Shown here in pieces: positions 1 to 64,000 of a DNA stretch of 64,000 nucleotides. The notes beneath the pieces were generated by a model. The model was not told the DNA's origin, did no database searches, and saw only the letters and a list, made by a program, of their open reading frames with translations. This DNA comes from Balanoglossus misakiensis (Eukaryota; Animalia; Hemichordata). A program made the position numbers and the translations under genes. Location: positions 587,123-651,122 of the forward strand of contig CM082586.2 of NCBI GenBank assembly GCA_040954595.2, in the 5' to 3' direction. Numbering within the stretch: the stretch's first letter is position 1; every line of letters starts with the position of its first letter.

Positions 1-899
1 ATTCTGGCAAATGTTGTTGCTCAGACTTTGGGGGAAATGTTGATGTGTAACTGTCAGCATTTAGAGTAATGTCGCCTCAGGGCATTTATTGACAACTTTT
101 GTAGAAATGCATAGTGTTGAAATTTACTTGTGGAGCCCAGTAGAGACATAATATGAGGGAGGTTTGTTTGTAGAAGTGAGAATGATATCAGAAACAAAAG
201 GTGTTCAGTAAAGTTTTCAAAGTTGTAGCAGAAAAAATAAGCCCATGATAGTTATAGCTCCTCTGTCTTGTATAAGGCCAAACCAAAAGAAAATGATGGG
301 GCTTTTCCAAAATACTAAAATAAATGAGGTGATGTAAGATTATATGCCCTCACTATGGATAGATCAGTATTTACCTGTTTTATAGAAAGCTGAATGTGTA
401 ATTTAAAAATATCAAAAGACATTTGTGTTCATAGGTCCTAAGTGAAATGACATTTTGAATGAGTATGTGGAAGTGCACCCTCTTGTGAAAGAATCCTCAA
501 TAATGTTACTCTAACAGGTGCTAGGCTTTGGTTCAATGTCAGGAGAAATATTCCAATGTTTTGTCAAGTGCTGTATATGAAATTGCCAAGCTATTTAGTA
601 TGGAACTTGTGTTTAAAGGATTACTGCAGTGATGTGTTGACAATAGCTGAGTATATACTCCCAGTTATTCTGTGATCTGGACAGTATCCTATTGTAAATA
701 AAATTCTGTTCAAGCTGAGTGAGAACCACTGAGTTTTTCTGATCATGCGATAGAGTCTGGACAGCGCTGAAACATCTGGTTAACAACATGGAAATAGAAA
801 GTAGTTCTGCACTGCGTTGTTTGCAGTGTAGCTGCTGGGTTATTCCTGGTTCTGGTTGGAACCACAAAAGAAGTGATAGATATTTTAGGATTCAAATGT

Positions 900-1657
900 T
901 CATGACAGCCATGGTTGTGATGATGTCATTGAATGAAACACTTCATCAGCTTTAAGGTTCAACTCCAAACACTTCAAGCAGTTGATCAGAACTTCCCAAG
1001 TTGCACTGCGGTTATTCAACATCCTCCAGGCTGTTAGCATGGCAATGGCTTGTCTCTCACTGTTGCCATAGTGATCTGCACTCACTGCGTCCATTTTGTT
1101 CAATGGAACTCCTAGAACTAAACCGACTTGATAGAAATCCGTTGATATTATTTTAGCAATGAATACCAACTTGTCGTCTGGTATAATATCTGGAATGACA
1201 AATGTGCAAAACATGTTACACACAACAGATAAATCATCTTTAAAGAATGTTGTGTACTTGCATGAATATTTATAAATGTAATCTTGAAAAGAGAATGTAT
1301 ACCTTTCAATATCCCAGCTCTGTGACAAATTTCACTGTCTGTGACATCATGGTCTGTGCATTGTACTGGTCTTTGAGATTCGACGGTTTCGGTCAAGACG
1401 TTAACAAGATGGTTTTGTTTAGATCCAACTTTCAAACTTTTCACCAAAGCTCTGAATGCATCATCACCTCCACAAAGTAGTAACTCCAGCAATCTCTGAT
1501 TTTTGTCTGTCTTGGTTTTATTTCCCGTGTTTTTGATGTCTGACACCATATCCAGTGTGAGAGCGCCCTCCTGAACAAGATATGGGAGCACATAATCTGT
1601 GTTGATCTCCTCCAATAGTTGTACGTAGTTTCTTTCAATTATCTGGCGTTGTGTCAT
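900..1657 (-). CDS. CARD + death domain adaptor protein (CRADD/RAIDD-like architecture), 214 aa, 2 coding exons
   Basis: Exons 1657-1303 and 1189-900, joined by a phase-1 GT-AG intron (aag|gtatac ... attccag|at). Exon 1 is CARD-like (IIERNYVQLLEEINTDYVLPYLVQEGALT...KNQRLLELLLCGGDDAFRALVKSL). Exon 2 is DD-like (LVFIAKIISTDFYQVGLVLGV...QAIAMLTAWR...ATWEVLINCL). A probable 5' UTR exon ends at 1823 with a GTGAGT donor. Confidence 0.85.
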
Positions 1658-2763
1658 AGTGAAACTTTAACGAAAGAGATAATTTACTTTACAGATATGT
1701 TGATATAAATGGCTGATCAAAGGCAAGAACAATATTGCTGACACTTCTCTATACATTTGAAAAGTTGTTTTTCTCGAATGTGTAAAAAAAGTTTAGAAAA
1801 ACAAGGGTTATGCCATACTCACCTGGTAGGCCAATCCGTTTCCTCCAGGCGTCTATTTCCAATTGAGAAAGACCTCGGCAAACTGGTCCGAAATCAGTCA
1901 CGTCTAAGTATGGAAATAAGTGCCTTGAATTGTTCTGTGCGCCTTGTGTAGAACTAAAATACCAAAACTTTATCTTGACGCTGTAGATACCTTCCAAGAC
2001 GGGACTTCCCGACGATTGCCACATAATATTACTGGGTGGAATGGTATATGATATGTTACTTTGTATTGGCCATGTGTAAAAGAGACACGTGCTTTTTTTG
2101 TGGTGCAGCAATACAATCCTACCATGGCATCGCCTATTGTCAATTGACCGAATAGCTAAACAGGAGCTGTAGTATTGTAACCAGGGGTAACAGCACAAGA
2201 TCAAAAACAGAACACAAATCTCATTTTTCGGCTTGTGTATTCTACAAAGAGTTAAATTTAAGTGTTATCGCCAGGGTTGACATTTATTTTAAATCACTTG
2301 AAAACGTCTTTTTGGGTCATGACGTATGTTTGGAATATAAATTGGTCAGGGTTATTTCTGATAGAAATGTGACGTCAGAGACCAGGAGAAAGTATCCCAT
2401 ATCTCAAGAAATTGATATGTTTAGCTTTTTGAAGTGAAGCGCTTCTGAAAGGCAAGCCACTGTATAGGGTCGAAGATATCGGTTAGAAACAATAACACGT
2501 CTCGATTCAGTTTGTGTTGAAAGTAAAGACTATGCACATTTGTGTAGGATAATGTTACGTGGTCCCTTAATGCTATATGAGTACGTCTTGGAGTTTAGTA
2601 TACCGGTTAAAGTGTTATGAAATACCAGTTTCGGTAAAGTGGTGAACTGCCCTGATTTGAAAGATCACTAAATGTTTGTGGACTTGTGTAGGTGTAAATA
2701 AGTGCGAACTGTTCCGTTAAAAGTGCAACTTGCCTCTGTTTGGTGAAGATACCTAAAGATAAA

Positions 2764-3796
2764 ATGTCCCGACCACGAAAGAACCCTCGTCACATAACAG
2801 GAACTGTCACCAGGACAACGCTTGAGGAGAAAATTCTAAGGAAACTGGACAAAATTGACGCAGAGATGAGTGAAATGAAAGAATTTAAGGAGGCCATGAC
2901 TTGTAAGCTTGAACAGTTTGAAGATCATTTGGATAAAATGGCTCGTCAACTGAAGGGACTCGCCAACAAGGTCGAAGAGACAACCAAGTTCGGTGTGAAA
3001 CTGGAAAACTTCGAAAAACAAACCACCAAACGGATCAACGATGACATATCGGACACCAAGGTGAAACTTGGCAACGTGGAAGAATTTATTCAGAAAGAAA
3101 TTTGCAATAAACTGCAAAAACTTGATTTGAAGATTTCGACCACAGACTGGTCATTGAGGGCGGACATTGAGAGAATGGAAGATAGTTTGACCGGAGTACC
3201 GATGTTGAGAAGCTCGTTAGAAAACCTACGGAAGTTTGTTGATAATAAACTGCAGACTGTGAATTCTGAATTGAATAAACTAAGAGCTGATATGAGGGCA
3301 GAACAGAAGAAATCACAACTAAATGAAGTCTCCGGTAGGTTTCATTTTGGGCGTTTTTCAACCATTAGTTCTCGACAGGGTGTTCTTCTTACAAGGCCTC
3401 ATTAAACTTGAACTTTACAAGTGGACATTTTATTTCCCAGGTACAATTATGGTGCGTGGCCAATCAGCTGGCTGGACCAGTAAAATAGGCGGCAGTGCTG
3501 GAAATAACACCATCACCGACCATGCAGTATGTGACCGGGATCTGGCACACATCTGTTCAGTGATTGCATCCGAATATTATCGCGTCGGACTTGAATTGGG
3601 ACTTAGTACAGAGATGCTTTGTCGGTGTTCAGCTAAATCCAGGGATGACAACTACAGAAAGACGATTGAAATGCTGAAAATGTGGAAAATGAAGGAATCG
3701 AAAAACGCTTCTTGGGGAAGATTAAGGACAGCGTTGACAAAACTTGATTTAACGGATATGGTGACTGCATTGAATGATCGATTCCCAAATATCTAA
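2764..3796 (+). CDS. Coiled-coil + C-terminal death domain protein, 308 aa, 2 coding exons
   Basis: Exons 2764-3334 and 3441-3796, joined by a phase-1 intron (tccg|gtaggt ... ttcccag|gt). Exon 1 is a long heptad-rich coiled coil. Exon 2 is DD-like (DLAHICSVIASEYYRVGLELGL...KTIEMLKMWK...ASWGRLRTALTKLDLTD). Confidence 0.85.
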
Positions 3797-6700
3797 AATG
3801 TATCTATAAAATTCAAAAATGTCATCGTGACTTCGAATTTTGTCTCGTGTAATATTATTAAAATAATCTACGGGTATTGAACAGATATTGAAAAATGCCA
3901 CGGTACTTAACCGGAAGTACAAGAGAAACAAACTACCGGAAGAAACAAAAGACGGTAACATCAAGGCGTTGAGGGCGCCTGGCAATCACACAGGTGGTTG
4001 AACCACGCCCAAGGAGACAAAAATATTTCTTTGTCCGTGGTTGAATCTAAAACGAGGACGCCCTATGTCGTACATCCATGCCTATAAGCTAAGGGTAGTA
4101 TGCGCTCTAGTTGGCATAAAAGACTCCTGAAAAAAATTAACAATTGAGACACAGGACCACCAGAAAATGCCAGTAGGGTGGGCCATGTACCCATAGGTGA
4201 GAGATGCCATATGAACTCCAAACCTGGGTAGGCCTACTTTGTTTGGAGGTATATATGCACAACGTGTCGAGCTGATCTGTGGACATGTTTACATCTCTGC
4301 ATTCTGATATGATTATTCAGAATACGTAAGCATGCTACAAAGGATTTTATCAAGTTTATATACCTACACATTGCCTGTGCAAATAGTGTGATCTAACTAA
4401 CTGTGCTATATATACATAATACACACAGTTGCCGGCTGATAGTAAATAAGAGATGTGTCAATTTTGTTTTAAAAAACACCAGTTCTGAAATACTGGTATT
4501 TATACAGTTTGTTCAAAATACATGTACGGATATTTTGGGAATTGATAAAAACAAATACACAATGGGTATTATATAAAAATTAACGCATCATTTCATCACA
4601 CTATGATTTTTAAAGGCATGAAAGCAGGTGGTCGGTCTATTTGTTGTCACCTAAGGGTATTTTTTGAAGTTTTTGCATTAACCTAAGGACGCTTCCACGG
4701 TTCACCTCTCACGCAAGCTATAATTCCTAGGCCCATTGTGTCGATATTACTCCAAACATGGCCGCCTTGTGACCCTAACTAAGAAGCCATTACGGACTGA
4801 CACACCAAACCATTATTAGACTTCTGCAGGTTTTCGTTTCCCCAATGCGACAAGCACCTCTTTAAATAACACTGTCAACCGGTTTGTTGGTTGTAGTTAA
4901 TGTACTCCGTGATCAAGCGATAGTCTGCTTGTCTGGTTGTTATGGACGCTATGTGGGGTTCACACAATGGCTGTCTGTGATTGTAAAAAGTGTTTCACTG
5001 CTCAGATTGTTTGAGGTAAGTGTCAATTACCATTTCCAGTCAAATCTCGCTCTCGTCTGGTTTCATAACAAGTCTTGTCGCATAAGGAGATATTTTCCTA
5101 TTTATTTATGAAAACAGAAAAAGGACTCTTTTGTGCGAAGAGAAGTTGGATTCTTTGCAGACGAACATTGTTTCCTGAATGGAGTACAAATCACCTGCCA
5201 CAAATTTCCGTCCATTTCCATTCATACTCCCGAGTCAAATTAAAGTTAAAATAAATTTTTAAAATCTCCGTATTTTTTTAATTGACAAACTACTTGTAAA
5301 ACACGAGTCCGTTCATGAACAAATTGTATTTGACTAACAACAAGTAAAATATCAACGTAACAATAGATTTGAAGACAGTGGGCCTACTGAGATTTTGTTT
5401 ATATTTCGATGTCTAATCCTGATGGTTGTGGATAATTTGTGGGCTTCCTATCGCCTTCCCCGATAACCCTTCAATTGGTGATTGCATAAAAATCTCGATT
5501 GCGTTCCTTATATTCACTCCATGTACCGAGAGAGACAACCTAGAGGTTTTAAATGCTAAGATACAACGTGTATTTTTGTTGGCGATCACAGAGAACAAAG
5601 AGTTTCCACCGTGGTTTGACTTCCTTTGAATTAACCATAAACAATGGGCTTACAAAGCATTGAGAAGTTCATAAAAAGTTCACCAGATCCCCGCCCGTAA
5701 AATACTCCAGACTGTTTTGTCTTTTTATTCTCTATTTACAAGATATTTTCTGTTTTCTTTTCTTTATGACCTCTTTCTCAATGAGGGTGTTGGTCCCCTT
5801 TTTAACAAAGCGTGAATAATATTGGCCTCGGTCCAAGAATTTCACCAGTATTTGGGTACATTGCATTTTGAGCACCCGAGGTTTGTCTCTGTGACGTCAC
5901 GCATTGTCTGGCGCTGTTCAAGGCTTTAGGCTGTGGGTGAGTCGACAATTCTGTCGAGATTACCTTGTCAAGAAAGAATGAATGAGACTAGTCTTAGCTG
6001 TAAAGTTGTACTATGAAGAGATTGTTGCACTCTGCAGAAATATATTACGTGGCTTAGTTTTCAACAAACCTGTGAAGACGGATTGTGAACAAAGTCTGTA
6101 GACATAGAGTGATGTGGTATGCGAAACGGGCACGCAAAGACACGCACTGGTTATCACTCAGCGTGGCTTTACACAGAACAGAATCAGAGACGCGTGACAA
6201 AGACCAGAGGTTGACGGGACATGCTTAAAGATACAATGTCAAAATAGTCTGTAATATAAGGGCAGCGCGTTGGACTGACTTATTTGGAGTTGACGCGGCA
6301 GGGTTAGCGAAGCAAGAAAGTGACTTTTAAAAGTCAGAAAATGGACCAAAAGTGAAGATATATCTGACACCATAGAGTCTGGAGTTTTTATGAAGCTTCA
6401 TAACTTAGTTCAGTAATGCCAGTATTGTATAGGTTTCAGAGGAATCTGAACAGCGTTGTTTCGTTGCCATTCTTCGAACAAAAGAGCACTGTTATTAAAT
6501 CGAGTGGAGTCATTCACAAGTTATTGAAACACTTGATGAGATTAGCAATTAGACACCTGTCTTTAATGACCTTACGTGGGTCAAGGTCAAGGTCAAGACA
6601 GTCGGGGTCTTTTTGCGACACTCAATAAGGGTCACTTGACACACGTGCATCCCTGGAGTTCATTTGTCGGTCCCACAATGCATTGCGCGCTTCACACTGG

Positions 6701-7647
6701 TTGTCAGTGCAGACGAACATCCCGGACACCCACAATATTTGTAATTTCATCGACCATATCTTATGAATTGCGAGTATTAGGGAACGCGTCGTTGCTGCGG
6801 AACAAGACGTTTTATAACTGCATGTTGTATGTAGACACACAAAACCGTGAGAAGCGACCACTGCAAAACTTGAAAGGTCTGTATTGTTACATGTACTCCT
6901 ATACACGGGCTTGTCGTATAACATGTTCTGTGTTCTTACGTCAGAGTTGCGGACAAACATTATACTCCCGGGTCAAAGTAAATTGTCTGGCGCCTCTACG
7001 TTGCACACCTGTTCCAAGAGTGCATAGCGTAATTGACCAATCACAAGTGCTGTGATTTCAGGTGTGCGGAATTGACCAATCGAAATTGTCGGTGCCTGAA
7101 TTAACCAAATAATGACTATCGATCGATTGCCGCTATGTCGGTACGGTTGAAAAGTGTACACTGCCGACAAAAGTTCATGATTGATTTCCGACAGAATAAC
7201 AGTTTGAGTCTTATAGGATTGTTGGTTGAGGCTTTCTTTAACTTCACAATGATTTTAGTCACGGGTCGAGTACCGGGTAACTGTGTGTTAGGCTATTTTT
7301 AAGGTCTGTCGGACCAGAACTATGAATAGATCGACCTTGTGCTAGCAATGACCTTAATTGTGCTGCATAATACCGACACCACTAAATGGATTGAGTAGTA
7401 GTCCCACAAAAGCCGGTGAAATCAAAATGCACGAGGTCAAGTTTATGTTTAACTATTTTGGGCTAGTGTGCGCTATTAGGGGTCATAGATAATTAGAACT
7501 CGCACATGTAGACGAAATTCGCACAAAGTGTCGTATCCACGGCCCCTTACTCGTCACCCGGTCACTTATTGCGTCATCGGTGTCTTTGTCTTTCAGGATC
7601 ATTTTCTGTCGTTCTCTCAATCCAAAGTCTAAAGAAGATTTTACAAG

Positions 7648-9887
7648 ATGGGTGAAGACAAAGACGGTTCGCACAGCAAGGAAGCCATCGTTCAGAAAAT
7701 CGTCCACGTTCTGCATCGAACACTTCAAGACGTTGAACAAGAGTATGTGTATTTTGCGAGACAACGGAACTATTTCATCAACGCCATCAAACACAGAATC
7801 AACCCAGCAGGCAGTAATGAAGAGCGCCATCAATTCCGCGTCAAGTTAGGAGTGAAAACTCTAGGAGAAGTTCGCAAGCTTCTTTCTGTTGCATGGTCCT
7901 CCGATTCAGAAAACGGCAGCAGTGCCAACACACAGGGAGCCCTAGAGATGTTTCTCGATTTAACATACCAACTGAGTGAACTTCGCGAAAATTTGGATGA
8001 GAATTTACCCGATCATGCCAGACAGCACTGTCAGGCCGATTTGGATGAATGGAAACGCTTACTTTCTGACAACTACGATTTGACATATCTTGATAAGGAG
8101 GAATCCACGCTCGACTTTGAAGATCGTCCCGGTTATTCTGGTCTGGTGAGTTTACTGCCTTGTGTGCTGGACACTGCAAATACAGTGTTTCAGATCTTAG
8201 GCGAACTCTACGGCGCGCGGAAGGACACACCTTACCGCCCTCAGTTGAAATCGAAATCCAAGGATCCGAACGTTCTGGAGGAAGAGATGGACGATGATGT
8301 TTTCGTAACTGCACAATCTGTTTTGACAAAAGACGACCAGAAAAATAAAATTGGGAACGAAAAAGAGCGAAAATTAAAGACTTATTCCTCCATACTTTCG
8401 CCAAGACAAGGCCGCACATTGCTTTCGCGAGAGAACAGAAAAGCGCCGCCAAAGGTAACACGCCGAGTGACCCGTCAAGTGACCCATCTATCTCCAAGAA
8501 TCGTTACTAAGCAACCGACATTCATCAGTCGGGTAAAGGCACCGCTAACCGGGCTTCAAACTCGAAAATCGGGGAAACTTCCTGTTCAAGCGACCTCTCA
8601 ACAAAAGGAAAGACAATCGAAATATATATCTATGCAAGATTTTGTCATTTCTCCGACAAAGCAAGTCATATCGTCACCCAGAGCAACGACTCCATACCAG
8701 AGAGTGAAAAAGGAAGATTTTACAAGATTCCCAACTGTGGAAAAACAGAAATCTCTGAAGGGCATAGAAGATTATACAAATGTCCAAAAATCAGCGTTTA
8801 AATCTCAGCTTCCATATCTACGCAAACTCTACGGCATCGACAATGTTTCGCCGCGGCACGCCAAACTCTCAAGCCCACCAATCGTCTCGCAAAGTTTTCC
8901 ACGTCAAAGAGGCGGGAAGATGACGCATGTTCCTTTACATTCAAGTTTGGATCCAGCCCGACAAGATGCATATCCCAGAATGCAACGCGGACAGCAGCGG
9001 ATATCAACTTCCTCCTTGGACTCACTCGACGCCGTCCCAGTCAGTGTCATTTATCATGGCAGTACTATTTACAATTATCCTGGGGGTGAAGTGACGTCAG
9101 ACATGGACCATACCACAAGAGCAATAAAACGAATAGAAGGTAAGGGTGGGCCTGTTTGTGAGTTTGTCATTTGGTTACAATTAACTTCAGGTTTCTACAT
9201 CAGAAAATGAAGTTCTGTAAATTGTGCATTTTGATGCTTGAGTGTCCATAACATGGTAGACATCTTACTTTTCAGAGAGGTTGCTTCCCCAGATGGATTC
9301 GCTGAAAGCCAAAATGAGGAAAGGAAATTTGAAACAAAGAGAAGATTCCAACATCATCAATACATTAGAAAACAGACTAAGAAAAATGGAAGATGAAATT
9401 GAAGACATCAAGACAAGACAATTGTTACATAATTACTATTTGCGAGGTTAGTAACCGCTGACAAGAGTTACATCAGTCTTGAAAAGTCCATCTTCCAGGA
9501 GCGCCTTTCGCGCTCCCCCATAGCAGGGTCGGGGAGCACCTTCAAACGACGGGGTTTTCCAGTCTACGATTATCTGTAGCAATATTTTTTATGATTTCAG
9601 ATGTTTTGAAGACAGTTACAATCAAAGACTTGGACATCATCAAAGACCATGTTGCCTACAAAGATATCATTGAACTTGGAGTTAAACTTGGACTATCGGA
9701 AGTTGATGTGGAGGATGTGAAAGAGGAAACAAACAAACCCAGAGAACAAGTCCTTCAGATGCTGTTGTCATGGAGAAACAAGCTAGGGAAGTCAGCCACG
9801 TTGGATTTGATTATCGAAGCTCTCATTTCTATCAAACGCAGGGAGACTGCAAATAGTATAATTATGGATATGAAGAATAGGAGCTAA
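7648..9887 (+). CDS. SPACA9-like domain / basic SP-rich linker / coiled coil / death domain protein, 649 aa, 3 coding exons
   Basis: Exons 7648-9139, 9276-9446 and 9601-9887; both introns are phase-1 GT-AG and the frame is open throughout. The last exon is DD-like (DLDIIKDHVAYKDIIELGVKLGLS...EQVLQMLLSWRNKLGKSATLDLIIEALISIKR). The first ~190 aa match remembered SPACA9/C9orf9 motifs. AATAAA at 10799-10804. Confidence 0.85.
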
Positions 9888-11578
9888 CATCACCCACATA
9901 AAAATGGTTTGATCCTACAAACCCTATGTTTGGCATAAGAAAAGATGGGCATTGTAATCATTTTATTCCATCGAAAAAAGCCAGTAATCTCCAAATCAAA
10001 AAACAAATCGCAGGTGATTATTTTTTAGTAATTTTTGAAAATTTAAAGATTTTTTTTACATTTTTATACAATTCAAGGTGCAAACCATTTAAACGCATCT
10101 ACTCTTTTTGACATTAGTATTTTGTTCATTTTAATATTGACAGATTTAATGTACAAATGATATAAAGTTAATAGACATTGATTAGGGGAAAGCATACACA
10201 TGGAATCAAGGAATTTATGTTTTTGTCAAAATGTGACGTCACATCAGTCGTTCCATTCATATAAGTTGATATATTTATTTTGTGAAGTGTTCAATAACCA
10301 CTAGATTTCCAAACTTTGAGAAAAAGCTTCATTTGCATAACAATACTCTGCGTTACAACTGATGAAACTGTCAAATCAACCTGTATTGTTTTCATTGTGT
10401 GTTTCAATTTAACTGAACTGTGTTCTTCCAAAAGAAATGCATCTCTCGAAACAAACAATACTTTTGCAAGACTTAGTTTGGTGCTACAGCTTAGATATAT
10501 TCTCCCGAGTGAAAATTGGTGGACACTTAAAGTACAGAAGACGTGGGCACAGAAATATGAGAACAACTCACTCCTGTAATTCAAAGATTATGAAACTCAG
10601 ATATACACAACTTTAATGTTTGTTTTAAATATTGACTTCATATAATTTACAGATGTTTTTTGTGGAAACTGGAGGAAAGTCTTTACATGTATATTTTGTG
10701 TGACATGTTGTTTTAAAAATCCAAAACAGTACTTATTGACAACTTCCATGTTTGTAGATTTTCAATCACAAACGGTTTATGTACGATGAATTGTATTTAA
10801 TAAATGCAAAATTGTTAAAATTGTTGGTAATATTTTGCCTCACATTTTGTTTCAAGCCATAATTCATGTTGATTCTTTTCTCACAATTGTGCATATTGTG
10901 TTTTATTTGAGGAAAACATGCTACGGAAACTGATGACGTGATTAAACATCTTCCATTTTATTTTATCCATTTCACCATCAAACAAGTTTATTGATTACAT
11001 AATTCTCGTAAACATAACACCCGTATGTTAAAACCATCCACTAATAAGGTTATAATAATATAAATTTGAAATTATTATATATAAGATTAATGTATTACTG
11101 CCATATATACCCAATTACCAACGCAGAATCATTTTAAAATTTGCACCAAGATATTTCGGGAAATAATCTGATCTAACTGAAAAATGAATTTAAAAAAAAT
11201 AAAAATAAATAAATCTTGAGTTAATTATCTTACGTGAAAAAATCAGCATGTTCATGAATACGCTGATTGTGCATTTGGAAATTTTGTAGAAAGATGAGTA
11301 TGGCCGATATCAGCACTTGAAACTTAACCATCAAAATTAATTATATAATAGCGACGTAGAGGTAGTGGTTTTATGCTGCGAGTATATTATCCGGCTTACA
11401 ACACTTATTGATATGTTAAACTAATTCTCAATCACAACAACCAATCACAGGCTTCACAAAATGCACCTGGTGAATGACGCATTTCGATTTGACAGTTGTC
11501 TGCCAGCGCAGTTGACAGACGGTCAGTGAGGTGCCACGTTTCCATCATTCGAGACTCAATCTTTGACGGACAAACATC

Positions 11579-11800
11579 ATGGCTGAACGTAGTGACGAGA
11601 ACGACCTATTCATTACCAGGAGAAATTTAGGACAACCAAGTGAAAGTGAAGGTCAAGACTGTGACGATATGGAGTAGATTTCCCAAGATTTTGGTAGCCT
11701 CATCGACGATTATGTGCATAAACCATCGGTCACGGAAAGCGACTTGACAAAGGGTGTCCTTTCTCCTGGCTTGCAGCCGCCATTGCGCACACCTTCTACT
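11579..11800 (+). pseudogene. Orphan pseudo-exon (74 codons, one internal TAG) downstream of and antisense to SLCO copy A
   Basis: ATG at 11579; reads MAERSDENDLFITRRNLGQPSESEGQDCDDME*ISQDFGSLIDDYVHKPSVTESDLTKGVLSPGLQPPLRTPST, then a GTAAGT donor at 11801. CCAAT box ~140 bp upstream. Confidence 0.4.
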
Positions 11801-12026
11801 GTAAGTTACAACTTTTTGTCGTCTTTTTCTTGAAACTTGTTTATTTGTTAATTTGAAATTAATCTAACTACAGACGAAATTAGGTATATATTATTGACTA
11901 TAGGGGAAAATACGTTTTGTAACGATGACTTGCATTCAACGATTCGTTACAATGTTCTGAGGATGTTTTTTTTCCTGAATTTTGTTTGTAACGTGTGGAT
12001 TAGTCTAACGCTTTAGGAATAACTCT

Positions 12027-15000
12027 TCATTTAGAGTTGTATCCGTCATTATGCACTTCGTTTAAGTTGATTTCCTTTATTTTAATTTCCTGAGATTTCT
12101 TCGTGTTTTTTGCATTCCGGAGTGCTAACCACGTGATCAAGTACATTATTAAAGCGATACCCTTCAAAATAAGCACAAACAACATCAATTTCAGGCGATA
12201 ATTGTAGAGATCGTAAACCCAGCAGATGCTGAAAAGACTACACTCTGATGTCTCCCAGTATATACACGATGAGTCAATGAGGTAGCCCATGTATATCGGA
12301 GTGGGTACCCAACCTGCAAGCGAAATAAAACAAAATCCTGAACAACGTTTCGCATAATTCTGGTAACTAAATTCTCACTGTGGCTATCTCCGAATTCCAC
12401 GAAACATACTGTAGTTTCCGTACTCACCGAGAACCTGCGCAAATAACTGTCGAACACCAACTGCAAACGGCTTGTCCGTAGGATCGACAATGCTAGAATA
12501 AAAAAGCCGCCAACCCGTTCTATGATTAATAATATGGTCCGTAATTTATCAAATTCAGAAAACACGAAAACGTATCGCACAGTTAGTATCGTCATATTGA
12601 TAATTTTCTTACCGGAGAGGTAATACAACGTACGCTGCCATCGGTAATCCGGCAACGAAAGTGAAGATGAAACATAGTGTTACAAAAATCGCCAGCAGGG
12701 AATTACATTGCTCTCCACAAATTCCACTTATGGCTCTTCTTTCTGAAAGAGGAGTCTGCAAGTCGTTGTCAGTTGAGGAACCAACGCAAGTACAGGCACT
12801 GAAGTCCTGGAAATAAATGAAGAGAAAACTCAGTGGTCATGCATAATCGCATAATTTTAGTGAACACAGTAATTTCACATTTACAAGTTACTGAAAAGAC
12901 TTCATTTATGATCCAATACCGGGATATAACCATCAACAAATAGTAACGGTAATTAGAACAAGTATAGCTTTGATTAGTGTATCACAAACCGTTGAGGTAA
13001 CTGTTTCTGTACATCCGGCGTAGCAAGGTGAATAGTATGTGACACCATCGCTGCCACAGACAGGGTCGTAGTCAGATTGTGAACACCCACAATTTTGATT
13101 ACACGATGACGTCAGTGGAGACGAATCCAAGCTGGAAAAGTCTTCATTTCTGTATTAAGATTGGTTGGTAGAAAACTTATTATTACAATTATATCCAACC
13201 AATTTGTGAAAGCTAAACGTGTTGCTGCTACTGGTTTTAGTATGTTTTAGTCGGTCTGTCTGTCCCCTCTCCCTATCTTAGAAGAACAACTTGAATACAG
13301 AGAAGCGAACCTTCACCTGAGTATGGTTGCATTGACGGTATCATTCAGAATAATCCTCTCCTTATAAGGAACAGACACTCCAGCAAACGTATCTGTTTCA
13401 CAACCGAGAAAAAGTACCGGGATAGGGAGTATGGCGGTAATTATTCCAAGTATGACCAAAACTTTCGCTATGGCAACCGGCGCCATTTTAAATCGTCGCA
13501 TAATAAAGCCACCAGCGAATATCCCTAGAGATGACGACACTACCAAGGCGATAACTAGAAAATAAAAAATGGTGAAATCAATTGTCACATCACAACTATT
13601 TTGAAATCATCATTATCACAGCTAACAATGTCGTTGATTTATTAATATTATGTAAGCCTATGATTTGCAATATTTTAATTTTCCCGGAAGTTTAACTGTG
13701 ATCACCATCATCGGTTTTGTTTTCTAAAACTGACTATAAGAGACATAAAACGACGTACCTGTCAGTAAAGCCGCTTTTGAAGCAGAGATCCGGAATTGCA
13801 ACTCCATGTATAAGGTGAAATAAGTCATCATACCGGAACTGATGGCGCACTCTAATGCGTAACCAATGGAAACTGATATCAGAGGAACATTGGTGAAGAG
13901 TTTCCAAATTACCACAGGAAATTCTGGAATATAATATGCGAGGAAAATAAGATATAAAATATTTTACAAACGCTAGAATTTTCACTTCTGATAAATTCTT
14001 GTCAATTACTCCTTTACTGATATTTTCGAAAGAGTTGCTTTCGCACAATGACCACTTAGTTCTGTATTTTGACATAAATTGTCCAAATGTAGTTGGAGTG
14101 CACAAAGTAGTCAAACTATGCCTCTTTACCTCTTATTCGGCTCAATGCTTCCCGTCTCATCTTGGTCTCGTCTTCATCTTCATAATCATCTTTCAGCTTG
14201 GGAGGGTCGATGTCACTTTCAGTTTCAGGCGGCAGTGGTAATTTCTTTGGCAGTAATACTAACGGAATGGCAACGGCCAGTGATAGAACGCCCTCCACGA
14301 TAAATCCCAGCCACCAAGCTCCAACCCAACGGGTGTCGTAAGGGTCTATATCAATTGTTGACATATCGACGCGATTGAAATCAACGTACTTCCCGACAAA
14401 TACAGAAGCAAATGGAAATCCAACCACAGGTCCCAGGGTGTACATCCCATAATAGATACCTAAATAGAACGAGGAAGCCACATTACTTGAAAAAATAGTT
14501 TTTTTAGGGCTGTAGTAATACAATAGTTAGTACTTTGACACCAAACCTCTGAGTAAACTTCATGGGGACAAAATACAGTAGTTGTTTTTATGGGGGAAAG
14601 ACGATGGGCTGTCTTCTCTGGATTTTAAAAAGACTCCTCCCATACTTCAATATGGACGAAAATGGGCCGAAATCTTTTGAGGACCATCATTTTGAAAATC
14701 TGTTCCCAATGCGAAACCAAAATCAATGCCACAAGACATTGTTGTATTTTACCTAAATAAAGAGGTGCCTTGCGATTGCCGAAGCCATCGTCAATATATG
14801 TTGGTGATAGAATAATCATTGGCGTGTAGAATATTCCCACCAAAGTGTGCGCCAACAGCATCCATACCGTGGTCATCATACTCTCTTGTTCGTCGTTCGA
14901 TGAGCAGCTTGTGGTGTCTGTGTCCGATTCTCCATTTGTAGTGCTGTCGTGCGCCAGGCACATAGTGGTGTCATTTGTTCCAAGTTCAACAGTGCTGTAG

Positions 15001-15518
15001 TTGTACGGTTCGGACAGAAAATGTACAAAGGATATTGAGATTAGACAAATCGCGCCCAGAATGAGACCGCCACCAATAGAACGCGGACGATGGCTGTCTG
15101 GTCGACCGCAGAGGAACGAGACAATGAGAACGGCAACCAACATTCCAGTGTCGAAAAGCGTTGCATTTAATCCAAGGAGAACACTCTGCAAGGAATATCG
15201 CGTCTGGATGCTTGTCATTGAAGCGATGAAGACACTAAAACTGAACGAGAACAAGAAATTGGAGGCGCACAAAAGGAAGAAGGCGAATTTGATATTGGCG
15301 AATATCTTCAGACATTGTGGTCGCCAGCTGCCGATTCCACACATCATGTCGGGATCCTCATCTTCATCCATTGAATACTTGTAATTCCTTTTGCCATCTT
15401 GCTGTTTCGTGGAAGCGGGTATAATCTTCCCCTTATCGCCGGCCTCTCCTCTTTCATCCAAAGTCGGCCGATAATTCACTGAAGTACCGCTTTCGAATTC
15501 GTTTTCGGCGTTCTGCAT
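12027..15518 (-). CDS. Organic anion transporting polypeptide (SLCO/OATP family), copy A, ~734 aa, 8 coding exons
   Basis: Exons 15518-14753, 14459-14130, 13923-13759, 13554-13317, 13149-12990, 12806-12613, 12492-12428, 12313-12027; phases are consistent. Has the OATP signature DTRWVGAWWLGF and a Kazal-like loop CNQNCGCSQSDYDPVCGSDGVTYYSPCYAGC. Confidence 0.93.
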
Positions 15519-15584
15519 TTTCCTAGAACAATCTGTGGTAGAATATAAATGTAATAGATGTAATTGCATGATATGATTATCTAA

Positions 15585-15734
15585 TCACTCACTCACTCAC
15601 TCACTCACTCACTCACTCACTCACTCACTCACTCACTCACTCACTCACTCACTCACTCACTCACTCACTCACTCACTCACTCACTCACTCACTCACTCAC
15701 TCACTCACTCACTCACTCACTCACTCACTCACTC
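15585..15734. repeat. (TCAC)n microsatellite, ~37 units, in first intron of SLCO copy A
   Basis: Perfect tetranucleotide run seen directly. Confidence 0.98.
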
Positions 15735-16224
15735 TCCCGCTCTCTCGCTCACTCAAAGAATCGCTTGTGACGTAACACAATCCCTGTGGTCGTGACCACT
15801 CCCGATTTTGCTGCTGTGAATTCCTTTGTTCCATTGTCAGCAGGAAAATCAGAGTATTGTTATGGACGCTTATTAAACCACATACCCTGGAGCTCGAGGG
15901 TCTCTGATTTTGTTAGCGAATGTTGAGACAATCGCATCTTCATTTACCAAAAGGAATGTTCAACCTGTCGTTTGATTGAATGGTGCAAGCGGTTTTATGT
16001 CAAGAAACTCAGATATTCTTTTCCAACTATCTATAAAGCTTGTTAAAAGAGAACAGAACATATGAACATCTCTAAAATAAATTTACTTTTTGCTCCACAA
16101 ATGATTCTGTTCCTGTACACTTTTTAAACTTAGCCTAACGTGACCACACTGTTTGTTAAAGTATATTTACTGTAAAAAACAAGAACTGTCAACGGTACAA
16201 TGTTGAACCGATAAAATAACACTA

Positions 16225-16420
16225 AATTAAAACTTTTCAAGAGGGTTTTACCGCCTGACGGTTTCGGTAATACTTTCAACGTGATGCTCACCTGTTGCTC
16301 TATGAACCGCTGTTTAAGACACAAACCTCAGTCTGCTCACACCAAACGGCACACCCACAAACCAACTAATGCCCCGAATATGGTGACACGCGTTCCTGAT
16401 CGCGACTCATTTGTATACCC
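16225..16420 (-). promoter_or_regulatory. Probable non-coding first exon / promoter-proximal block of SLCO copy A
   Basis: The block recurs inverted at ~17690-17875 (copy B) and diverged at ~28455-28610 (copy C). Each copy carries cag|GTGAGC in the sense of its SLCO gene (donors at 16291, 17807, 28468). Confidence 0.65.
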
Positions 16421-18077
16421 CATTAGTCCTACATAACACGTCCTATACACATGTATTGCATGTTCTGATTGGTTAATTCGCTTCTCTAAGGTCCACTTGC
16501 AGCACACTGATTGGAGGGACTCATTACTATGAATTATTCAGTTTGTAGCTTCCTGCTTGGTTAGTCTATCAGTCTAGTTCTCATGTGTGCACGACATTGT
16601 TATGAAATGCATTGGTATATACTGGTAGGGTTTGACCTTATTCTAGAGTTATAAATAATAATAAATATTATTTTTTGTAAAGCGTCTGTAATCGTTACGT
16701 AATGCATTTGAATTTTTGAAGTTTTCAATGCTATCACTTTATCGTGCTCTACTCTCGATGTTTTGACCCGTCATTCACTGACATGCAGGCTTCGGTATGT
16801 GTAGTATACGGTCTAGATCACATTTCGCTATTTTCAGCTTACAAAAGCCGTTGGGTTTGTTGATCGCTAGGAGAAACAAAAGCGATTTTAGTGTCTTGCT
16901 ACAGTAATTGCATACATATTTACGCATTGTTTATTTTTATGCGCTAAAAATAAAGCGGGTAGTATTTTAACACCATACGCAACTATGTTAACGCGAATAT
17001 GTTTAAATCATCGACTTGCTTGATCTTGATGAACTAGACAATACATGTAATTGGAATAGACGCACTAGCTTTTACGGCTGGATAGCACTTCCGTACATTG
17101 TATGTGGTAATTGACGTCACAGCAAATCCTCTCATGAACCTCTTCGCGCCCACTGTCATTGTCTAGGATTTACTATGAGAATAGTGAAGTTCAGCGTTTC
17201 TATTCAACAGCTTGGGTATCTGCCAACAAATTACCAAACGACACTTTCACTGTAAACAAAGAAAACTGTCTGGATTGATAGAGTAGATGAATGCGAATCT
17301 TGATAAATGCATAAATTTGCATTTGGCCGTTCATTCTTTTGTAAAACCGTCCCTCCGGGTCGTGGTGAAAGTCACCTTGAAACCTAGACATCAAAACATC
17401 AAGATCAAAGTGAGAGAAAGAAATGCCAAAGTGAATGTACAGTATGGTGATCGAGAATATGACATTAAAACAAAACGAAAATCAAAGTAATTCCAATATC
17501 AGAGAGTCCGTTAAATTTAACACGTTCTGATGAATGACCCTCTCATTCCAGATAAGGCATTAAAGTTTAGACTTTACGTAACCGTTCGTCATTCCACACG
17601 AGTGCAGGACACAACGGATGTGGGAACAAAAACTACTTTCGTGTTGAGTTAGCCCTGCTTTGAATAACGGTACAATTGGGACATACAATAGACGCGTTCA
17701 GGAACACGTGATCACCATATTCGGGGCATTAGTTGGTTTGTGGGTGTGCCGTTTGGTGTGAGCAGACTGAGGTTTGTGTCTTAAACAGCGGTTCATAGAG
17801 CAACAGGTGAGCATCACGTTGAAAGTATTACCAAAACCGTCAGGCGGTAAAACCCTCTTGAAAAGTTTTAATTTTCTATGATGGCGAACATAATTTCTAT
17901 CTGAATTCAACATTCGCTAACAAAGTCACAGACCCTAGAGCTCCAGGGTCGGTGGTTTAATAAGCGTCCATAACAATACTCTGATTTTCCTGCTGACAAT
18001 GGAACAAAGGAATTCAAAGCAGCAAAATCGGGAGTTGTCACGTCCACAGGGATTGTGTTACGTCACAAGCGATTGTT

Positions 18078-18371
18078 TGAGTGAGTGAGTGAGTGAGTGA
18101 GTGAGTGAGTGAGTGAGTGAGTGAGTGAGTGAGTGAGTGAGTGAGTGAGTGAGTGAGTGAGTGAGTGAGTGAGTGAGTGAGTGAGTGAGTGAGTGAGTGA
18201 GTGAGTGAGTGAGTGAGTGAGTGAGTGAGTGAGTGAGTGAGTGAGTGAGTGAGTGAGTGAGTGAGTGAGTGAGTGAGTGAGTGAGTGAGTGAGTGAGTGA
18301 GTGAGTGAGTGAGTGAGTGAGTGAGTGAGTGAGTGAGTGAGTGAGTGAGTGAGTGAGTGAGTGAGTGAGTG
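18078..18371. repeat. (GAGT)n microsatellite, ~73 units, in first intron of SLCO copy B
   Basis: Perfect tetranucleotide run seen directly. Confidence 0.98.
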
Positions 18372-18459
18372 GGGGAAGCCTCACACACTTTGATTACAGA
18401 TTCACATCATGCAATTACATCTCTTACATTTATATTCTACCCAAAATTGTCCCAGGAAA

Positions 18460-21400
18460 ATGCAGAACGCCGAAAACGAATTCGAAAGCGGGACAGTTAC
18501 CGAAGACGGACTGATTCCATTGTCGGTGAATTACCGGCCGACTATGGATGAAAAGGGAGAGGCCGAGGAGACGGGGAAGTTTCTGCCAGCTACAACAGAA
18601 CGGCAAGATGGCAAAAGGAATTACAAGTATTCAATGGATGAAGATGAGGATCCCGACATGATGTGTGGAATCGGCAGCTGGCGACCGCAATGTCTGCAAA
18701 TATTCGCCAATATCAAATTCGCCTTCTTCCTTTTGTGCGCCTCCAATTTCTTGTTCTCGTTCAGTTTTAGTGTCTTCATCGCTTCAATGACAAGCATCCA
18801 GACGCGATATTCCTTGCAGAGTGTTCTCCTTGGATTAAATGCAACGCTTTTCGACGGTGCAATATTGGTTGCCGTTCTCTTTGTCTCGTTCCTCTGCGGT
18901 CGACCAGACAGCCATCGCCCTCGTTCTATTGGTATCTGCCTCATTCTGGGCGCGCTGAGTTTATGCTCTGTATCCATTTCGCATTTTCTGTCCGAACCGT
19001 ACAACTACAGCACTGTTGAACTTGGAACAAATGACACAACTATGTGCTTAGCGCACGACAGCACTAAAAACGGAGAATCCAGCACCAACGTCACGAGCTG
19101 CTCAGCCAATGACGAACGAGAGAGCATGATGACCACGGTATTCATGTTGCTTGGACACACTCTAGCGGGAATTTTCTACACTCCCTTAGTGATTCTTGCG
19201 CCTACATATATTGACGATGGCATCGGCAAACTCAAGGCACCTCTTTATTTAGGTAAGATATCGCGCAATCGACCATACAATGTCTTGGGCCTTGATATTG
19301 GTTTCACCTTGGGAACATTTTAGTTCAGTCTTTGCTATATGTGTGAAGAGTCTTTTTAAATATGTTCGTCATCTTTTTTCATAAAAGCCGCTTCTTTATT
19401 TTGTCTCCATCGTGATTACACAGAGGTTTGGTGTCAACTATTGTATTACTAAAGCCCTAAAAAGAACTATTTTTTTCAAGTATGGTGGTTTCGTTGTTCT
19501 TTTTAGGTATCTATTATGGGATGTTCACCCTAGGATCTATGGTTGGATTTCCATTTGCTTCTTTATTTGTCGGGATCTACGTTGATTTCAATCGCGTCGA
19601 TATGTCAACAATTGATATAGACCCTTACGACACCCGTTGGGTTGGAGCTTGGTGGCTGGGATTTATCGTGAAGGGCGTTATCTCTGTGGCCTTTGCCATT
19701 CCGATAGTATTACTGCCAAAAAAACTACCACTGCCACCTGAAACTGAAAGTGACATCGACCCTCCCAAGCTGAAAGATGATTATGAAGATGAAGACGAGA
19801 ACAGAATGGGACAAGAAGCATTGAGCAGAATAAGAGGTAGAGAAGCGTATTTTGACTACTTTGTGGCACTGTACACTCCAACTATTACAGTAATGTTTTG
19901 GACAATTTATGTAAGGAGTAAACAGAAGAGAATTCATCAGAAGAGAAAATTCTACATTTTATTTTATTTTCCAGAATTTCCTGTGGTTATTCAGAGACTC
20001 TTCACCAATGTTCCTCTGATATCAGTTTCCATTGGTTATGCCTTAGAGTGCGCCATCAGTTCCGGTCTGATGACCTATTTCACCAAATACATTGAGTTGC
20101 AATTCCGGATCTCTGCTTCAAAAGCGGCTTTACTGACAGGTTCGTCATTTTATGTCTCTTGTAGTCAGATTTTTTAGGGAAAAAAAACCGATGATGGTGA
20201 TCGCAAAATTAAAAAATTGCAAATCGTAGGCTTAGACAATATTAATAAATCAACGACCTCTGTTAATTCAAACATCGTCGACGGTGATAATTATGATTTC
20301 AAAATAGTAGCAAAGTGACAATGGATTATGTGCTTGGTAGAATTAAAATAGTCACATTTCACAATTATTTACTTTTTAGGTATCGCCCTGGTAATGTCAT
20401 CATCTGTAGGGATATTTACTGGTGGGTATATACTGCGACGATTGAAAATGGCGCCGGTTGCCATAGCAAAAGTGTTGGTCATACTTGGAATAATTAACGC
20501 CATACTTCCCATACCGTTACTTTTTCTTGGTTGTGAAACAGACACGTTTGCTGGAGTGTCCGTTCCTTATCAGGAGAAGATTAAGGAGAAGATTATTCTG
20601 AATGTTACCGTCAATGCAACCACACCCAGGGGAAGGTTCGCTTCTCTGTTATGTTCTTCGATTAGAGAGAGGGGGAGAGAGAGAAAGAGAGAGACAGAGA
20701 GAGAGAGAGACAAAAAAACAGCCACAGAGAGGAATAGGGCGAAATAGACAGACAGTAGCTACAAGTTTAGATTTCACAAATTGTTGAAATATAATTGTAA
20801 TAATAAGTTTTCTACAAACCCATCTTAAATACAGATATGGAGACTTTTCCAGCTTGGATTCGTCTCCACTGACGTCATCGTGTAATCAAAACTGTGGGTG
20901 TTCACAATCTGACTACGACCCTGTCTGTGGCAGTGATGGTGTCACATATTATTCGCCTTGTTTGGCCGGATGTACAGAAGCAGCTACCTCAACGGTTTGT
21001 GTTACACGAATCAAGGCTATACTTGTTCCGGTATTGGATCATAAATGAAGTCTTTTCAGTAACTTGTAAATGTGAAATTACTGTGTTTACTAAAATTGTG
21101 CGATTATGCATGACCACTGAGTTTTCTCTTGTTTAATGTATTTTCAGAACTTCAGTTCCTGTAGTTGCGTTGGTCTCTTAACTGACAACGAAGATAACGA
21201 CTTGCAGACTCCTCTGTCGGAAAGAAGAGCTGTAAGTGGAATTTGTGGAGAGCAATGTAATACCCTGCTGGTGATTTTTATTGTGGTCTGTATCATCTTC
21301 ACTTTCGTTGATGGGTTACCAATGGCGACGTACGTTGTGTTACCTCTCCGGTAAGAACATTGTCAATATGACGATACTAACTGTGCGATACGTTTTCGTG

Positions 21401-21870
21401 TTTTCTGAATTTGATAAATTACGGACCATATTATTAAACATAGGACGGGTTGGCTTCTTTATTCTAGCATTGTCGATCCCAAGGACAAGCCGTTTGCAGT
21501 TGGTGTTCGACAGTTTCTTGCGCAGGTTCTCGGTGAGTACGGAAACTACAGTATGTTTCGTGGAATTCGGAGATAGCCACAGTGAGAATTTAGTTACCAG
21601 AATTATGCGAGACGTTGTTCAGGATTTTGTTTTATTTTGTTTGCAGGTTGGGTTCCCACTCCGATATACATGGGCTACCTCATCGACTCATCGTGTATAT
21701 ACTGGGAGACATCAGAGTGTAGTCTTTTCAGCATCTGCTGGGTTTACGATCTCTACAATTATCGCCTGAAATTGCTGTTGTTTGTGCTTATTTTGAAGGG
21801 TGTCGCTTTAATAATGTACTTGATCACGTGGTTAGCACTCCGGAATGCAACAAACACGAAGAAATTGTAG
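18460..21870 (+). CDS. SLCO/OATP family transporter, copy B, ~731 aa, 8 coding exons (exon-4 donor mutated, C-tail truncated)
   Basis: Exons 18460-19252, 19507-19836, 19975-20139, 20380-20635 (cryptic donor assumed), 20835-20994, 21148-21350, 21468-21532, 21647-21870. OATP signature and Kazal loop are intact. Confidence 0.88.
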
Positions 21871-22242
21871 TAAATTAAATTAAATTAAACAAATTCATGA
21901 ATGGACAACTGGGGTCACGTCATATTTTCATGAAAACATAAATTCCTTTGAGTCCATGTGTATGCTTTCTCCTAACCAATATCGTTTTTAATTTATATCA
22001 ATATGAAAATAAGAATGTCCAAAGATACATTTAAATGATTTGTATTAAAATGTAACAAAATCATTGAAAAATAATCACCTGTTATTTATTTTTTTGATTT
22101 GCAGGTTGCTGGCTTTTTATGGAATAAAAATGATTAAAATTAACAATGTCCATTTTCTTTTGCTAAACTCATGTCCACTCCATCTACTCCTCTAATACCC
22201 ACTAAAGCCCAAGTGTCTTACTTCTTGTCTGCGGTTACTAAC

Positions 22243-22413
22243 CTCGCAAATAGCAGTTATGTAACAATTGTCTTGTCTTGATGTCTACAATTTCATCTTC
22301 CATTTTTCATAGTCTGTTTTCTAATGTATTGATGATGTTGGAATCTTCTCTTTGTTTCAAATTTCCGTTCCTCATTTTTGCTTTCAGCGAATCCATCTTG
22401 GGAAGCAACCTCT
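22243..22413 (-). pseudogene. Dead inverted copy of exon 2 of the SPACA9-DD gene
   Basis: 171-nt reverse-complement copy of 9276-9446 with both splice sites retained, and an AGA>TGA in-frame stop at 22309-22307. Exons 1 and 3 are absent. Confidence 0.9.
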
Positions 22414-22489
22414 CTGAAAAGTAAGATGTCTGTCATGTAATGGACACTCAATCATCAAAAGGCACAATTTTATTGTACATGAATCCATG

Positions 22490-23395
22490 TCACCATCAAA
22501 AGCGTTTATTACACAATTCTCGTAAACGTAACACCCGGATGTTAAAACCACCCACTAATAAGGTTATAATGATATTTATTTGAAACTATTAAAATTAATG
22601 TGTTACTGTCATATACCCATTAACCAACGCTGAATACTGTTAACATTTGTACATAACTATTTCGGGAAATAATCTGATCTATCTGAAAATGGATTAAAAT
22701 AAATCAAATGACTTTAAATCATTGAGTTAATTATCTTCCGTGGAAAAAATCAGCATGTTCATGAATACGCTGATTATGCATTTGGAAATTTCGCAGAAAG
22801 ATGAGTATGGCCGATATCAGCACATGAAACTTAACCATCAAAATTAATTACATAATATATAGCGACGTAGAAATCAACGATGTTCAATGCACGGCAATAT
22901 ATTCTCGCTACAATAACCAGTTTTATGCTGCGAGTATATTATCCGGCTTACAACACTTATTGATATGCTAAACTACTTCTCAATCACAACAACCAATCAC
23001 AGGCTTCACAAAATGCACCTGGTGAATGACGCATTTCGATTGGACAGTTGTCGGCCAGCGCAGTTGACAGACGGTCAGTGAGGTGCCACGTTTCCATCAT
23101 TCGAGACTCAATCTTTGACGGGCAAACATCATGGCTGAACGTAGTGAAGAGAACGACCTATTCATTACCAGGAGAAATTTCCGACAACCAAGTGAAAGTG
23201 AAGGTCAAGACTGTGACGATATGGAGTAGATTTCCCAAGATTTTGGTAGCCTCATCGACGATTATGTGCATAAACCATCGGTCACGGAAAGCTACTTGAC
23301 AAAGGGTGTCCTTTCTCCTGGCTTGCAGCCGCCATTGCGCACATCCTCTACTGTAAGTAACAACTTTTTGTCGTTTTTTTTCTTGTAACTTGTAA
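22490..23395. repeat. Direct repeat of ~10970-11840 (region downstream of SLCO A and C)
   Basis: Colinear similarity from caccatcaaa...ttctcgtaaac onward, including a second copy of the pseudo-exon at 23131-23352. Confidence 0.9.
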
Positions 23396-23578
23396 ATAAG
23401 AAACTACAGAGGAAATAAGGTATATGATAAATTCTTCAACAAAATCTCAAATGTTCATTGTCGTATAATGGCTCTGTAGCGATGGCTTACATTCGTTACA
23501 ACTGTTCTTAGCATTTTTTGCTGAATTTTGTTTTTTGATTAGACTAGTGCAATAGATATAACTCTTCACATATAAGAT

Positions 23579-26500
23579 TCATTTAATGTTATATTCATCA
23601 TTTCTCAGTTCGTTTAAATTTATTTCCTTCATTTTAATTCCCTGGGATTTCTCTGCGTTTGCCATCTTCCGGAGCGCCAACCACGTGATCAAGTACATAA
23701 TTACGGCGATGACCTTCAAAACAACCTCAAACGCCATCAATTTCATGCGATAATTGTAGAGATCGTAAACCCAACAGGTGCTGAAAACACTACATTCAGA
23801 CGTCCCCCAGAATATACAGGCTGAGTCGATGATGTAGCCCATATATATCGGAGTGGGTACCCAACCTGCAAGCAAAATAAAACAAAACCCTGAACAACGT
23901 TTCGCATAATTCTGGTAACTGAATTCTCACTATGGGTATCTATTGTAAGCTTAACTAATTTGAGTATGTTGGTAACACAATAGGATTAATAGACCATTTT
24001 CCGAATTCCACGAGATTTCGCGTGGCTGGCATTTTTTCTGAGGGCATTTCTCCACAAGGCCCCCATTCTCTTTTCATACAAAGATTGACTTGCACACACA
24101 CTGTAGTTTCCGTACTTACCGATAAACTGAGCAAAAAGCTGTCGAATGCCAACTGCAAACGGCTTGTCCTTGGGATCGACAATGCTAGAATAAAGAATCC
24201 AACCCGTCATATGATTAATAATATGGTCTGTTATTAATTAAATTCAGAAAACACGAAAACGTATCGCACAGTTAGTATCGTCATATTGATAATTTTCTTA
24301 CCGGAGAGGTAACACAACGTACGCTGCCATCGGTAATCCGGCAACGAAAGAGAAGACGAAACAGACCATAACAAAAATCACCAGCAGGGTATCACATTGC
24401 TCTCCACAAATTCCACCTATAGCTGTTCTTTCCGACAGAGGAGTCTGCAAGTCGTTATCTTCGTTGTCAGTTAAGAGACCAACGCAAGTACAGGAACTGA
24501 AGTTCTGAAAATACATTAAACAAGAGAAAACTCAGTGGTCATGCATAATCGCACAATTTTAGTGAACACAGTAATTTCACATTTGAGAGTTATTGAAATG
24601 CCTGCAATGTGACCCAATACCCGGATGAAACCATCAACAAATAGTGAAACCTTAAAGCTAGCACGGTAATTAGAACAAGTTTAGCATTGATTCGTGTAAC
24701 ACAAACCTTTGAGGTAGCTGTTTCTGTACATCCGGCGTAGCAAGGGGAATAGTACGTGACACCATCGCTGCCACAGACAGGGTCGTAGTCAGATTTTGAA
24801 CACCCACAATTTTGATTACACGATGACGTCAGTGGAGACGAATCCAAGCTGGAAAAGTCTTCATGCCTGTAGTAAGATTGGTATTACATGTATTACAATT
24901 ACATTTCACCAGTTTGTGAAAGCTGAACTTGTTGCTACGGTCTAACTACTAGTATTTGTCTGTCTGCCTGTCTGTCTGTCTGTCTGTGCGATGCCTGTCT
25001 GGTCTGTTTCCCTCCCTTCTCCCTCTCTTCGAAGAACATTACAGAGAAGCGACTCGGAATCCTCACCTGAGTGTGGTTGCATTGATGGTAACATTCAGAA
25101 TAATCCTCTCCTTATAAGGAACGGACACACCAGCAAACGTGTCTGTTTCACAACCAAGAAAAAGTACCGGGATAGGGAGTATGGCGTTGATTATTCCAAA
25201 TATGACCAACACTTTTGCTATGGCAACCGGCGCCATTTTCAATCGGCGCAGTATATAGCCACCAGCGAAGATCCCTATGGATGATGATACCACCAAGGAG
25301 ATACCTAGAATGTCAAATGATGGTGAATGACAAAGTGAATGACAACGCCTGCGTTTATAATTGTTTGTTAAATATAAATGATGTGTCATTTTAGATGATA
25401 GAACCGGTTACGTGCGTGAAAAATTGAAATAGTCTTTAAAAATAATGAGAAATCCGATAGTCAATTAAACTGATGATACTATAGTTTACTGTTGTTCTTA
25501 CTTATGAATTTATGTTTTCAAAAAAAGACAAAACTGACTATAAGAGACATACCTGTCAGAAAAGCCGCTTTTGAAGCGGGGATTCGGAATTGTAACTCCA
25601 CGTATTTGGTGAAATAAGTTACTAGACCGGAAGTGATGGCGCACTCTAATGCGTAACCAATGGAAACTGATATCAGAGGAACATTGGTGAAGAGTCTCCG
25701 AATTACCACAGGAAATTCTGGAATATAATATGCGAGGAAAATAAGATATAAAATCCGTAGTTGGAGTGCACAGTGCCACAAAGTAGTCAAAATACGCTTC
25801 TCTACCTCTTATTCTGCTCAATGCTTCTTGTCCCATTCTGTTCTCGTCTTCATCTTCATAATCATCTTTCCGCTTGGGAGTGTCCTTGTCAGTTTCAGGT
25901 GGCAGTGGTAATTTCTTTGGCAGTAATACTATCGGAATGGCAAAGGCCAGTGATAGGACACCCTCCACGATAAATCCCAGCCACCAAGCTCCAACCCAAC
26001 GGGTGTCGTAAGGGTCTATATCAATTGTTGACATATCGACGCGATTGAAATCAACGTAGATCCCGACAAATAAAGAAGCAAATGGAAATCCAACCACAGG
26101 TCCCAGGGTGAACATCCCATAATAGATACCTAAAAAGAACAACGAAACCACCTTACTTGAAAAAAATAGTTCTTTTTAGGGCTTTAGTAATACAATAGTT
26201 GACACCAAACCTCTGTGTAATCACGGTGGAGACAAAATAAAGAAGCGGCTTTTATGAAAAAAGATGACGAACATATTTAAAAAGACTCTTCACACATTTC
26301 AATATAGCAAAGACTGAACTAAAATGTTCCCAAGGTGAAACCAATATCAAGGCCCAAGACATTGTATGGTCGATTGCGCGATATCTTACCTAAATAAAGA
26401 GGTGCCTTGAGTTTGCCGATGCCATCGTCAATATATGTTGGCGCCAGAATCACTAAGGGAGTGTAGAAAATTCCCGCCAGAGTGTGTCCTAGCAACATGA

Positions 26501-27182
26501 ATACCGTGGTCATCATGCTCTCTCGTTCGTCATTGGCTGAACAGCTCGTGACGTTGGTGCTGGATTCTCCGTTTTTAGTGCTGTCGTGCGCTAAGCACAT
26601 AGTTGTGTCATTTGTTCCAAGTTCAACAGTGCTGTAGTTGTACGGTTCGGACAGAAAATGCGAAATGGATACAGAGCATAAACTCAGCGCGCCCAGAATG
26701 AGGCAGATACCAATAGAGCGAGGGCGATGGCTGTCTGGTCGACCGCAGAGGAACGAGACGAAGAGAACGGATACCAATGTTGCACCGTCGAAAAGCGTTG
26801 CATTTAATCCCATGAGAACACTTTGTAGGGAGTATCTCTTCTGGATGCTTGTCATTGTTGTGATGAAGACACTAAAACTGAACGAGAACAAGAAATTGGA
26901 GGCGCACAAAAGGAAGAAGGCGAATTTGATATTGGCGAATATCTGCAGACATTGTGGTCGCCAGCTGCCGATTCCACACATCATGTCGGGATCCTCATCC
27001 TCATCCATTGAATACTTGAAATTCTTTTTGCCATCTTGCCGTTCTGTTGTAGCTGGCAAAAACTTCCCCGTCTCCTCGGCCTCTCCCCTTTCATCCGTAG
27101 TCGGCCGGTAATTCACTGACAATGGAATCAGTCCGTCTTCAGTAACTGTCCCGCTTTCGAATTCGTTTTCGGCGTTCTGCAT
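23579..27182 (-). CDS. SLCO/OATP family transporter, copy C, ~744 aa, 8 coding exons
   Basis: Exons 27182-26390, 26129-25806, 25717-25553, 25304-25067, 24866-24707, 24504-24302, 24184-24120, 23865-23579; all GT-AG with consistent phases. OATP signature and Kazal loop present. Confidence 0.93.
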
Positions 27183-27255
27183 TTTCCTGGGACAATTTTT
27201 GGTAGAATAAATGAAATAGATGTAATTGCATGATATGATTATCTAATCTAATCAA

Positions 27256-27277
27256 TCACTCACTCACTCACTCACTC
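27256..27277. repeat. Short (TCAC)5 at the position paralogous to the long arrays in SLCO A and B
   Basis: Seen directly; same flanking context (gcatgatatgattatctaatc) as copy A. Confidence 0.9.
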
Positions 27278-30200
27278 TTGTGTTAGCGAATGTTGAGAAA
27301 ATCATCAAGAACCTTTATCAAAACTGATTTTCAACATGTCTTAAGATTGATTGGTTTTTCTCCTGGGCTCCAACTTCTATTATAGTCCGGGTCGGCTGCT
27401 CCAGGGGCCAGATGTAACTGTGTCAAATGTACTCTGCATATGTCCACAGACAAGTTCAGAGAAGCTAGCCGCATAGTCAAGATCAACACCAGCACTAGAG
27501 ATGATATATGTTTAGAATTTTGTATATTATACTGTATGTAAGATAAAAAACAGATTTGGTGGCACAATGAAGGAAAGTATTTGACAGACCCCTGGGGCTA
27601 AAAAAAACCGATATGCATGGAAGAAAACATCGCTTTAGTCACACTAAATACGAAAGGTACAAAAAGCGACCCTTGACATGGCTAAGGGCACTGTTCGCGG
27701 GCTGCTAGCGTGAGAAATTGCCTTGCTTCTAACCTTTAACCCGGGTTGTTGAATTCAGATACAAAAGACTACATCGTTCGACAAGGCACCATGATTTACT
27801 AGTGATGAATGTACCCCTCACACTTTACGTGCCAGGCCATGGAACCACTTCAGAGAGGTGCCCCTGTTTCAAACCTACATTTGACAAACAATCAAGTCCC
27901 ATAAAGGAAAAACAGTATAGGTACGTCTCTGAGTTAGGCGCCATTTGCTTTATACACCTTCAAACACTTCATATGAAAAAAGTGCATCGTTTAAATCAGT
28001 AAGCTTCTGTATCTCCTTATTGTATCCCCCGCGTTTAAAAATTAAGATACCAATTCTTTGGTGTATTCTACCTTGACTAGTGTTAACTTTTGAATTCAGA
28101 TAGAAATAAAGTTGTTCGCCTTCTTGAGTTAAAATAGACAATTCAAACTTGGGTTGTACCATCGGTCAGTTTTGGTAGTCATTTGATATACATGTATCAG
28201 ACATTATGAATATGTAACTTGGTTTGGTAGAAGATGGTTTGCATGGGTTTCACTCTTGAATTTCATTTGAAGCAAGTCTCAGAATTGTTTTTTCTCTTCG
28301 TGATTTCGTTATAGTACAAGTCATGTAGCACTGATTGTACTAACCAATGTATATGCAACTAGAACATCTTCTATATAGACTGTGTCTTAATGCCCAGTAG
28401 TCGGAAACTCTTTCAGTCTATACTACAAAGTTGTTCATAAATGATAATAGTTTCGACTTAATGCTCACCTGTTGCTTTATGAATCACTGCTTAAGATACA
28501 AACCGCACGTCTGCGCACACCAAACAACACAAACACAAAATCAAGCCAACCAATGCCCCGAAAATGGTGATCACGCGTTCCTGAACGCACCCTCATTTGT
28601 ATACCCCCATTGTACCTTTATTCAAAGCAGGGTCAACTCAGCAGGTAGGTTCTTTGTATACTGCACTCATGTGAAGTGATTGCAACTGAATGAGAAATGA
28701 CTACTTAAAGTCTTTGCGTTTAACAACTTCTCTGGCATCTGAAGGTCATTCACCCAAATGGACTCTATGTTATTAGAATTATTTCGATTTTCATTTCATG
28801 ATCTAGATGTGCGGCTCTATCATTAATATACATCACTCATTAGGGACGGAGATTCTGATACAATAGCCTGGTAAAATACAGCTTTCTCATTGGTTAAGAG
28901 ACTGACTGCACTGGTCCAGGTGTAAATCGAGTTGCCACGTTGTAGGAGACATGCGCATGTCACTGTGTTTCAGTCAGGCCACCAGCATGGTCGCGCTCCC
29001 GGATATCTCTGCCACAGAGTTTTCAAGCGAATTTGAACGGTTTTGCTCTCAGTTTGACAACCCGACACCCCTGGGATAAGAGAGAAGATTTTACACTAAC
29101 TGCAAAACAGGAACGTGCAAGATTTCAGGCTCCCGTGAACTCGTAAGTCTACCAGGTGACGCATGTTAGTGTGGGATGCATAGGGATCGGATGAGAAGAT
29201 CATACACGCCATTCTGACAAGGTAAGCGTACAAGAACATTGGGTCACATGACCATGCGATGTATTCATAGGAATTTGTAGGAGATCATCAAAATAAGGAT
29301 CAAACGGTGAAAGAGAAGAACAATAGAGCTGGGCAAAACCACAGTGGTCAAAGGGTTAAACACTTTTGTAGTGCACACAGCAATCTGAGAATGATCACAG
29401 TACCTCTTAAACCACGATGTCTGGGACTAACATTTCTCATCCATGAGGTACAAGTGTAGAACCACAATCCCCTTGGAAAAGATATTGTGAAAAGTTTCCA
29501 GACAAGACTTTTGAGTAGGAGTATGTCACCCATTGTGTATGAAAAATCATTGCAACATAAAAAATATTTGGAAAATGTACTTTTATTTGATAAAAAATAA
29601 GTAAAGGCAGCACAACTTAGTTTTCTCACATACAGATAATTGTGTACTGAAATGGTTAAACTTCTGGCCAATAATACACTAACGAATACTAGTTGTAGAA
29701 AGTACGATATAGTCACCAATAGAGATGAGTAATTGAGTGTTATGAGGGTAGTTTGTACACTTAGATGGCTCAGGCTGTAATATATGAAGCAAGAATTCTG
29801 AAGTGTCAGACTTGGGCAGAGAAGCTTAGATCTCCATTTTACAATCAGAAACAAATAGGCAGGAATGATCTATTCAGATACATTGTGTTTTTTTTTTTCA
29901 TAAAACCTAAAAAAATCCTACATGTGCGAGGATGCAAAACCAAGAATTTACTTATTTCAGGTACCGTACAAGTGTTATATACATGCCACATTGAATATTA
30001 CCTGTGCCGTTGTATATGCTTTGAGTCCAAACTATGCCCTGTAAGAGAATCCTGCAAATTGTGTATTCTTGACCAGAATTCAAAGTACAAATTTACAAGT
30101 CGATACTAGTTTTACAGGCTAAGATACGCTGCCCATCAATTAAAATAAGTCTATTTACTAAAACATCTTGAAACTATGGACTTTCAGTGTGGAAGTTCCA

Positions 30201-31401
30201 TTCAACAAAAATACAAAAACTTAAAACTTTATAATTTAAAACAGTCGTCTTTTAACAGTGGGTCTCTATATCATTCAAGGAAGATGTATGAATATTTAAT
30301 GAGATATTTTTCTGCTATGAAGCAAGTCATTACCTCATGGACTGGAATTTTCCCAGCATATTTTTTAAATACATGTCCAAGTGCATTTGATGAAATTGGT
30401 TTTCTTTATAGAATGTGACAGCACCATCAAACATCAGTATCCACACGTATTTATCCTGATAATCAGCCTTTTTATTAAAAAGAAAATATTGCTTCAAAAG
30501 CAATGGTGATTCAGGGTATGAGCTGGTCATATGCAACTTTAGACAAAAAGGCAATATATTGGGCTGTGTTTTTTTTTTTGACATGAACATTTTAATCCTT
30601 GAGAATATTTGTGTCTTCTTCCTTTGAAATAGTACATAGCTAAATCCTAAAACAGATACAAAATAAACGAAAGAAAAAAACACTAGCTTTTTAAATCATA
30701 AACATCACTTGTAACTGTAAAAATACTGACATAAAACTAGATAATACACTACTCTCGTTACTAAAACCATTCGGTCAGTGTCCAAAAAGGAGCTAAAAAG
30801 TACAAAGTTCAACAATTTAAGGACTATCTTAGTATATATTAAACAATCATTTACAGTGGAAAGTTGTCCTAGAGTTCTCTCCATTTGGCAGAGACAATAT
30901 GCCCTTGTATGATAGGATAGAATGGTAATGAAGCAAACTAGTGGATGCCTTATATACACTGTGTGTGTGTTGTTGATTAGCATTTATGTCTTTATCAATT
31001 CTAGGTTGGCAGCAATCTTATGTTTTCCAAAGGAAATAGCAACCGATTCCAGAAATGACTGTGCCGTAAAGAGGGATTGTATTTACAACCTTGCTAATGT
31101 CAGACCCACTTTTCCTACAACTTGAACAACAACAGCAGCGAGTGAGTATGCATTTTCAGCAACAACTCCATTTTACAAGTCATTCTCCACATGCAAGACT
31201 TCCACAAGAAGTGTAGGAATTCTAAAATTATTATCTACATATATCCACCCCAAAAAGTGATGCATATAAGGAATCTACTAGTTGCCAGCAACACCAATTT
31301 CCAATACATCCTTTCATACAAGGAAACCCTAAGCTCTGAATAAACTGGTATCGAATCCAGTACTATAGTATTTTACAGTCTGTGTTAAAACTTTTTAAAA
31401 A

Positions 31402-34400
31402 TTATAAGAGTAGATCAAATCTGGGTCCTTTGGTGACTGAAATGTCTCCGAAAGGTTCATCTTGATTGACTTCTATTGCATTCTGTTTCTTGAGAACAAG
31501 GAATGTGTAGAACTTGGATGCTGCTTGTTTTCGGTTATTTTTCTTGGCCAATTCTGAAAAGGTGACTTGGTCTTGCTTTTGAAGTTGTTTCTGGAGAACA
31601 TGGATCATCTGTTGTGTTCTCTTGTTCCATCGTTTCTCTTCAAGTTCTGCTGCATCTCCTTCTCCATCTTCCTCCTCGTCTTCGTCTTGTGACACCTCCG
31701 GTGACTGTAAAACAAAGGTCACAGTGTAAGCATGCATATATCTAGACTTGACACAACTAATTTGAAATAAAACTTCACTCACTGCAGGTCTCTATGGATA
31801 TCAGACACTGAAGAAGTCAGAGACACAAACACAAAGCAGTAAGTGCCAATGGAGCATAATTTACCTCTTGTCCATGGTGTTCATCATCATCCTCACTGTC
31901 TGACTGCGGTTCAACACCAAATGACTGCACTGAATCTGGTCCAAACAAGTCATCTCCCATATCACCATCACCATCACTGGAAGGAGTGTATGGTCTTGGT
32001 GGAGGTGACATCGTTGGTAACGGAACTGGTTCGGCGCTCTTTCTTTCCGCTTTCCGTTCTTGCCTCGAGCTCTCGTTCACTTCCAGCGTCGATTCCTGTT
32101 CTTGAATCACCGGTTCCTCTACTGGATTAACAAAATAAACTTCCACATCAGGAATCGTTCATGGAATCATCATGTGAGCTAGCATGATAAACTACAAATT
32201 CAACAAACAGCGCATTTTTCTAGGCTGCGCCAATTTTCTTTATGGAAAAAGCAGATGATTTTGCTCAAGTTTTGTAGATAAGATGAATTACCTTCTCGCG
32301 CCTCTTCTACTCTTGGCAGTTCAGGTTCATCAACTTCCATTTTCTCTTCTTCATGCTCGATCTCTCCGTGTTTGGCAATGACTTTCTGCGTTGTGAGATT
32401 TCGGGTAAAAATCTACAAAGAAAGCAGAGATTTCTCACCATTAAACTCTATCTCTCAACTTGAGTCAGTGGCGCGTCAAATTGGCTTGGAGAGCACACTG
32501 GAAAACACATCTTATTATGGATACATTTAGCAAAAGGACTGTGGCAGTAACATGTGTACTAACCTTGAGTAAACAGCTTCCAGCAACTCTTCCTGGCAAT
32601 GAAAACAATTTGTCTACTCCTCCAGTTTCTTTCCAAATCATGAGTTTCTTGGTGGGTGGTGCTAAATCTAATGTTGAAGTGATGTCTGTCGTGTCTTTGA
32701 GTTGTGCTTTGATGATATCACCAGACAATTCTTTGACATCGTCGACGACTAGTTTACGTTTACGCCGGTGTCTCGTTTCTTTCATTCCTGTCATTGATAA
32801 GAATAATGCATGGATATGTCAGAAAAATAAGGTTGGGGCTCATTTTGAGCAAAGGTTCATATGTTAAAGTCATTCAATACATTTTCCAGCTGGGGAGTTA
32901 GCTTTTCTGCTCTCAGTAAATTCTACTTCACAATTTTTGTGTCCAGGTGGCACAAAAATGCAGAGAAATGTCCTTTTACCTGTGACGTCAATGGGTTCAA
33001 GTGCAAAAGCTTCCTCTTCATTTTGTACCAATGTCGTCTGATCTGCTACTGATGGTGCAACAGACGGAGGTGGTTCCAACGGTGATGGTGGGGGACCCAA
33101 TTGCTGTTCTTCTATTTCTTGTGACGTCTCTTCCCTCGGTTTGCTTCCTATGGTTGGAAAGTATTCCCCATTACATTCATACACTATACATCATGTCTGA
33201 CTGTGAGGATATGACTCAGACTGACAAATTCAAACAGGTTTTATTCCAGCACAAATCAATAACACCCATTTGCACTTTTCAACACTACAACAAACATACC
33301 TTCTTTCTCTCGTGTTTCATCCTTTTTCTCCGACGGCTCTCCTCCAAGAGAAACCTCATTTCCTGTAATTTCCGGCTGCTCTTCAAACAGATTCGGCTCA
33401 TCCAGGAACCCATCACCAAGAATTCCATCTCCCATAGCTATACCCATTCCACCACCAAATCCATCATCCACCAGAGGTTTGTCATAGCCTAGATCCATGT
33501 GTTTATCGAGAGATGCATCGATTGTGGTGTCTTTCTTCTCCCCAGCTAACATTAAGTGACTTTCATCACCAGACGGTTTGTAGAGGGATTCTTCCATGTT
33601 GGCGCTTTCACGCATCACTTCGCGGTCGTCAAATGGAATATCACCTAAAGTGCACAAAATACAGGGTCAGTGTGTGTGTTTCAGGATGTTCGCAATTTTT
33701 ATCTGAACCTCCAATTTTTATCTGAACCTCCTAAATGTGAAATATGCACATGTTGACAAAAAGTAACTTATAATGAAGTCCACTTACCAAAGCCATCATC
33801 ATGACCAGACAACGTGATATTTCCAAAGTCCTCTTTCATGGTGATTTCTTCCACTCGACTTTGATTCATAGTAAACTGCTTCTGGATGTCGATGTCACTG
33901 GTTGAAACAAATATCAAGTCACATTGTGGTAAATATGTCATACATAATCTCAGTCTGTTATTTTAACAAATTTTAAAATATCTCCAACAACTACACTGGT
34001 TTGATTTTATAAATTAATAGTTGCTTTGGTGTTATATCAACATGCATAAAAATGTTTACCTGTAATCTGGTACTGGTGCATCAAAATCGTGAAATACTTC
34101 AGGCAGAGTAATGGCAGTGAATGCAGCCTCACGGTTGTCTTCTGGCAAGTCTACAACACCCGGCCTGAAGGCCATCTTGATCTTGACAAAAGCTTCATTA
34201 CAGTCAGCCAGCAAGTATTTTGCTTTTCGACTGTGAATTCGGACAACTCCAAGAAGCAAATGACCGGATGTTCTCAGAGCCATTTTGACCTGTGTTATTG
34301 AAATATACAAGATTGTCAATGCTGGGTTGCAAAAAAAGTGATGAACTTTAATAAGCCTACCTAGTACCCTCAATGTAAACATTGAAACCAGCAATCTTCA

Positions 34401-34593
34401 CATGTCTGTTTCACACACACATAATGTACAAAATTGATGTGTTACATACCTTGGGATGAATGATACTCTCAACACTACTTTCAACATTTGTTTCAAAGAC
34501 GTGAGCCTTTGTAAGTTTCTTGTCCCAATGAGCAGCCAGCCATATCCTAGCTAAAGGACCCTTCTTGCTCAGCACAAAATGGGCGTAAAACAT
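31402..34593 (-). CDS. RAD21: Cohesin kleisin subunit RAD21, 633 aa, 9 coding exons
   Basis: Exons 34593-34450, 34289-34060, 33897-33788, 33644-33300, 33147-32980, 32787-32564, 32412-32292, 32121-31865, 31704-31402. Hallmark N-terminus [36 protein letters not shown], central RKRKLVVD...[10 protein letters not shown]-terminal winged helix [16 protein letters not shown], separase-type ExxR site (DREVMR). Confidence 0.98.
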
Positions 34594-35439
34594 GGTGTGT
34601 GCGGTCCTTCTAAACTACAAAAATGTCAAATCTGTAAGAAATGGATATAAAAATGTTATTGCATAACTTATTACAATTGTTACAACGCAGTCAAAATATT
34701 ATAAATGATGAACAACATAAAACAATTGATGTGGCAGTATGAAAGATAACGATTGCACCATTCCTTATGCACGTGTACACAGACATGTACGCTTGTTGTA
34801 TATTGCATCATGGACAAATGTAGGTCAGTGTCATGTGTGGTTGTTTTGACGTCTCTCGACAATCCACATAAACACAAACATTCAAACTGATACCATGCAT
34901 ATATAATAGCACAAATAGAGTCTACTGCCAAGAAAGCCAACTACAAGGGCATCGCAAACGATTATCGCTGTTGTTTATTCGTCGATCGCTTCCGATCGAA
35001 AGTGTCATGAGCCATGCGATGTGACGACCTGGATTTTCGATTCAATGTGTTTTAATACGAAAGATGTTGCCGTCTGAGTACATGTATAATTGTTTGCATA
35101 AAAAGTTCTTGCAATCAAACCCTTCCGTTATAAATTGTTCGTTTCAACACGAAATTACAAGAATGCAAATCATTTAGAAACAAACAACAACAGAAATAGA
35201 CCTCATTCACAAAATCGGTTATTGTCAGAAGACAGCATTCTGGGGTCAGAAAATGCCCAGAAATAGCTTTCATATCGGCGACAATAACAAAGATGTTCTA
35301 GATCTATATTTGACACAGTACTACTTTAGAAGGGATGTATTTTTGTACCATTAGTTATAAACGTATACATGTAATGAGACAGGTATCAATCATTGGCGTG
35401 CTTGCCCGGTTGCAGAACGTTGCCTGAAACGGGGACTAA

Positions 35440-36160
35440 AATAAGTGAAAACATCGGAAAATGCATCGATTTACCTTAAAACAGAACGGAACGGGCACTT
35501 CAGGCCACCTGCAACAGCTCCTTTTGCTGTATCTTTACGATTCGGCGTATGTGAAGGAAAATATTGTAAACAATATTGAAATGTCTCGGCAGATTTCGAA
35601 CGCGTACACTACCAAATTAGTTCAAAATGGCGTCCTTTTTGTTTCCCGCCCAAACACTCTGTTCGAAATTATTATTTACGCCATTTCCGATTAAGACACA
35701 AAGTAATTCCGAGGTTTATTTTAAAGCTAACAAACCTGCTATGTTACGCGTAGGGAATGTCGGTGTTAAATTCTATCTTTAACTGTTTTGCATTTAATTT
35801 TCAACGTTTTAATCGCAGAAATTATCCAAATAGCTATTGCAAGAATTCGAGCTTTCTGATACACTTTGACCTGCGACTTAATATTATTTACATGCTTGCG
35901 TGATGAGGTGAAATGTTTATATGTCGCTTGCTGCAATATACATGGATAACCTTACGATTGCAAGTCATTTGATTAGACAAGCATGCTAATTTTCAATTTT
36001 TAGTTTGAATCTTATCATAAATAATAAAATGCCGATTGAAAATTCTGTTTTGTTGGGAAAATTAATCTGCAAATAGTTCTTCGCTGCAGTTGCGTCTCAC
36101 CCTGTCGGTGGTGGCGCTCAGCGATGGAGAGCGATGACGTGTTAGAGGGTCACGTGATGT
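35440..36160. promoter_or_regulatory. Divergent promoter region between RAD21 and the Bfr1-like gene
   Basis: CpG-enriched; YY1-type AAAATGGCG near 35625; candidate RAD21 5' UTR donor near 35474 (minus strand); E-box CACGTG near 36151; the two genes are head-to-head. Confidence 0.5.
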
Positions 36161-39100
36161 AAGTGAAATAAATATGGCCGAGCTTTAGATATGGTTGCCG
36201 GCCGAAGAGTTCTCCGTGATTTCCCACACTTATAGTGCGTCTTACCGATCGTCAAGTCAAGAACCGATCATTTGTGCTTTCTTTAGGAAATCATATTTTT
36301 CCTTATAGCATGGCTGAAGGCGGTGCACCGTTTGAGCCAGCTAAAGATGAAAGCGAAGGTAAGTTCCCTGATCATGCGATTGAGAGAGCAAGAGAGACTG
36401 AATGGACATGGACGGATCAAAGTTTATTTGCCGGTGGACGCATCGTGCAATAGTTTACAAGAGTAGTACCATAATTTCGTAATCTTTGTCGTGCGCGCTA
36501 TTCACTGTCATAACGTGCTGAAGTATGTTGCCCTGGTTTCAACACACTGCTAATGATGTTTCGTAGACAGTGGGCGTCAATACACAGTGTCAGTGAAGTG
36601 TACATGTAATGTACACATCACCAGGGCAGGGCGACCTAAACAGCTGTACCTGTAGCTCCATCATCCGATTCCATTGCGTGTGATCCAGTGTCCCCAACCC
36701 ACTCCTTCAGTTATTTCTACATGCGTTATTATGCATGTTTTTCTATCGTTTGTTGCAAGTTTGTTTTGGGAGTAAAACTGGGTGAATGAAGGAAACCCAT
36801 TGTACATGCTCCTGTAACCTCAGACAGATGATGAGCGAGAGAAAAAAAAACAATACATTGATCTTGGGTTTGGACTTTCTACCCGGGAAGTCGGAAGTCA
36901 GAATCACACTTCATAATGTTACAAATACATTCATTGGGTTTAGAAATGATATATAATTAAATGTGTTCAGGTACTAACAGTGTCAAAGTTGATGTTATTC
37001 TCACATATCCAACCTTAAGTTACACTGTCATTAAAATGAGGTCAGTTCTCACGTGCACAGTATGTGTAACTATAACACAATTAATGAAGTGGTTGTTCCA
37101 AAGTCCAACAGTGGTGACAGTCTAGTGTATTGGTCACTGGTGTTTATGAATCAGAGTTTGACCCAAAATCTAAATGTATTCTGAAATATCCACAACATGC
37201 ATAATATGGAGAATGATGTTTTCTGTAATGTCTTTGTTTTTATGCACAGTTATTTATATGAATCCTCCCAAACAGAAAATTGCCAGAAGTCAATTTCTGG
37301 TTCAGTAGCGATTTGTTGTAAAGTGGTTTATGAACAAGGAAGCCATATGACAGTATTTGTTAACCTTTGACCCCAGCTTAGTGAAGTACAGGAAACTGGC
37401 AACATACATGTACAACTACTGAACAGTTTTGCTGTTCTCCTCAGGAATTGCTGATACAGCAGTGGCTTATTTGCATAACATTGTCATTATTATGATAGTG
37501 GTGGGAAATTGTCCAGGTACTTCAGGAGGCTTATCAATGATGATGGATTGGTTTAATGTTCGTCAGACGATTTGATGGTTTATACTTCAGTTTGGGTAAT
37601 ATCCGTGTATGAATTTCATATTAATTGCAGATACCATCAAAAGGAAGATGAAAGTTCCGAGTCGGAAGAAATTTAATGAAGATGTAGAAGCTGTGGTGGC
37701 AATAATAAAAAGCAAGGAAGAAGAGCTCGTATCCTTGACAACAGTGAATATATATATTACCCAGGGGGGGGGGGATTCTTTAGAAAAACTTTCATATACA
37801 ACAGAAAACGGCAAATGACCAGAAAATTTGACTGTTTTACATTCTGCGCGTACATCCTTAACACTGACCCTCAGAAATTGCTCAAACAACGTCCACAGAT
37901 GGTGTCCATCAGCGCAGATCAAGATGGCGGAGAAGGGGATACGCTCCACGCGCAACTGAAAATCGCTAAGGCTGACAAAGAGGCAGCAATAGAAAAGCGT
38001 AAAGAACTCGACAATCAGTTGAGGGTGATCAATGCAGAGATTGCTAAAAAGGTAAGAAACATCAAAAACTGTACAATTTGTGGATTTATCAAGCTCCCAC
38101 ATTCACCCACCTTTGAAAGTTGAACGTTAATCACTAATTTCTTTTTTATGTATCCACATTTCTGGCTAATAGTCCCTCTGCTGCGGTTCTGCCTTTGTTT
38201 ATTTTAACTGTCACGTTGCAAATGACTCCTACTGTAGAAGTTGATTGCTCCATGCTGTGACATTACACATGGCTATTTCTGGAAGTGAGGAAATATCGGG
38301 TAATACCCTGATCTGTCTAAACATGTTTTTGAGCGTCTCTGTATGTACATTTGGGAGAATCATCTATCTGTTCATCAAATGTACCATATATTACCCAGAA
38401 CTTAATTCAAAAAGTTATGACATAAAAACTAGAAGAAGGAAGTCTACATGTTCAGACAGTCACGTGTATACAAACAATTGCTTTTGAGTGATTACATTTG
38501 AAGGTGTTTCACAGTGGGGGAGATGTCTCCAAGTGGTACGTGTGAGGTTTTTTTTTCCTGATCTTTAATAGTTCCATTCAAAGATCTTTTTACTTTCATT
38601 TGGCATCTTTCCCAATATTGGATGGGTGGAGACTCCTGGTGTTCAAACACTGGTTTAACCTTTTTTGTTCCTAGCCACCGATCCCAAAACTGTATCTCAC
38701 CATTCAACGGTACATATGTCTGTGGGAACTGTTTTCTATTACTTTATTACCGTTTCTAGTTTGTTAAGAATTGGTAACCCTTCTCAGTTAGACCATATAA
38801 GATTTGGATAAGGGGTCATGGTTTTCATTTATAGTGTAAACACAGCATTTACTGCCAGACCAAACACTGTTTAATTGATTGCTACTGTTTGTATTGCATG
38901 ATTTAGTTGATGGTTCCTATACAACGCAACGTATTATAGTGTTAACATGTCTTGGCCTGTACATCTGGCTATCAATAATGATTGTAATCTTTGCGGTGGT
39001 CTAAATCATCCACGACCACACCCGTGTGATATCAAATAGTTGTAGACAGTTTCCAACAGGTGGCCATTCAGAATGGTGACCAAATAAACAGTGCAGGTAC

Positions 39101-42100
39101 TGAGATGCTTTGTGGTGCATGGAGATTGGCTTATAAATGCCTCCAGTCACCATACTGTCACCAACTGAAAAGTCCGTAACGAGCACTGCTATTGTTCAGT
39201 GGATTTTAACTCTGTCCGGCCCACGTGCCGGGCGTGTGCTCTGTCATTCATAACGGAGGTTGTTATTCAGTCACTAAGCTCAATTGCCTTAGAGGGCTCA
39301 TTGACCTTTGACCTGAATGACTCATTTCTGGTGCCTGGTTGAATTAGGATGTTATTAAAATACAATACAGGAAAATGTGTTGACATCATCATTGGTTGCT
39401 CCTGGCAACTACAACAGTTACTGCAGGTGGACATTCTTTTAGGGCTGATGATGTCACGGTTATTTTAATCCATGATTTGCGCCAGCTGAGGGTTGCCCTG
39501 AAAAGCTTTGGAAAAGTAGGGTATATGGTTTGAGGAATGCAATTCAACATGTGCCTGTAGGCAGAAAGTCTTTCCACAAACACATCTACTGTATGAGTTA
39601 AAAGTTTCCATGCTTGATTATACTAGTACTCAACATACATGTTGAATGTTGAATCAATTCTTTCTTCTTTATTTTGCCTTGAATAGGTGGATGTTGTGAG
39701 AAAGCTGCAGGCTGGATTAAAATTTAAGACTGAGGCTCGGATAGATGAAGCCATCAGGAAATTTGAACAGCAACTCAGAACGCATAATTTCAAAATGTCA
39801 GAAGAAAAGCGAATAGTCTCTGAAATTGACACTTTAAGAAGATCAAAGAAGTCCTTAGGGTAAGTTCTTCAATTTCAGACGCAGAAATGCCATAACTGCT
39901 ACTGTATTCACAGAAGCCTGTATTAATCTGCCAGTGTTCCAGTGGAGATCATGTCATTGACAATGAATTTGTTTTTAATTAACAGAGAATACTTGGATAA
40001 GCAAAAAGAAATAGACACAGAACGGGTCAAACAGAAGGAAATCAAAGACAACAGAGATGTGAGTAAAATTGATCTTATTTTTTGTCCAATAGTCATCAAA
40101 TGATCAAAAGTCACTATGCCATCTGCTCCGCAACTGTCTGCTTTGTAGAAACAAAGTTACTGACATTTGAGGTCCCTCATTTCTATCTACTTGGCAGCAT
40201 TACTTCAAAACTGTAACCAGATTGAAATCCCAAGAGGATGCAGTTAGACAACAGATCACAAAACTGAGAACAAAAGAAGACCAGGCCTGGACAAGATACA
40301 AAGAGTCAGGGCATCTGAGAGAAAACCTCAAGAAAGGTAAGAATATGGTTTTAGCAAGCCTTAAATATGAGTGAGGTGTCAACATTATGACTATGTCTTA
40401 ATGCCATGGAAATGATTATATTTTTTTGTGTGCATCTCATTATAGAAATTGATGATCTCTATGAGAAGAGACGTAAGCTGTATGCTGATTTTAAACGACA
40501 ACAGACAGAATTTACTGAAATACAGAAACAAGAAAAGCAGGAAATGGCCAGGAAACGGGAAGAAGAGAAGAGACTAGCCATAGAAGCTCAAATGAGAGAA
40601 TTGTAAGAATAATTTGTCATAGTATGTAGTCAAATTTGTCTAAAGCGGTCAGTTAAGGGATTTGCTGAAATAGGCATTTTTAGACAGGATGTTAGCTTTG
40701 TGAAATAAATCACTTTTTTTCTTTTTAATGAACAGAGAGGAGTATGAAGCATCAAGGGAACCTTATGAAGATGAGAAACTATTAATTGTGAAATTAAACG
40801 CATATTTACATCGTCATCTTAATGTTGATGAGACAGCCAGCCAATCAGCTGGAGACAACGTCAGTGAAGAGGGTAAGAGAACATGTTTAAAATATTGTAA
40901 TATGTCACTTGTTTTTGGAAATCCATAGCAAATGTGTTCATTCACAGTTTGAATCAACAAAATACAGTTGACGTAGGAAAATAAGATTTTATTCTCATTC
41001 TTATTTCAGTGGGACTAAGTCAGTCACGGGAAGTTCAAGACTTAAAGGGTGAATTCCGCATCCTCAGGAAGAAATCGGCAGATGATTTTGACAGTATGTT
41101 TGGTGGAGTGGCTGCAGGCAAGAGAAAGAAGAGCAGCAAGAAACAAAGGAGACAAACCTGGACGGTAGGTGTCACTCATCTGTTGTTATTTGAGTCTTGC
41201 CAACCAGTATTGCATTCACCCTTTCACCACCATGGTTTGGTCCAAATTCATGGTTTTCTATGGTTAAGTTGGACCTCTGTAGTTGGAACTGGGAGTGGAA
41301 GGCTTAATAGCAAATCAGTTACCGTGATTTTTTTTTTATTTCACAGAGCAAGCCACTGAAACACTCTCCACAGATCTTTGAACAGTTTGAACAGCTGGGC
41401 ATCTCAGCTCCTACCACTGTTGGTGATATTGTCACCACTATTCAACACCTTGCTGATCTGAAAGTAAGTACAATTGCCTTGTAAGAGCAGGTTTGGAATA
41501 CACCCCTGAACATTAATTTTCCAATCAATTACTGTAAAAGTGCTGCCTCTGACCACCTCTATTAAAGTCTATCTCACCTTATCACTGTCTCACACTCACT
41601 TCTGTCCTTTTGCAGGAGTACTACGAGAAATGTCCTCCAAAGCCACAACGACCGTTATCAAGAGTGGATGAGGAAAGACTGCAAAGGCAAAGCAGTGCTG
41701 TGCAGTCGACAGACAACATTGAATATGGACAGTTTGACGATGCTTTCGAACCTGAGTCGAATACAGACAATGTAGAAACCAACTCAGGAAGCACAGCTCA
41801 GGAATCTGGGGCCACTGAGCTGCAAGTGGCTGAAAGTCAGTCTGATGTTGGTCAGACGCACCCCGATGAAAGCTCAGAGAATCTTGATGCGGATGAGGAT
41901 TGCACCAATGACACCACTGACACCGCTGCAGGAGATGTCTGTGATACATGTGACAACAAAAGCATGAATCATATCACCCAAGACATTGAACATCTGGGAA
42001 TAAACGACACAACGGAAAATGAAACAGAGCAATATGATCAGAATGAAGATGAAAACAACCGCAATGAAGAACCAAAGACAAGCCAAAAAGAAGAAGAAAC

Positions 42101-42305
42101 AGTCGACATGACAACCCAGAATAATTTACAAGATGAAGGATGGGAAGAAGTCTACACAGAGAAGGAAGAATCAACGAGACAACATATTATTGGCAGTAAT
42201 GACATTATCCACAAAAATCCATTTGGTGTCAATGAAAAATGCCCTGGTTTGCATGATCTACAAGCCAACCGTAACCCTGAATTGGTTCTGAAAGAATCTA
42301 TCTGA
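36124..42305 (+). CDS. Bfr1 / proton-pump-interactor-like coiled-coil protein, ~654-666 aa, 11-12 coding exons
   Basis: Exons 36124-36158 (optional in-frame start), 36309-36358 (ATG at 36310), 37631-37728, 37875-38051, 39687-39859, 39986-40058, 40198-40336, 40446-40602, 40736-40872, 41010-41164, 41347-41463, 41616-42305; phases are consistent. Motifs TEARIDEAIRKFEQQLRTHNFKMSEEKRIVSEIDTLRRSK and LKHSPQIFEQFEQLGISAPTTVGDI. Acidic disordered tail. Confidence 0.8.
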
Positions 42306-45239
42306 CCCTTGACCTCCAAACATATGACTTGTCTCCCCTTTCTGTTGAATAGAGGTCCAACTGCACCATTACAAAGAATAGGGACAGACTACAATCTAAG
42401 GGTGATAGGGGTTAGATGTGTTTGGGTGTATCTATAACTGGGATGATGGGTTGAGTATCGTTACAAGAACTGAGATTACAGTGTCAGTTTTAGTTGCTCT
42501 GTGTTTTGCTGTGATGTAGTACAAATGAAAGCCAGGCATAAGCCTTCTGTAAAATCAATCTTGAGAAATCATGACAGACAGAAAGAATGATGTAAACAAT
42601 TTTGCTTTGAGATTGGCCTGCTCTTGCTTCTGTTTAATTTTAATCAGTCAAGTCAGTGACTTGTGTTTGAATCTGGGTTATAATAACTGCTTTTTTGTTG
42701 CCTTTATCCAAAAATTGTATCCTGGTGTTTTTGCTATGTTTCAGAGAAAACTTTGTAGTATGCCAATATCCAATGACCTACAGTATTTTTATATCAGACT
42801 CATTTGTTTAAGATCATTTGGTGTGCAAGTTGAATTTTGATGTCATGTTTGACCTTTGACCCAGAAGAAATTGAACTCCAAGTCACATGTACATGTCCCT
42901 GGGCTCTGATAGAGGGCGCTAAAGGTCAAAATGTACAATGTGTGCGAGTGATTCTTCTAATGGTCGGGTCTTGTGTTGTAAGCTTTTGCACACTGCAAAG
43001 TGAATATGATTTATAGTTATTTTAGTAAAGATTGTCATTATGAATTATGTCTGTGGCCATGCATGCACTCCGACATGTTGTCCAATTTTTCAAGTGAGAA
43101 GCTAGCTGATTGGCCAGTGAGCATTTGTGGGTTTCACCAACCAATCAGGGTACTTTCCTTTGTTTTTTTCAAATGTTTGACTTCATGCGCATATTCAGAA
43201 AACAACTCAACAAACAAACAAGATGGAAACTATTTTTTGAGTATGGCATATATTTGTATGTTCCCAGGTACTGGTCAGAAATCAACCAAGAGAGTGACCC
43301 AAACAAATAACCATATTTTTAAATGCAATACCTTGTCTGTGTGGTCAGGCTATAAAACTTTGTAAATAGCAAACCATTGTGTCAAATTCCAAGAAAATGT
43401 GTCAATTTATTTCATTATAAGAAGCTGGATCTTCTTCAAATTTTCAATTATGATTTGAGTTTTAGAAACAAGCAGAAATGACTGTTTGTAATTTTTAATC
43501 AGTATGGATATTTTTGTCATTCTAATGTACTTTTCTGGTTCTTTTTTAAACAACTAACCAACTTGGTGTGGTATAGAAAACTTCAGTGAATCTTTTAAAA
43601 TGGGGACAAAATCTGAATTCTTGTAGAGCATTTCAGACCAGCCAGTGAATCTGATTCCAGTATAGTGTCAAAGGTTTTGGTGTGTTTGTGTTTTTTTAAA
43701 AAACAGCATGAGAAATATATTAAACAGTTTGTCTCAGTTGGAGAGATACTACATGTCAACTTTTCTTTGAAAATTACTTTAAATGTCAGACCATTCCCCT
43801 CCCCCGAAAAAATAGTAAAACAATGACCTCTCTTCAGTTTTGGCCAGAGATCAAGGGTTAAGTAGCAAAGGGGTTTTTCTTTCATTTTTGTCTTGTGTTA
43901 GTCTTATTATGCTGGTAATTTTATTACAAATTTTAATTTTACTAATTGTATAATATCACAATTAATTTTACTTATTTAATAATTCTTCAGCTCTAGGGGC
44001 TCGAACGATTCAATGGTTTCAAAGATATGCGTGTAAGAATCTTTGTTATCCGTGAAATTAATGTGAGAAACCCAAATATTGGAGTGAGGTTCACAAACAC
44101 AAATATTCTTATGTGACCGTGACGTACAGATTAATTTTGTATCGTCTTAAACTGAATTGGATTATTGTTTTGAGAAATAAACTATGACTTTTAAAGCGTA
44201 AAGTGTACCAACTGACTCGTATTATTTTCAGTCATAGTATAAATCAGAGGTGGTGCGTAAAAAAGAAAGGCCAATTCATCGTTAGGAAGCTGTCGATGAG
44301 GGCGCCTTTGTTTAACGGGCCTGAAAATATGACGTCATTCCATTCACTGATTCGTGCACCTGGTCGTGTCAATGGCAGCAGGTAGGACGACCTGTCGGAC
44401 ACGCAGCCGGATAACTTGTGGTACGAAGAAGAGCTTGGCAAATAAGTTCAACGTTCCCCGACGTATACGTACTGCCTGGAATTAGTTTGCCGAAGAAATT
44501 GAAAATTTTCGCCACGACCATTCGGACATGGGACTGCAAAACTAGCGAGCGACGACCGTTTTGCTCTACACTGACAACGACGAGGATTTTAATGAAGATG
44601 CTTTCGGGTCGCGGGAGTGGGAAAACCGAGGATTCGTCGACATTGCCGTACAAGCAGAAATGCTGGAGTTGAATGTGACCTTCCTCTCGGATTGTCGACT
44701 TGTGTAAAAGAAACACCGCGTGCAGACAAGTGGATTTGTTTTGAAACCAACACGGCAACATACAAGAGACATGGACAGATAAAGCTGCAGGTTTGTAAAT
44801 TTTATTCATTTATTAGCTAAGATAGCGTTTGTACGTCACATTTTTGTAAGGCGTGTGAGACAACTCATCCCCTGTCCTGGTGTTTGTGGGCAATTCTTTA
44901 TTCCACATGGCCACAAAATGCGTTAAAATTCGCCCTAGAAATGTTAATTTATTTACTGCATTTCTGTCGTCTGTCACTTTTCTGGTTCCTGTCCCATATA
45001 CCACACATCGCGCCATTGGACATCAGTGCGCGCGTGTTAATCAAAGAACGTTTATTATCCAATGGCAGCGTTCGAGTCATAAACTCGTTCGCTGCGAGGC
45101 AGTGCCAGCCGCAGTAACATACATGACCAATTAATTGTTGTCACTATCACCCGTGTTTATTTTACGAAATGTAGTAGGCCTGTAAGGCAGGTGTATATAC
45201 CTTGTCATGTAAATATTGACATCAATGTGAGCGCTGTTT

Positions 45240-48200
45240 TCAAAAACAAACAGACACTCTTCTCGATCTCGCCGGAACCACAGCTCTTTTCGGCTGTGGT
45301 GAAATGTCACGTGTAATCGATTCCGTGGCTGGTTGGCCGACACCGATCATTTTTGAGATGTTGGCATTATCGTTGTTGATGCATTGTACAACTACAGTCT
45401 GTTTTTGTTTCTTCTTTCGTTGGCGCTTGCGTTTCACCAAGAAGTCCACTTTAGGCATAATAAATGAAACGATAGACGCTAAAATCAAGGCAACTCCTGC
45501 CACCCAAAACGCAGCGTCGTACACTCCATATACATCACGTAGCCAACCTGGAATAGTAACACAAAATGAGATCAAATGGAATAAGTCGGGGAGGGGGGGG
45601 GGGTCCATCATTGTAATATTAACGACACCAACTGTACTGTGTGAGCTAAATGTTTCCAACCAGGTGTTCGAAAATTCTCATTGGTTGTATGCTGTCCACG
45701 TGACAGCCAGGTGGACTGGGTTCAAGTCATTAGGTCTACGTCCTAAAATATTCATGATGTCTCCGTCCACCAACCCACCCACCCACCCATGTTCGTTCGC
45801 TCGTTCGTTTGTTCCTGCCTTCACGTGCCCATAATCTATTCTCAATAACTCCGATTCAACATCTGACCATAGACCTTCGAGGGTCAGTGATAAAATACAT
45901 CTGATTTTGCTGCTTAAATTGATATCGATAAAAATGTTTAAAAAAAAATGCTTGCTTAAAATGAACGGAAGGCATTCGCATAATTTTAAAGGCCAAGTCG
46001 TATACCTACCTGCTAATGGTGCACTTATTAATCCCATAAGTCCCTGTGCCTGTACCATCAGTGATGTTCCAGGGCCAATATTTTGACGGCCGAGGAACTC
46101 TGCCGCAAGCAATGACATGAACACGACATACCCACCGATGCAGATGCCAAAACCAGCGGTGTAAATGAGTTGACCTGAGAAATAAAAATCAGACAGAGAA
46201 ATTAATAAATGTTGATAATGAACCATGTTGCCCATGTCACGCAACTGAGTGCTGGTCACAAGATTTGTAGTAGTGAAATACAGTAAGTTGTCTTTGAGTA
46301 TCGCTTTTGAAACCTCGGTCAAATTGAACACAGATTTCGGATTTGTCTCAGTCTTCAAATGATCACTTAGTGGCGCACTTTTATTGTGGCCACCCCGCAA
46401 AATTATGTGATCGACTGGATCTCAACTTTCCATACTAACTCGGGATAAATTTGCATATTTAACGTCTATATTTATGCAGAAAAGATCCCAATTTGCTTTG
46501 AAAAAACACTAGATCAATGTCATATATTTACCAACAAAACTCTTGAAATAAGTACTGATGATAGTCAAAATGCCACACACCCCTATGGCAATCCCATAAG
46601 GCAAGTGTGCTGGCAAGTGTGGTATTTGACCGATGACCCCAAACAGTGATCTGCCAACCACTTGGGCCAGTCCCATAGTGGCCGGGATGAGAGCACTTTG
46701 TGTATTATCTAGTCCAAAGTCACGTGCTCGTTTTACCTACAGGAAGAAACATAAAACTTTGTTGTGTATTGGATAGCTACCTCATTTGCAAAATTTTAAA
46801 CGAGTATAATTAAATCACCCTTAATTTTATGAATAATATCAGGCAACATAAACATAATCTGGATCGAATTGACGTACTTTTTAAACCATGACAAATACGC
46901 ACTATAGACTGGTACGATTTGAAATGAAAGAGAAATGAGTAAAGACAATATCATTTGGCTTTGGGTTTTGATATCTTGTTCAGTTGAAATGTTTCCTGTT
47001 AATCGTCCGATTTCGGTGTTTGTTGAACTCACCAAGTGAACTAGCACGATGTAATGACCAAATCCGTCTCCCAGAGAAGTTGCTATTAACAACAGACACA
47101 GTGGATCTTTCAGCAGAGAGAGGCCAAATGCTGACATGATAAAATCTCTCACACCACCCGAATTGGTTTCTTGATTATTTTGTTCAATATTGTCCTCGAT
47201 AATGATAGTAAAAGGCAGAATGTTAATGTCTTCAGGACATTGGGTGCCAACGTCTGCAGTAAGTCTGCTACACGACCCAGCAGTACTCAGTTCGTCAATT
47301 GGATCAGGTGGTTCATCGACAGGATCCTCCAGTGGTCTTAAGAGGGCGCCTGCTACACAAACATTTGAGGTCAGCGCAGCTAATATCACCAGAGTCCCTC
47401 TCCAGCCGTATGTGTCGATGAGCAGTTGGGTAACCATTGATAGTACAAGCTGACCCACGCCAGATCCCGTCATGGCTAATCCAACGGCAATAGCTAATCT
47501 CTTTTTGAAATACACGCTGATCATTTCAATGCAAGGGATATACGCTGCACCAAGACTGCATCCTGCAAGGAAACAGATTAGGGACTGTCCAGAATTTACT
47601 TCCAGGGTGGGGCTGGAGGATTTCTTATTTTCCTGGTGATTTTTTTCCATGGCCCCCCCTTGTAAATTGTGGAGGAAATCTGTGGCCCCCCCGTAAATTT
47701 CCTGTTTTTTTTCCATGACCCCCCCCCCCCCAATATATACATGCATGCTTACCGATACAGACTACGACACATACAGTCTGATAAGGCTGCATTTACAAAC
47801 ACCTCTGGAAGGGGGGGGGGGGAGAATTAAATTTTTTTTAACGTTAATTGTCACATGCCCCCCGTACACAACCCGAAATATTTTCAAATCCCCCCTTCCG
47901 AACAGCTTAAAATTTTGAAATCCCACCCCCCATTTTCTTTCACACAGCAAAACACATCACCTATCTATCTTGTAAAAAAAAAGAAAAACAGCGCTCCCAT
48001 GAAAAGAATTTGAAACTGATGTTTTTCCTCATCAGTGGATATTAAAACTGAACATTGTTTATATTTGTTAAGTATTTGTATTCTGTGTTGGCAGATATTG
48101 TAAACCGAGAAGTGAAGGGGGTGGGTTTGGGAGGGGGTGTCCCCCTCCCCTGTAAGAAAATTTTATAAAATACAGAGCTCAAAGCTGCATTTTAATGAAC

Positions 48201-49791
48201 CCAAAAGCAAATTAACTTTTTATATACATATATGAATGATTGATGAGAAAATTAATGAATTCTAGTCTGGACTTGAATTGAGCTCGTCAACAGTAACAAC
48301 ACTGACTGTTCACTGTACATTTATGGTCTGTGCTGGCAGGCCAAATACTGGGCATTTTATTATGCTTCACAGAGTAGAACAAGAAACTGTAGTAGATATA
48401 CAAAATAACCCACCAAAAAAATTACCGGAAATTCAAGCTTATGAAGATTTAATTCACTTGTGGAGTTCATCTGTCATCCAGGTAGCCATGGTGGTTTGTT
48501 TCTTATAAATCAGTACTTCTGGGCAAATATTGAGTTTGTGAGAGTTTTTTTACATGGCCCCCCCCCTAAAGGATTGTGATTTTTATGTCTGACCCCCCCT
48601 AATTTTTCTTGGGGAAAATGGGTGGCCCCCCCTGAAAATCCTCCAGCCCCCCCCTGGAAGTAAATTCTGGACAGTCCCTTAGAAGTAATGTCAGATGTAT
48701 TCCAGAAGTGGAATTTGACACCCTTCCCTCCTGGACAGGATTACATGACCCTTGTTCCTCCGACCAATCCCCCCTCGAAATAACTGAATGCTCCCTAAGT
48801 CGATTTAAAAGTAAAAACCAGTACCTGCCACAAAGCTAAACGTGATGTACAGATGGTACAACTCTGTCGCAAAAGAACTTGCAAGGATTCCACAGCTTCC
48901 GACGAACCCAGCTAACATCACAGTCATTCGATGTCCAAGTTTCCTCGCCAGAGCAGACCCAAGCATCGTTGACAGGCAAAACATCAGGCTAAAAATCGAC
49001 CCAGTCCATGCTGAATAAAAATGGAGTGATTATAATTGAGATTATAATTATTTAAATAGGCAGCAGAGGTACCCCCACAGCGATATACTCTTGCCGTTTT
49101 AACATCGCTTGACCTGCAAATTGCAAATATCTTCTTGCAACCTAATTCCGCTCAAGTGTGTCCAATAAATACAGAAACTACAAAGGCCACGATTTCAAGC
49201 TCAAAAGAAACCAGCATTGCGACGTTCTCCAGTAGCCGATCAAAACGGAGTTCAAATGTGTATCAGTAACGGATAATCCTGTTTTAAAAGCTGTACCGAA
49301 ACAGACCACAATAGAAATGTAATGCGATAGGTAGAAGGTTAAAACAACGTTCTCCTCTCAGTTTACACTGTTGTTTTCTTAAAAGCTTGTTTAAATGTCT
49401 TCCTCATACTAAGCGAAATCTAACAAAACTTAGATTTACGAAGTATACAGACTTTGCATCTGTATATACCGTCACTGCGTCAATATAAGCATGGGGAAAC
49501 ATTCTAAGGAAAATGAAAGAGAGTGAGTCGAAAAGTGTTCAACGTTACCCAGCGTCCTCGGAACTTTGCATTAATAAGGACACATTAGTTTATCGTGAAC
49601 CAAATAGACGTCGTATACCATAAATACTAACCTGTTGCAGCCTTGGATTCACCAAATGCATCGAGAAACGCCACATACAAAACTCCAATGGCGTACAAGC
49701 CACCCGTTCCTAACACAGAATACAGGAATGTGGCAAAGACGATCAACCATCCCCAGCCACCATCCGGGACCTCTGGAGTCGAAGGTTCCAT
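45240..49791 (-). CDS. SLC16 / monocarboxylate transporter family protein, copy 1, 517 aa, 6 coding exons
   Basis: Exons 49791-49632, 49010-48825, 47562-47033, 46736-46532, 46174-46010, 45547-45240. SLC16 motifs [10 protein letters not shown] and [20 protein letters not shown]...YGWRG. Confidence 0.93.
47581..48678. mobile_element. Non-autonomous TIR DNA transposon (PIF/Harbinger-type MITE), ~1.1 kb
   Basis: TIR gggactgtccagaatttacttccaggg..ggctggagga at 47581, with its reverse complement ending acagtccc at 48678. TTA direct repeat at 47578-47580 and 48679-48681. No transposase ORF. Confidence 0.88.
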
Positions 49792-50874
49792 CTCAAACGT
49801 AATGAAGCGGATCCAACGGTGTTTCTTGCTTTGGACAAGTTGTCACACCACAGCATTAACGACAAGCTATGAATCTCAACAACGAACAACTTAAAAAGAT
49901 GTTCACAATTTTAAACGCTCTGATATAACTTCGGAAACGGAGATTGGCTTCGAGTTGGGAGTACAGACAGGTTTTCCAGTGTTGTTTTAAATCATTTCCA
50001 TCGATTGACAACGAACAAAACTCGTTTTGAATGATATCTGAATAAGAGGAACGTCACACTAACATTACTCAAAGTCTCTTTGCTGCTAAAACGCGTTAGA
50101 TTACCCTTAGCAGGGTCTATCGCACTACTACTTCGTTGTTGATCTGAACAAGCTTGTTTGACCAATTGACAAAAATAGTGATATTCGTTTTAGTGCTAAG
50201 TGCAAACACTACCGGTTTACAGGCCAGTTGGAGTCGGATGGACAAAGAGAATGGTGTCACCTTGCCCTCGCATGCAATGCTTCATATAACTTTCAACCAG
50301 TATCCGCTTTCTTCATTGGTGGACAACGTTTATCTCTGCACGTCTACTGACTTGCGTTGCGTCGCAAAAGATCAGGCTTTAGGCCTCACTGGGGATAAGA
50401 GACATTTGGTTCTTGTACATTGTATGTGGTGAAGAGTACTCGGTCCTTGGCTGACTATCTGTACCGTGACATACTTCAGCAAGACGTCACATGACACATG
50501 TATTCATGGTATATGACATGACATGACATGTAGCATTCAAAGGACTGTGCTTTACAATCCATCGTCCCAGACATACATTCATCCAACGAACCAACCGTCC
50601 TGTCATCCTTGCAGTAATTTATTGATATACGCATGCATGCGTGCATGGATACTTTATTATTAACACACCTCATCCCCTGACCGGGGTGACCAGGGTATTT
50701 AAAACGTAATATCATTACATACTATATACTTTGACATTATGTTCCATATACTTATATAATTCTGACGTCGAATAGTTTATGTGTACAGTTCTTGCTTGGA
50801 TTGTTGTTGACCTTTTGGAATATTGTTGCAGGTCATGCCACAAACTGACTCGGTAGGGACATTTAATTAATTAA

Positions 50875-53804
50875 TTAATTGATTGATTGATAATCCGTCA
50901 GTCCACCTTCTTTGAACCGTTCTTGCTGTTGCTGTCTCCTCTCTGTGCGCATCCTATCAAATAGTTTGTCGATAGAGGGCAGTGTAAACGCTACCAAAGA
51001 TACCAGTATGAACACACTTCCCGCTATCAAAAATGCACCATCGTAAACTCCATAAGTGTCGCGCATCCAACCTAGCAAAATCAGAATGCAGGAGCTTTAA
51101 AATGTTTTAGAATATTAACATTAAAACACATTTCACACGCAGTTTGTGCATATTAGCAAGTCAAAATACTTGAGAAATGCCAGTATTACACTGTATACAT
51201 GAAGACGAAGTCTCATCATCTTAAAAAACATCTTTGCCCGTACTTTTAATTTGTGGATACTAAAGAAGAGAAAACAAAGCTATTTGGCTTTAGCAAAGCA
51301 GTTTTGATTTTTACAGCAGCAGTTGTATTGGATGGATGGAAGTCAAATGCATTCTTACCTGCAAACGGTCCGCCAAGCAGACACATGATTCCCTCGGCCT
51401 GTATCATCAAAGATGTGATCAGTCCAATATTTTGTTGGCCACGAAATTCTGCCACCATGAGGGGTACATGAACAATAAAACCACCCATAGACATACCAAA
51501 GGCTCCAATATAACATATTTGTGCTAGAAATGAATATGGTTGAGATTGGAATGAAATGAGATAATAGGACGGAGCTCTAGGAAAGCATTATATTTTGATC
51601 AGTGACTACAAAAATTTTATTGCATTCAGACTAGAGATATCTATCGATGTCATATGCTTGTCGCGTGTTTGAACATGATTTTATATGGAGCGGTACATCC
51701 CCACCAATTAATACGGACCACTTTTATTCCGGACACTTACCTTCAAAAGTCGTTAGGTAAACACTGGTAACAGTTAAAACGCCACACAATCCAACGCAAG
51801 TGCCGAATACTTTGTGTGCCTTGACATTGAATATGTGTCCAAGGGCTCCAGACATAGGCCGACCAATCAGTTGTGCTAATCCCATCACAGCTGGTATGTA
51901 AGCACTTTGTGTGTCTTCTATTCCAAAGTCACGAGCTCGCTTAACCTTAAGGGGATACAATCACGTAATTGTAAATAGTTAGTTGTGTCCGTGTTACTTG
52001 TTTTATTAGTCACATAATGTGATTTTACTAATTGGCAGATATATCAATGATATATCAATAAATTACCACAGAATCATATCTCCCTGGGCAGTTTCTACTC
52101 GAAAAGATTCCCAGCTACCCCGACCCATACGGACATGGACAACAATATTACATAGACTACACCGGTTTCTCAGTCATATAACAATCTCGTCCTAGTATTC
52201 AGGATTGATATGGTTGTTACTGCGTTATGATATTGTGTCAACCTCTCCTAGATGTTGGAAGTTAGAGAGTATCTGGGTCTAATTGTTTACACATTTCTCA
52301 AAAATAAGGGTGTAGTTTTGTTGAAAAGTCTTGTTGAATGGATATCTTGAAATTGTGTTGAACGAGCATGGTACATATTTCGTCTGAGATACCACCATAT
52401 ACCCTATAGGTCAATGTATAGACATACCACGTGGATTAAAACAGCAAACAAAGAAAATCCAAATGCGAAAGCCATGAGCACCAAAACTAAGCACATTGGA
52501 TTGCTCAGCAATGACAGTCCCATCCCAGTTTTAAGAAATGATAAAACTGAACTAAAACAAGTCCGCCTTTTCTGTTGTAGACTTGCTTCTTTTTGTGATG
52601 TCATGTCTGACGTTACTAAGGCGTTCCTGTCACCGGTATGTTCGATGTCTTGGTCCTGTTCGTCATCTTTCACAGTATCTGGGAGAATCATGTCCAGTGA
52701 TTCAGATGTCGAAACTGTCGCATCCATGGGCAATGGCCTGTAGAGAGCGCCTGCAACACACGAATGTGCCACGGTCCCTGATAATAGCACCAGTGTTGCT
52801 CTCCATCCGTACTTTTCTATCAATGAGTGTGTTAACAGTGAAAATAACAACTGACCAGCACCGGTGCCTGCCATGCCAATACCCATAGCAATGTTCAACT
52901 TGTCTTTGAAGTACATGCCAACCATTTCAATACTGACTACGTACGTCAGACCAAAACTGATACCTGATGAATTAAAGATACACTTTCGTAGTAAAGAAAA
53001 TATTTGGATGACGATAGTTCAGAGTAATAAGTGATGACATTAGCATAGAGGGCGAACGTACGGTAGAACACAGAGAATATCGCGATCAAGTAACAACAGT
53101 AGGCCTAAAAGTGTTAATATAAAATGACCATGCGCTAAAATTGCCATTAACAATTGGCGTTAATTACCGAACACCGAGGTACATTTCTGACAAATGATTG
53201 AGTTCAGTGTGTAATGACCTATCATGTAATGCATGTGTTAACTTTAACTTGATTGCATTTTGTTGACTAGAAGTTTTGATACTGAAAATAGCGATAGATA
53301 TGACTTATAATATATTACCAGTGTCTCACCTGCCACTATACCATAAGTGAAGTACAAATGATAAAGTTCCGTCACGAAGGCACTTGAGAAAACTGCACAG
53401 GTTGCCACAAATCCTGATAGCATCACTGTTTTCCGATGTCCAATTTTATGGGCAATGGCAACTCCAAGACTGGCTGTTATGCATGAGCAAAAGGTAAAAA
53501 TGGATCCAACCCATGCTTTTGGAACAAAGGGATCAAAATGATTTTATTAGTGGTGACTTGTGGGGAAAGAGAACTGGTTGCCTTCTACAACAATCATTCA
53601 ACTAAAAGCCCTCATAATTAACATTACACACTTACCAGTGGCAGTCTTGGATTTTCCAAATGCATCAAGAAACACAACAAACAGAACTCCAGTAGAATAG
53701 ATATTGCCAGATATCATCATGTTATTGGTAAATAAGCCCAGAACAACGAACCAACCCCATCCCCCATCGGGGTATTTCCTCTCTGAAGGTTTGGGGTCAA
53801 ACAT
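50875..53804 (-). CDS. SLC16 family transporter, copy 2, 485 aa, 6 coding exons
   Basis: Exons 53804-53636, 53515-53330, 52963-52428, 51945-51741, 51523-51359, 51071-50875. PDGGWGWFVV motif; same internal exon sizes (186, 205, 165) as the paralogs. Confidence 0.93.
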
Positions 53805-54002
53805 CTTGAAGTTAAAGTTGAAGTAAGATGTTGAATTGCGTTGGTGGCTGTCTAATTAATTCTCATTCACTTCCGTTGCCATTCATGTGGTCATTTGTAT
53901 AACAAAAACTGTAGGCCTAAATAAGCGTACAACTATTTAATCCTAAAATAGAAGAATACAGCGATGAAAGGGTCAGATATCCTCCATGTGTGTGGGTGTT
54001 AA

Positions 54003-54411
54003 AGCACAGGGGGCTGCAAACATGAAAGTTATAAATGGCGGAGTACGTTCCGTTCTGCGTTTTCCCCACCTGTCTTATCATTAGCTAATCCAGAATAAAA
54101 GCTATCGCATTTCCTATTAAGCACCTGCTAACGACTTAATCTGTGTGCCCCATCCACGGATTTAATTGATAAAGTAAACATCGGTCAGCGAGTACTTTTA
54201 CCGAGTGAGAACTTACCGATGTTTACTTTATCCACTAAATCCGTGGATGGGGCATACAGATTAAGTCGTTAGCAGGTGCTTTATGGGAAATGCGATAGCT
54301 TGTATTCTGGATTAGCAAACAAGCACAAAGACTGTTCATCAAGTAATGTTTATTGGGGGAAAATGCAGAAACTCCGCCAGTTATAACTTTCATGTTTGCA
54401 GCCCCTTGTGG
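54003..54411. mobile_element. Fold-back (near-palindromic) MITE-like element flanked by TTAA
   Basis: Outer arms gggctgcaaacatgaaagttata..ggcggagt and its complement. Inner arms of ~105 bp (54083-54186 vs 54213-54317) are nearly perfectly complementary. TTAA at 53999-54002 and 54412-54415. Confidence 0.8.
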
Positions 54412-55555
54412 TTAAAGAGGTGGAATCCAATTCTGACAACCGTAAATAGGTATACCAGCAACACGCATGAGTTTTTGTTTTTAATGTGAAAATGGGTTCG
54501 TGAGTGAAAGTATTTTTAACCTTTTTAACCATTGAGTTTGTCTAGTGTTCACACTAGCTGTCGATGTTCATGTAAAACTGGAATAACATTCATATGTGGT
54601 CACTATAAGATCAAATGTTGCTAAACTCGCCTGATGCTCAACTAGCATTTATCAAAACGCCTTACCTTTCCATGTACTGGATTCTTTTCAATATTGGTTG
54701 CAAGAACAAAATGTCAGTTGATAGTCGTGTTAATGGCCATAATCCCATTAGGTTTAACCAGCAGCAAATAGATCAGATACATGCATGGTCCTAATTTTAC
54801 CTAAGTATGTTCGACAGAGAAAGACTTGACACAATTTCTTCTCTGTGTTTTACTTCTGTCATGAATATTATACTGCTCTGATGTACATGAAAGCATGATT
54901 TGATGCTTGAAGATTACTTACCATAACTTCAATCAGACGACAATTGTAAGCATGACCGCTCATAGACAGACACCCCTCAACTATTTATGATTATAAAAAG
55001 ACTCGAGCGCTCATGAATAATTCATGATCTGCTCTTCTGTTCGAAAAATACAAATACAGTCTCATTGCACGAGCTTATACTTTATTGTCTTCAGACACAA
55101 TCATTGCAGTAGCACTGTAGTAAATTTGATAACATTGAAAAATGAAATTTAACCACAATGCCATTATATGAAATATATACATATACACAATTAAAAATTA
55201 ATGCGTTATTATCATGATTATTATTATACTTTATTAAAAGAGGGTACTCTGATTACAATAAATAAATCGTAATTTACATCAGGGCCCGCCAGAGCTAAAC
55301 AATAGATCAGGGAGATGTTAAAAAGAGTAATGTATAAACAATGAATGTAAAATGACAAAGAGAACTAGGAAATAAAAACTTCCAAGTATGTAAATATGTA
55401 ATGATTTAAAATCATGCAATAAGGAAGGCTGCTGAGAAATCATAGGAATGTGAAATTGGCCGGGCATTCACAAATTTATTTTGGTCACCCTGTGAACATC
55501 TGTTATTTGACCTGCACCATATAAGTCTTTTTTAGTGACAGACAAAGTGATCCTT

Positions 55556-58355
55556 CTATTTCTTTTCTTCACATGTTTCTTGGGTCTGGCGTCTCTGTTC
55601 AGCACTCTTCTTTTTCAATAGTTTGTCAATAGAGGGCAGTGTTAAAGATACGATAGCTACCACCATGAATATACTTCCTGCTACCCAGAATGCAATGTCA
55701 TAGACACCATAAATGTCACGTATCCAACCTTGACAAAATAAAAGAAGAAATGTAGAAAATAATGTGCAACCATAACAACAGATGTAGTACATGTAATTCA
55801 CTTATATATACAGGTATATGTAGTCAACCTGTCTATAGTGGCCTGTCAAGCTACTTCCCTAAACCAGCCTTTGTAGACAGGTGGCCAACTATTGTACACG
55901 TAAATTGCTCAGGGACTATAACAAAGTGGCCACTATACTTACTAGCTGTATGTTAAACACATCCCATGTATCAGAAAGTTGTCTTAATGCATTACAAACC
56001 TGCAAAAGGCCCACTGGCCAGTGCTACAATTCCCTGAGCCTGTACCATTAAAGATGTCCCTGCTCCAATATCCTTCTGGCCCAAGAATTCTGCTGCCACA
56101 AGTGGAACGTATACAATGTAACCACCCATTGTGATACCAAAGCAACCAATAAAGCATAGTTGTCCTAAAAATTAACATTAGGAGTGGAATAACATGATTA
56201 CTGGTCTTGTACATAACAGCACTTACCTCTGAGCCTTGCTTCAAAATAGTCTTGTAAAATTTCCTAATACTTATGTTGTGTTGATAAACTAAATACTGGG
56301 ATTTCATCATGGTTCAGGAAATGGGTAGATACACAAAACAAAAATACTGAAATCATAAGTAGAAATTACAGCTACTGGAGCTTTAATACCTTACCTATAA
56401 AAGTTGTAATGTAAGTACTGGATGCAGTTAAAATACCACATAGTGCCAGGCAAATACCAAATACCACATGAGCTTTAATATGAGGTGAGTGTCCAAGGGC
56501 TCCTGACAATGGCCGACCAATCAGTTGTGCTAATCCCATCACAGCTGGTATGTAAGCACTCTGTGTGTCTCCTATTCCAAAGTCACGACCTCGTCGAACC
56601 TTGAGGAGAGAATATCAGAAATTGAATTACTGTAGCAATGTGTAAACATGTTTTTGATATCAATTGTCACTCAGAATAGGGTATCCCTTATAGTTAATTT
56701 CCTCTGAATTGTAATCTCTAGATTCAATACCTACTGATTCTATACCATTATTTTGCAAGAATTCACATTTGATGTATACATTGGGTGTATACGAGTCAGT
56801 CAATACTGCTCAATATTTCCATCACTAAAACCACTTTTCAATTGTTTCACAAACATATCAAGTACGTGTACACCCCTGGGGCCCAACAAAAGCACACTTA
56901 CCATGTGGATCAGAACAATAAATTGAGAAAGTCCAAACCCAAGAGACAGTAACACCAAAATTTGACATATCGGATCCTTGAGCACTGATAATCCTATGAC
57001 AAGTTTTAAAAATGTCAACACTGAACTGCAACAAGTCTGTCTTTTCTGAGGTTCATCTTCTTGTAAAGCAACTGTAGGTTGTGTAACATGATCTTCAGAT
57101 TCATGTGTTTTATTGCCATTTTCTGTGTCCTGCTCAAGATCTATGTCTACCTGAATACCAATATCTGAATGTGAGCAATTTGTTTCATCGTAGACATTCT
57201 CAGTTTGTGCAGTTTCATTTGGTGTGGCGTCCACTTTTGCAGCCGGTGGCCTAAAGAGGGCGCCTGCAACACACACATGAGCAACAAGCCCAGCCAGTAT
57301 CATCATGGTTCCCCTCCATCCATAGGTTTCTACCAAGAGTTGGGTCAAAGGTGATAATGTAAGCTGTCCAGCACCGGTCCCTGCCAGGCCAAATCCAACA
57401 GCAATGGTCAGTCTCTGCTTGAAGTATAGACTAATCATTTCAATACCAGTAGTATACGTCAGACCTAGGCTGCAACCTGTTTGGATAATTAATATGACAT
57501 AAAAGAAAATGTTGATTTAAATATGAAAAATATCAACACCCATTTTACAGGAAAAATGGTTAAATTAAGTGACAGAGATAAATAAGGATAAGCGTGAAGG
57601 GTTAGTAGCAATTGACTGCAACTCACCTGCCACTATACCATAAGTGAAGTACAAATGATAAAGTTCAGTCGCAAAGGCACTTGAGAAAACTCCACAAGTT
57701 GCTATTAATCCTGATAGCATCACTGTTTTCCGATGTCCAATTTTATGGGCAATGGCCAGTCCAAGACTGCACGACCCACAGAAACAAACAGAATAAATTG
57801 ACCCAATCCATGCTAAAGTACAAAGAAAACTGGTTAATGGTTGTACACAGTCAAACCTGTGTTAGTGGCCACCTCTATATAGTGACCACTAAGTTACATA
57901 TAATTATAATGTGATACTAGTATACAATGTACAGTTAAGCACTTCATGAAAACATTATCTACCATAACCATTTTTTTTAAAGTAATGACATATCCATGTG
58001 ACATTGTTATTTACTTTGATTGGCTCTGCTTGGCAGGGCAATGTGTCTTATAGCGTTGCATCCGCACCACAGTGTGTCTTGAGGGATCACTGTTAGACAC
58101 ACAGCCCTGCCACACAGAGCTATACGTTGATATGCTAATCAGTGTATTGCTCAGTTTATATAGGTCAACAAGACACTTACCAGTAACAGCCTTGGATTTA
58201 CCAAACGCATCCAGATAGGTAGCATACAACACTCCTACAGAATACAAACTGCCAGCTCCTATCATTCCATTAATGAAAGACCCCAAAACAATCAACCAAC
58301 CCCATCCACCATCTGGGGGATTACTTTTCATCTTCAAAGGTTTGGTGTTAGTCAT
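55556..58355 (-). CDS. SLC16 family transporter, copy 3, 492 aa, 6 coding exons
   Basis: Exons 58355-58181, 57812-57627, 57476-56902, 56599-56395, 56164-56000, 55728-55556. Motifs [11 protein letters not shown] and YFKQRLTIAVG. Confidence 0.93.
55815..55940. mobile_element. Degraded MITE fragment; a related fragment lies at ~57848-57890
   Basis: Shared agtcaa(a)cctgt..tagtggcc motif and partial inverted copy gacaggtggcc. Confidence 0.4.
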
Positions 58356-60383
58356 ACTGAAACAACTGCAACGTAGAATTTCACTTAGATAAAATGGTTG
58401 TGATAATATACTCATCTGTATTCTGAAGTTCAGAGGTCAAATATCCAGTATTTACGTGACCAGAATGGCAAAGATGAACAGACACAAAAGAAAACAGCAT
58501 GGCACAGACAATCAACAAAGCACTCTCAAAGCCATTAGTCAGTGAAGTGAAAGAAAGGTCGATGGACCAGGAAGTGTCATGAAATAAAACTGTACATTAT
58601 ACAAGGTGAAACTGTTCCAATCTATACACAGATCTCACATTTTTGAGAGCTAAACACAATTAGAAAGTGACCTTCTGTAGAAAGCCGCTTCAACTCCCAG
58701 TTGGAAATGCACTAAAACCTTTAGAGCAGTCAGCAAGGCCTTCAAAATCAAATCTCCGAAGTGCATGTACTTTTATTTATTAACACTGGGTGACGCACAA
58801 GTCGACCTTCGTCACTGACTGTTTCCAAGGTTACACTGAGAGAAACATGATGACCTTGAAGCTGAATGGTGCGTCATACTATAGCTTATAGGACGGCCAA
58901 GTTCACAGTTTGAATTTAAATAATGTTGATTGATTTATTGCTTTATGCACAACGATTGCTCATATGACTTGGTTCCCAGCCTTCTCACATGTAGCTATGG
59001 AAACGCAGTGGGGGAATTAGCATATCCCCACAGTACAGCTGTGTGTCCAATCGCCGTGTGTAACAACCCTCGCGCGATTTTATCGTAACATGATAGAAAG
59101 TATTGTTTTATAGTTTACCGTACCTGCAATGGCGTATTGGCTTGCTTTCTGCTAGCGGAATCCGAGAGCCATTAACTTCAAGATCACGTCTATTACAGGG
59201 TTTATCCTGTTACTGAGAGCACCCTATTGTCTTCTATCTGACTGTATGAATCCTTAATACGTGTGACAAGGATTGTCTTCCGCTAGTGTATCTTCAATTT
59301 AATATAACCATGCAGACTCCGATCTGACTCATATCCGCACTATTCTGATCACTTGTACCAAAGGGCCCCTCTCACTCACTTTATAAAATATCTACATGTA
59401 CTTAAACTTTGGACTTAATGCCATTGGGGGCGCTGGTCGAAAGTCGCCAGATTTTGACATTTTTTGGGATGCAGGATTCCGGGCTTTGGTCTGTGGATTT
59501 TAACGTTCAGGTTGTAAACTGAAAGTGTTAGAATAGCGGAATCGAAATCTGTTATAAAAATTAAATTCAGTTGCAAAAACTTGCGATTTTCTTGTCAGAT
59601 ATGATGGTGGCCTTTCAATGAATACAATTTTGACACATAAGATTGGTCTTGCGGTGCGCGAACGACCGCTCGTTTATTTTCTCCCAAAGCCTGCTGACAA
59701 TAATTGAAGTTAACTTCTACCTCTACATTTCAAATACTGTAATACTAAATTGAAATGTCACATTTATTTAGTTTACATTTTGAGGATATGCAGCAGAAAT
59801 AAGTGATACTATTTTTTAATTGTTAAACAGAATAAACAATATTTACCCTATAAACACGTATGATCTAGCCAAGCTAATATTCGTGTTTGTTTTTGTAAAA
59901 TTGAAATTGTTGCGCCGTTTTTACATTTATATAATAATGGAATATATTATGATACATGAAATGTTTTATAGTTATCTTACAAGGTAAATGTATGTTTCAC
60001 TTTAACGACTTGAAAGCGAATTATTCTCGTACATATGGACCACTGCTACGTGAAAAGTTCCCTTCTTTGAATATTCAATCGAGATTTTCTGAACATGAAG
60101 TAGAACGTACAAGATAGTTATTAAGTTATTGTTGCTAGAAGTAATAAGATACAATGTTTATATTGCTTGTTTATATCGATGGGGAAGTTCACAAAATTTT
60201 ACTTTACATAGTTTGCAGTATATACAGCGTTTCTGTAAATGTCTTCATGCATACATACATGCATGCATGTATTTGTACTGTGACGTAACGCAGTAACAGT
60301 TCCTTAGCAACCACATACATCGATCTCTCAAGCATGTACATCATATTCTACTTGCACGTGATAGTACTTTCAGTTCAAGTAAT

Positions 60384-61634
60384 TCATATATGGCCTATTT
60401 CGCCAAATCGCGTTTCCTTGTAGGCAATATTATTTTCCGGATTCAGTTCAAACCTCCTTTTCCTGGGTATGTAACCAGTCTCTTCCAAGTTCAGCAGAAA
60501 TGCCTTCATTTTTGATTCATGCCTTTCTTGTTCCTCTTTTGTTTCTGCAAGTCGAAGTTGTCGTGCCTCTTCGAATTTCCATTTACTTGTGTAATAGTTT
60601 GCGTTTTCGTCTTCATGTCGCCCTAGCAACCGGGTGGTACCGTCTTGCTTTCCGTCGACTCCTTGAATTCTCGCCATCTGGTTGGCGAATTCCTTGTCAA
60701 AATCTTGTAAATTGCGAATATCTTCTTCTAATTTCTCTCTCCCTTGTGACTGCTGGAGCTGGAAAGAGGATTCTGATAGTGTTGGTGTCTGTTGTCTTGA
60801 TCTTGCCCCTTTCTTTGTGGGTTTTCCGTATTTCTGTTGGAGAGCCTTCCTCTGTCTTTCCATTTCTTCTGTGATATCCGGCCACCTCTCTTCCACGGGT
60901 TTGTTGAATTGCTCTCTTAGACGACACCTGACTTCTTGCACTGTCGGTCCAGTCTTGGACATGTAATGTTCCGTCAGTCGATCGAATGCACTTTTCGGTC
61001 GCTTTTCATTACCGCCGCGGCTTCCATGAAGGTGTCCGTTCGGTTTGTTCCTGTGCGGAGGTGCTGTCTTTACTCTACTCTGTCTTGCAGACGATCGCGG
61101 AGGTGACTGATCTATTCTCGGTGCGAACAATGATCGTGTCGAATGGCGACGTTCACGTTGGTTTTGATGGTGATGTTGGCTAAAATTGTTGTTTTGTATG
61201 GTCCACAGTGAAGTAGGTTTCAACAACTGATTTCCAAATCCTCGCTCTGAATTTTGAACAGGATCGACAAATCCATTTGCACTTTCTGTTCGAGATTTTG
61301 GGGTTTCAGGTGATTTTCTAGGTGAAAGGAGAGAGCCGTTTGATCCGCGCATATTAACAGAGAAATCACGCGAGTTCATCCTCGTCCTCATTTTTGCTTC
61401 TTCTTGTTCTTCAAATTCTTCCTCCATTTGTAACTTTTCTTTCATCATTTGAGTCAGCATCACCTTTTGCTGTTTGTCGAACAACTTCTGTTTTTGTTCC
61501 AGAAGACGGTTCTCACGAATGTTATTCAACCGCAGATCTTCTGATAACTCGCTCCGATGAGGAGTGGCGCCCCCACTGGACCATTTATGATATTCTCGAG
61601 ACGCCCTTTCTGTCCTCTTTTGATTTGAAGCCAT
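60384..61634 (-). CDS. Uncharacterised basic, low-complexity coiled-coil protein, ~416 aa, single coding exon
   Basis: 1.25-kb ORF from ATG 61634 (MASNQ). A splice acceptor with a pyrimidine tract lies upstream at 61695-61696. N-terminal coiled coil LRLNNIRENRLLEQKQKLFDKQQKVMLTQMMKEKLQMEEEF. Confidence 0.8.
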   Translation of the reverse strand: MASNQKRTERASREYHKWSSGGATPHRSELSEDLRLNNIRENRLLEQKQKLFDKQQKVMLTQMMKEKLQMEEEFEEQEEAKMRTRMNSRDFSVNMRGSNGSLLSPRKSPETPKSRTESANGFVDPVQNSERGFGNQLLKPTSLWTIQNNNFSQHHHQNQRERRHSTRSLFAPRIDQSPPRSSARQSRVKTAPPHRNKPNGHLHGSRGGNEKRPKSAFDRLTEHYMSKTGPTVQEVRCRLREQFNKPVEERWPDITEEMERQRKALQQKYGKPTKKGARSRQQTPTLSESSFQLQQSQGREKLEEDIRNLQDFDKEFANQMARIQGVDGKQDGTTRLLGRHEDENANYYTSKWKFEEARQLRLAETKEEQERHESKMKAFLLNLEETGYIPRKRRFELNPENNIAYKETRFGEIGHI

Positions 61635-64000
61635 TGTGTACCGTTGTCGTGACAACTGGACGTTTTCTTCGTGTAACTATTCACCAGTCATTTTCTGAAA
61701 GAGACAAGGGGGAGAAACAGTGGTCATTTCTTAGTATTCTGTTGTAATGTTTGTATTTTACATCATGTTCATGTAAATCAAGAATATTCTCAATGGAATA
61801 TTTTGTTAGATTTTACGTGTAGCATTCAATACCTGTGGATGACTCGATTACATATACGCGTGTATCGTACAAACACAGAGACCGTTTTCATTTTTGTCAT
61901 AATAGAATAAATTTCATAAACGCAAAACTAATGTAACCACATAGTAGGCGTTAAGTAAGTTTTGATGAAATCCATTCGCATAATCGAATTAAAGGATCAA
62001 TATAAATGGATTCCTAATCTAATAAAATTATTATCTTTCAGAGAGATTGCCTAACTCGGTAGCAGTGCGATCTATTCCATTAAAATTTACGCCAAACGAT
62101 ACAAAGTATAATCAGTTAGATGTATGAAAAAATGCATTAGCCTTCCAGAGACGTATTACTATAATTTGATAAATAAATATGCTTAAATCGACACAAACTC
62201 CTACAATGCTGCTTTTCAAAGCAGCATATATTGAATAAAAGGGAAAATCGGGAATCATAATTTCGTTAAAAATTCCCACTGCTGTAATGCATGTCGGGAT
62301 GGCGCCGAATTCTTACCAATCGTAGAGACTTCGAGAGTCGTCGATTGTCGGTATTCCCTCGAATAACTTTGATTGTAGATGCATTCAATTCAAATGATTA
62401 ATTGGTGACGATTCCGCTACAGCTTGGTGTTGCATGGACAATCCATTAACAATGGCTGAACTCACTGACCGTGACCGCTAAGTATCTCAGGCTTTGTGCT
62501 TCTCAGCAATACGGTTTTCTGAACTTCTTGGACTATGTATGTGCATGAACCTTAGCGTCTGAGCTTTATATGGGAAATCACTGAATAGCGTTTGTGATTT
62601 GTATATTTACACAGCACCTGTCTACGTCAGAGTATACGTGTACGATGTGCACCCACTAAATGAGAGAGTTAGGTTGAGTCAACAAAGCTTTCTACTAAGT
62701 TATCAGAGCAGAACTGAGTTATGCTTGTGGAGGGGGCACGGTGATATATTTGGCCATCTACCGTATCCGATGACATCAACGCTGTCGTACAGTCACACTC
62801 GATAAAAGGAAAGGCTTTGATTTCCTGTTGGCTAAAGACTAAGTCCAAGGTGATTCCGTGAAATAACGGGATATTTCACCAAAACTTTAATTGGGGGAAA
62901 CAGGAGTGGTCTAATCGGTCCCACTAAATTTAAATTCAACGACTTCCGGTGTTTGTGTGTTGGTGTCCAAGCTCATCTTCTGTTTTTCTGTGGTGACGAA
63001 TTCTAGCGTACCTGTGAGACACTTTAATGACTTCTACCCTGCCTTTTGTCCTGTACTCCTGAAGTTGCCGTGATCGCCACCATAATTGGCCAACTTCGTG
63101 ATCCATCTTTAATATTAGGCAGAGCCCCTAGGTTTATTGCTACATGCACATGACCAATCGGGGGACAATAACTAAGATTTTTGACAATTGTAAAATAAAA
63201 TTGTAGCGTATACTGGGGCGTTTCGAGACAAAATTTTACAACTTGCTATAATTGATGTCGTTTTGTCAGCTTGGTCCTTATCGTGGGTTTCTCGCTGTAA
63301 ACACGTGCCTTATATTGTTTACAATAAAAAATACCAATGTTTTCAAACTTATGTTGTCGTAAAATTGGTGACAGTGGGTCTACAGCTTGATGTCGCATGG
63401 ACGATCCATTAACAAAACTACAATAGCGTGTCAAGGCATTCCTTCGTTCATCGAACAGAATGATCTATGACACTAAGCTACTTTGCATTTGTTTGCTTCG
63501 CCGCTTCGAAAAACCTTCGGACATTTGAAAGTGAATCAACTTGAAGGTCGCACGTCTTAGCCTTGTTTTCATTTTGTCCGTGAGTAATTGGAAAATAATC
63601 CATATACTTATGCATCGCAATTCATGAGATCAGTATATAGACACATTTCAAAGCCGCCACCTCTTTTATAACACGTGGCAGTCATGGGGGGGGGGACTGT
63701 GGTATGAATGGTATCCTGTACTTGTAGGGCTTCTTATGGGTTGAAAATCAAGTGCTATTTACTGCCAAAGTGGTAATAAGATTTGTACGTATTAGCCTGA
63801 GACTGTTTTGAAAGACAGACAACATTATCACCCATAATGCGATCGATTATTCACGAATAATTTTCAGCATGTGGTGGTGTGTTATCTGTGTCCTGAAACC
63901 AATCATTGATCTGAATATTTACGCAGATGTTTGATGTTACGTCACACAATATGGTACACCTGTTTAGTCAATCAATAGACAAGTGGTACCAGACGGTGAA

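Follow-up and report, generated by a model that had tools for sequence, protein, structure and literature searches.

Three neighbouring death domain genes of an acorn worm, one of them joining a predicted SPACA9 fold to a death domain

Do neighbouring genes which all end in a death domain (DD) work together, or do they share only a domain and a place? The question is raised by a 64,000-nucleotide stretch of the enteropneust Balanoglossus misakiensis (contig CM082586.2, positions 587,123 to 651,122), called here the window, in which gene models made from the sequence give three spliced DD genes, A, B and C, as neighbours. The initial annotation had described them as CARD-DD, coiled coil-DD and SPACA9-DD genes and had read them as a possible module comparable to the PIDDosome. 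The three architectures were confirmed by gene models, Pfam and a structural match to SPACA9, and the N-termini attached to the DDs are indeed unrelated (a CARD, a coiled coil and a SPACA9 fold). The answer that we prefer, and to which we give about an even chance, is that the genes represent two functional layers and not one complex, with C as a microtubule protein beside a co-regulated A/B pair.

Gene structure and domain organization of the locus

Gene A (CARD-DD) encodes 214 aa on the minus strand in two coding exons, 1657-1303 and 1189-900. The first carries the ATG at 1657, the CARD (Pfam CARD, E 2.6e-14) and a linker, while the last contains the DD (Pfam Death, E 4.4e-6) and the stop. 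Splice signals in the sequence predict a 5' intron at 1665-1822 and a non-coding 5' exon at 1823-2084 on the same strand, with 2084 as a provisional upstream end; contigs of run X3 lie over 930-1123 and 1857-2084. Gene B (coiled coil-DD) encodes 308 aa on the plus strand in exons 2764-3334 and 3441-3796. Its first coding exon of about 190 aa is predicted to form a coiled coil (heptad contrast up to 0.9; compositional coiled-coil Pfam matches below cut-off), and the last exon comprises a Gly/Ser linker, the DD (Pfam Death, E 1.4e-11) and the stop. Gene C (SPACA9-fold and DD) encodes 649 aa on the plus strand, from an ATG at 7648, in exons 7648-9139, 9276-9446 and 9601-9887, the last of which holds the DD (Pfam Death, E 4.4e-13) and the stop. 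All four coding introns of the three genes are GT-AG, phase 1 and 106-154 nt long, and the spliced frames are open up to the stop. Each DD is C-terminal and situated on a separate phase-1 exon. A DD profile run against the six frames of the whole 64 kb found only these three DD exons, all inside 9 kb. A and B are arranged head-to-head with start codons 1.1 kb apart. No gene was seen in the 3.8 kb between the coding parts of B and C, where two scanned ORFs gave no Pfam match.

The B intron (3335-3440) is skipped exactly in one contig of run X3, a run which is not on record as RNA, whose contigs carry no strand and of which eight of 16 pieces are listed. This one run has contigs on both A and B, the pieces at 2236-2530 being given to B by position only. 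Its cover is absent from 2085-2235 and from gene C, and it is not taken as evidence of transcript start or tissue. Five coding variants of B were present among those listed (40 of 140 variant rows), three silent and two conservative. Between A and B, at 2177-2191 on the plus strand, lies a putative RFX X-box-like site, identified by its match to an X-box consensus. With this consensus the window contains six matches against 0.8 expected, two of them within long ORFs. kB-like sites were not above chance in the window (three against 3.7 expected), and p53-half-site, IRF and MYB matches near the three genes were at about the chance level.

Gene C: the SPACA9 fold, the tail and the conserved C-terminal end

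The SPACA9-fold domain of C covers residues 10-194 (7675-8229, plus strand). Against Pfam SPACA9 (PF15120) the N-terminus scored E 8.8e-4 and 19.5 bits, under the 25-bit cut-off, and the orthologues scored 28.2 (Glandiceps), 17.2 (P. flava) and 17.3 bits (Saccoglossus), with one of the four C proteins above the cut-off. The best E by sequence, 2.5e-7, was obtained with a four-member profile. The model of residues 10-194 (pLDDT 78) aligned with the SPACA9 chain 8otz_0A over 150 residues with Z 18.4 and rmsd 1.8 Å, the top unrelated row having Z 10.5, and Foldseek gave a best E of 1.3e-6 and 22 matches at E<=0.001, the first unrelated row being at E 0.12. As the predicted structure matches SPACA9, the SPACA9 call for C is upheld despite the low Pfam score, and the fold supports the link of C to cilia or sperm suggested in the initial annotation. 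ESM Atlas gave no usable match to this domain. A full-length model of the P. flava protein was poor (pLDDT 43) and was superseded by the domain model; with it Foldseek returned nothing at E<=0.001, its top ten rows being ciliary microtubule entries.

The fusion is present in four species, B. misakiensis and the three in which orthologues of C were found (P. flava, Glandiceps and Saccoglossus), and it is intact in all of them. The RefSeq orthologues XP_070533109.1, XP_077990715.1 and XP_006819875.1 are full-length, have the same domain order and are all named 'uncharacterized'. No published description of a SPACA9-DD fusion was found in the accessible parts of the literature searched, and 275 pattern matches among metagenome contigs yielded no confirmed case.

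SPACA9, found in cilia, sperm tail and manchette (PF15120; PDB 8otz, 7un1), is reported to be a small stand-alone microtubule inner protein whose fold is unique among human proteins (PMC9564825). C shares with it the four-helix-bundle fold, as predicted, and the conserved motifs in the helices, and in both the core is followed by a disordered tail. It differs in having only about 25% identity, a tail about 250 residues longer, and a conserved motif, a helical hairpin and a DD at the end which SPACA9 does not possess. The C proteins measure 643-677 aa in all four species compared to 159-224 aa for the solved SPACA9 chains, and none of the four has the small size, single domain and short disordered tail that mark the family. 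The large size of the 649-aa C was counted against the preferred reading, in view of the report in a preprint that a GFP tag disturbs the action of SPACA9. The tubulin contacts also differ. Five are named for human SPACA9, Q20, Q21, T61, R64 and N123 (PMC9564825), and four of these are altered or lost: T61 is kept in one of the four C proteins and Q20, R64 and N123 in none (Q20 is replaced by R or C, R64 by G, and N123 falls in a deletion), in a comparison where the loop alignment is uncertain and the SPACA9 numbering comes from non-human chains. That Q21 alone of the five is found in all four C proteins was likewise counted against the preferred reading.

Behind the fold lies a basic Pro/Ser-rich region (residues 200-452; 8245-9003, plus strand), predicted to be disordered, with pLDDT <50 in the P. 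flava full-length model and without Pfam match. In each of the four orthologues this tail contains about 50 K+R compared to about 20 D+E, at 33-54% identity, and its start shows no likeness to any solved chain. It is followed by a conserved 30-residue motif (residues 453-482) which, with the start of the helical hairpin, occupies 9004-9139 on the plus strand. The motif is 70-83% identical across three orthologues (19/30 columns invariant). The second coding exon (9276-9446, plus strand), predicted to code for the helical hairpin or coiled coil, shows 68-79% identity to the orthologues; the P. flava model has helices at 477-511 and 516-546. The DD exon (9601-9887, plus strand) is 87, 76 and 70% identical to that of P. 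flava, Glandiceps and Saccoglossus, with 58 of 94 columns invariant among the orthologues. The DD end is the best-kept part of C: its identity to Saccoglossus is 70% and that of the SPACA9 part 50%, so the DD is no decaying passenger. A RHIM, as in RHIM-containing DD adaptors, was considered for the conserved motif and rejected since Pfam, run on a 47-aa stretch holding the motif, gave no family at E<=10 and no RHIM.

The changed contacts can also be taken to mean that C has lost its microtubule role, the SPACA9-fold bundle being a plain interaction domain of a cytosolic immune or NF-kB scaffold and the 30-residue motif next to the DD serving amyloid-like assembly. Insertions in the cap loops of the model, where pLDDT falls below 50 (model residues 43-57 and 75-81), fit this reading, as do the strong conservation of motif, hairpin and DD and the many new immune architectures into which amphioxus DDs are reported to be wired (PMC2575513). 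The whole fold is nevertheless kept at the close superposition given above, with 66 of 185 columns invariant among the four proteins, the motif has neither a RHIM nor any other Pfam match, and the kB-like sites are at chance. Moreover, the core contacts of SPACA9 are reported to be dispensable in vitro (10.64898/2026.06.14.732105). We regard a loss of the microtubule role as distinctly improbable.

Relationship of the death domains and comparison with the PIDDosome

Gene A is conserved as a two-domain protein. CARD and DD scored above cut-off in all three A proteins (214-219 aa), and the RefSeq orthologues XP_070535170.1 and XP_077867657.1 are full-length, have the same domain order and are both named 'uncharacterized'. 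The DD exon is 76% identical to that of P. flava and 46% to that of Saccoglossus, compared to 74% and 51% for the CARD and 12% and 27% for the linker. A has the two domains of RAIDD/CRADD in identical order and at about equal length, and it is 26% identical to a sea-cucumber protein named CRADD. However, Fas (E 6e-5), FADD (2e-4) and RAIDD (3e-4) match its DD about equally, within a factor of 4, while its CARD matched caspase-9 (E 0.027) ahead of RAIDD (0.057) and, by profile search, was nearer to Dronc, Apaf-1 and caspase-9. Judged by sequence, A is RAIDD-shaped in its domain layout and no more than a possible orthologue of RAIDD. TAL-effector and designed-repeat matches of the CARD and the DDs were rejected as sums of weak repeat matches.

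The DD of C proved ordinary with respect to the other two. The DDs of A and B rank 5-7 of about 260 in each other's lists, with a score reached by 3.5% of 61,776 DD pairs. The DD of C ranks 97/262 against A and 225/268 against B, with a score reached by 28% of DD pairs, and is no closer to either than an average DD. DD trees were made with 64 and 32 of 352 domains over 90 columns (8/61 and 4/29 branches starred), from a set biased by being picked for likeness to the three DDs and without human sequences. Both placed B beside a sea-cucumber CARD-DD protein and not A, with weak support, and left the three DDs ungrouped. A clade of A and B (p-AU 0.71) and one of all three (p-AU 0.29) were both unrejected. 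This placement of B was counted against the preferred reading. A 1:1 complex prediction of the A and C DDs, made without alignments or folded controls, scored 0.00 in two runs and counts neither for nor against contact between them.

No B orthologue was found among 123 candidates or among the best 150 of 953 DD hits, a search which a diverged or unannotated orthologue would escape. The 953 are the representatives matching the DD profile, and the 150 best include SEFIR-DD, ubiquitin-DD, Roc-COR-SH3-DD and multi-DD proteins, DD fusions being very common. This abundance, together with the phase-1 exons of all three DDs, the trees which do not unite them and the missing B orthologue, would fit three independent exon-shuffling events without functional tie, B being a recent and weakly constrained by-product. 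Against such a chance neighbourhood stand the confinement of all three DD exons of the 64 kb to 9 kb, the place of the A and B DDs among each other's closest matches, and the state of B, with an open frame, an intron skipped in X3 and listed variants that are silent or conservative. We give it little credence.

PIDD1 has LRR-ZU5-ZU5-UPA ahead of its DD, undergoes self-cleavage and is associated with the centriole, which is likewise a microtubule organelle. The PIDD1 and RAIDD genes are not known to be neighbours. B and C are like PIDD1 in being longer proteins with a C-terminal DD, but Pfam found no LRR, ZU5 or UPA domain in B, C or the three C orthologues, and there is no sign of self-cleavage in B or C. 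Neither resembles PIDD1 outside the DD. The PIDDosome analogy of the initial annotation holds for the CARD-DD layout of A and is not supported for B and C as PIDD1-type scaffolds. One study reports CRADD from molluscs, annelids and brachiopods that have no PIDD (PMC11463336), so the CARD-DD adaptors of invertebrates may depend on scaffolds of another kind, and B and C are two concrete candidates for nucleating them. A DD can also serve in an axoneme, as the DD-bearing LRRD1 is reported to be a building element of the sperm central apparatus (10.1101/2024.08.06.606614). LRRD1 (C1b projection) is a case of a DD within an axonemal protein, as is proposed for C, and no death role is described for it in the passages considered. 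It is LRR-based and comes from a vertebrate structure, and the likeness is confined to the DD fold (chain 9ijj_4Y, Z 7.7).

Linkage in other acorn worms and the proposed function

The orthologues of A and C occur together on a single contig both in Saccoglossus (402,242 bp) and in P. flava (40,314,384 bp), as inferred from equal contig sizes; the linkage refers to a shared contig. In Glandiceps no A orthologue was seen. Since the orthologues appear to share the 402-kb Saccoglossus scaffold, the A-C link looks older than 370 My. A random pair would share this contig of the 758-Mb assembly with a chance of about 5e-4, though chance pairing is not the right comparison for two genes which are neighbours already. 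Hemichordates are reported to retain micro-synteny at a high rate (PMC4729200), so the linkage alone is no proof of a shared pathway; the slow change of gene order in hemichordates is likely the main reason why A and C still lie close together. Linkage in relatives, a check named in the initial annotation, is borne out for A and C, and a conserved three-gene unit is unsupported without a B orthologue.

These data bear on the module originally proposed, here taken as one in which either C or B can act as the DD scaffold that nucleates A, A recruits a CARD caspase, the linkage is under selection and C supplies a platform tied to ciliary or sperm microtubules. The shared contigs, the strong constraint on the DD of C, the X-box-like site and the occurrence of CRADD without PIDD agree with it. 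The random-pair figure loses its force for prior neighbours in slowly rearranging genomes, however, and B orthologues and PIDD1-type domains are missing. The DD of A is also much less conserved towards Saccoglossus than that of C (46% against 70%), not the pattern that a single locked interface would lead one to expect, and DD fusions are very common. We consider this module rather unlikely. A narrower form, in which C on axonemal or spermatid microtubules nucleates A, with B as a co-regulated modulator, and brings a caspase into cilia or sperm tails, has a small chance in our estimate. If true, it would place a CARD caspase there for remodelling or damage sensing and would be a PIDD-free PIDDosome analogue derived from a ciliary structural protein, in a gene pair linked for more than 370 My.

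In the two-layer reading that we prefer, C, an old acorn-worm protein, would attach to ciliary or sperm microtubules through its SPACA9-fold core and long basic tail, and its strongly conserved C-terminal hairpin and DD would be the end at which a DD partner docks or oligomers form. A would connect a DD scaffold with a CARD caspase. B probably arose later, by acquiring a duplicate of an A-like DD exon; it might tune A through DD contact, its coiled coil yielding oligomers, and the two genes may be co-regulated. C represents a second, conserved SPACA9-fold protein, with a DD, in which the fold is reused in a larger architecture, and through it a connection of ciliary or sperm microtubules with the assembly of death folds can be put to the test. 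If the three proteins do not interact, C would be another lineage-specific DD fusion, mainly of concern to cilia specialists. A shared ciliary pathway would account equally well for the long linkage of A and C and for the X-box-like site in the A/B interval, and this was also counted against the two-layer reading.

Gene models and probable transcripts of the death-domain genes

Three neighbouring genes with a C-terminal death domain (DD) were found, as claimed in the initial annotation, and the Pfam Death matches of all three are above cut-off (E 4.4e-6 in gene A, 1.4e-11 in gene B and 4.4e-13 in gene C). Gene A (minus strand, coding exons 1657-1303 and 1189-900) encodes 214 aa with a CARD (Pfam E 2.6e-14, above cut-off) followed by the DD. 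Gene B (plus strand, 2764-3334 and 3441-3796) encodes 308 aa, with a predicted coiled coil and then the DD, and gene C (plus strand, 7648-9139, 9276-9446 and 9601-9887) encodes 649 aa. A and B are arranged head-to-head with 1.1 kb between their start codons, and 3.8 kb lie between the stop of B and the start of C. All four coding introns of these genes are in phase 1, and the last exon holds the DD in every gene. A six-frame DD profile search of the window returned these three DD exons only, and no death fold was found in their neighbours within the window (OATP transporters, RAD21 and MFS transporters). The window carries animal DNA whose introns are short, and the nearest proteins belong to Ptychodera flava (63-71% identity), Glandiceps talaboti and Saccoglossus kowalevskii, which makes an enteropneust hemichordate the most likely source.

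The stretch is covered by three sequencing runs of one sample (X1, X2 and X3). The 106-nt intron of B, with GT-AG ends, is skipped in one X3 contig, a joint absent from X1 and X2, and X3 contigs are also present on the DD exon of A and in the A/B spacer. X3 was read as behaving like RNA, although it is labelled 'DNA?' by guess; a retrocopy could also account for the B joint. Another X3 contig, of 1,020 bases over 1-565, is covered more deeply than the contigs on either A or B, and the plus strand has a poly-A signal at 697; positions 1-700 probably hold the end of a gene that converges on A with its 3' side. Between B and C, depth rises to 865-1758 in a short high-copy repeat at 7000-7054, compared with about 60-120 in the surrounding sequence, and many loose ends occur there.

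Gene C as a SPACA9-fold/DD protein

Judged by its modelled structure, gene C is a real fusion of a SPACA9 fold and a DD, which bears out the SPACA9-DD gene of the initial annotation. At the sequence level C matches SPACA9 weakly, with a Pfam score of 19.5 bits where the cut-off is 25, and against SPACA9 in the PDB the E-value is 1e-4 with the single sequence and 2.5e-7 with a four-member profile. Residues 10-194, modelled from four sequences (pLDDT 78, pTM 0.77), superpose on SPACA9 chain 8otz_0A with Z 18.4 and rmsd 1.8 Å over 150 aligned residues, the best unrelated bundle reaching Z 10.5. Foldseek gave 22 matches to this model at E<=0.001 (best 1.3e-6, first unrelated row 0.12), and all those listed are ciliary or sperm microtubule structures.

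Orthologues that carry both parts at full length are 643 aa long in P. flava, 671 aa in Glandiceps and 677 aa in Saccoglossus; outside hemichordates none was found among 1,371 candidates or the best 150 of 953 DD matches, where distant forms could escape. Identity to Saccoglossus is 50% in the SPACA9 part, 33% in the basic region, 83% in a 30-residue motif, 71% in a helical hairpin and 70% in the DD, making the last 200 residues the most constrained part. The motif (residues 453-482, window 9004-9093) is situated just N-terminal of the hairpin, is 70-83% identical across orthologues, matching the DD level, has no Pfam match and was not found in the other retrieved DD proteins. The parts are known families. 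The A and C orthologues are listed in RefSeq as uncharacterised, and a precomputed Pfam entry already gives both domains for the Glandiceps protein. No description of a SPACA9-DD protein or of the A-B-C locus was found in the literature outside subscription journals.

Five tubulin contacts are named for human SPACA9 (PMC9564825), and they were mapped onto C via non-human SPACA9 chains whose numbering starts at the same residue. Of these, Q21 alone is conserved throughout the four C proteins; T61 is conserved in a single one, N123 falls within a deleted stretch, R64 is replaced by G and Q20 by R or C. A loss of binding is argued against by a preprint, in which SPACA9 with all five contacts mutated still binds in vitro and its disordered tail is reported necessary and sufficient (10.64898/2026.06.14.732105). 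In all four species the C tail, of 250-280 residues, has about 50 that are basic and about 20 that are acidic. SPACA9 with a partner is also reported at the seam of manchette microtubules, outside axonemes (PMC13373224), and LRRD1 is described as a DD protein of the sperm central apparatus (10.1101/2024.08.06.606614). On these points C would likely bind microtubules; a luminal position is doubtful given its size. That C is instead a non-ciliary immune scaffold appears distinctly improbable.

Genes A and B and the relations among the DDs

A has orthologues in P. flava (67%) and Saccoglossus (47%), each with the CARD and the DD conserved and the linker variable. The DD of the A family profile matches Fas, FADD and RAIDD at E 6e-5 to 3e-4, and its CARD matches Dronc, Apaf-1 and caspase-9 at about 2e-3 to 5e-3; the RAIDD CARD was not among the profile matches at E<=0.1, and its single-sequence match is weak (0.057). 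A sea-cucumber protein named CRADD aligns with A over 173 columns (probability 94%, low identity). A has the CARD-DD shape of RAIDD/CRADD and, by architecture, may work like RAIDD.

No homologue of the B N-terminus was found among 123 candidates, and no B orthologue in the best 150 DD matches; B looks like a younger gene. The A and B DDs are among each other's closest; counting self as rank 0, B stands at rank 6 of 262 when A is the query and A at ranks 5-7 of 268 when B is. The A-B score is reached by 3.5% of 61,776 pairs and the A-C score by 28%, and z-scores against 500 shuffles are 18 for A-B, 9.5 for A-C and 3.9 for B-C. In DD trees (64 and 32 of 352 domains), B groups weakly with a sea-cucumber CARD-DD. 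An A+B clade has p-AU 0.71 and an A+B+C clade p-AU 0.29; the test rejects neither, and the trees show neither. Most simply, the B DD would have arisen by local duplication of a DD exon resembling that of A.

The B DD (window 3515-3793) is closest, at 38-39%, to that of the sea-cucumber CARD-DD protein named CRADD (P0099/P0151), the A DD being less close. Other architectures among the matches (P0086, P0107, P0121 and P0062) are CARD-coiled coil-DD-DD (1134 aa), SEFIR-DD, ubiquitin-like-DD (abalone) and Roc-COR-SH3-DD-DD.

Linkage, the A/B spacer and the rest of the window

In Saccoglossus the A and C orthologues each lie on a contig 402,242 bp long, and in P. flava on one of 40,314,384 bp; a common scaffold was inferred in both species because the contigs are equally long. 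The random-pair chance of a common Saccoglossus contig is about 5e-4, using the 758-Mb assembly size (PMC4729200), and the two lineages parted more than 370 My ago. The same paper describes hundreds of micro-syntenic blocks in hemichordates, with retention among the highest (PMC4729200), so a conserved A-C neighbourhood would be expected often.

Linkage in relatives, which the initial annotation proposed as a check, appears to hold for A and C, while no B orthologue was found in the searches above. Its PIDDosome-like platform of all three genes would suit the A-C linkage, the constraint on the C DD and the reported persistence of CRADD in invertebrates without PIDD (PMC11463336), but no B orthologue was found, B and C have no PIDD1-type domains and DD fusions to other domains are very common, among the DD matches here as well as in PMC2575513, which leaves it unlikely. 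A caspase platform anchored on microtubules, the most far-reaching of the readings, is hardly probable, and a wholly chance neighbourhood of the three genes seems equally improbable. We give about an even chance to the reading in which C would bind microtubules in cilia or sperm and dock through its DD end, A and B would act as a co-regulated adaptor pair, and the A-C adjacency would be mostly inherited gene order.

An X-box-like site, a match to a consensus pattern, is present in the A/B spacer at 2177-2191; the window has six matches to this pattern where 0.8 would be expected, two of them inside long ORFs. The site hints, if weakly, at possible expression of A and B in ciliated cells, and such expression would speak for the three-gene platform. 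A kB-like match at 2001-2010 does not exceed chance expectation. Other X-box-like matches lie at 21329, 31281, 39409 and 60617, and the palindrome TGACGTCA is also enriched in the window, at 10 sites that give 20 strand hits compared with 2.3.

The following genes and ORF are on the minus strand. A tandem OATP (SLCO) transporter array of about four genes (12000-27300) was recognised by one ORF with Pfam OATP E 1e-28 and the others by likeness, followed by a RAD21/REC8-family cohesin gene (31400-34400; Pfam E 5e-20), an MFS transporter tandem array (45200-58400; Pfam MFS_1 on one ORF), presumably of monocarboxylate carriers, and a 430-aa basic low-complexity ORF without Pfam match (60384-61676). 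A tetranucleotide microsatellite of about 330 bases (18038-18406) separates two of the OATP copies.

What the first reader, a model, noticed from the sequence alone, without database searches (positions are those of the whole stretch)
7648..9887. SPACA9 (microtubule inner protein)-like domain fused to a death domain
Seen: a spliced 649-aa ORF ending in a DD exon. Its first ~190 aa align colinearly with human SPACA9/C9orf9 as I remember it: LQDVEQEYVYFARQRNYFINAIKH ~ LRSIEQKYKLFQQQQLTFTAALEH; ALEMFLDLTYQLSEL ~ VLLMFLDICSELNKL; LDEWKRLLSDNYDLTYL ~ LEKCKTLVSQSNDLSSL; YSGLVSLLPCVLD ~ YGGVVSLIPLILD. Established: SPACA9 is a small stand-alone lumenal protein that polymerises inside ciliary and sperm microtubules; DDs nucleate helical signalosomes. 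I know of no described SPACA9-DD fusion. Inference: a microtubule- or axoneme-tethered death-fold scaffold. The ~300-aa basic linker is rich in SP/TP sites (LSPR, ISPT, SSPR, VSPR), suggesting control by proline-directed kinases.
Basis: partly seen in the sequence, partly recalled or inferred. Interest (0 to 1): 0.9.

Follow-up and report, generated by a model that had tools for sequence, protein, structure and literature searches.

The report
Acorn-worm SPACA9–death-domain fusion gene family
A predicted three-exon gene, likely from an acorn worm, joins a divergent relative of SPACA9 (a protein that lines the inside of sperm and cilia microtubules) to a death domain; the same pairing is kept in three acorn-worm families and likely attaches a death-domain scaffold to microtubules, which is untested.

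Summary
Both domain calls hold. A GT-AG three-exon model gives 649 aa without a stop. Residues ~19-186 are SPACA9-like by Pfam (E 6.5e-5, below the curated cut-off), by profile against PDB (top 6 of 11 hits) and by predicted fold (Z 18.2, rmsd 2.1 A). Exon 3 is a death domain (E 1.6e-13). Database gene models with the same layout occur in Ptychodera, Glandiceps and Saccoglossus, plus a second paralog family in two of them; none was found outside acorn worms. Against a lumen-lining role, only 1 of 7 published tubulin/SAXO contact residues is kept, and a GFP tag reportedly disturbs SPACA9. The basic, SP-rich linker and a tail-like motif keep a microtubule link plausible, since SPACA9's disordered tail drives binding in vitro (preprint). 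Verdict: a real, conserved architecture absent from the papers searched; likely a microtubule-associated, self-associating death-domain scaffold (about 45%).

The parts
7597..7647 (+). Untranslated start of the first coding exon, after a candidate acceptor (AG at 7595-7596); implies an unlocated upstream 5'-UTR exon
   Evidence: Sequence; inference
7648..9139 (+). Coding exon 1 (aa 1-497): SPACA9-like domain, basic linker, hairpin motif
   Evidence: Open frame of 525 codons stop to stop; tblastn of three orthologues
7702..8205 (+). Divergent SPACA9-fold four-helix bundle (aa ~19-186)
   Evidence: Pfam E 6.5e-5; profile vs PDB E 9e-9 to 4e-6; Foldseek TM by target 0.79-0.85; VIA-align Z 18.2
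8221..8241 (+). K-x-T-P-Y-R-P motif after helix 4, resembling the K-x-[PA]-W-R-P end of canonical SPACA9 tails
   Evidence: In 4 of 4 family-A proteins, partly in 1 of 2 family-B proteins; chance 1-2% per shuffled linker, noticed post hoc
8242..9000 (+). Basic, predicted disordered linker (aa 199-451) with conserved S/T-P-[RK] sites
   Evidence: pI 10.5 and site statistics; pLDDT under 50 over 192-482 in the orthologue model
9034..9081 (+). Highly conserved short motif (aa 463-478), predicted beta-hairpin; family A only
   Evidence: Alignments; two strands in the orthologue model at low pLDDT; no Pfam or credible PDB match
9140..9275 (+). Intron 1, GT-AG, 136 nt, phase 1
   Evidence: orthologues colinear across it
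9276..9446 (+). Coding exon 2 (aa 498-554): coiled coil with an R-h-x-x-h-E motif at aa 531-536 (9374-9391)
   Evidence: Helices in the orthologue model; motif in 5 of 6 fusion proteins, 5.8% chance in shuffled exon; 68-79% identity to orthologues
9447..9600 (+). Intron 2, GT-AG, 154 nt, phase 1
   Evidence: orthologues colinear across it
9601..9887 (+). Coding exon 3 (aa 555-649): death domain and stop codon
   Evidence: Pfam PF00531 E 1.6e-13; orthologue model matches RAIDD, ankyrin, FADD and TNFR1 death domains, TM by target ~0.8; 71-86% identity to orthologues
22243..22413 (-). Orphan duplicate of exon 2 with an in-frame stop; exons 1 and 3 not found beside it
   Evidence: 95% nucleotide identity over 248 nt; 7 of 171 bases differ; tblastn finds only exon 2 there

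Best explanation
This predicted three-exon gene encodes a divergent SPACA9-like domain, a basic linker, a coiled coil and a death domain, a layout conserved in database gene models from three acorn-worm families, and the protein likely works as a self-associating death-domain scaffold held on microtubules. Shown: the domains, their order, the conservation, and a second paralog family with the same layout. Inferred steps: (1) a SPACA9 copy gained a coiled-coil plus death-domain tail once, before the three families split, and then duplicated into families A and B; (2) in family A, microtubule binding would come mainly from the tail-like motif and the basic disordered linker, as for SPACA9's own tail, and not from the eroded lumen-contact face; (3) proline-directed phosphorylation of the conserved SP/TP sites would lower the linker's charge and release it; (4) the exon-2 coiled coil would form a parallel trimer presenting three death domains to a fixed partner, most likely in sperm or ciliated cells. 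It is probably not an 8-nm lumen-lining polymer like TAILS.
For: SPACA9 homology: Pfam; top 6 of 11 PDB hits for the four-sequence profile; hhalign probability 97.2, E 3e-11; a canonical-only HMM scores the window domain 62 bits and reversed decoys at most 5.8 (its members were picked by our own profile, so partly circular). A model folded without canonical SPACA9 rows (pLDDT 79.5) finds 22 Foldseek matches at E<=0.001, the 13 listed all from axoneme or sperm-microtubule entries that hold SPACA9, next hit E 0.098; VIA-align Z 18.2, rmsd 2.1 A over 149 residues, next unrelated fold Z 10.1. Single origin: the 6 fusion N-domains fall on one side of a 99/98 branch against 10 canonical rows, share the same deletion, and family-A and -B death domains are closer to each other (33-38%) than family A is to the neighbouring death domains (26-28%). 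Linker pI 10.4-11.4 in 4 of 4 family-A proteins; 5 canonical tails examined have pI 9.5-11.9. A preprint reports that the SPACA9 tail is necessary and sufficient for binding in vitro and that mutating five core contacts has no effect. Trimer motif in 5 of 6 (definition). The death domain is the most conserved part (71-86%), which fits a fixed partner.
Against: Only Q21 of 7 published contact positions (Q20, Q21, H37, T61, R64, Y117, N123) is kept in the window protein, against 6-7 of 7 in four vertebrate SPACA9s, 4 in amphioxus and 3 in one unnamed homologue (numbering taken from a 222-aa sturgeon-cluster sequence). Family B lacks the strongly basic SP-rich linker (pI 8.0-9.3, 0-1 sites), so the tethering model covers family A only. 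A basic disordered linker could bind nucleic acid or membranes as well. The tail-like motif was noticed post hoc and sits right after the core, not at a tail end. The trimer motif has a 5.8% chance rate and is missing in Saccoglossus family A. No RFX X-box lies in the 2 kb upstream (0.3-0.7 expected by window frequency, so weak). The gene lies next to CARD-DD and coiled-coil-DD genes, and death-fold shuffling is extensive in amphioxus. The tree has long branches meeting at the key split.
Confidence: 0.45

Rival explanations
1. The SPACA9 bundle has been repurposed as a general protein-interaction module in a cytosolic cell-death or innate-immune adaptor with no microtubule link; the death domain joins PIDDosome- or RIPK1-like assemblies.
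For: Contact residues are lost while the fold is kept. The next-best folds are interaction bundles such as p130Cas and vinculin (Z 8.9-10.1). The best death-domain sequence hits are CRADD, RIPK1 and PIDD, all weak. CARD-DD and coiled-coil-DD genes lie within 7 kb. Death-fold shuffling is reported in amphioxus (passages).
Against: Family A gave one sequence per species in three searches with a 71-86% identical death domain, unlike the fast-turnover immune expansions I recall. Its death domain is only 26-28% identical to the neighbours. No RHIM match.
Confidence: 0.28
2. It is a true microtubule inner protein: the SPACA9 domain binds the lumen as in vertebrates, perhaps sparsely or mixed with canonical SPACA9, and the death domain plays a structural role or is threaded out of the lattice.
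For: Fold closely kept (rmsd 2.1 A); Q21 kept in 6 of 6 fusions; the five core contacts were dispensable in vitro; MNMIP1 is reported to thread the lattice at the seam (passages); LRRD1 is a death-domain axonemal component.
Against: The protein is 74.5 kDa against 159-224 aa for solved SPACA9 chains; a C-terminal GFP already altered SPACA9 function, which the authors attribute to steric hindrance; the SAXO contacts Q20, H37 and Y117 are not kept in the window protein.
Confidence: 0.14
3. The basic SP-rich linker binds chromatin or RNA in germ cells, and the protein is a nuclear or granule scaffold.
For: pI above 10 and conserved S/T-P-[RK] sites, which resemble the phospho-regulated basic motifs of sea-urchin sperm histones (recalled, not from a call). 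A nuclear death-domain protein (THOC1/p84) is among the weak matches.
Against: No nucleic-acid-binding domain in Pfam; family B lacks the basic linker.
Confidence: 0.08
4. The fusion is a gene-model artefact: exon 1 and the coiled-coil/death-domain exons belong to separate transcripts.
For: The orthologues are computed database models (XP accessions) whose read support I did not see. Exon 1 can read through to a stop at 9208-9210.
Against: Short canonical introns in frame; five database models in three families share the layout; residues are invariant on both sides of each junction, and the read-through peptide matches no orthologue.
Confidence: 0.05

Closest known systems
SPACA9 / C9orf9 (Pfam PF15120; TAILS complex; PDB 7UN1, 8OTZ, 9CPC)
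   Same: Colinear profile match over nearly the whole domain, same predicted bundle (TM by target 0.79-0.85, Z 18.2), conserved helix-4 core and Q21, and a basic disordered region after the core.
   Different: About 25% identity; 1 of 7 contact residues kept; Tyr-Pro-His stretch deleted; about 460 extra residues with a coiled coil and a death domain. Canonical SPACA9 is a stand-alone protein of ~160-300 aa in the hits seen.
Uncharacterised acorn-worm proteins XP_070533109.1, XP_077990715.1, XP_006819875.1 (family A); XP_077980457.1, XP_006824370.1 (family B)
   Same: Same domain order. Family A is 70/55/50% identical in the N-domain and 86/76/71% in the death domain.
   Different: All are named 'uncharacterized'; only one carries a precomputed SPACA9 label. 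Family B is 22-26% identical in the N-domain and lacks the basic SP-rich linker and hairpin.
Death-domain adaptors CRADD/RAIDD, PIDD1, RIPK1, FADD, TRADD
   Same: C-terminal six-helix death domain behind an N-terminal module.
   Different: No CARD, DED, kinase, TIR or ZU5 domain in Pfam scans; sequence matches are weak (E 8e-4 or worse), so no orthology to any of them.
LRRD1 (death-domain protein of the mouse sperm central apparatus and radial spoke 3)
   Same: A death domain in an axoneme-associated protein (passages).
   Different: Leucine-rich-repeat protein on the outside of the microtubule; no homology was tested beyond both having a death domain.

Membership tests
SPACA9 (PF15120) | Significant colinear profile match over the domain | tested here: met
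   E 6.5e-5 over profile 6-147 of 164; profile vs PDB E 9e-9; hhalign 97.2%
SPACA9 (PF15120) | Score above Pfam's curated cut-off (25 bits) | tested here: not met
   Window domain 23.1 bits; 1 of 3 family-A orthologues passes and 0 of 2 family-B proteins were hit
SPACA9 (PF15120) | Four-helix bundle with capping insertions | tested here: met
   Predicted model, not a solved structure: Foldseek E 9e-7, TM by target 0.82; VIA Z 18.2, rmsd 2.1 A, 149 aligned. The first insertion is low-confidence in the model.
SPACA9 (PF15120) | Tubulin contacts Q20, Q21, T61, R64, N123 and SAXO contacts Q20, H37, Y117 | tested here: not met
   1 of 7 kept; T61 is ambiguous by one position; Y117-H119 deleted in 6 of 6 fusions (residues)
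SPACA9 (PF15120) | Small stand-alone protein | tested here: not met
   649 aa with coiled coil and death domain
SPACA9 (PF15120) | Disordered basic tail with conserved end motif | tested here: inconclusive
   Basic disordered region and a similar P-aromatic-R-P motif are present, but post hoc and in a different position; the preprint's figure of tail motifs was not seen
SPACA9 (PF15120) | Binds the microtubule lumen with 8-nm repeat | not testable with these tools
   Needs co-sedimentation, TIRF or cryo-EM
Death domain (PF00531) | Profile match above cut-off and six-helix fold | tested here: met
   51 bits against 22.6; six helices and TM by target ~0.8 to RAIDD, FADD and TNFR1 death domains in the orthologue model
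Death domain (PF00531) | Forms helical homotypic signalling assemblies | not testable with these tools
   No partner is known; needs biochemistry
Trimeric coiled coil (RhxxhE type) | R-h-x-x-h-E motif in heptad register and trimeric state | tested here: inconclusive
   Motif in 5 of 6 proteins, 5.8% by chance (definition); oligomeric state not modelled
RHIM amyloid motif | Profile match at the conserved hairpin | tested here: inconclusive
   No Pfam family at E<=10 and no credible PDB hit for the 41-aa stretch; short motifs are easily missed

The most novel reading that the evidence does not exclude
Acorn worms have two paralogous receptors that use a SPACA9 fold to recognise exposed lumenal tubulin (opened or broken axonemal or sperm microtubules) and cluster death domains through a trimeric coiled coil, which would make them microtubule-damage sensors wired to death-fold signalling.
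Probability: 0.1. Interest if true: 0.9.

Novelty: new variant of a known kind. Interest (0 to 1): 0.6.

Why it matters
The 2022 structure paper reports SPACA9 as a fold unique among human proteins, and every canonical hit seen here is stand-alone, apart from one bird model with three repeats. This family shows the fold used as a module in a larger protein and kept across three acorn-worm families. It is a natural test of the open question whether SPACA9 binds through its core contacts or its disordered tail, because the fusions keep the fold, lose the contacts and, in family A, extend the basic tail. If microtubule binding is confirmed, it ties a death-fold scaffold to the ciliary or sperm cytoskeleton. 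The limits: only acorn worms so far, and no functional data.

Tried and rejected
No whole genome is held for the window, so synteny and a canonical SPACA9 copy in this species could not be checked. Sequencing runs: no RNA holder was listed; no reads were laid. Complex prediction of three copies of the hairpin/coiled-coil/death-domain region was not available: no verdict. A search with amphioxus SPACA9 for a canonical acorn-worm SPACA9 returned only 2 hits among 659 candidates, too insensitive to answer. The C-terminal search returned only the 3 family-A orthologues among 1029 candidates and missed family B, which shows its limited reach. Metagenome scan: 275 pattern matches, none confirmed. 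ESM Atlas: no usable feature hit for either query; structure rows were generic death-domain clusters under the naming bar; this shows neither novelty nor absence. RHIM idea for the hairpin: no support. Pfam ORF126-like and PDB aIF2-alpha or NagJ hits were rejected as short or weak helical matches. Recent capture of the death domain from the neighbouring genes was rejected on identity. Promoter scan: no X-box; two CCAAT-like boxes at 7035 and 7074 against 0.7 expected, not interpreted. Rows dropped: P0005 (bird model with three SPACA9 repeats) and P0012 (partial) from alignments and trees; P0013 (long branch) from the second tree; near-identical cluster members. Names were looked up for 10 of the 11 new hits. 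The supplement search of PMC9564825 found no invertebrate names in 2 text files; its Fig. S4 alignment and the preprint's Fig. S9 were not seen and may bear on taxonomic range and the tail motif.

Full report
Gene model. The window has an open frame from ATG 7648. Joining 7648-9139, 9276-9446 and 9601-9887 gives 649 aa with one terminal stop; both introns are short, GT-AG and phase 1. Three database proteins from Ptychodera flava (643 aa), Glandiceps talaboti (671 aa) and Saccoglossus kowalevskii (677 aa) were the only hits among 415 candidates for the N-terminal region, and all carry a death domain. They align along the whole model and without a gap across either junction, and tblastn places them on exactly these three exons. 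These species belong to three enteropneust families. The window is therefore likely from an acorn worm, nearest to Ptychodera among the hits (inference). The orthologues are computed models whose read support I did not see, so splicing rests on signals and conservation.

SPACA9 domain. Pfam gives PF15120 at E 6.5e-5 over profile positions 6-147 of 164, 23.1 bits against a cut-off of 25; the Glandiceps orthologue passes with 28.2 bits and the other two do not. Against PDB sequences the top 6 of 20 hits are SPACA9; with a four-sequence profile the top 6 of 11 are SPACA9 at E 9e-9 to 4e-6 and the next hit is at 0.07. An AlphaFold2 model of aa 1-200 built from six fusion sequences only, without templates or canonical rows, has mean pLDDT 79.5. 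Foldseek gives 22 matches at E<=0.001; the 13 listed come from axoneme or sperm-microtubule entries that hold SPACA9, with TM by target 0.79-0.85, and the next hit is at E 0.098. VIA-align over 48,161 chains ranks bovine SPACA9 first (Z 18.2, rmsd 2.1 A, 149 residues); the best unrelated bundle scores 10.1. The homology is secure.

Rest of the protein. Exon 3 is a death domain (E 1.6e-13) with only weak sequence likeness to CRADD, RIPK1, PIDD, THOC1 and ankyrin domains. The full-length model of the Ptychodera orthologue shows the bundle, a disordered stretch at 192-482 with a short two-strand hairpin, long helices at 482-547 and six death-domain helices; Foldseek returns SPACA9 entries first and death domains next. 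Identity to orthologues is 50-70% in the bundle, 37-57% in the linker, 68-79% in exon 2 and 71-86% in the death domain. Exon 2 carries an R-h-x-x-h-E motif in 5 of 6 fusion proteins, with a 5.8% chance rate; PMC5940361 (passages) describes this as a trimerisation motif. The linker is basic in all 4 family-A proteins (pI 10.4-11.4), S/T-P-[RK] sites are enriched (p 0.0002-0.0075) and 5 of 7 window sites are aligned in all 4. Plain S/T-P counts are borderline in the window protein (p 0.11, p 0.044, depending on the boundaries).

Family. A profile search of 1.84 billion representatives gave 14 hits at E<=0.001: the 3 orthologues; 2 further proteins of 551 and 541 aa from Glandiceps and Saccoglossus with a C-terminal death domain (family B); 8 proteins with a Pfam SPACA9 match and no death domain (vertebrates, amphioxus, one unnamed, one not looked up); and 1 unnamed 190-aa protein without a Pfam hit. 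Families A and B share the deletion in the h3-h4 insertion, the coiled-coil register and related death domains (33-38% identity, against 26-28% to the neighbouring genes), and their N-domains fall on one side of a 99/98 branch against 10 canonical rows, with a long-branch warning. One fusion followed by a duplication before the families split is the simplest reading (inference). No fusion outside acorn worms appeared, but the word-based searches are insensitive: one search missed family B and one search found 2 canonical SPACA9s. Whether acorn worms keep a canonical SPACA9 is open.

Does it still bind microtubules? PMC9564825 (abstract, section 6 and part 2 of 3 of section 4) names Q20, Q21, T61, R64, N123 as tubulin contacts and Q20, H37, Y117 as SAXO contacts. 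Mapped through a 222-aa canonical sequence that has six of these at the same numbers, the window protein keeps only Q21 (its Q39); R64 is Gly in family A, as also in that reference, and Y117-H119 is deleted in 6 of 6 fusions. Four vertebrate SPACA9s keep 6-7 of 7, amphioxus 4. This argues against an unchanged lumen footprint. However, bioRxiv 10.64898/2026.06.14.732105 (abstract, section 8 and discussion) reports that mutating the five tubulin contacts changes nothing in vitro, that the disordered tail is necessary and sufficient, and that a C-terminal GFP disturbs function. So lost contacts do not exclude binding, while a 460-residue extension fits poorly with dense lumen packing. Canonical tails in the fetched set are basic and often end in K-x-[PA]-W-R-P; family A has K-x-T-P-Y-R-P just after the bundle (1-2% by shuffle, post hoc). 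My best reading is a linker-tethered, phospho-regulated, self-associating death-domain scaffold on microtubules (0.45). Rivals: microtubule-free adaptor (0.28), true lumen protein (0.14), chromatin or RNA scaffold (0.08), model artefact (0.05). No step of function was shown.

Literature. 'SPACA9' with 'death domain' gave 2 papers: in one the only mention is the name of LRRD1 (passages); the other, on ducks, was seen as a listing only. 'C9orf9' with 'death domain' gave 1 listing, not read. Five gene and protein identifiers gave 0 papers. 'Saccoglossus', 'death domain', 'sperm', 'cilia' gave 2 listings, not read. The library lacks most subscription papers. LRRD1 in the sperm central apparatus and radial spoke (PMC12297659, passages) shows that death domains occur in axonemal structure. 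PMC2575513 (passages) reports extensive death-fold shuffling in amphioxus, which lowers the surprise of a new death-domain fusion. PMC13373224, PMC10973386, bioRxiv 10.64898/2026.08.28.747525 and 10.1101/2022.09.29.510157 were seen as passages only and showed no SPACA9 paralog or fusion in those passages. The scan's own notes held nothing on this sequence or place and no note with the word SPACA9.

Verdict. This is a new architecture built from two known domains, conserved as a two-paralog family in acorn worms.

Noticed in passing
window 900-1657 (-): Two-exon CARD plus death-domain gene, RAIDD/CRADD-like in layout (Pfam CARD E 6e-14, Death E 1e-5); exact splice sites not settled.
   Followed up: partly
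window 2764-3796 (+): Coiled-coil plus death-domain gene, best model 308 aa with a phase-1 intron before the death-domain exon. Three death-fold genes lie within 9 kb.
   Followed up: partly
window 22223-22470 (-): Orphan copy of exon 2, 95% identical, with an in-frame stop and without the death-domain exon, at the junction of an inverted duplication.
   Followed up: yes
window 12.0-15.6 kb (-), 18.4-21.8 kb (+), 23.6-27.3 kb (-): Three paralogous multi-exon genes in inverted duplications, 82-90% identical; they look like SLCO/OATP transporters (recognised from the translations, not scanned).
   Followed up: no
window 31.4-34.4 kb (-): Exons that look like cohesin RAD21 (recognised from the translations, not scanned).
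   Followed up: no
window 45-58.5 kb (-): Tandem paralogs that look like SLC16/MCT transporters (not scanned).
   Followed up: no
window 60387-61676 (-): 430-codon basic, Ser/Arg-rich open frame with coiled-coil-like ends and no Pfam match.
   Followed up: partly
window 7035 and 7074 (+): Two CCAAT-box-like sites 39 nt apart upstream of the gene; no RFX X-box in 5600-7650.
   Followed up: partly
P0013: Unnamed 190-aa protein without a Pfam hit that scores 32 bits on a canonical SPACA9 HMM: another highly divergent stand-alone SPACA9-like protein.
   Followed up: partly
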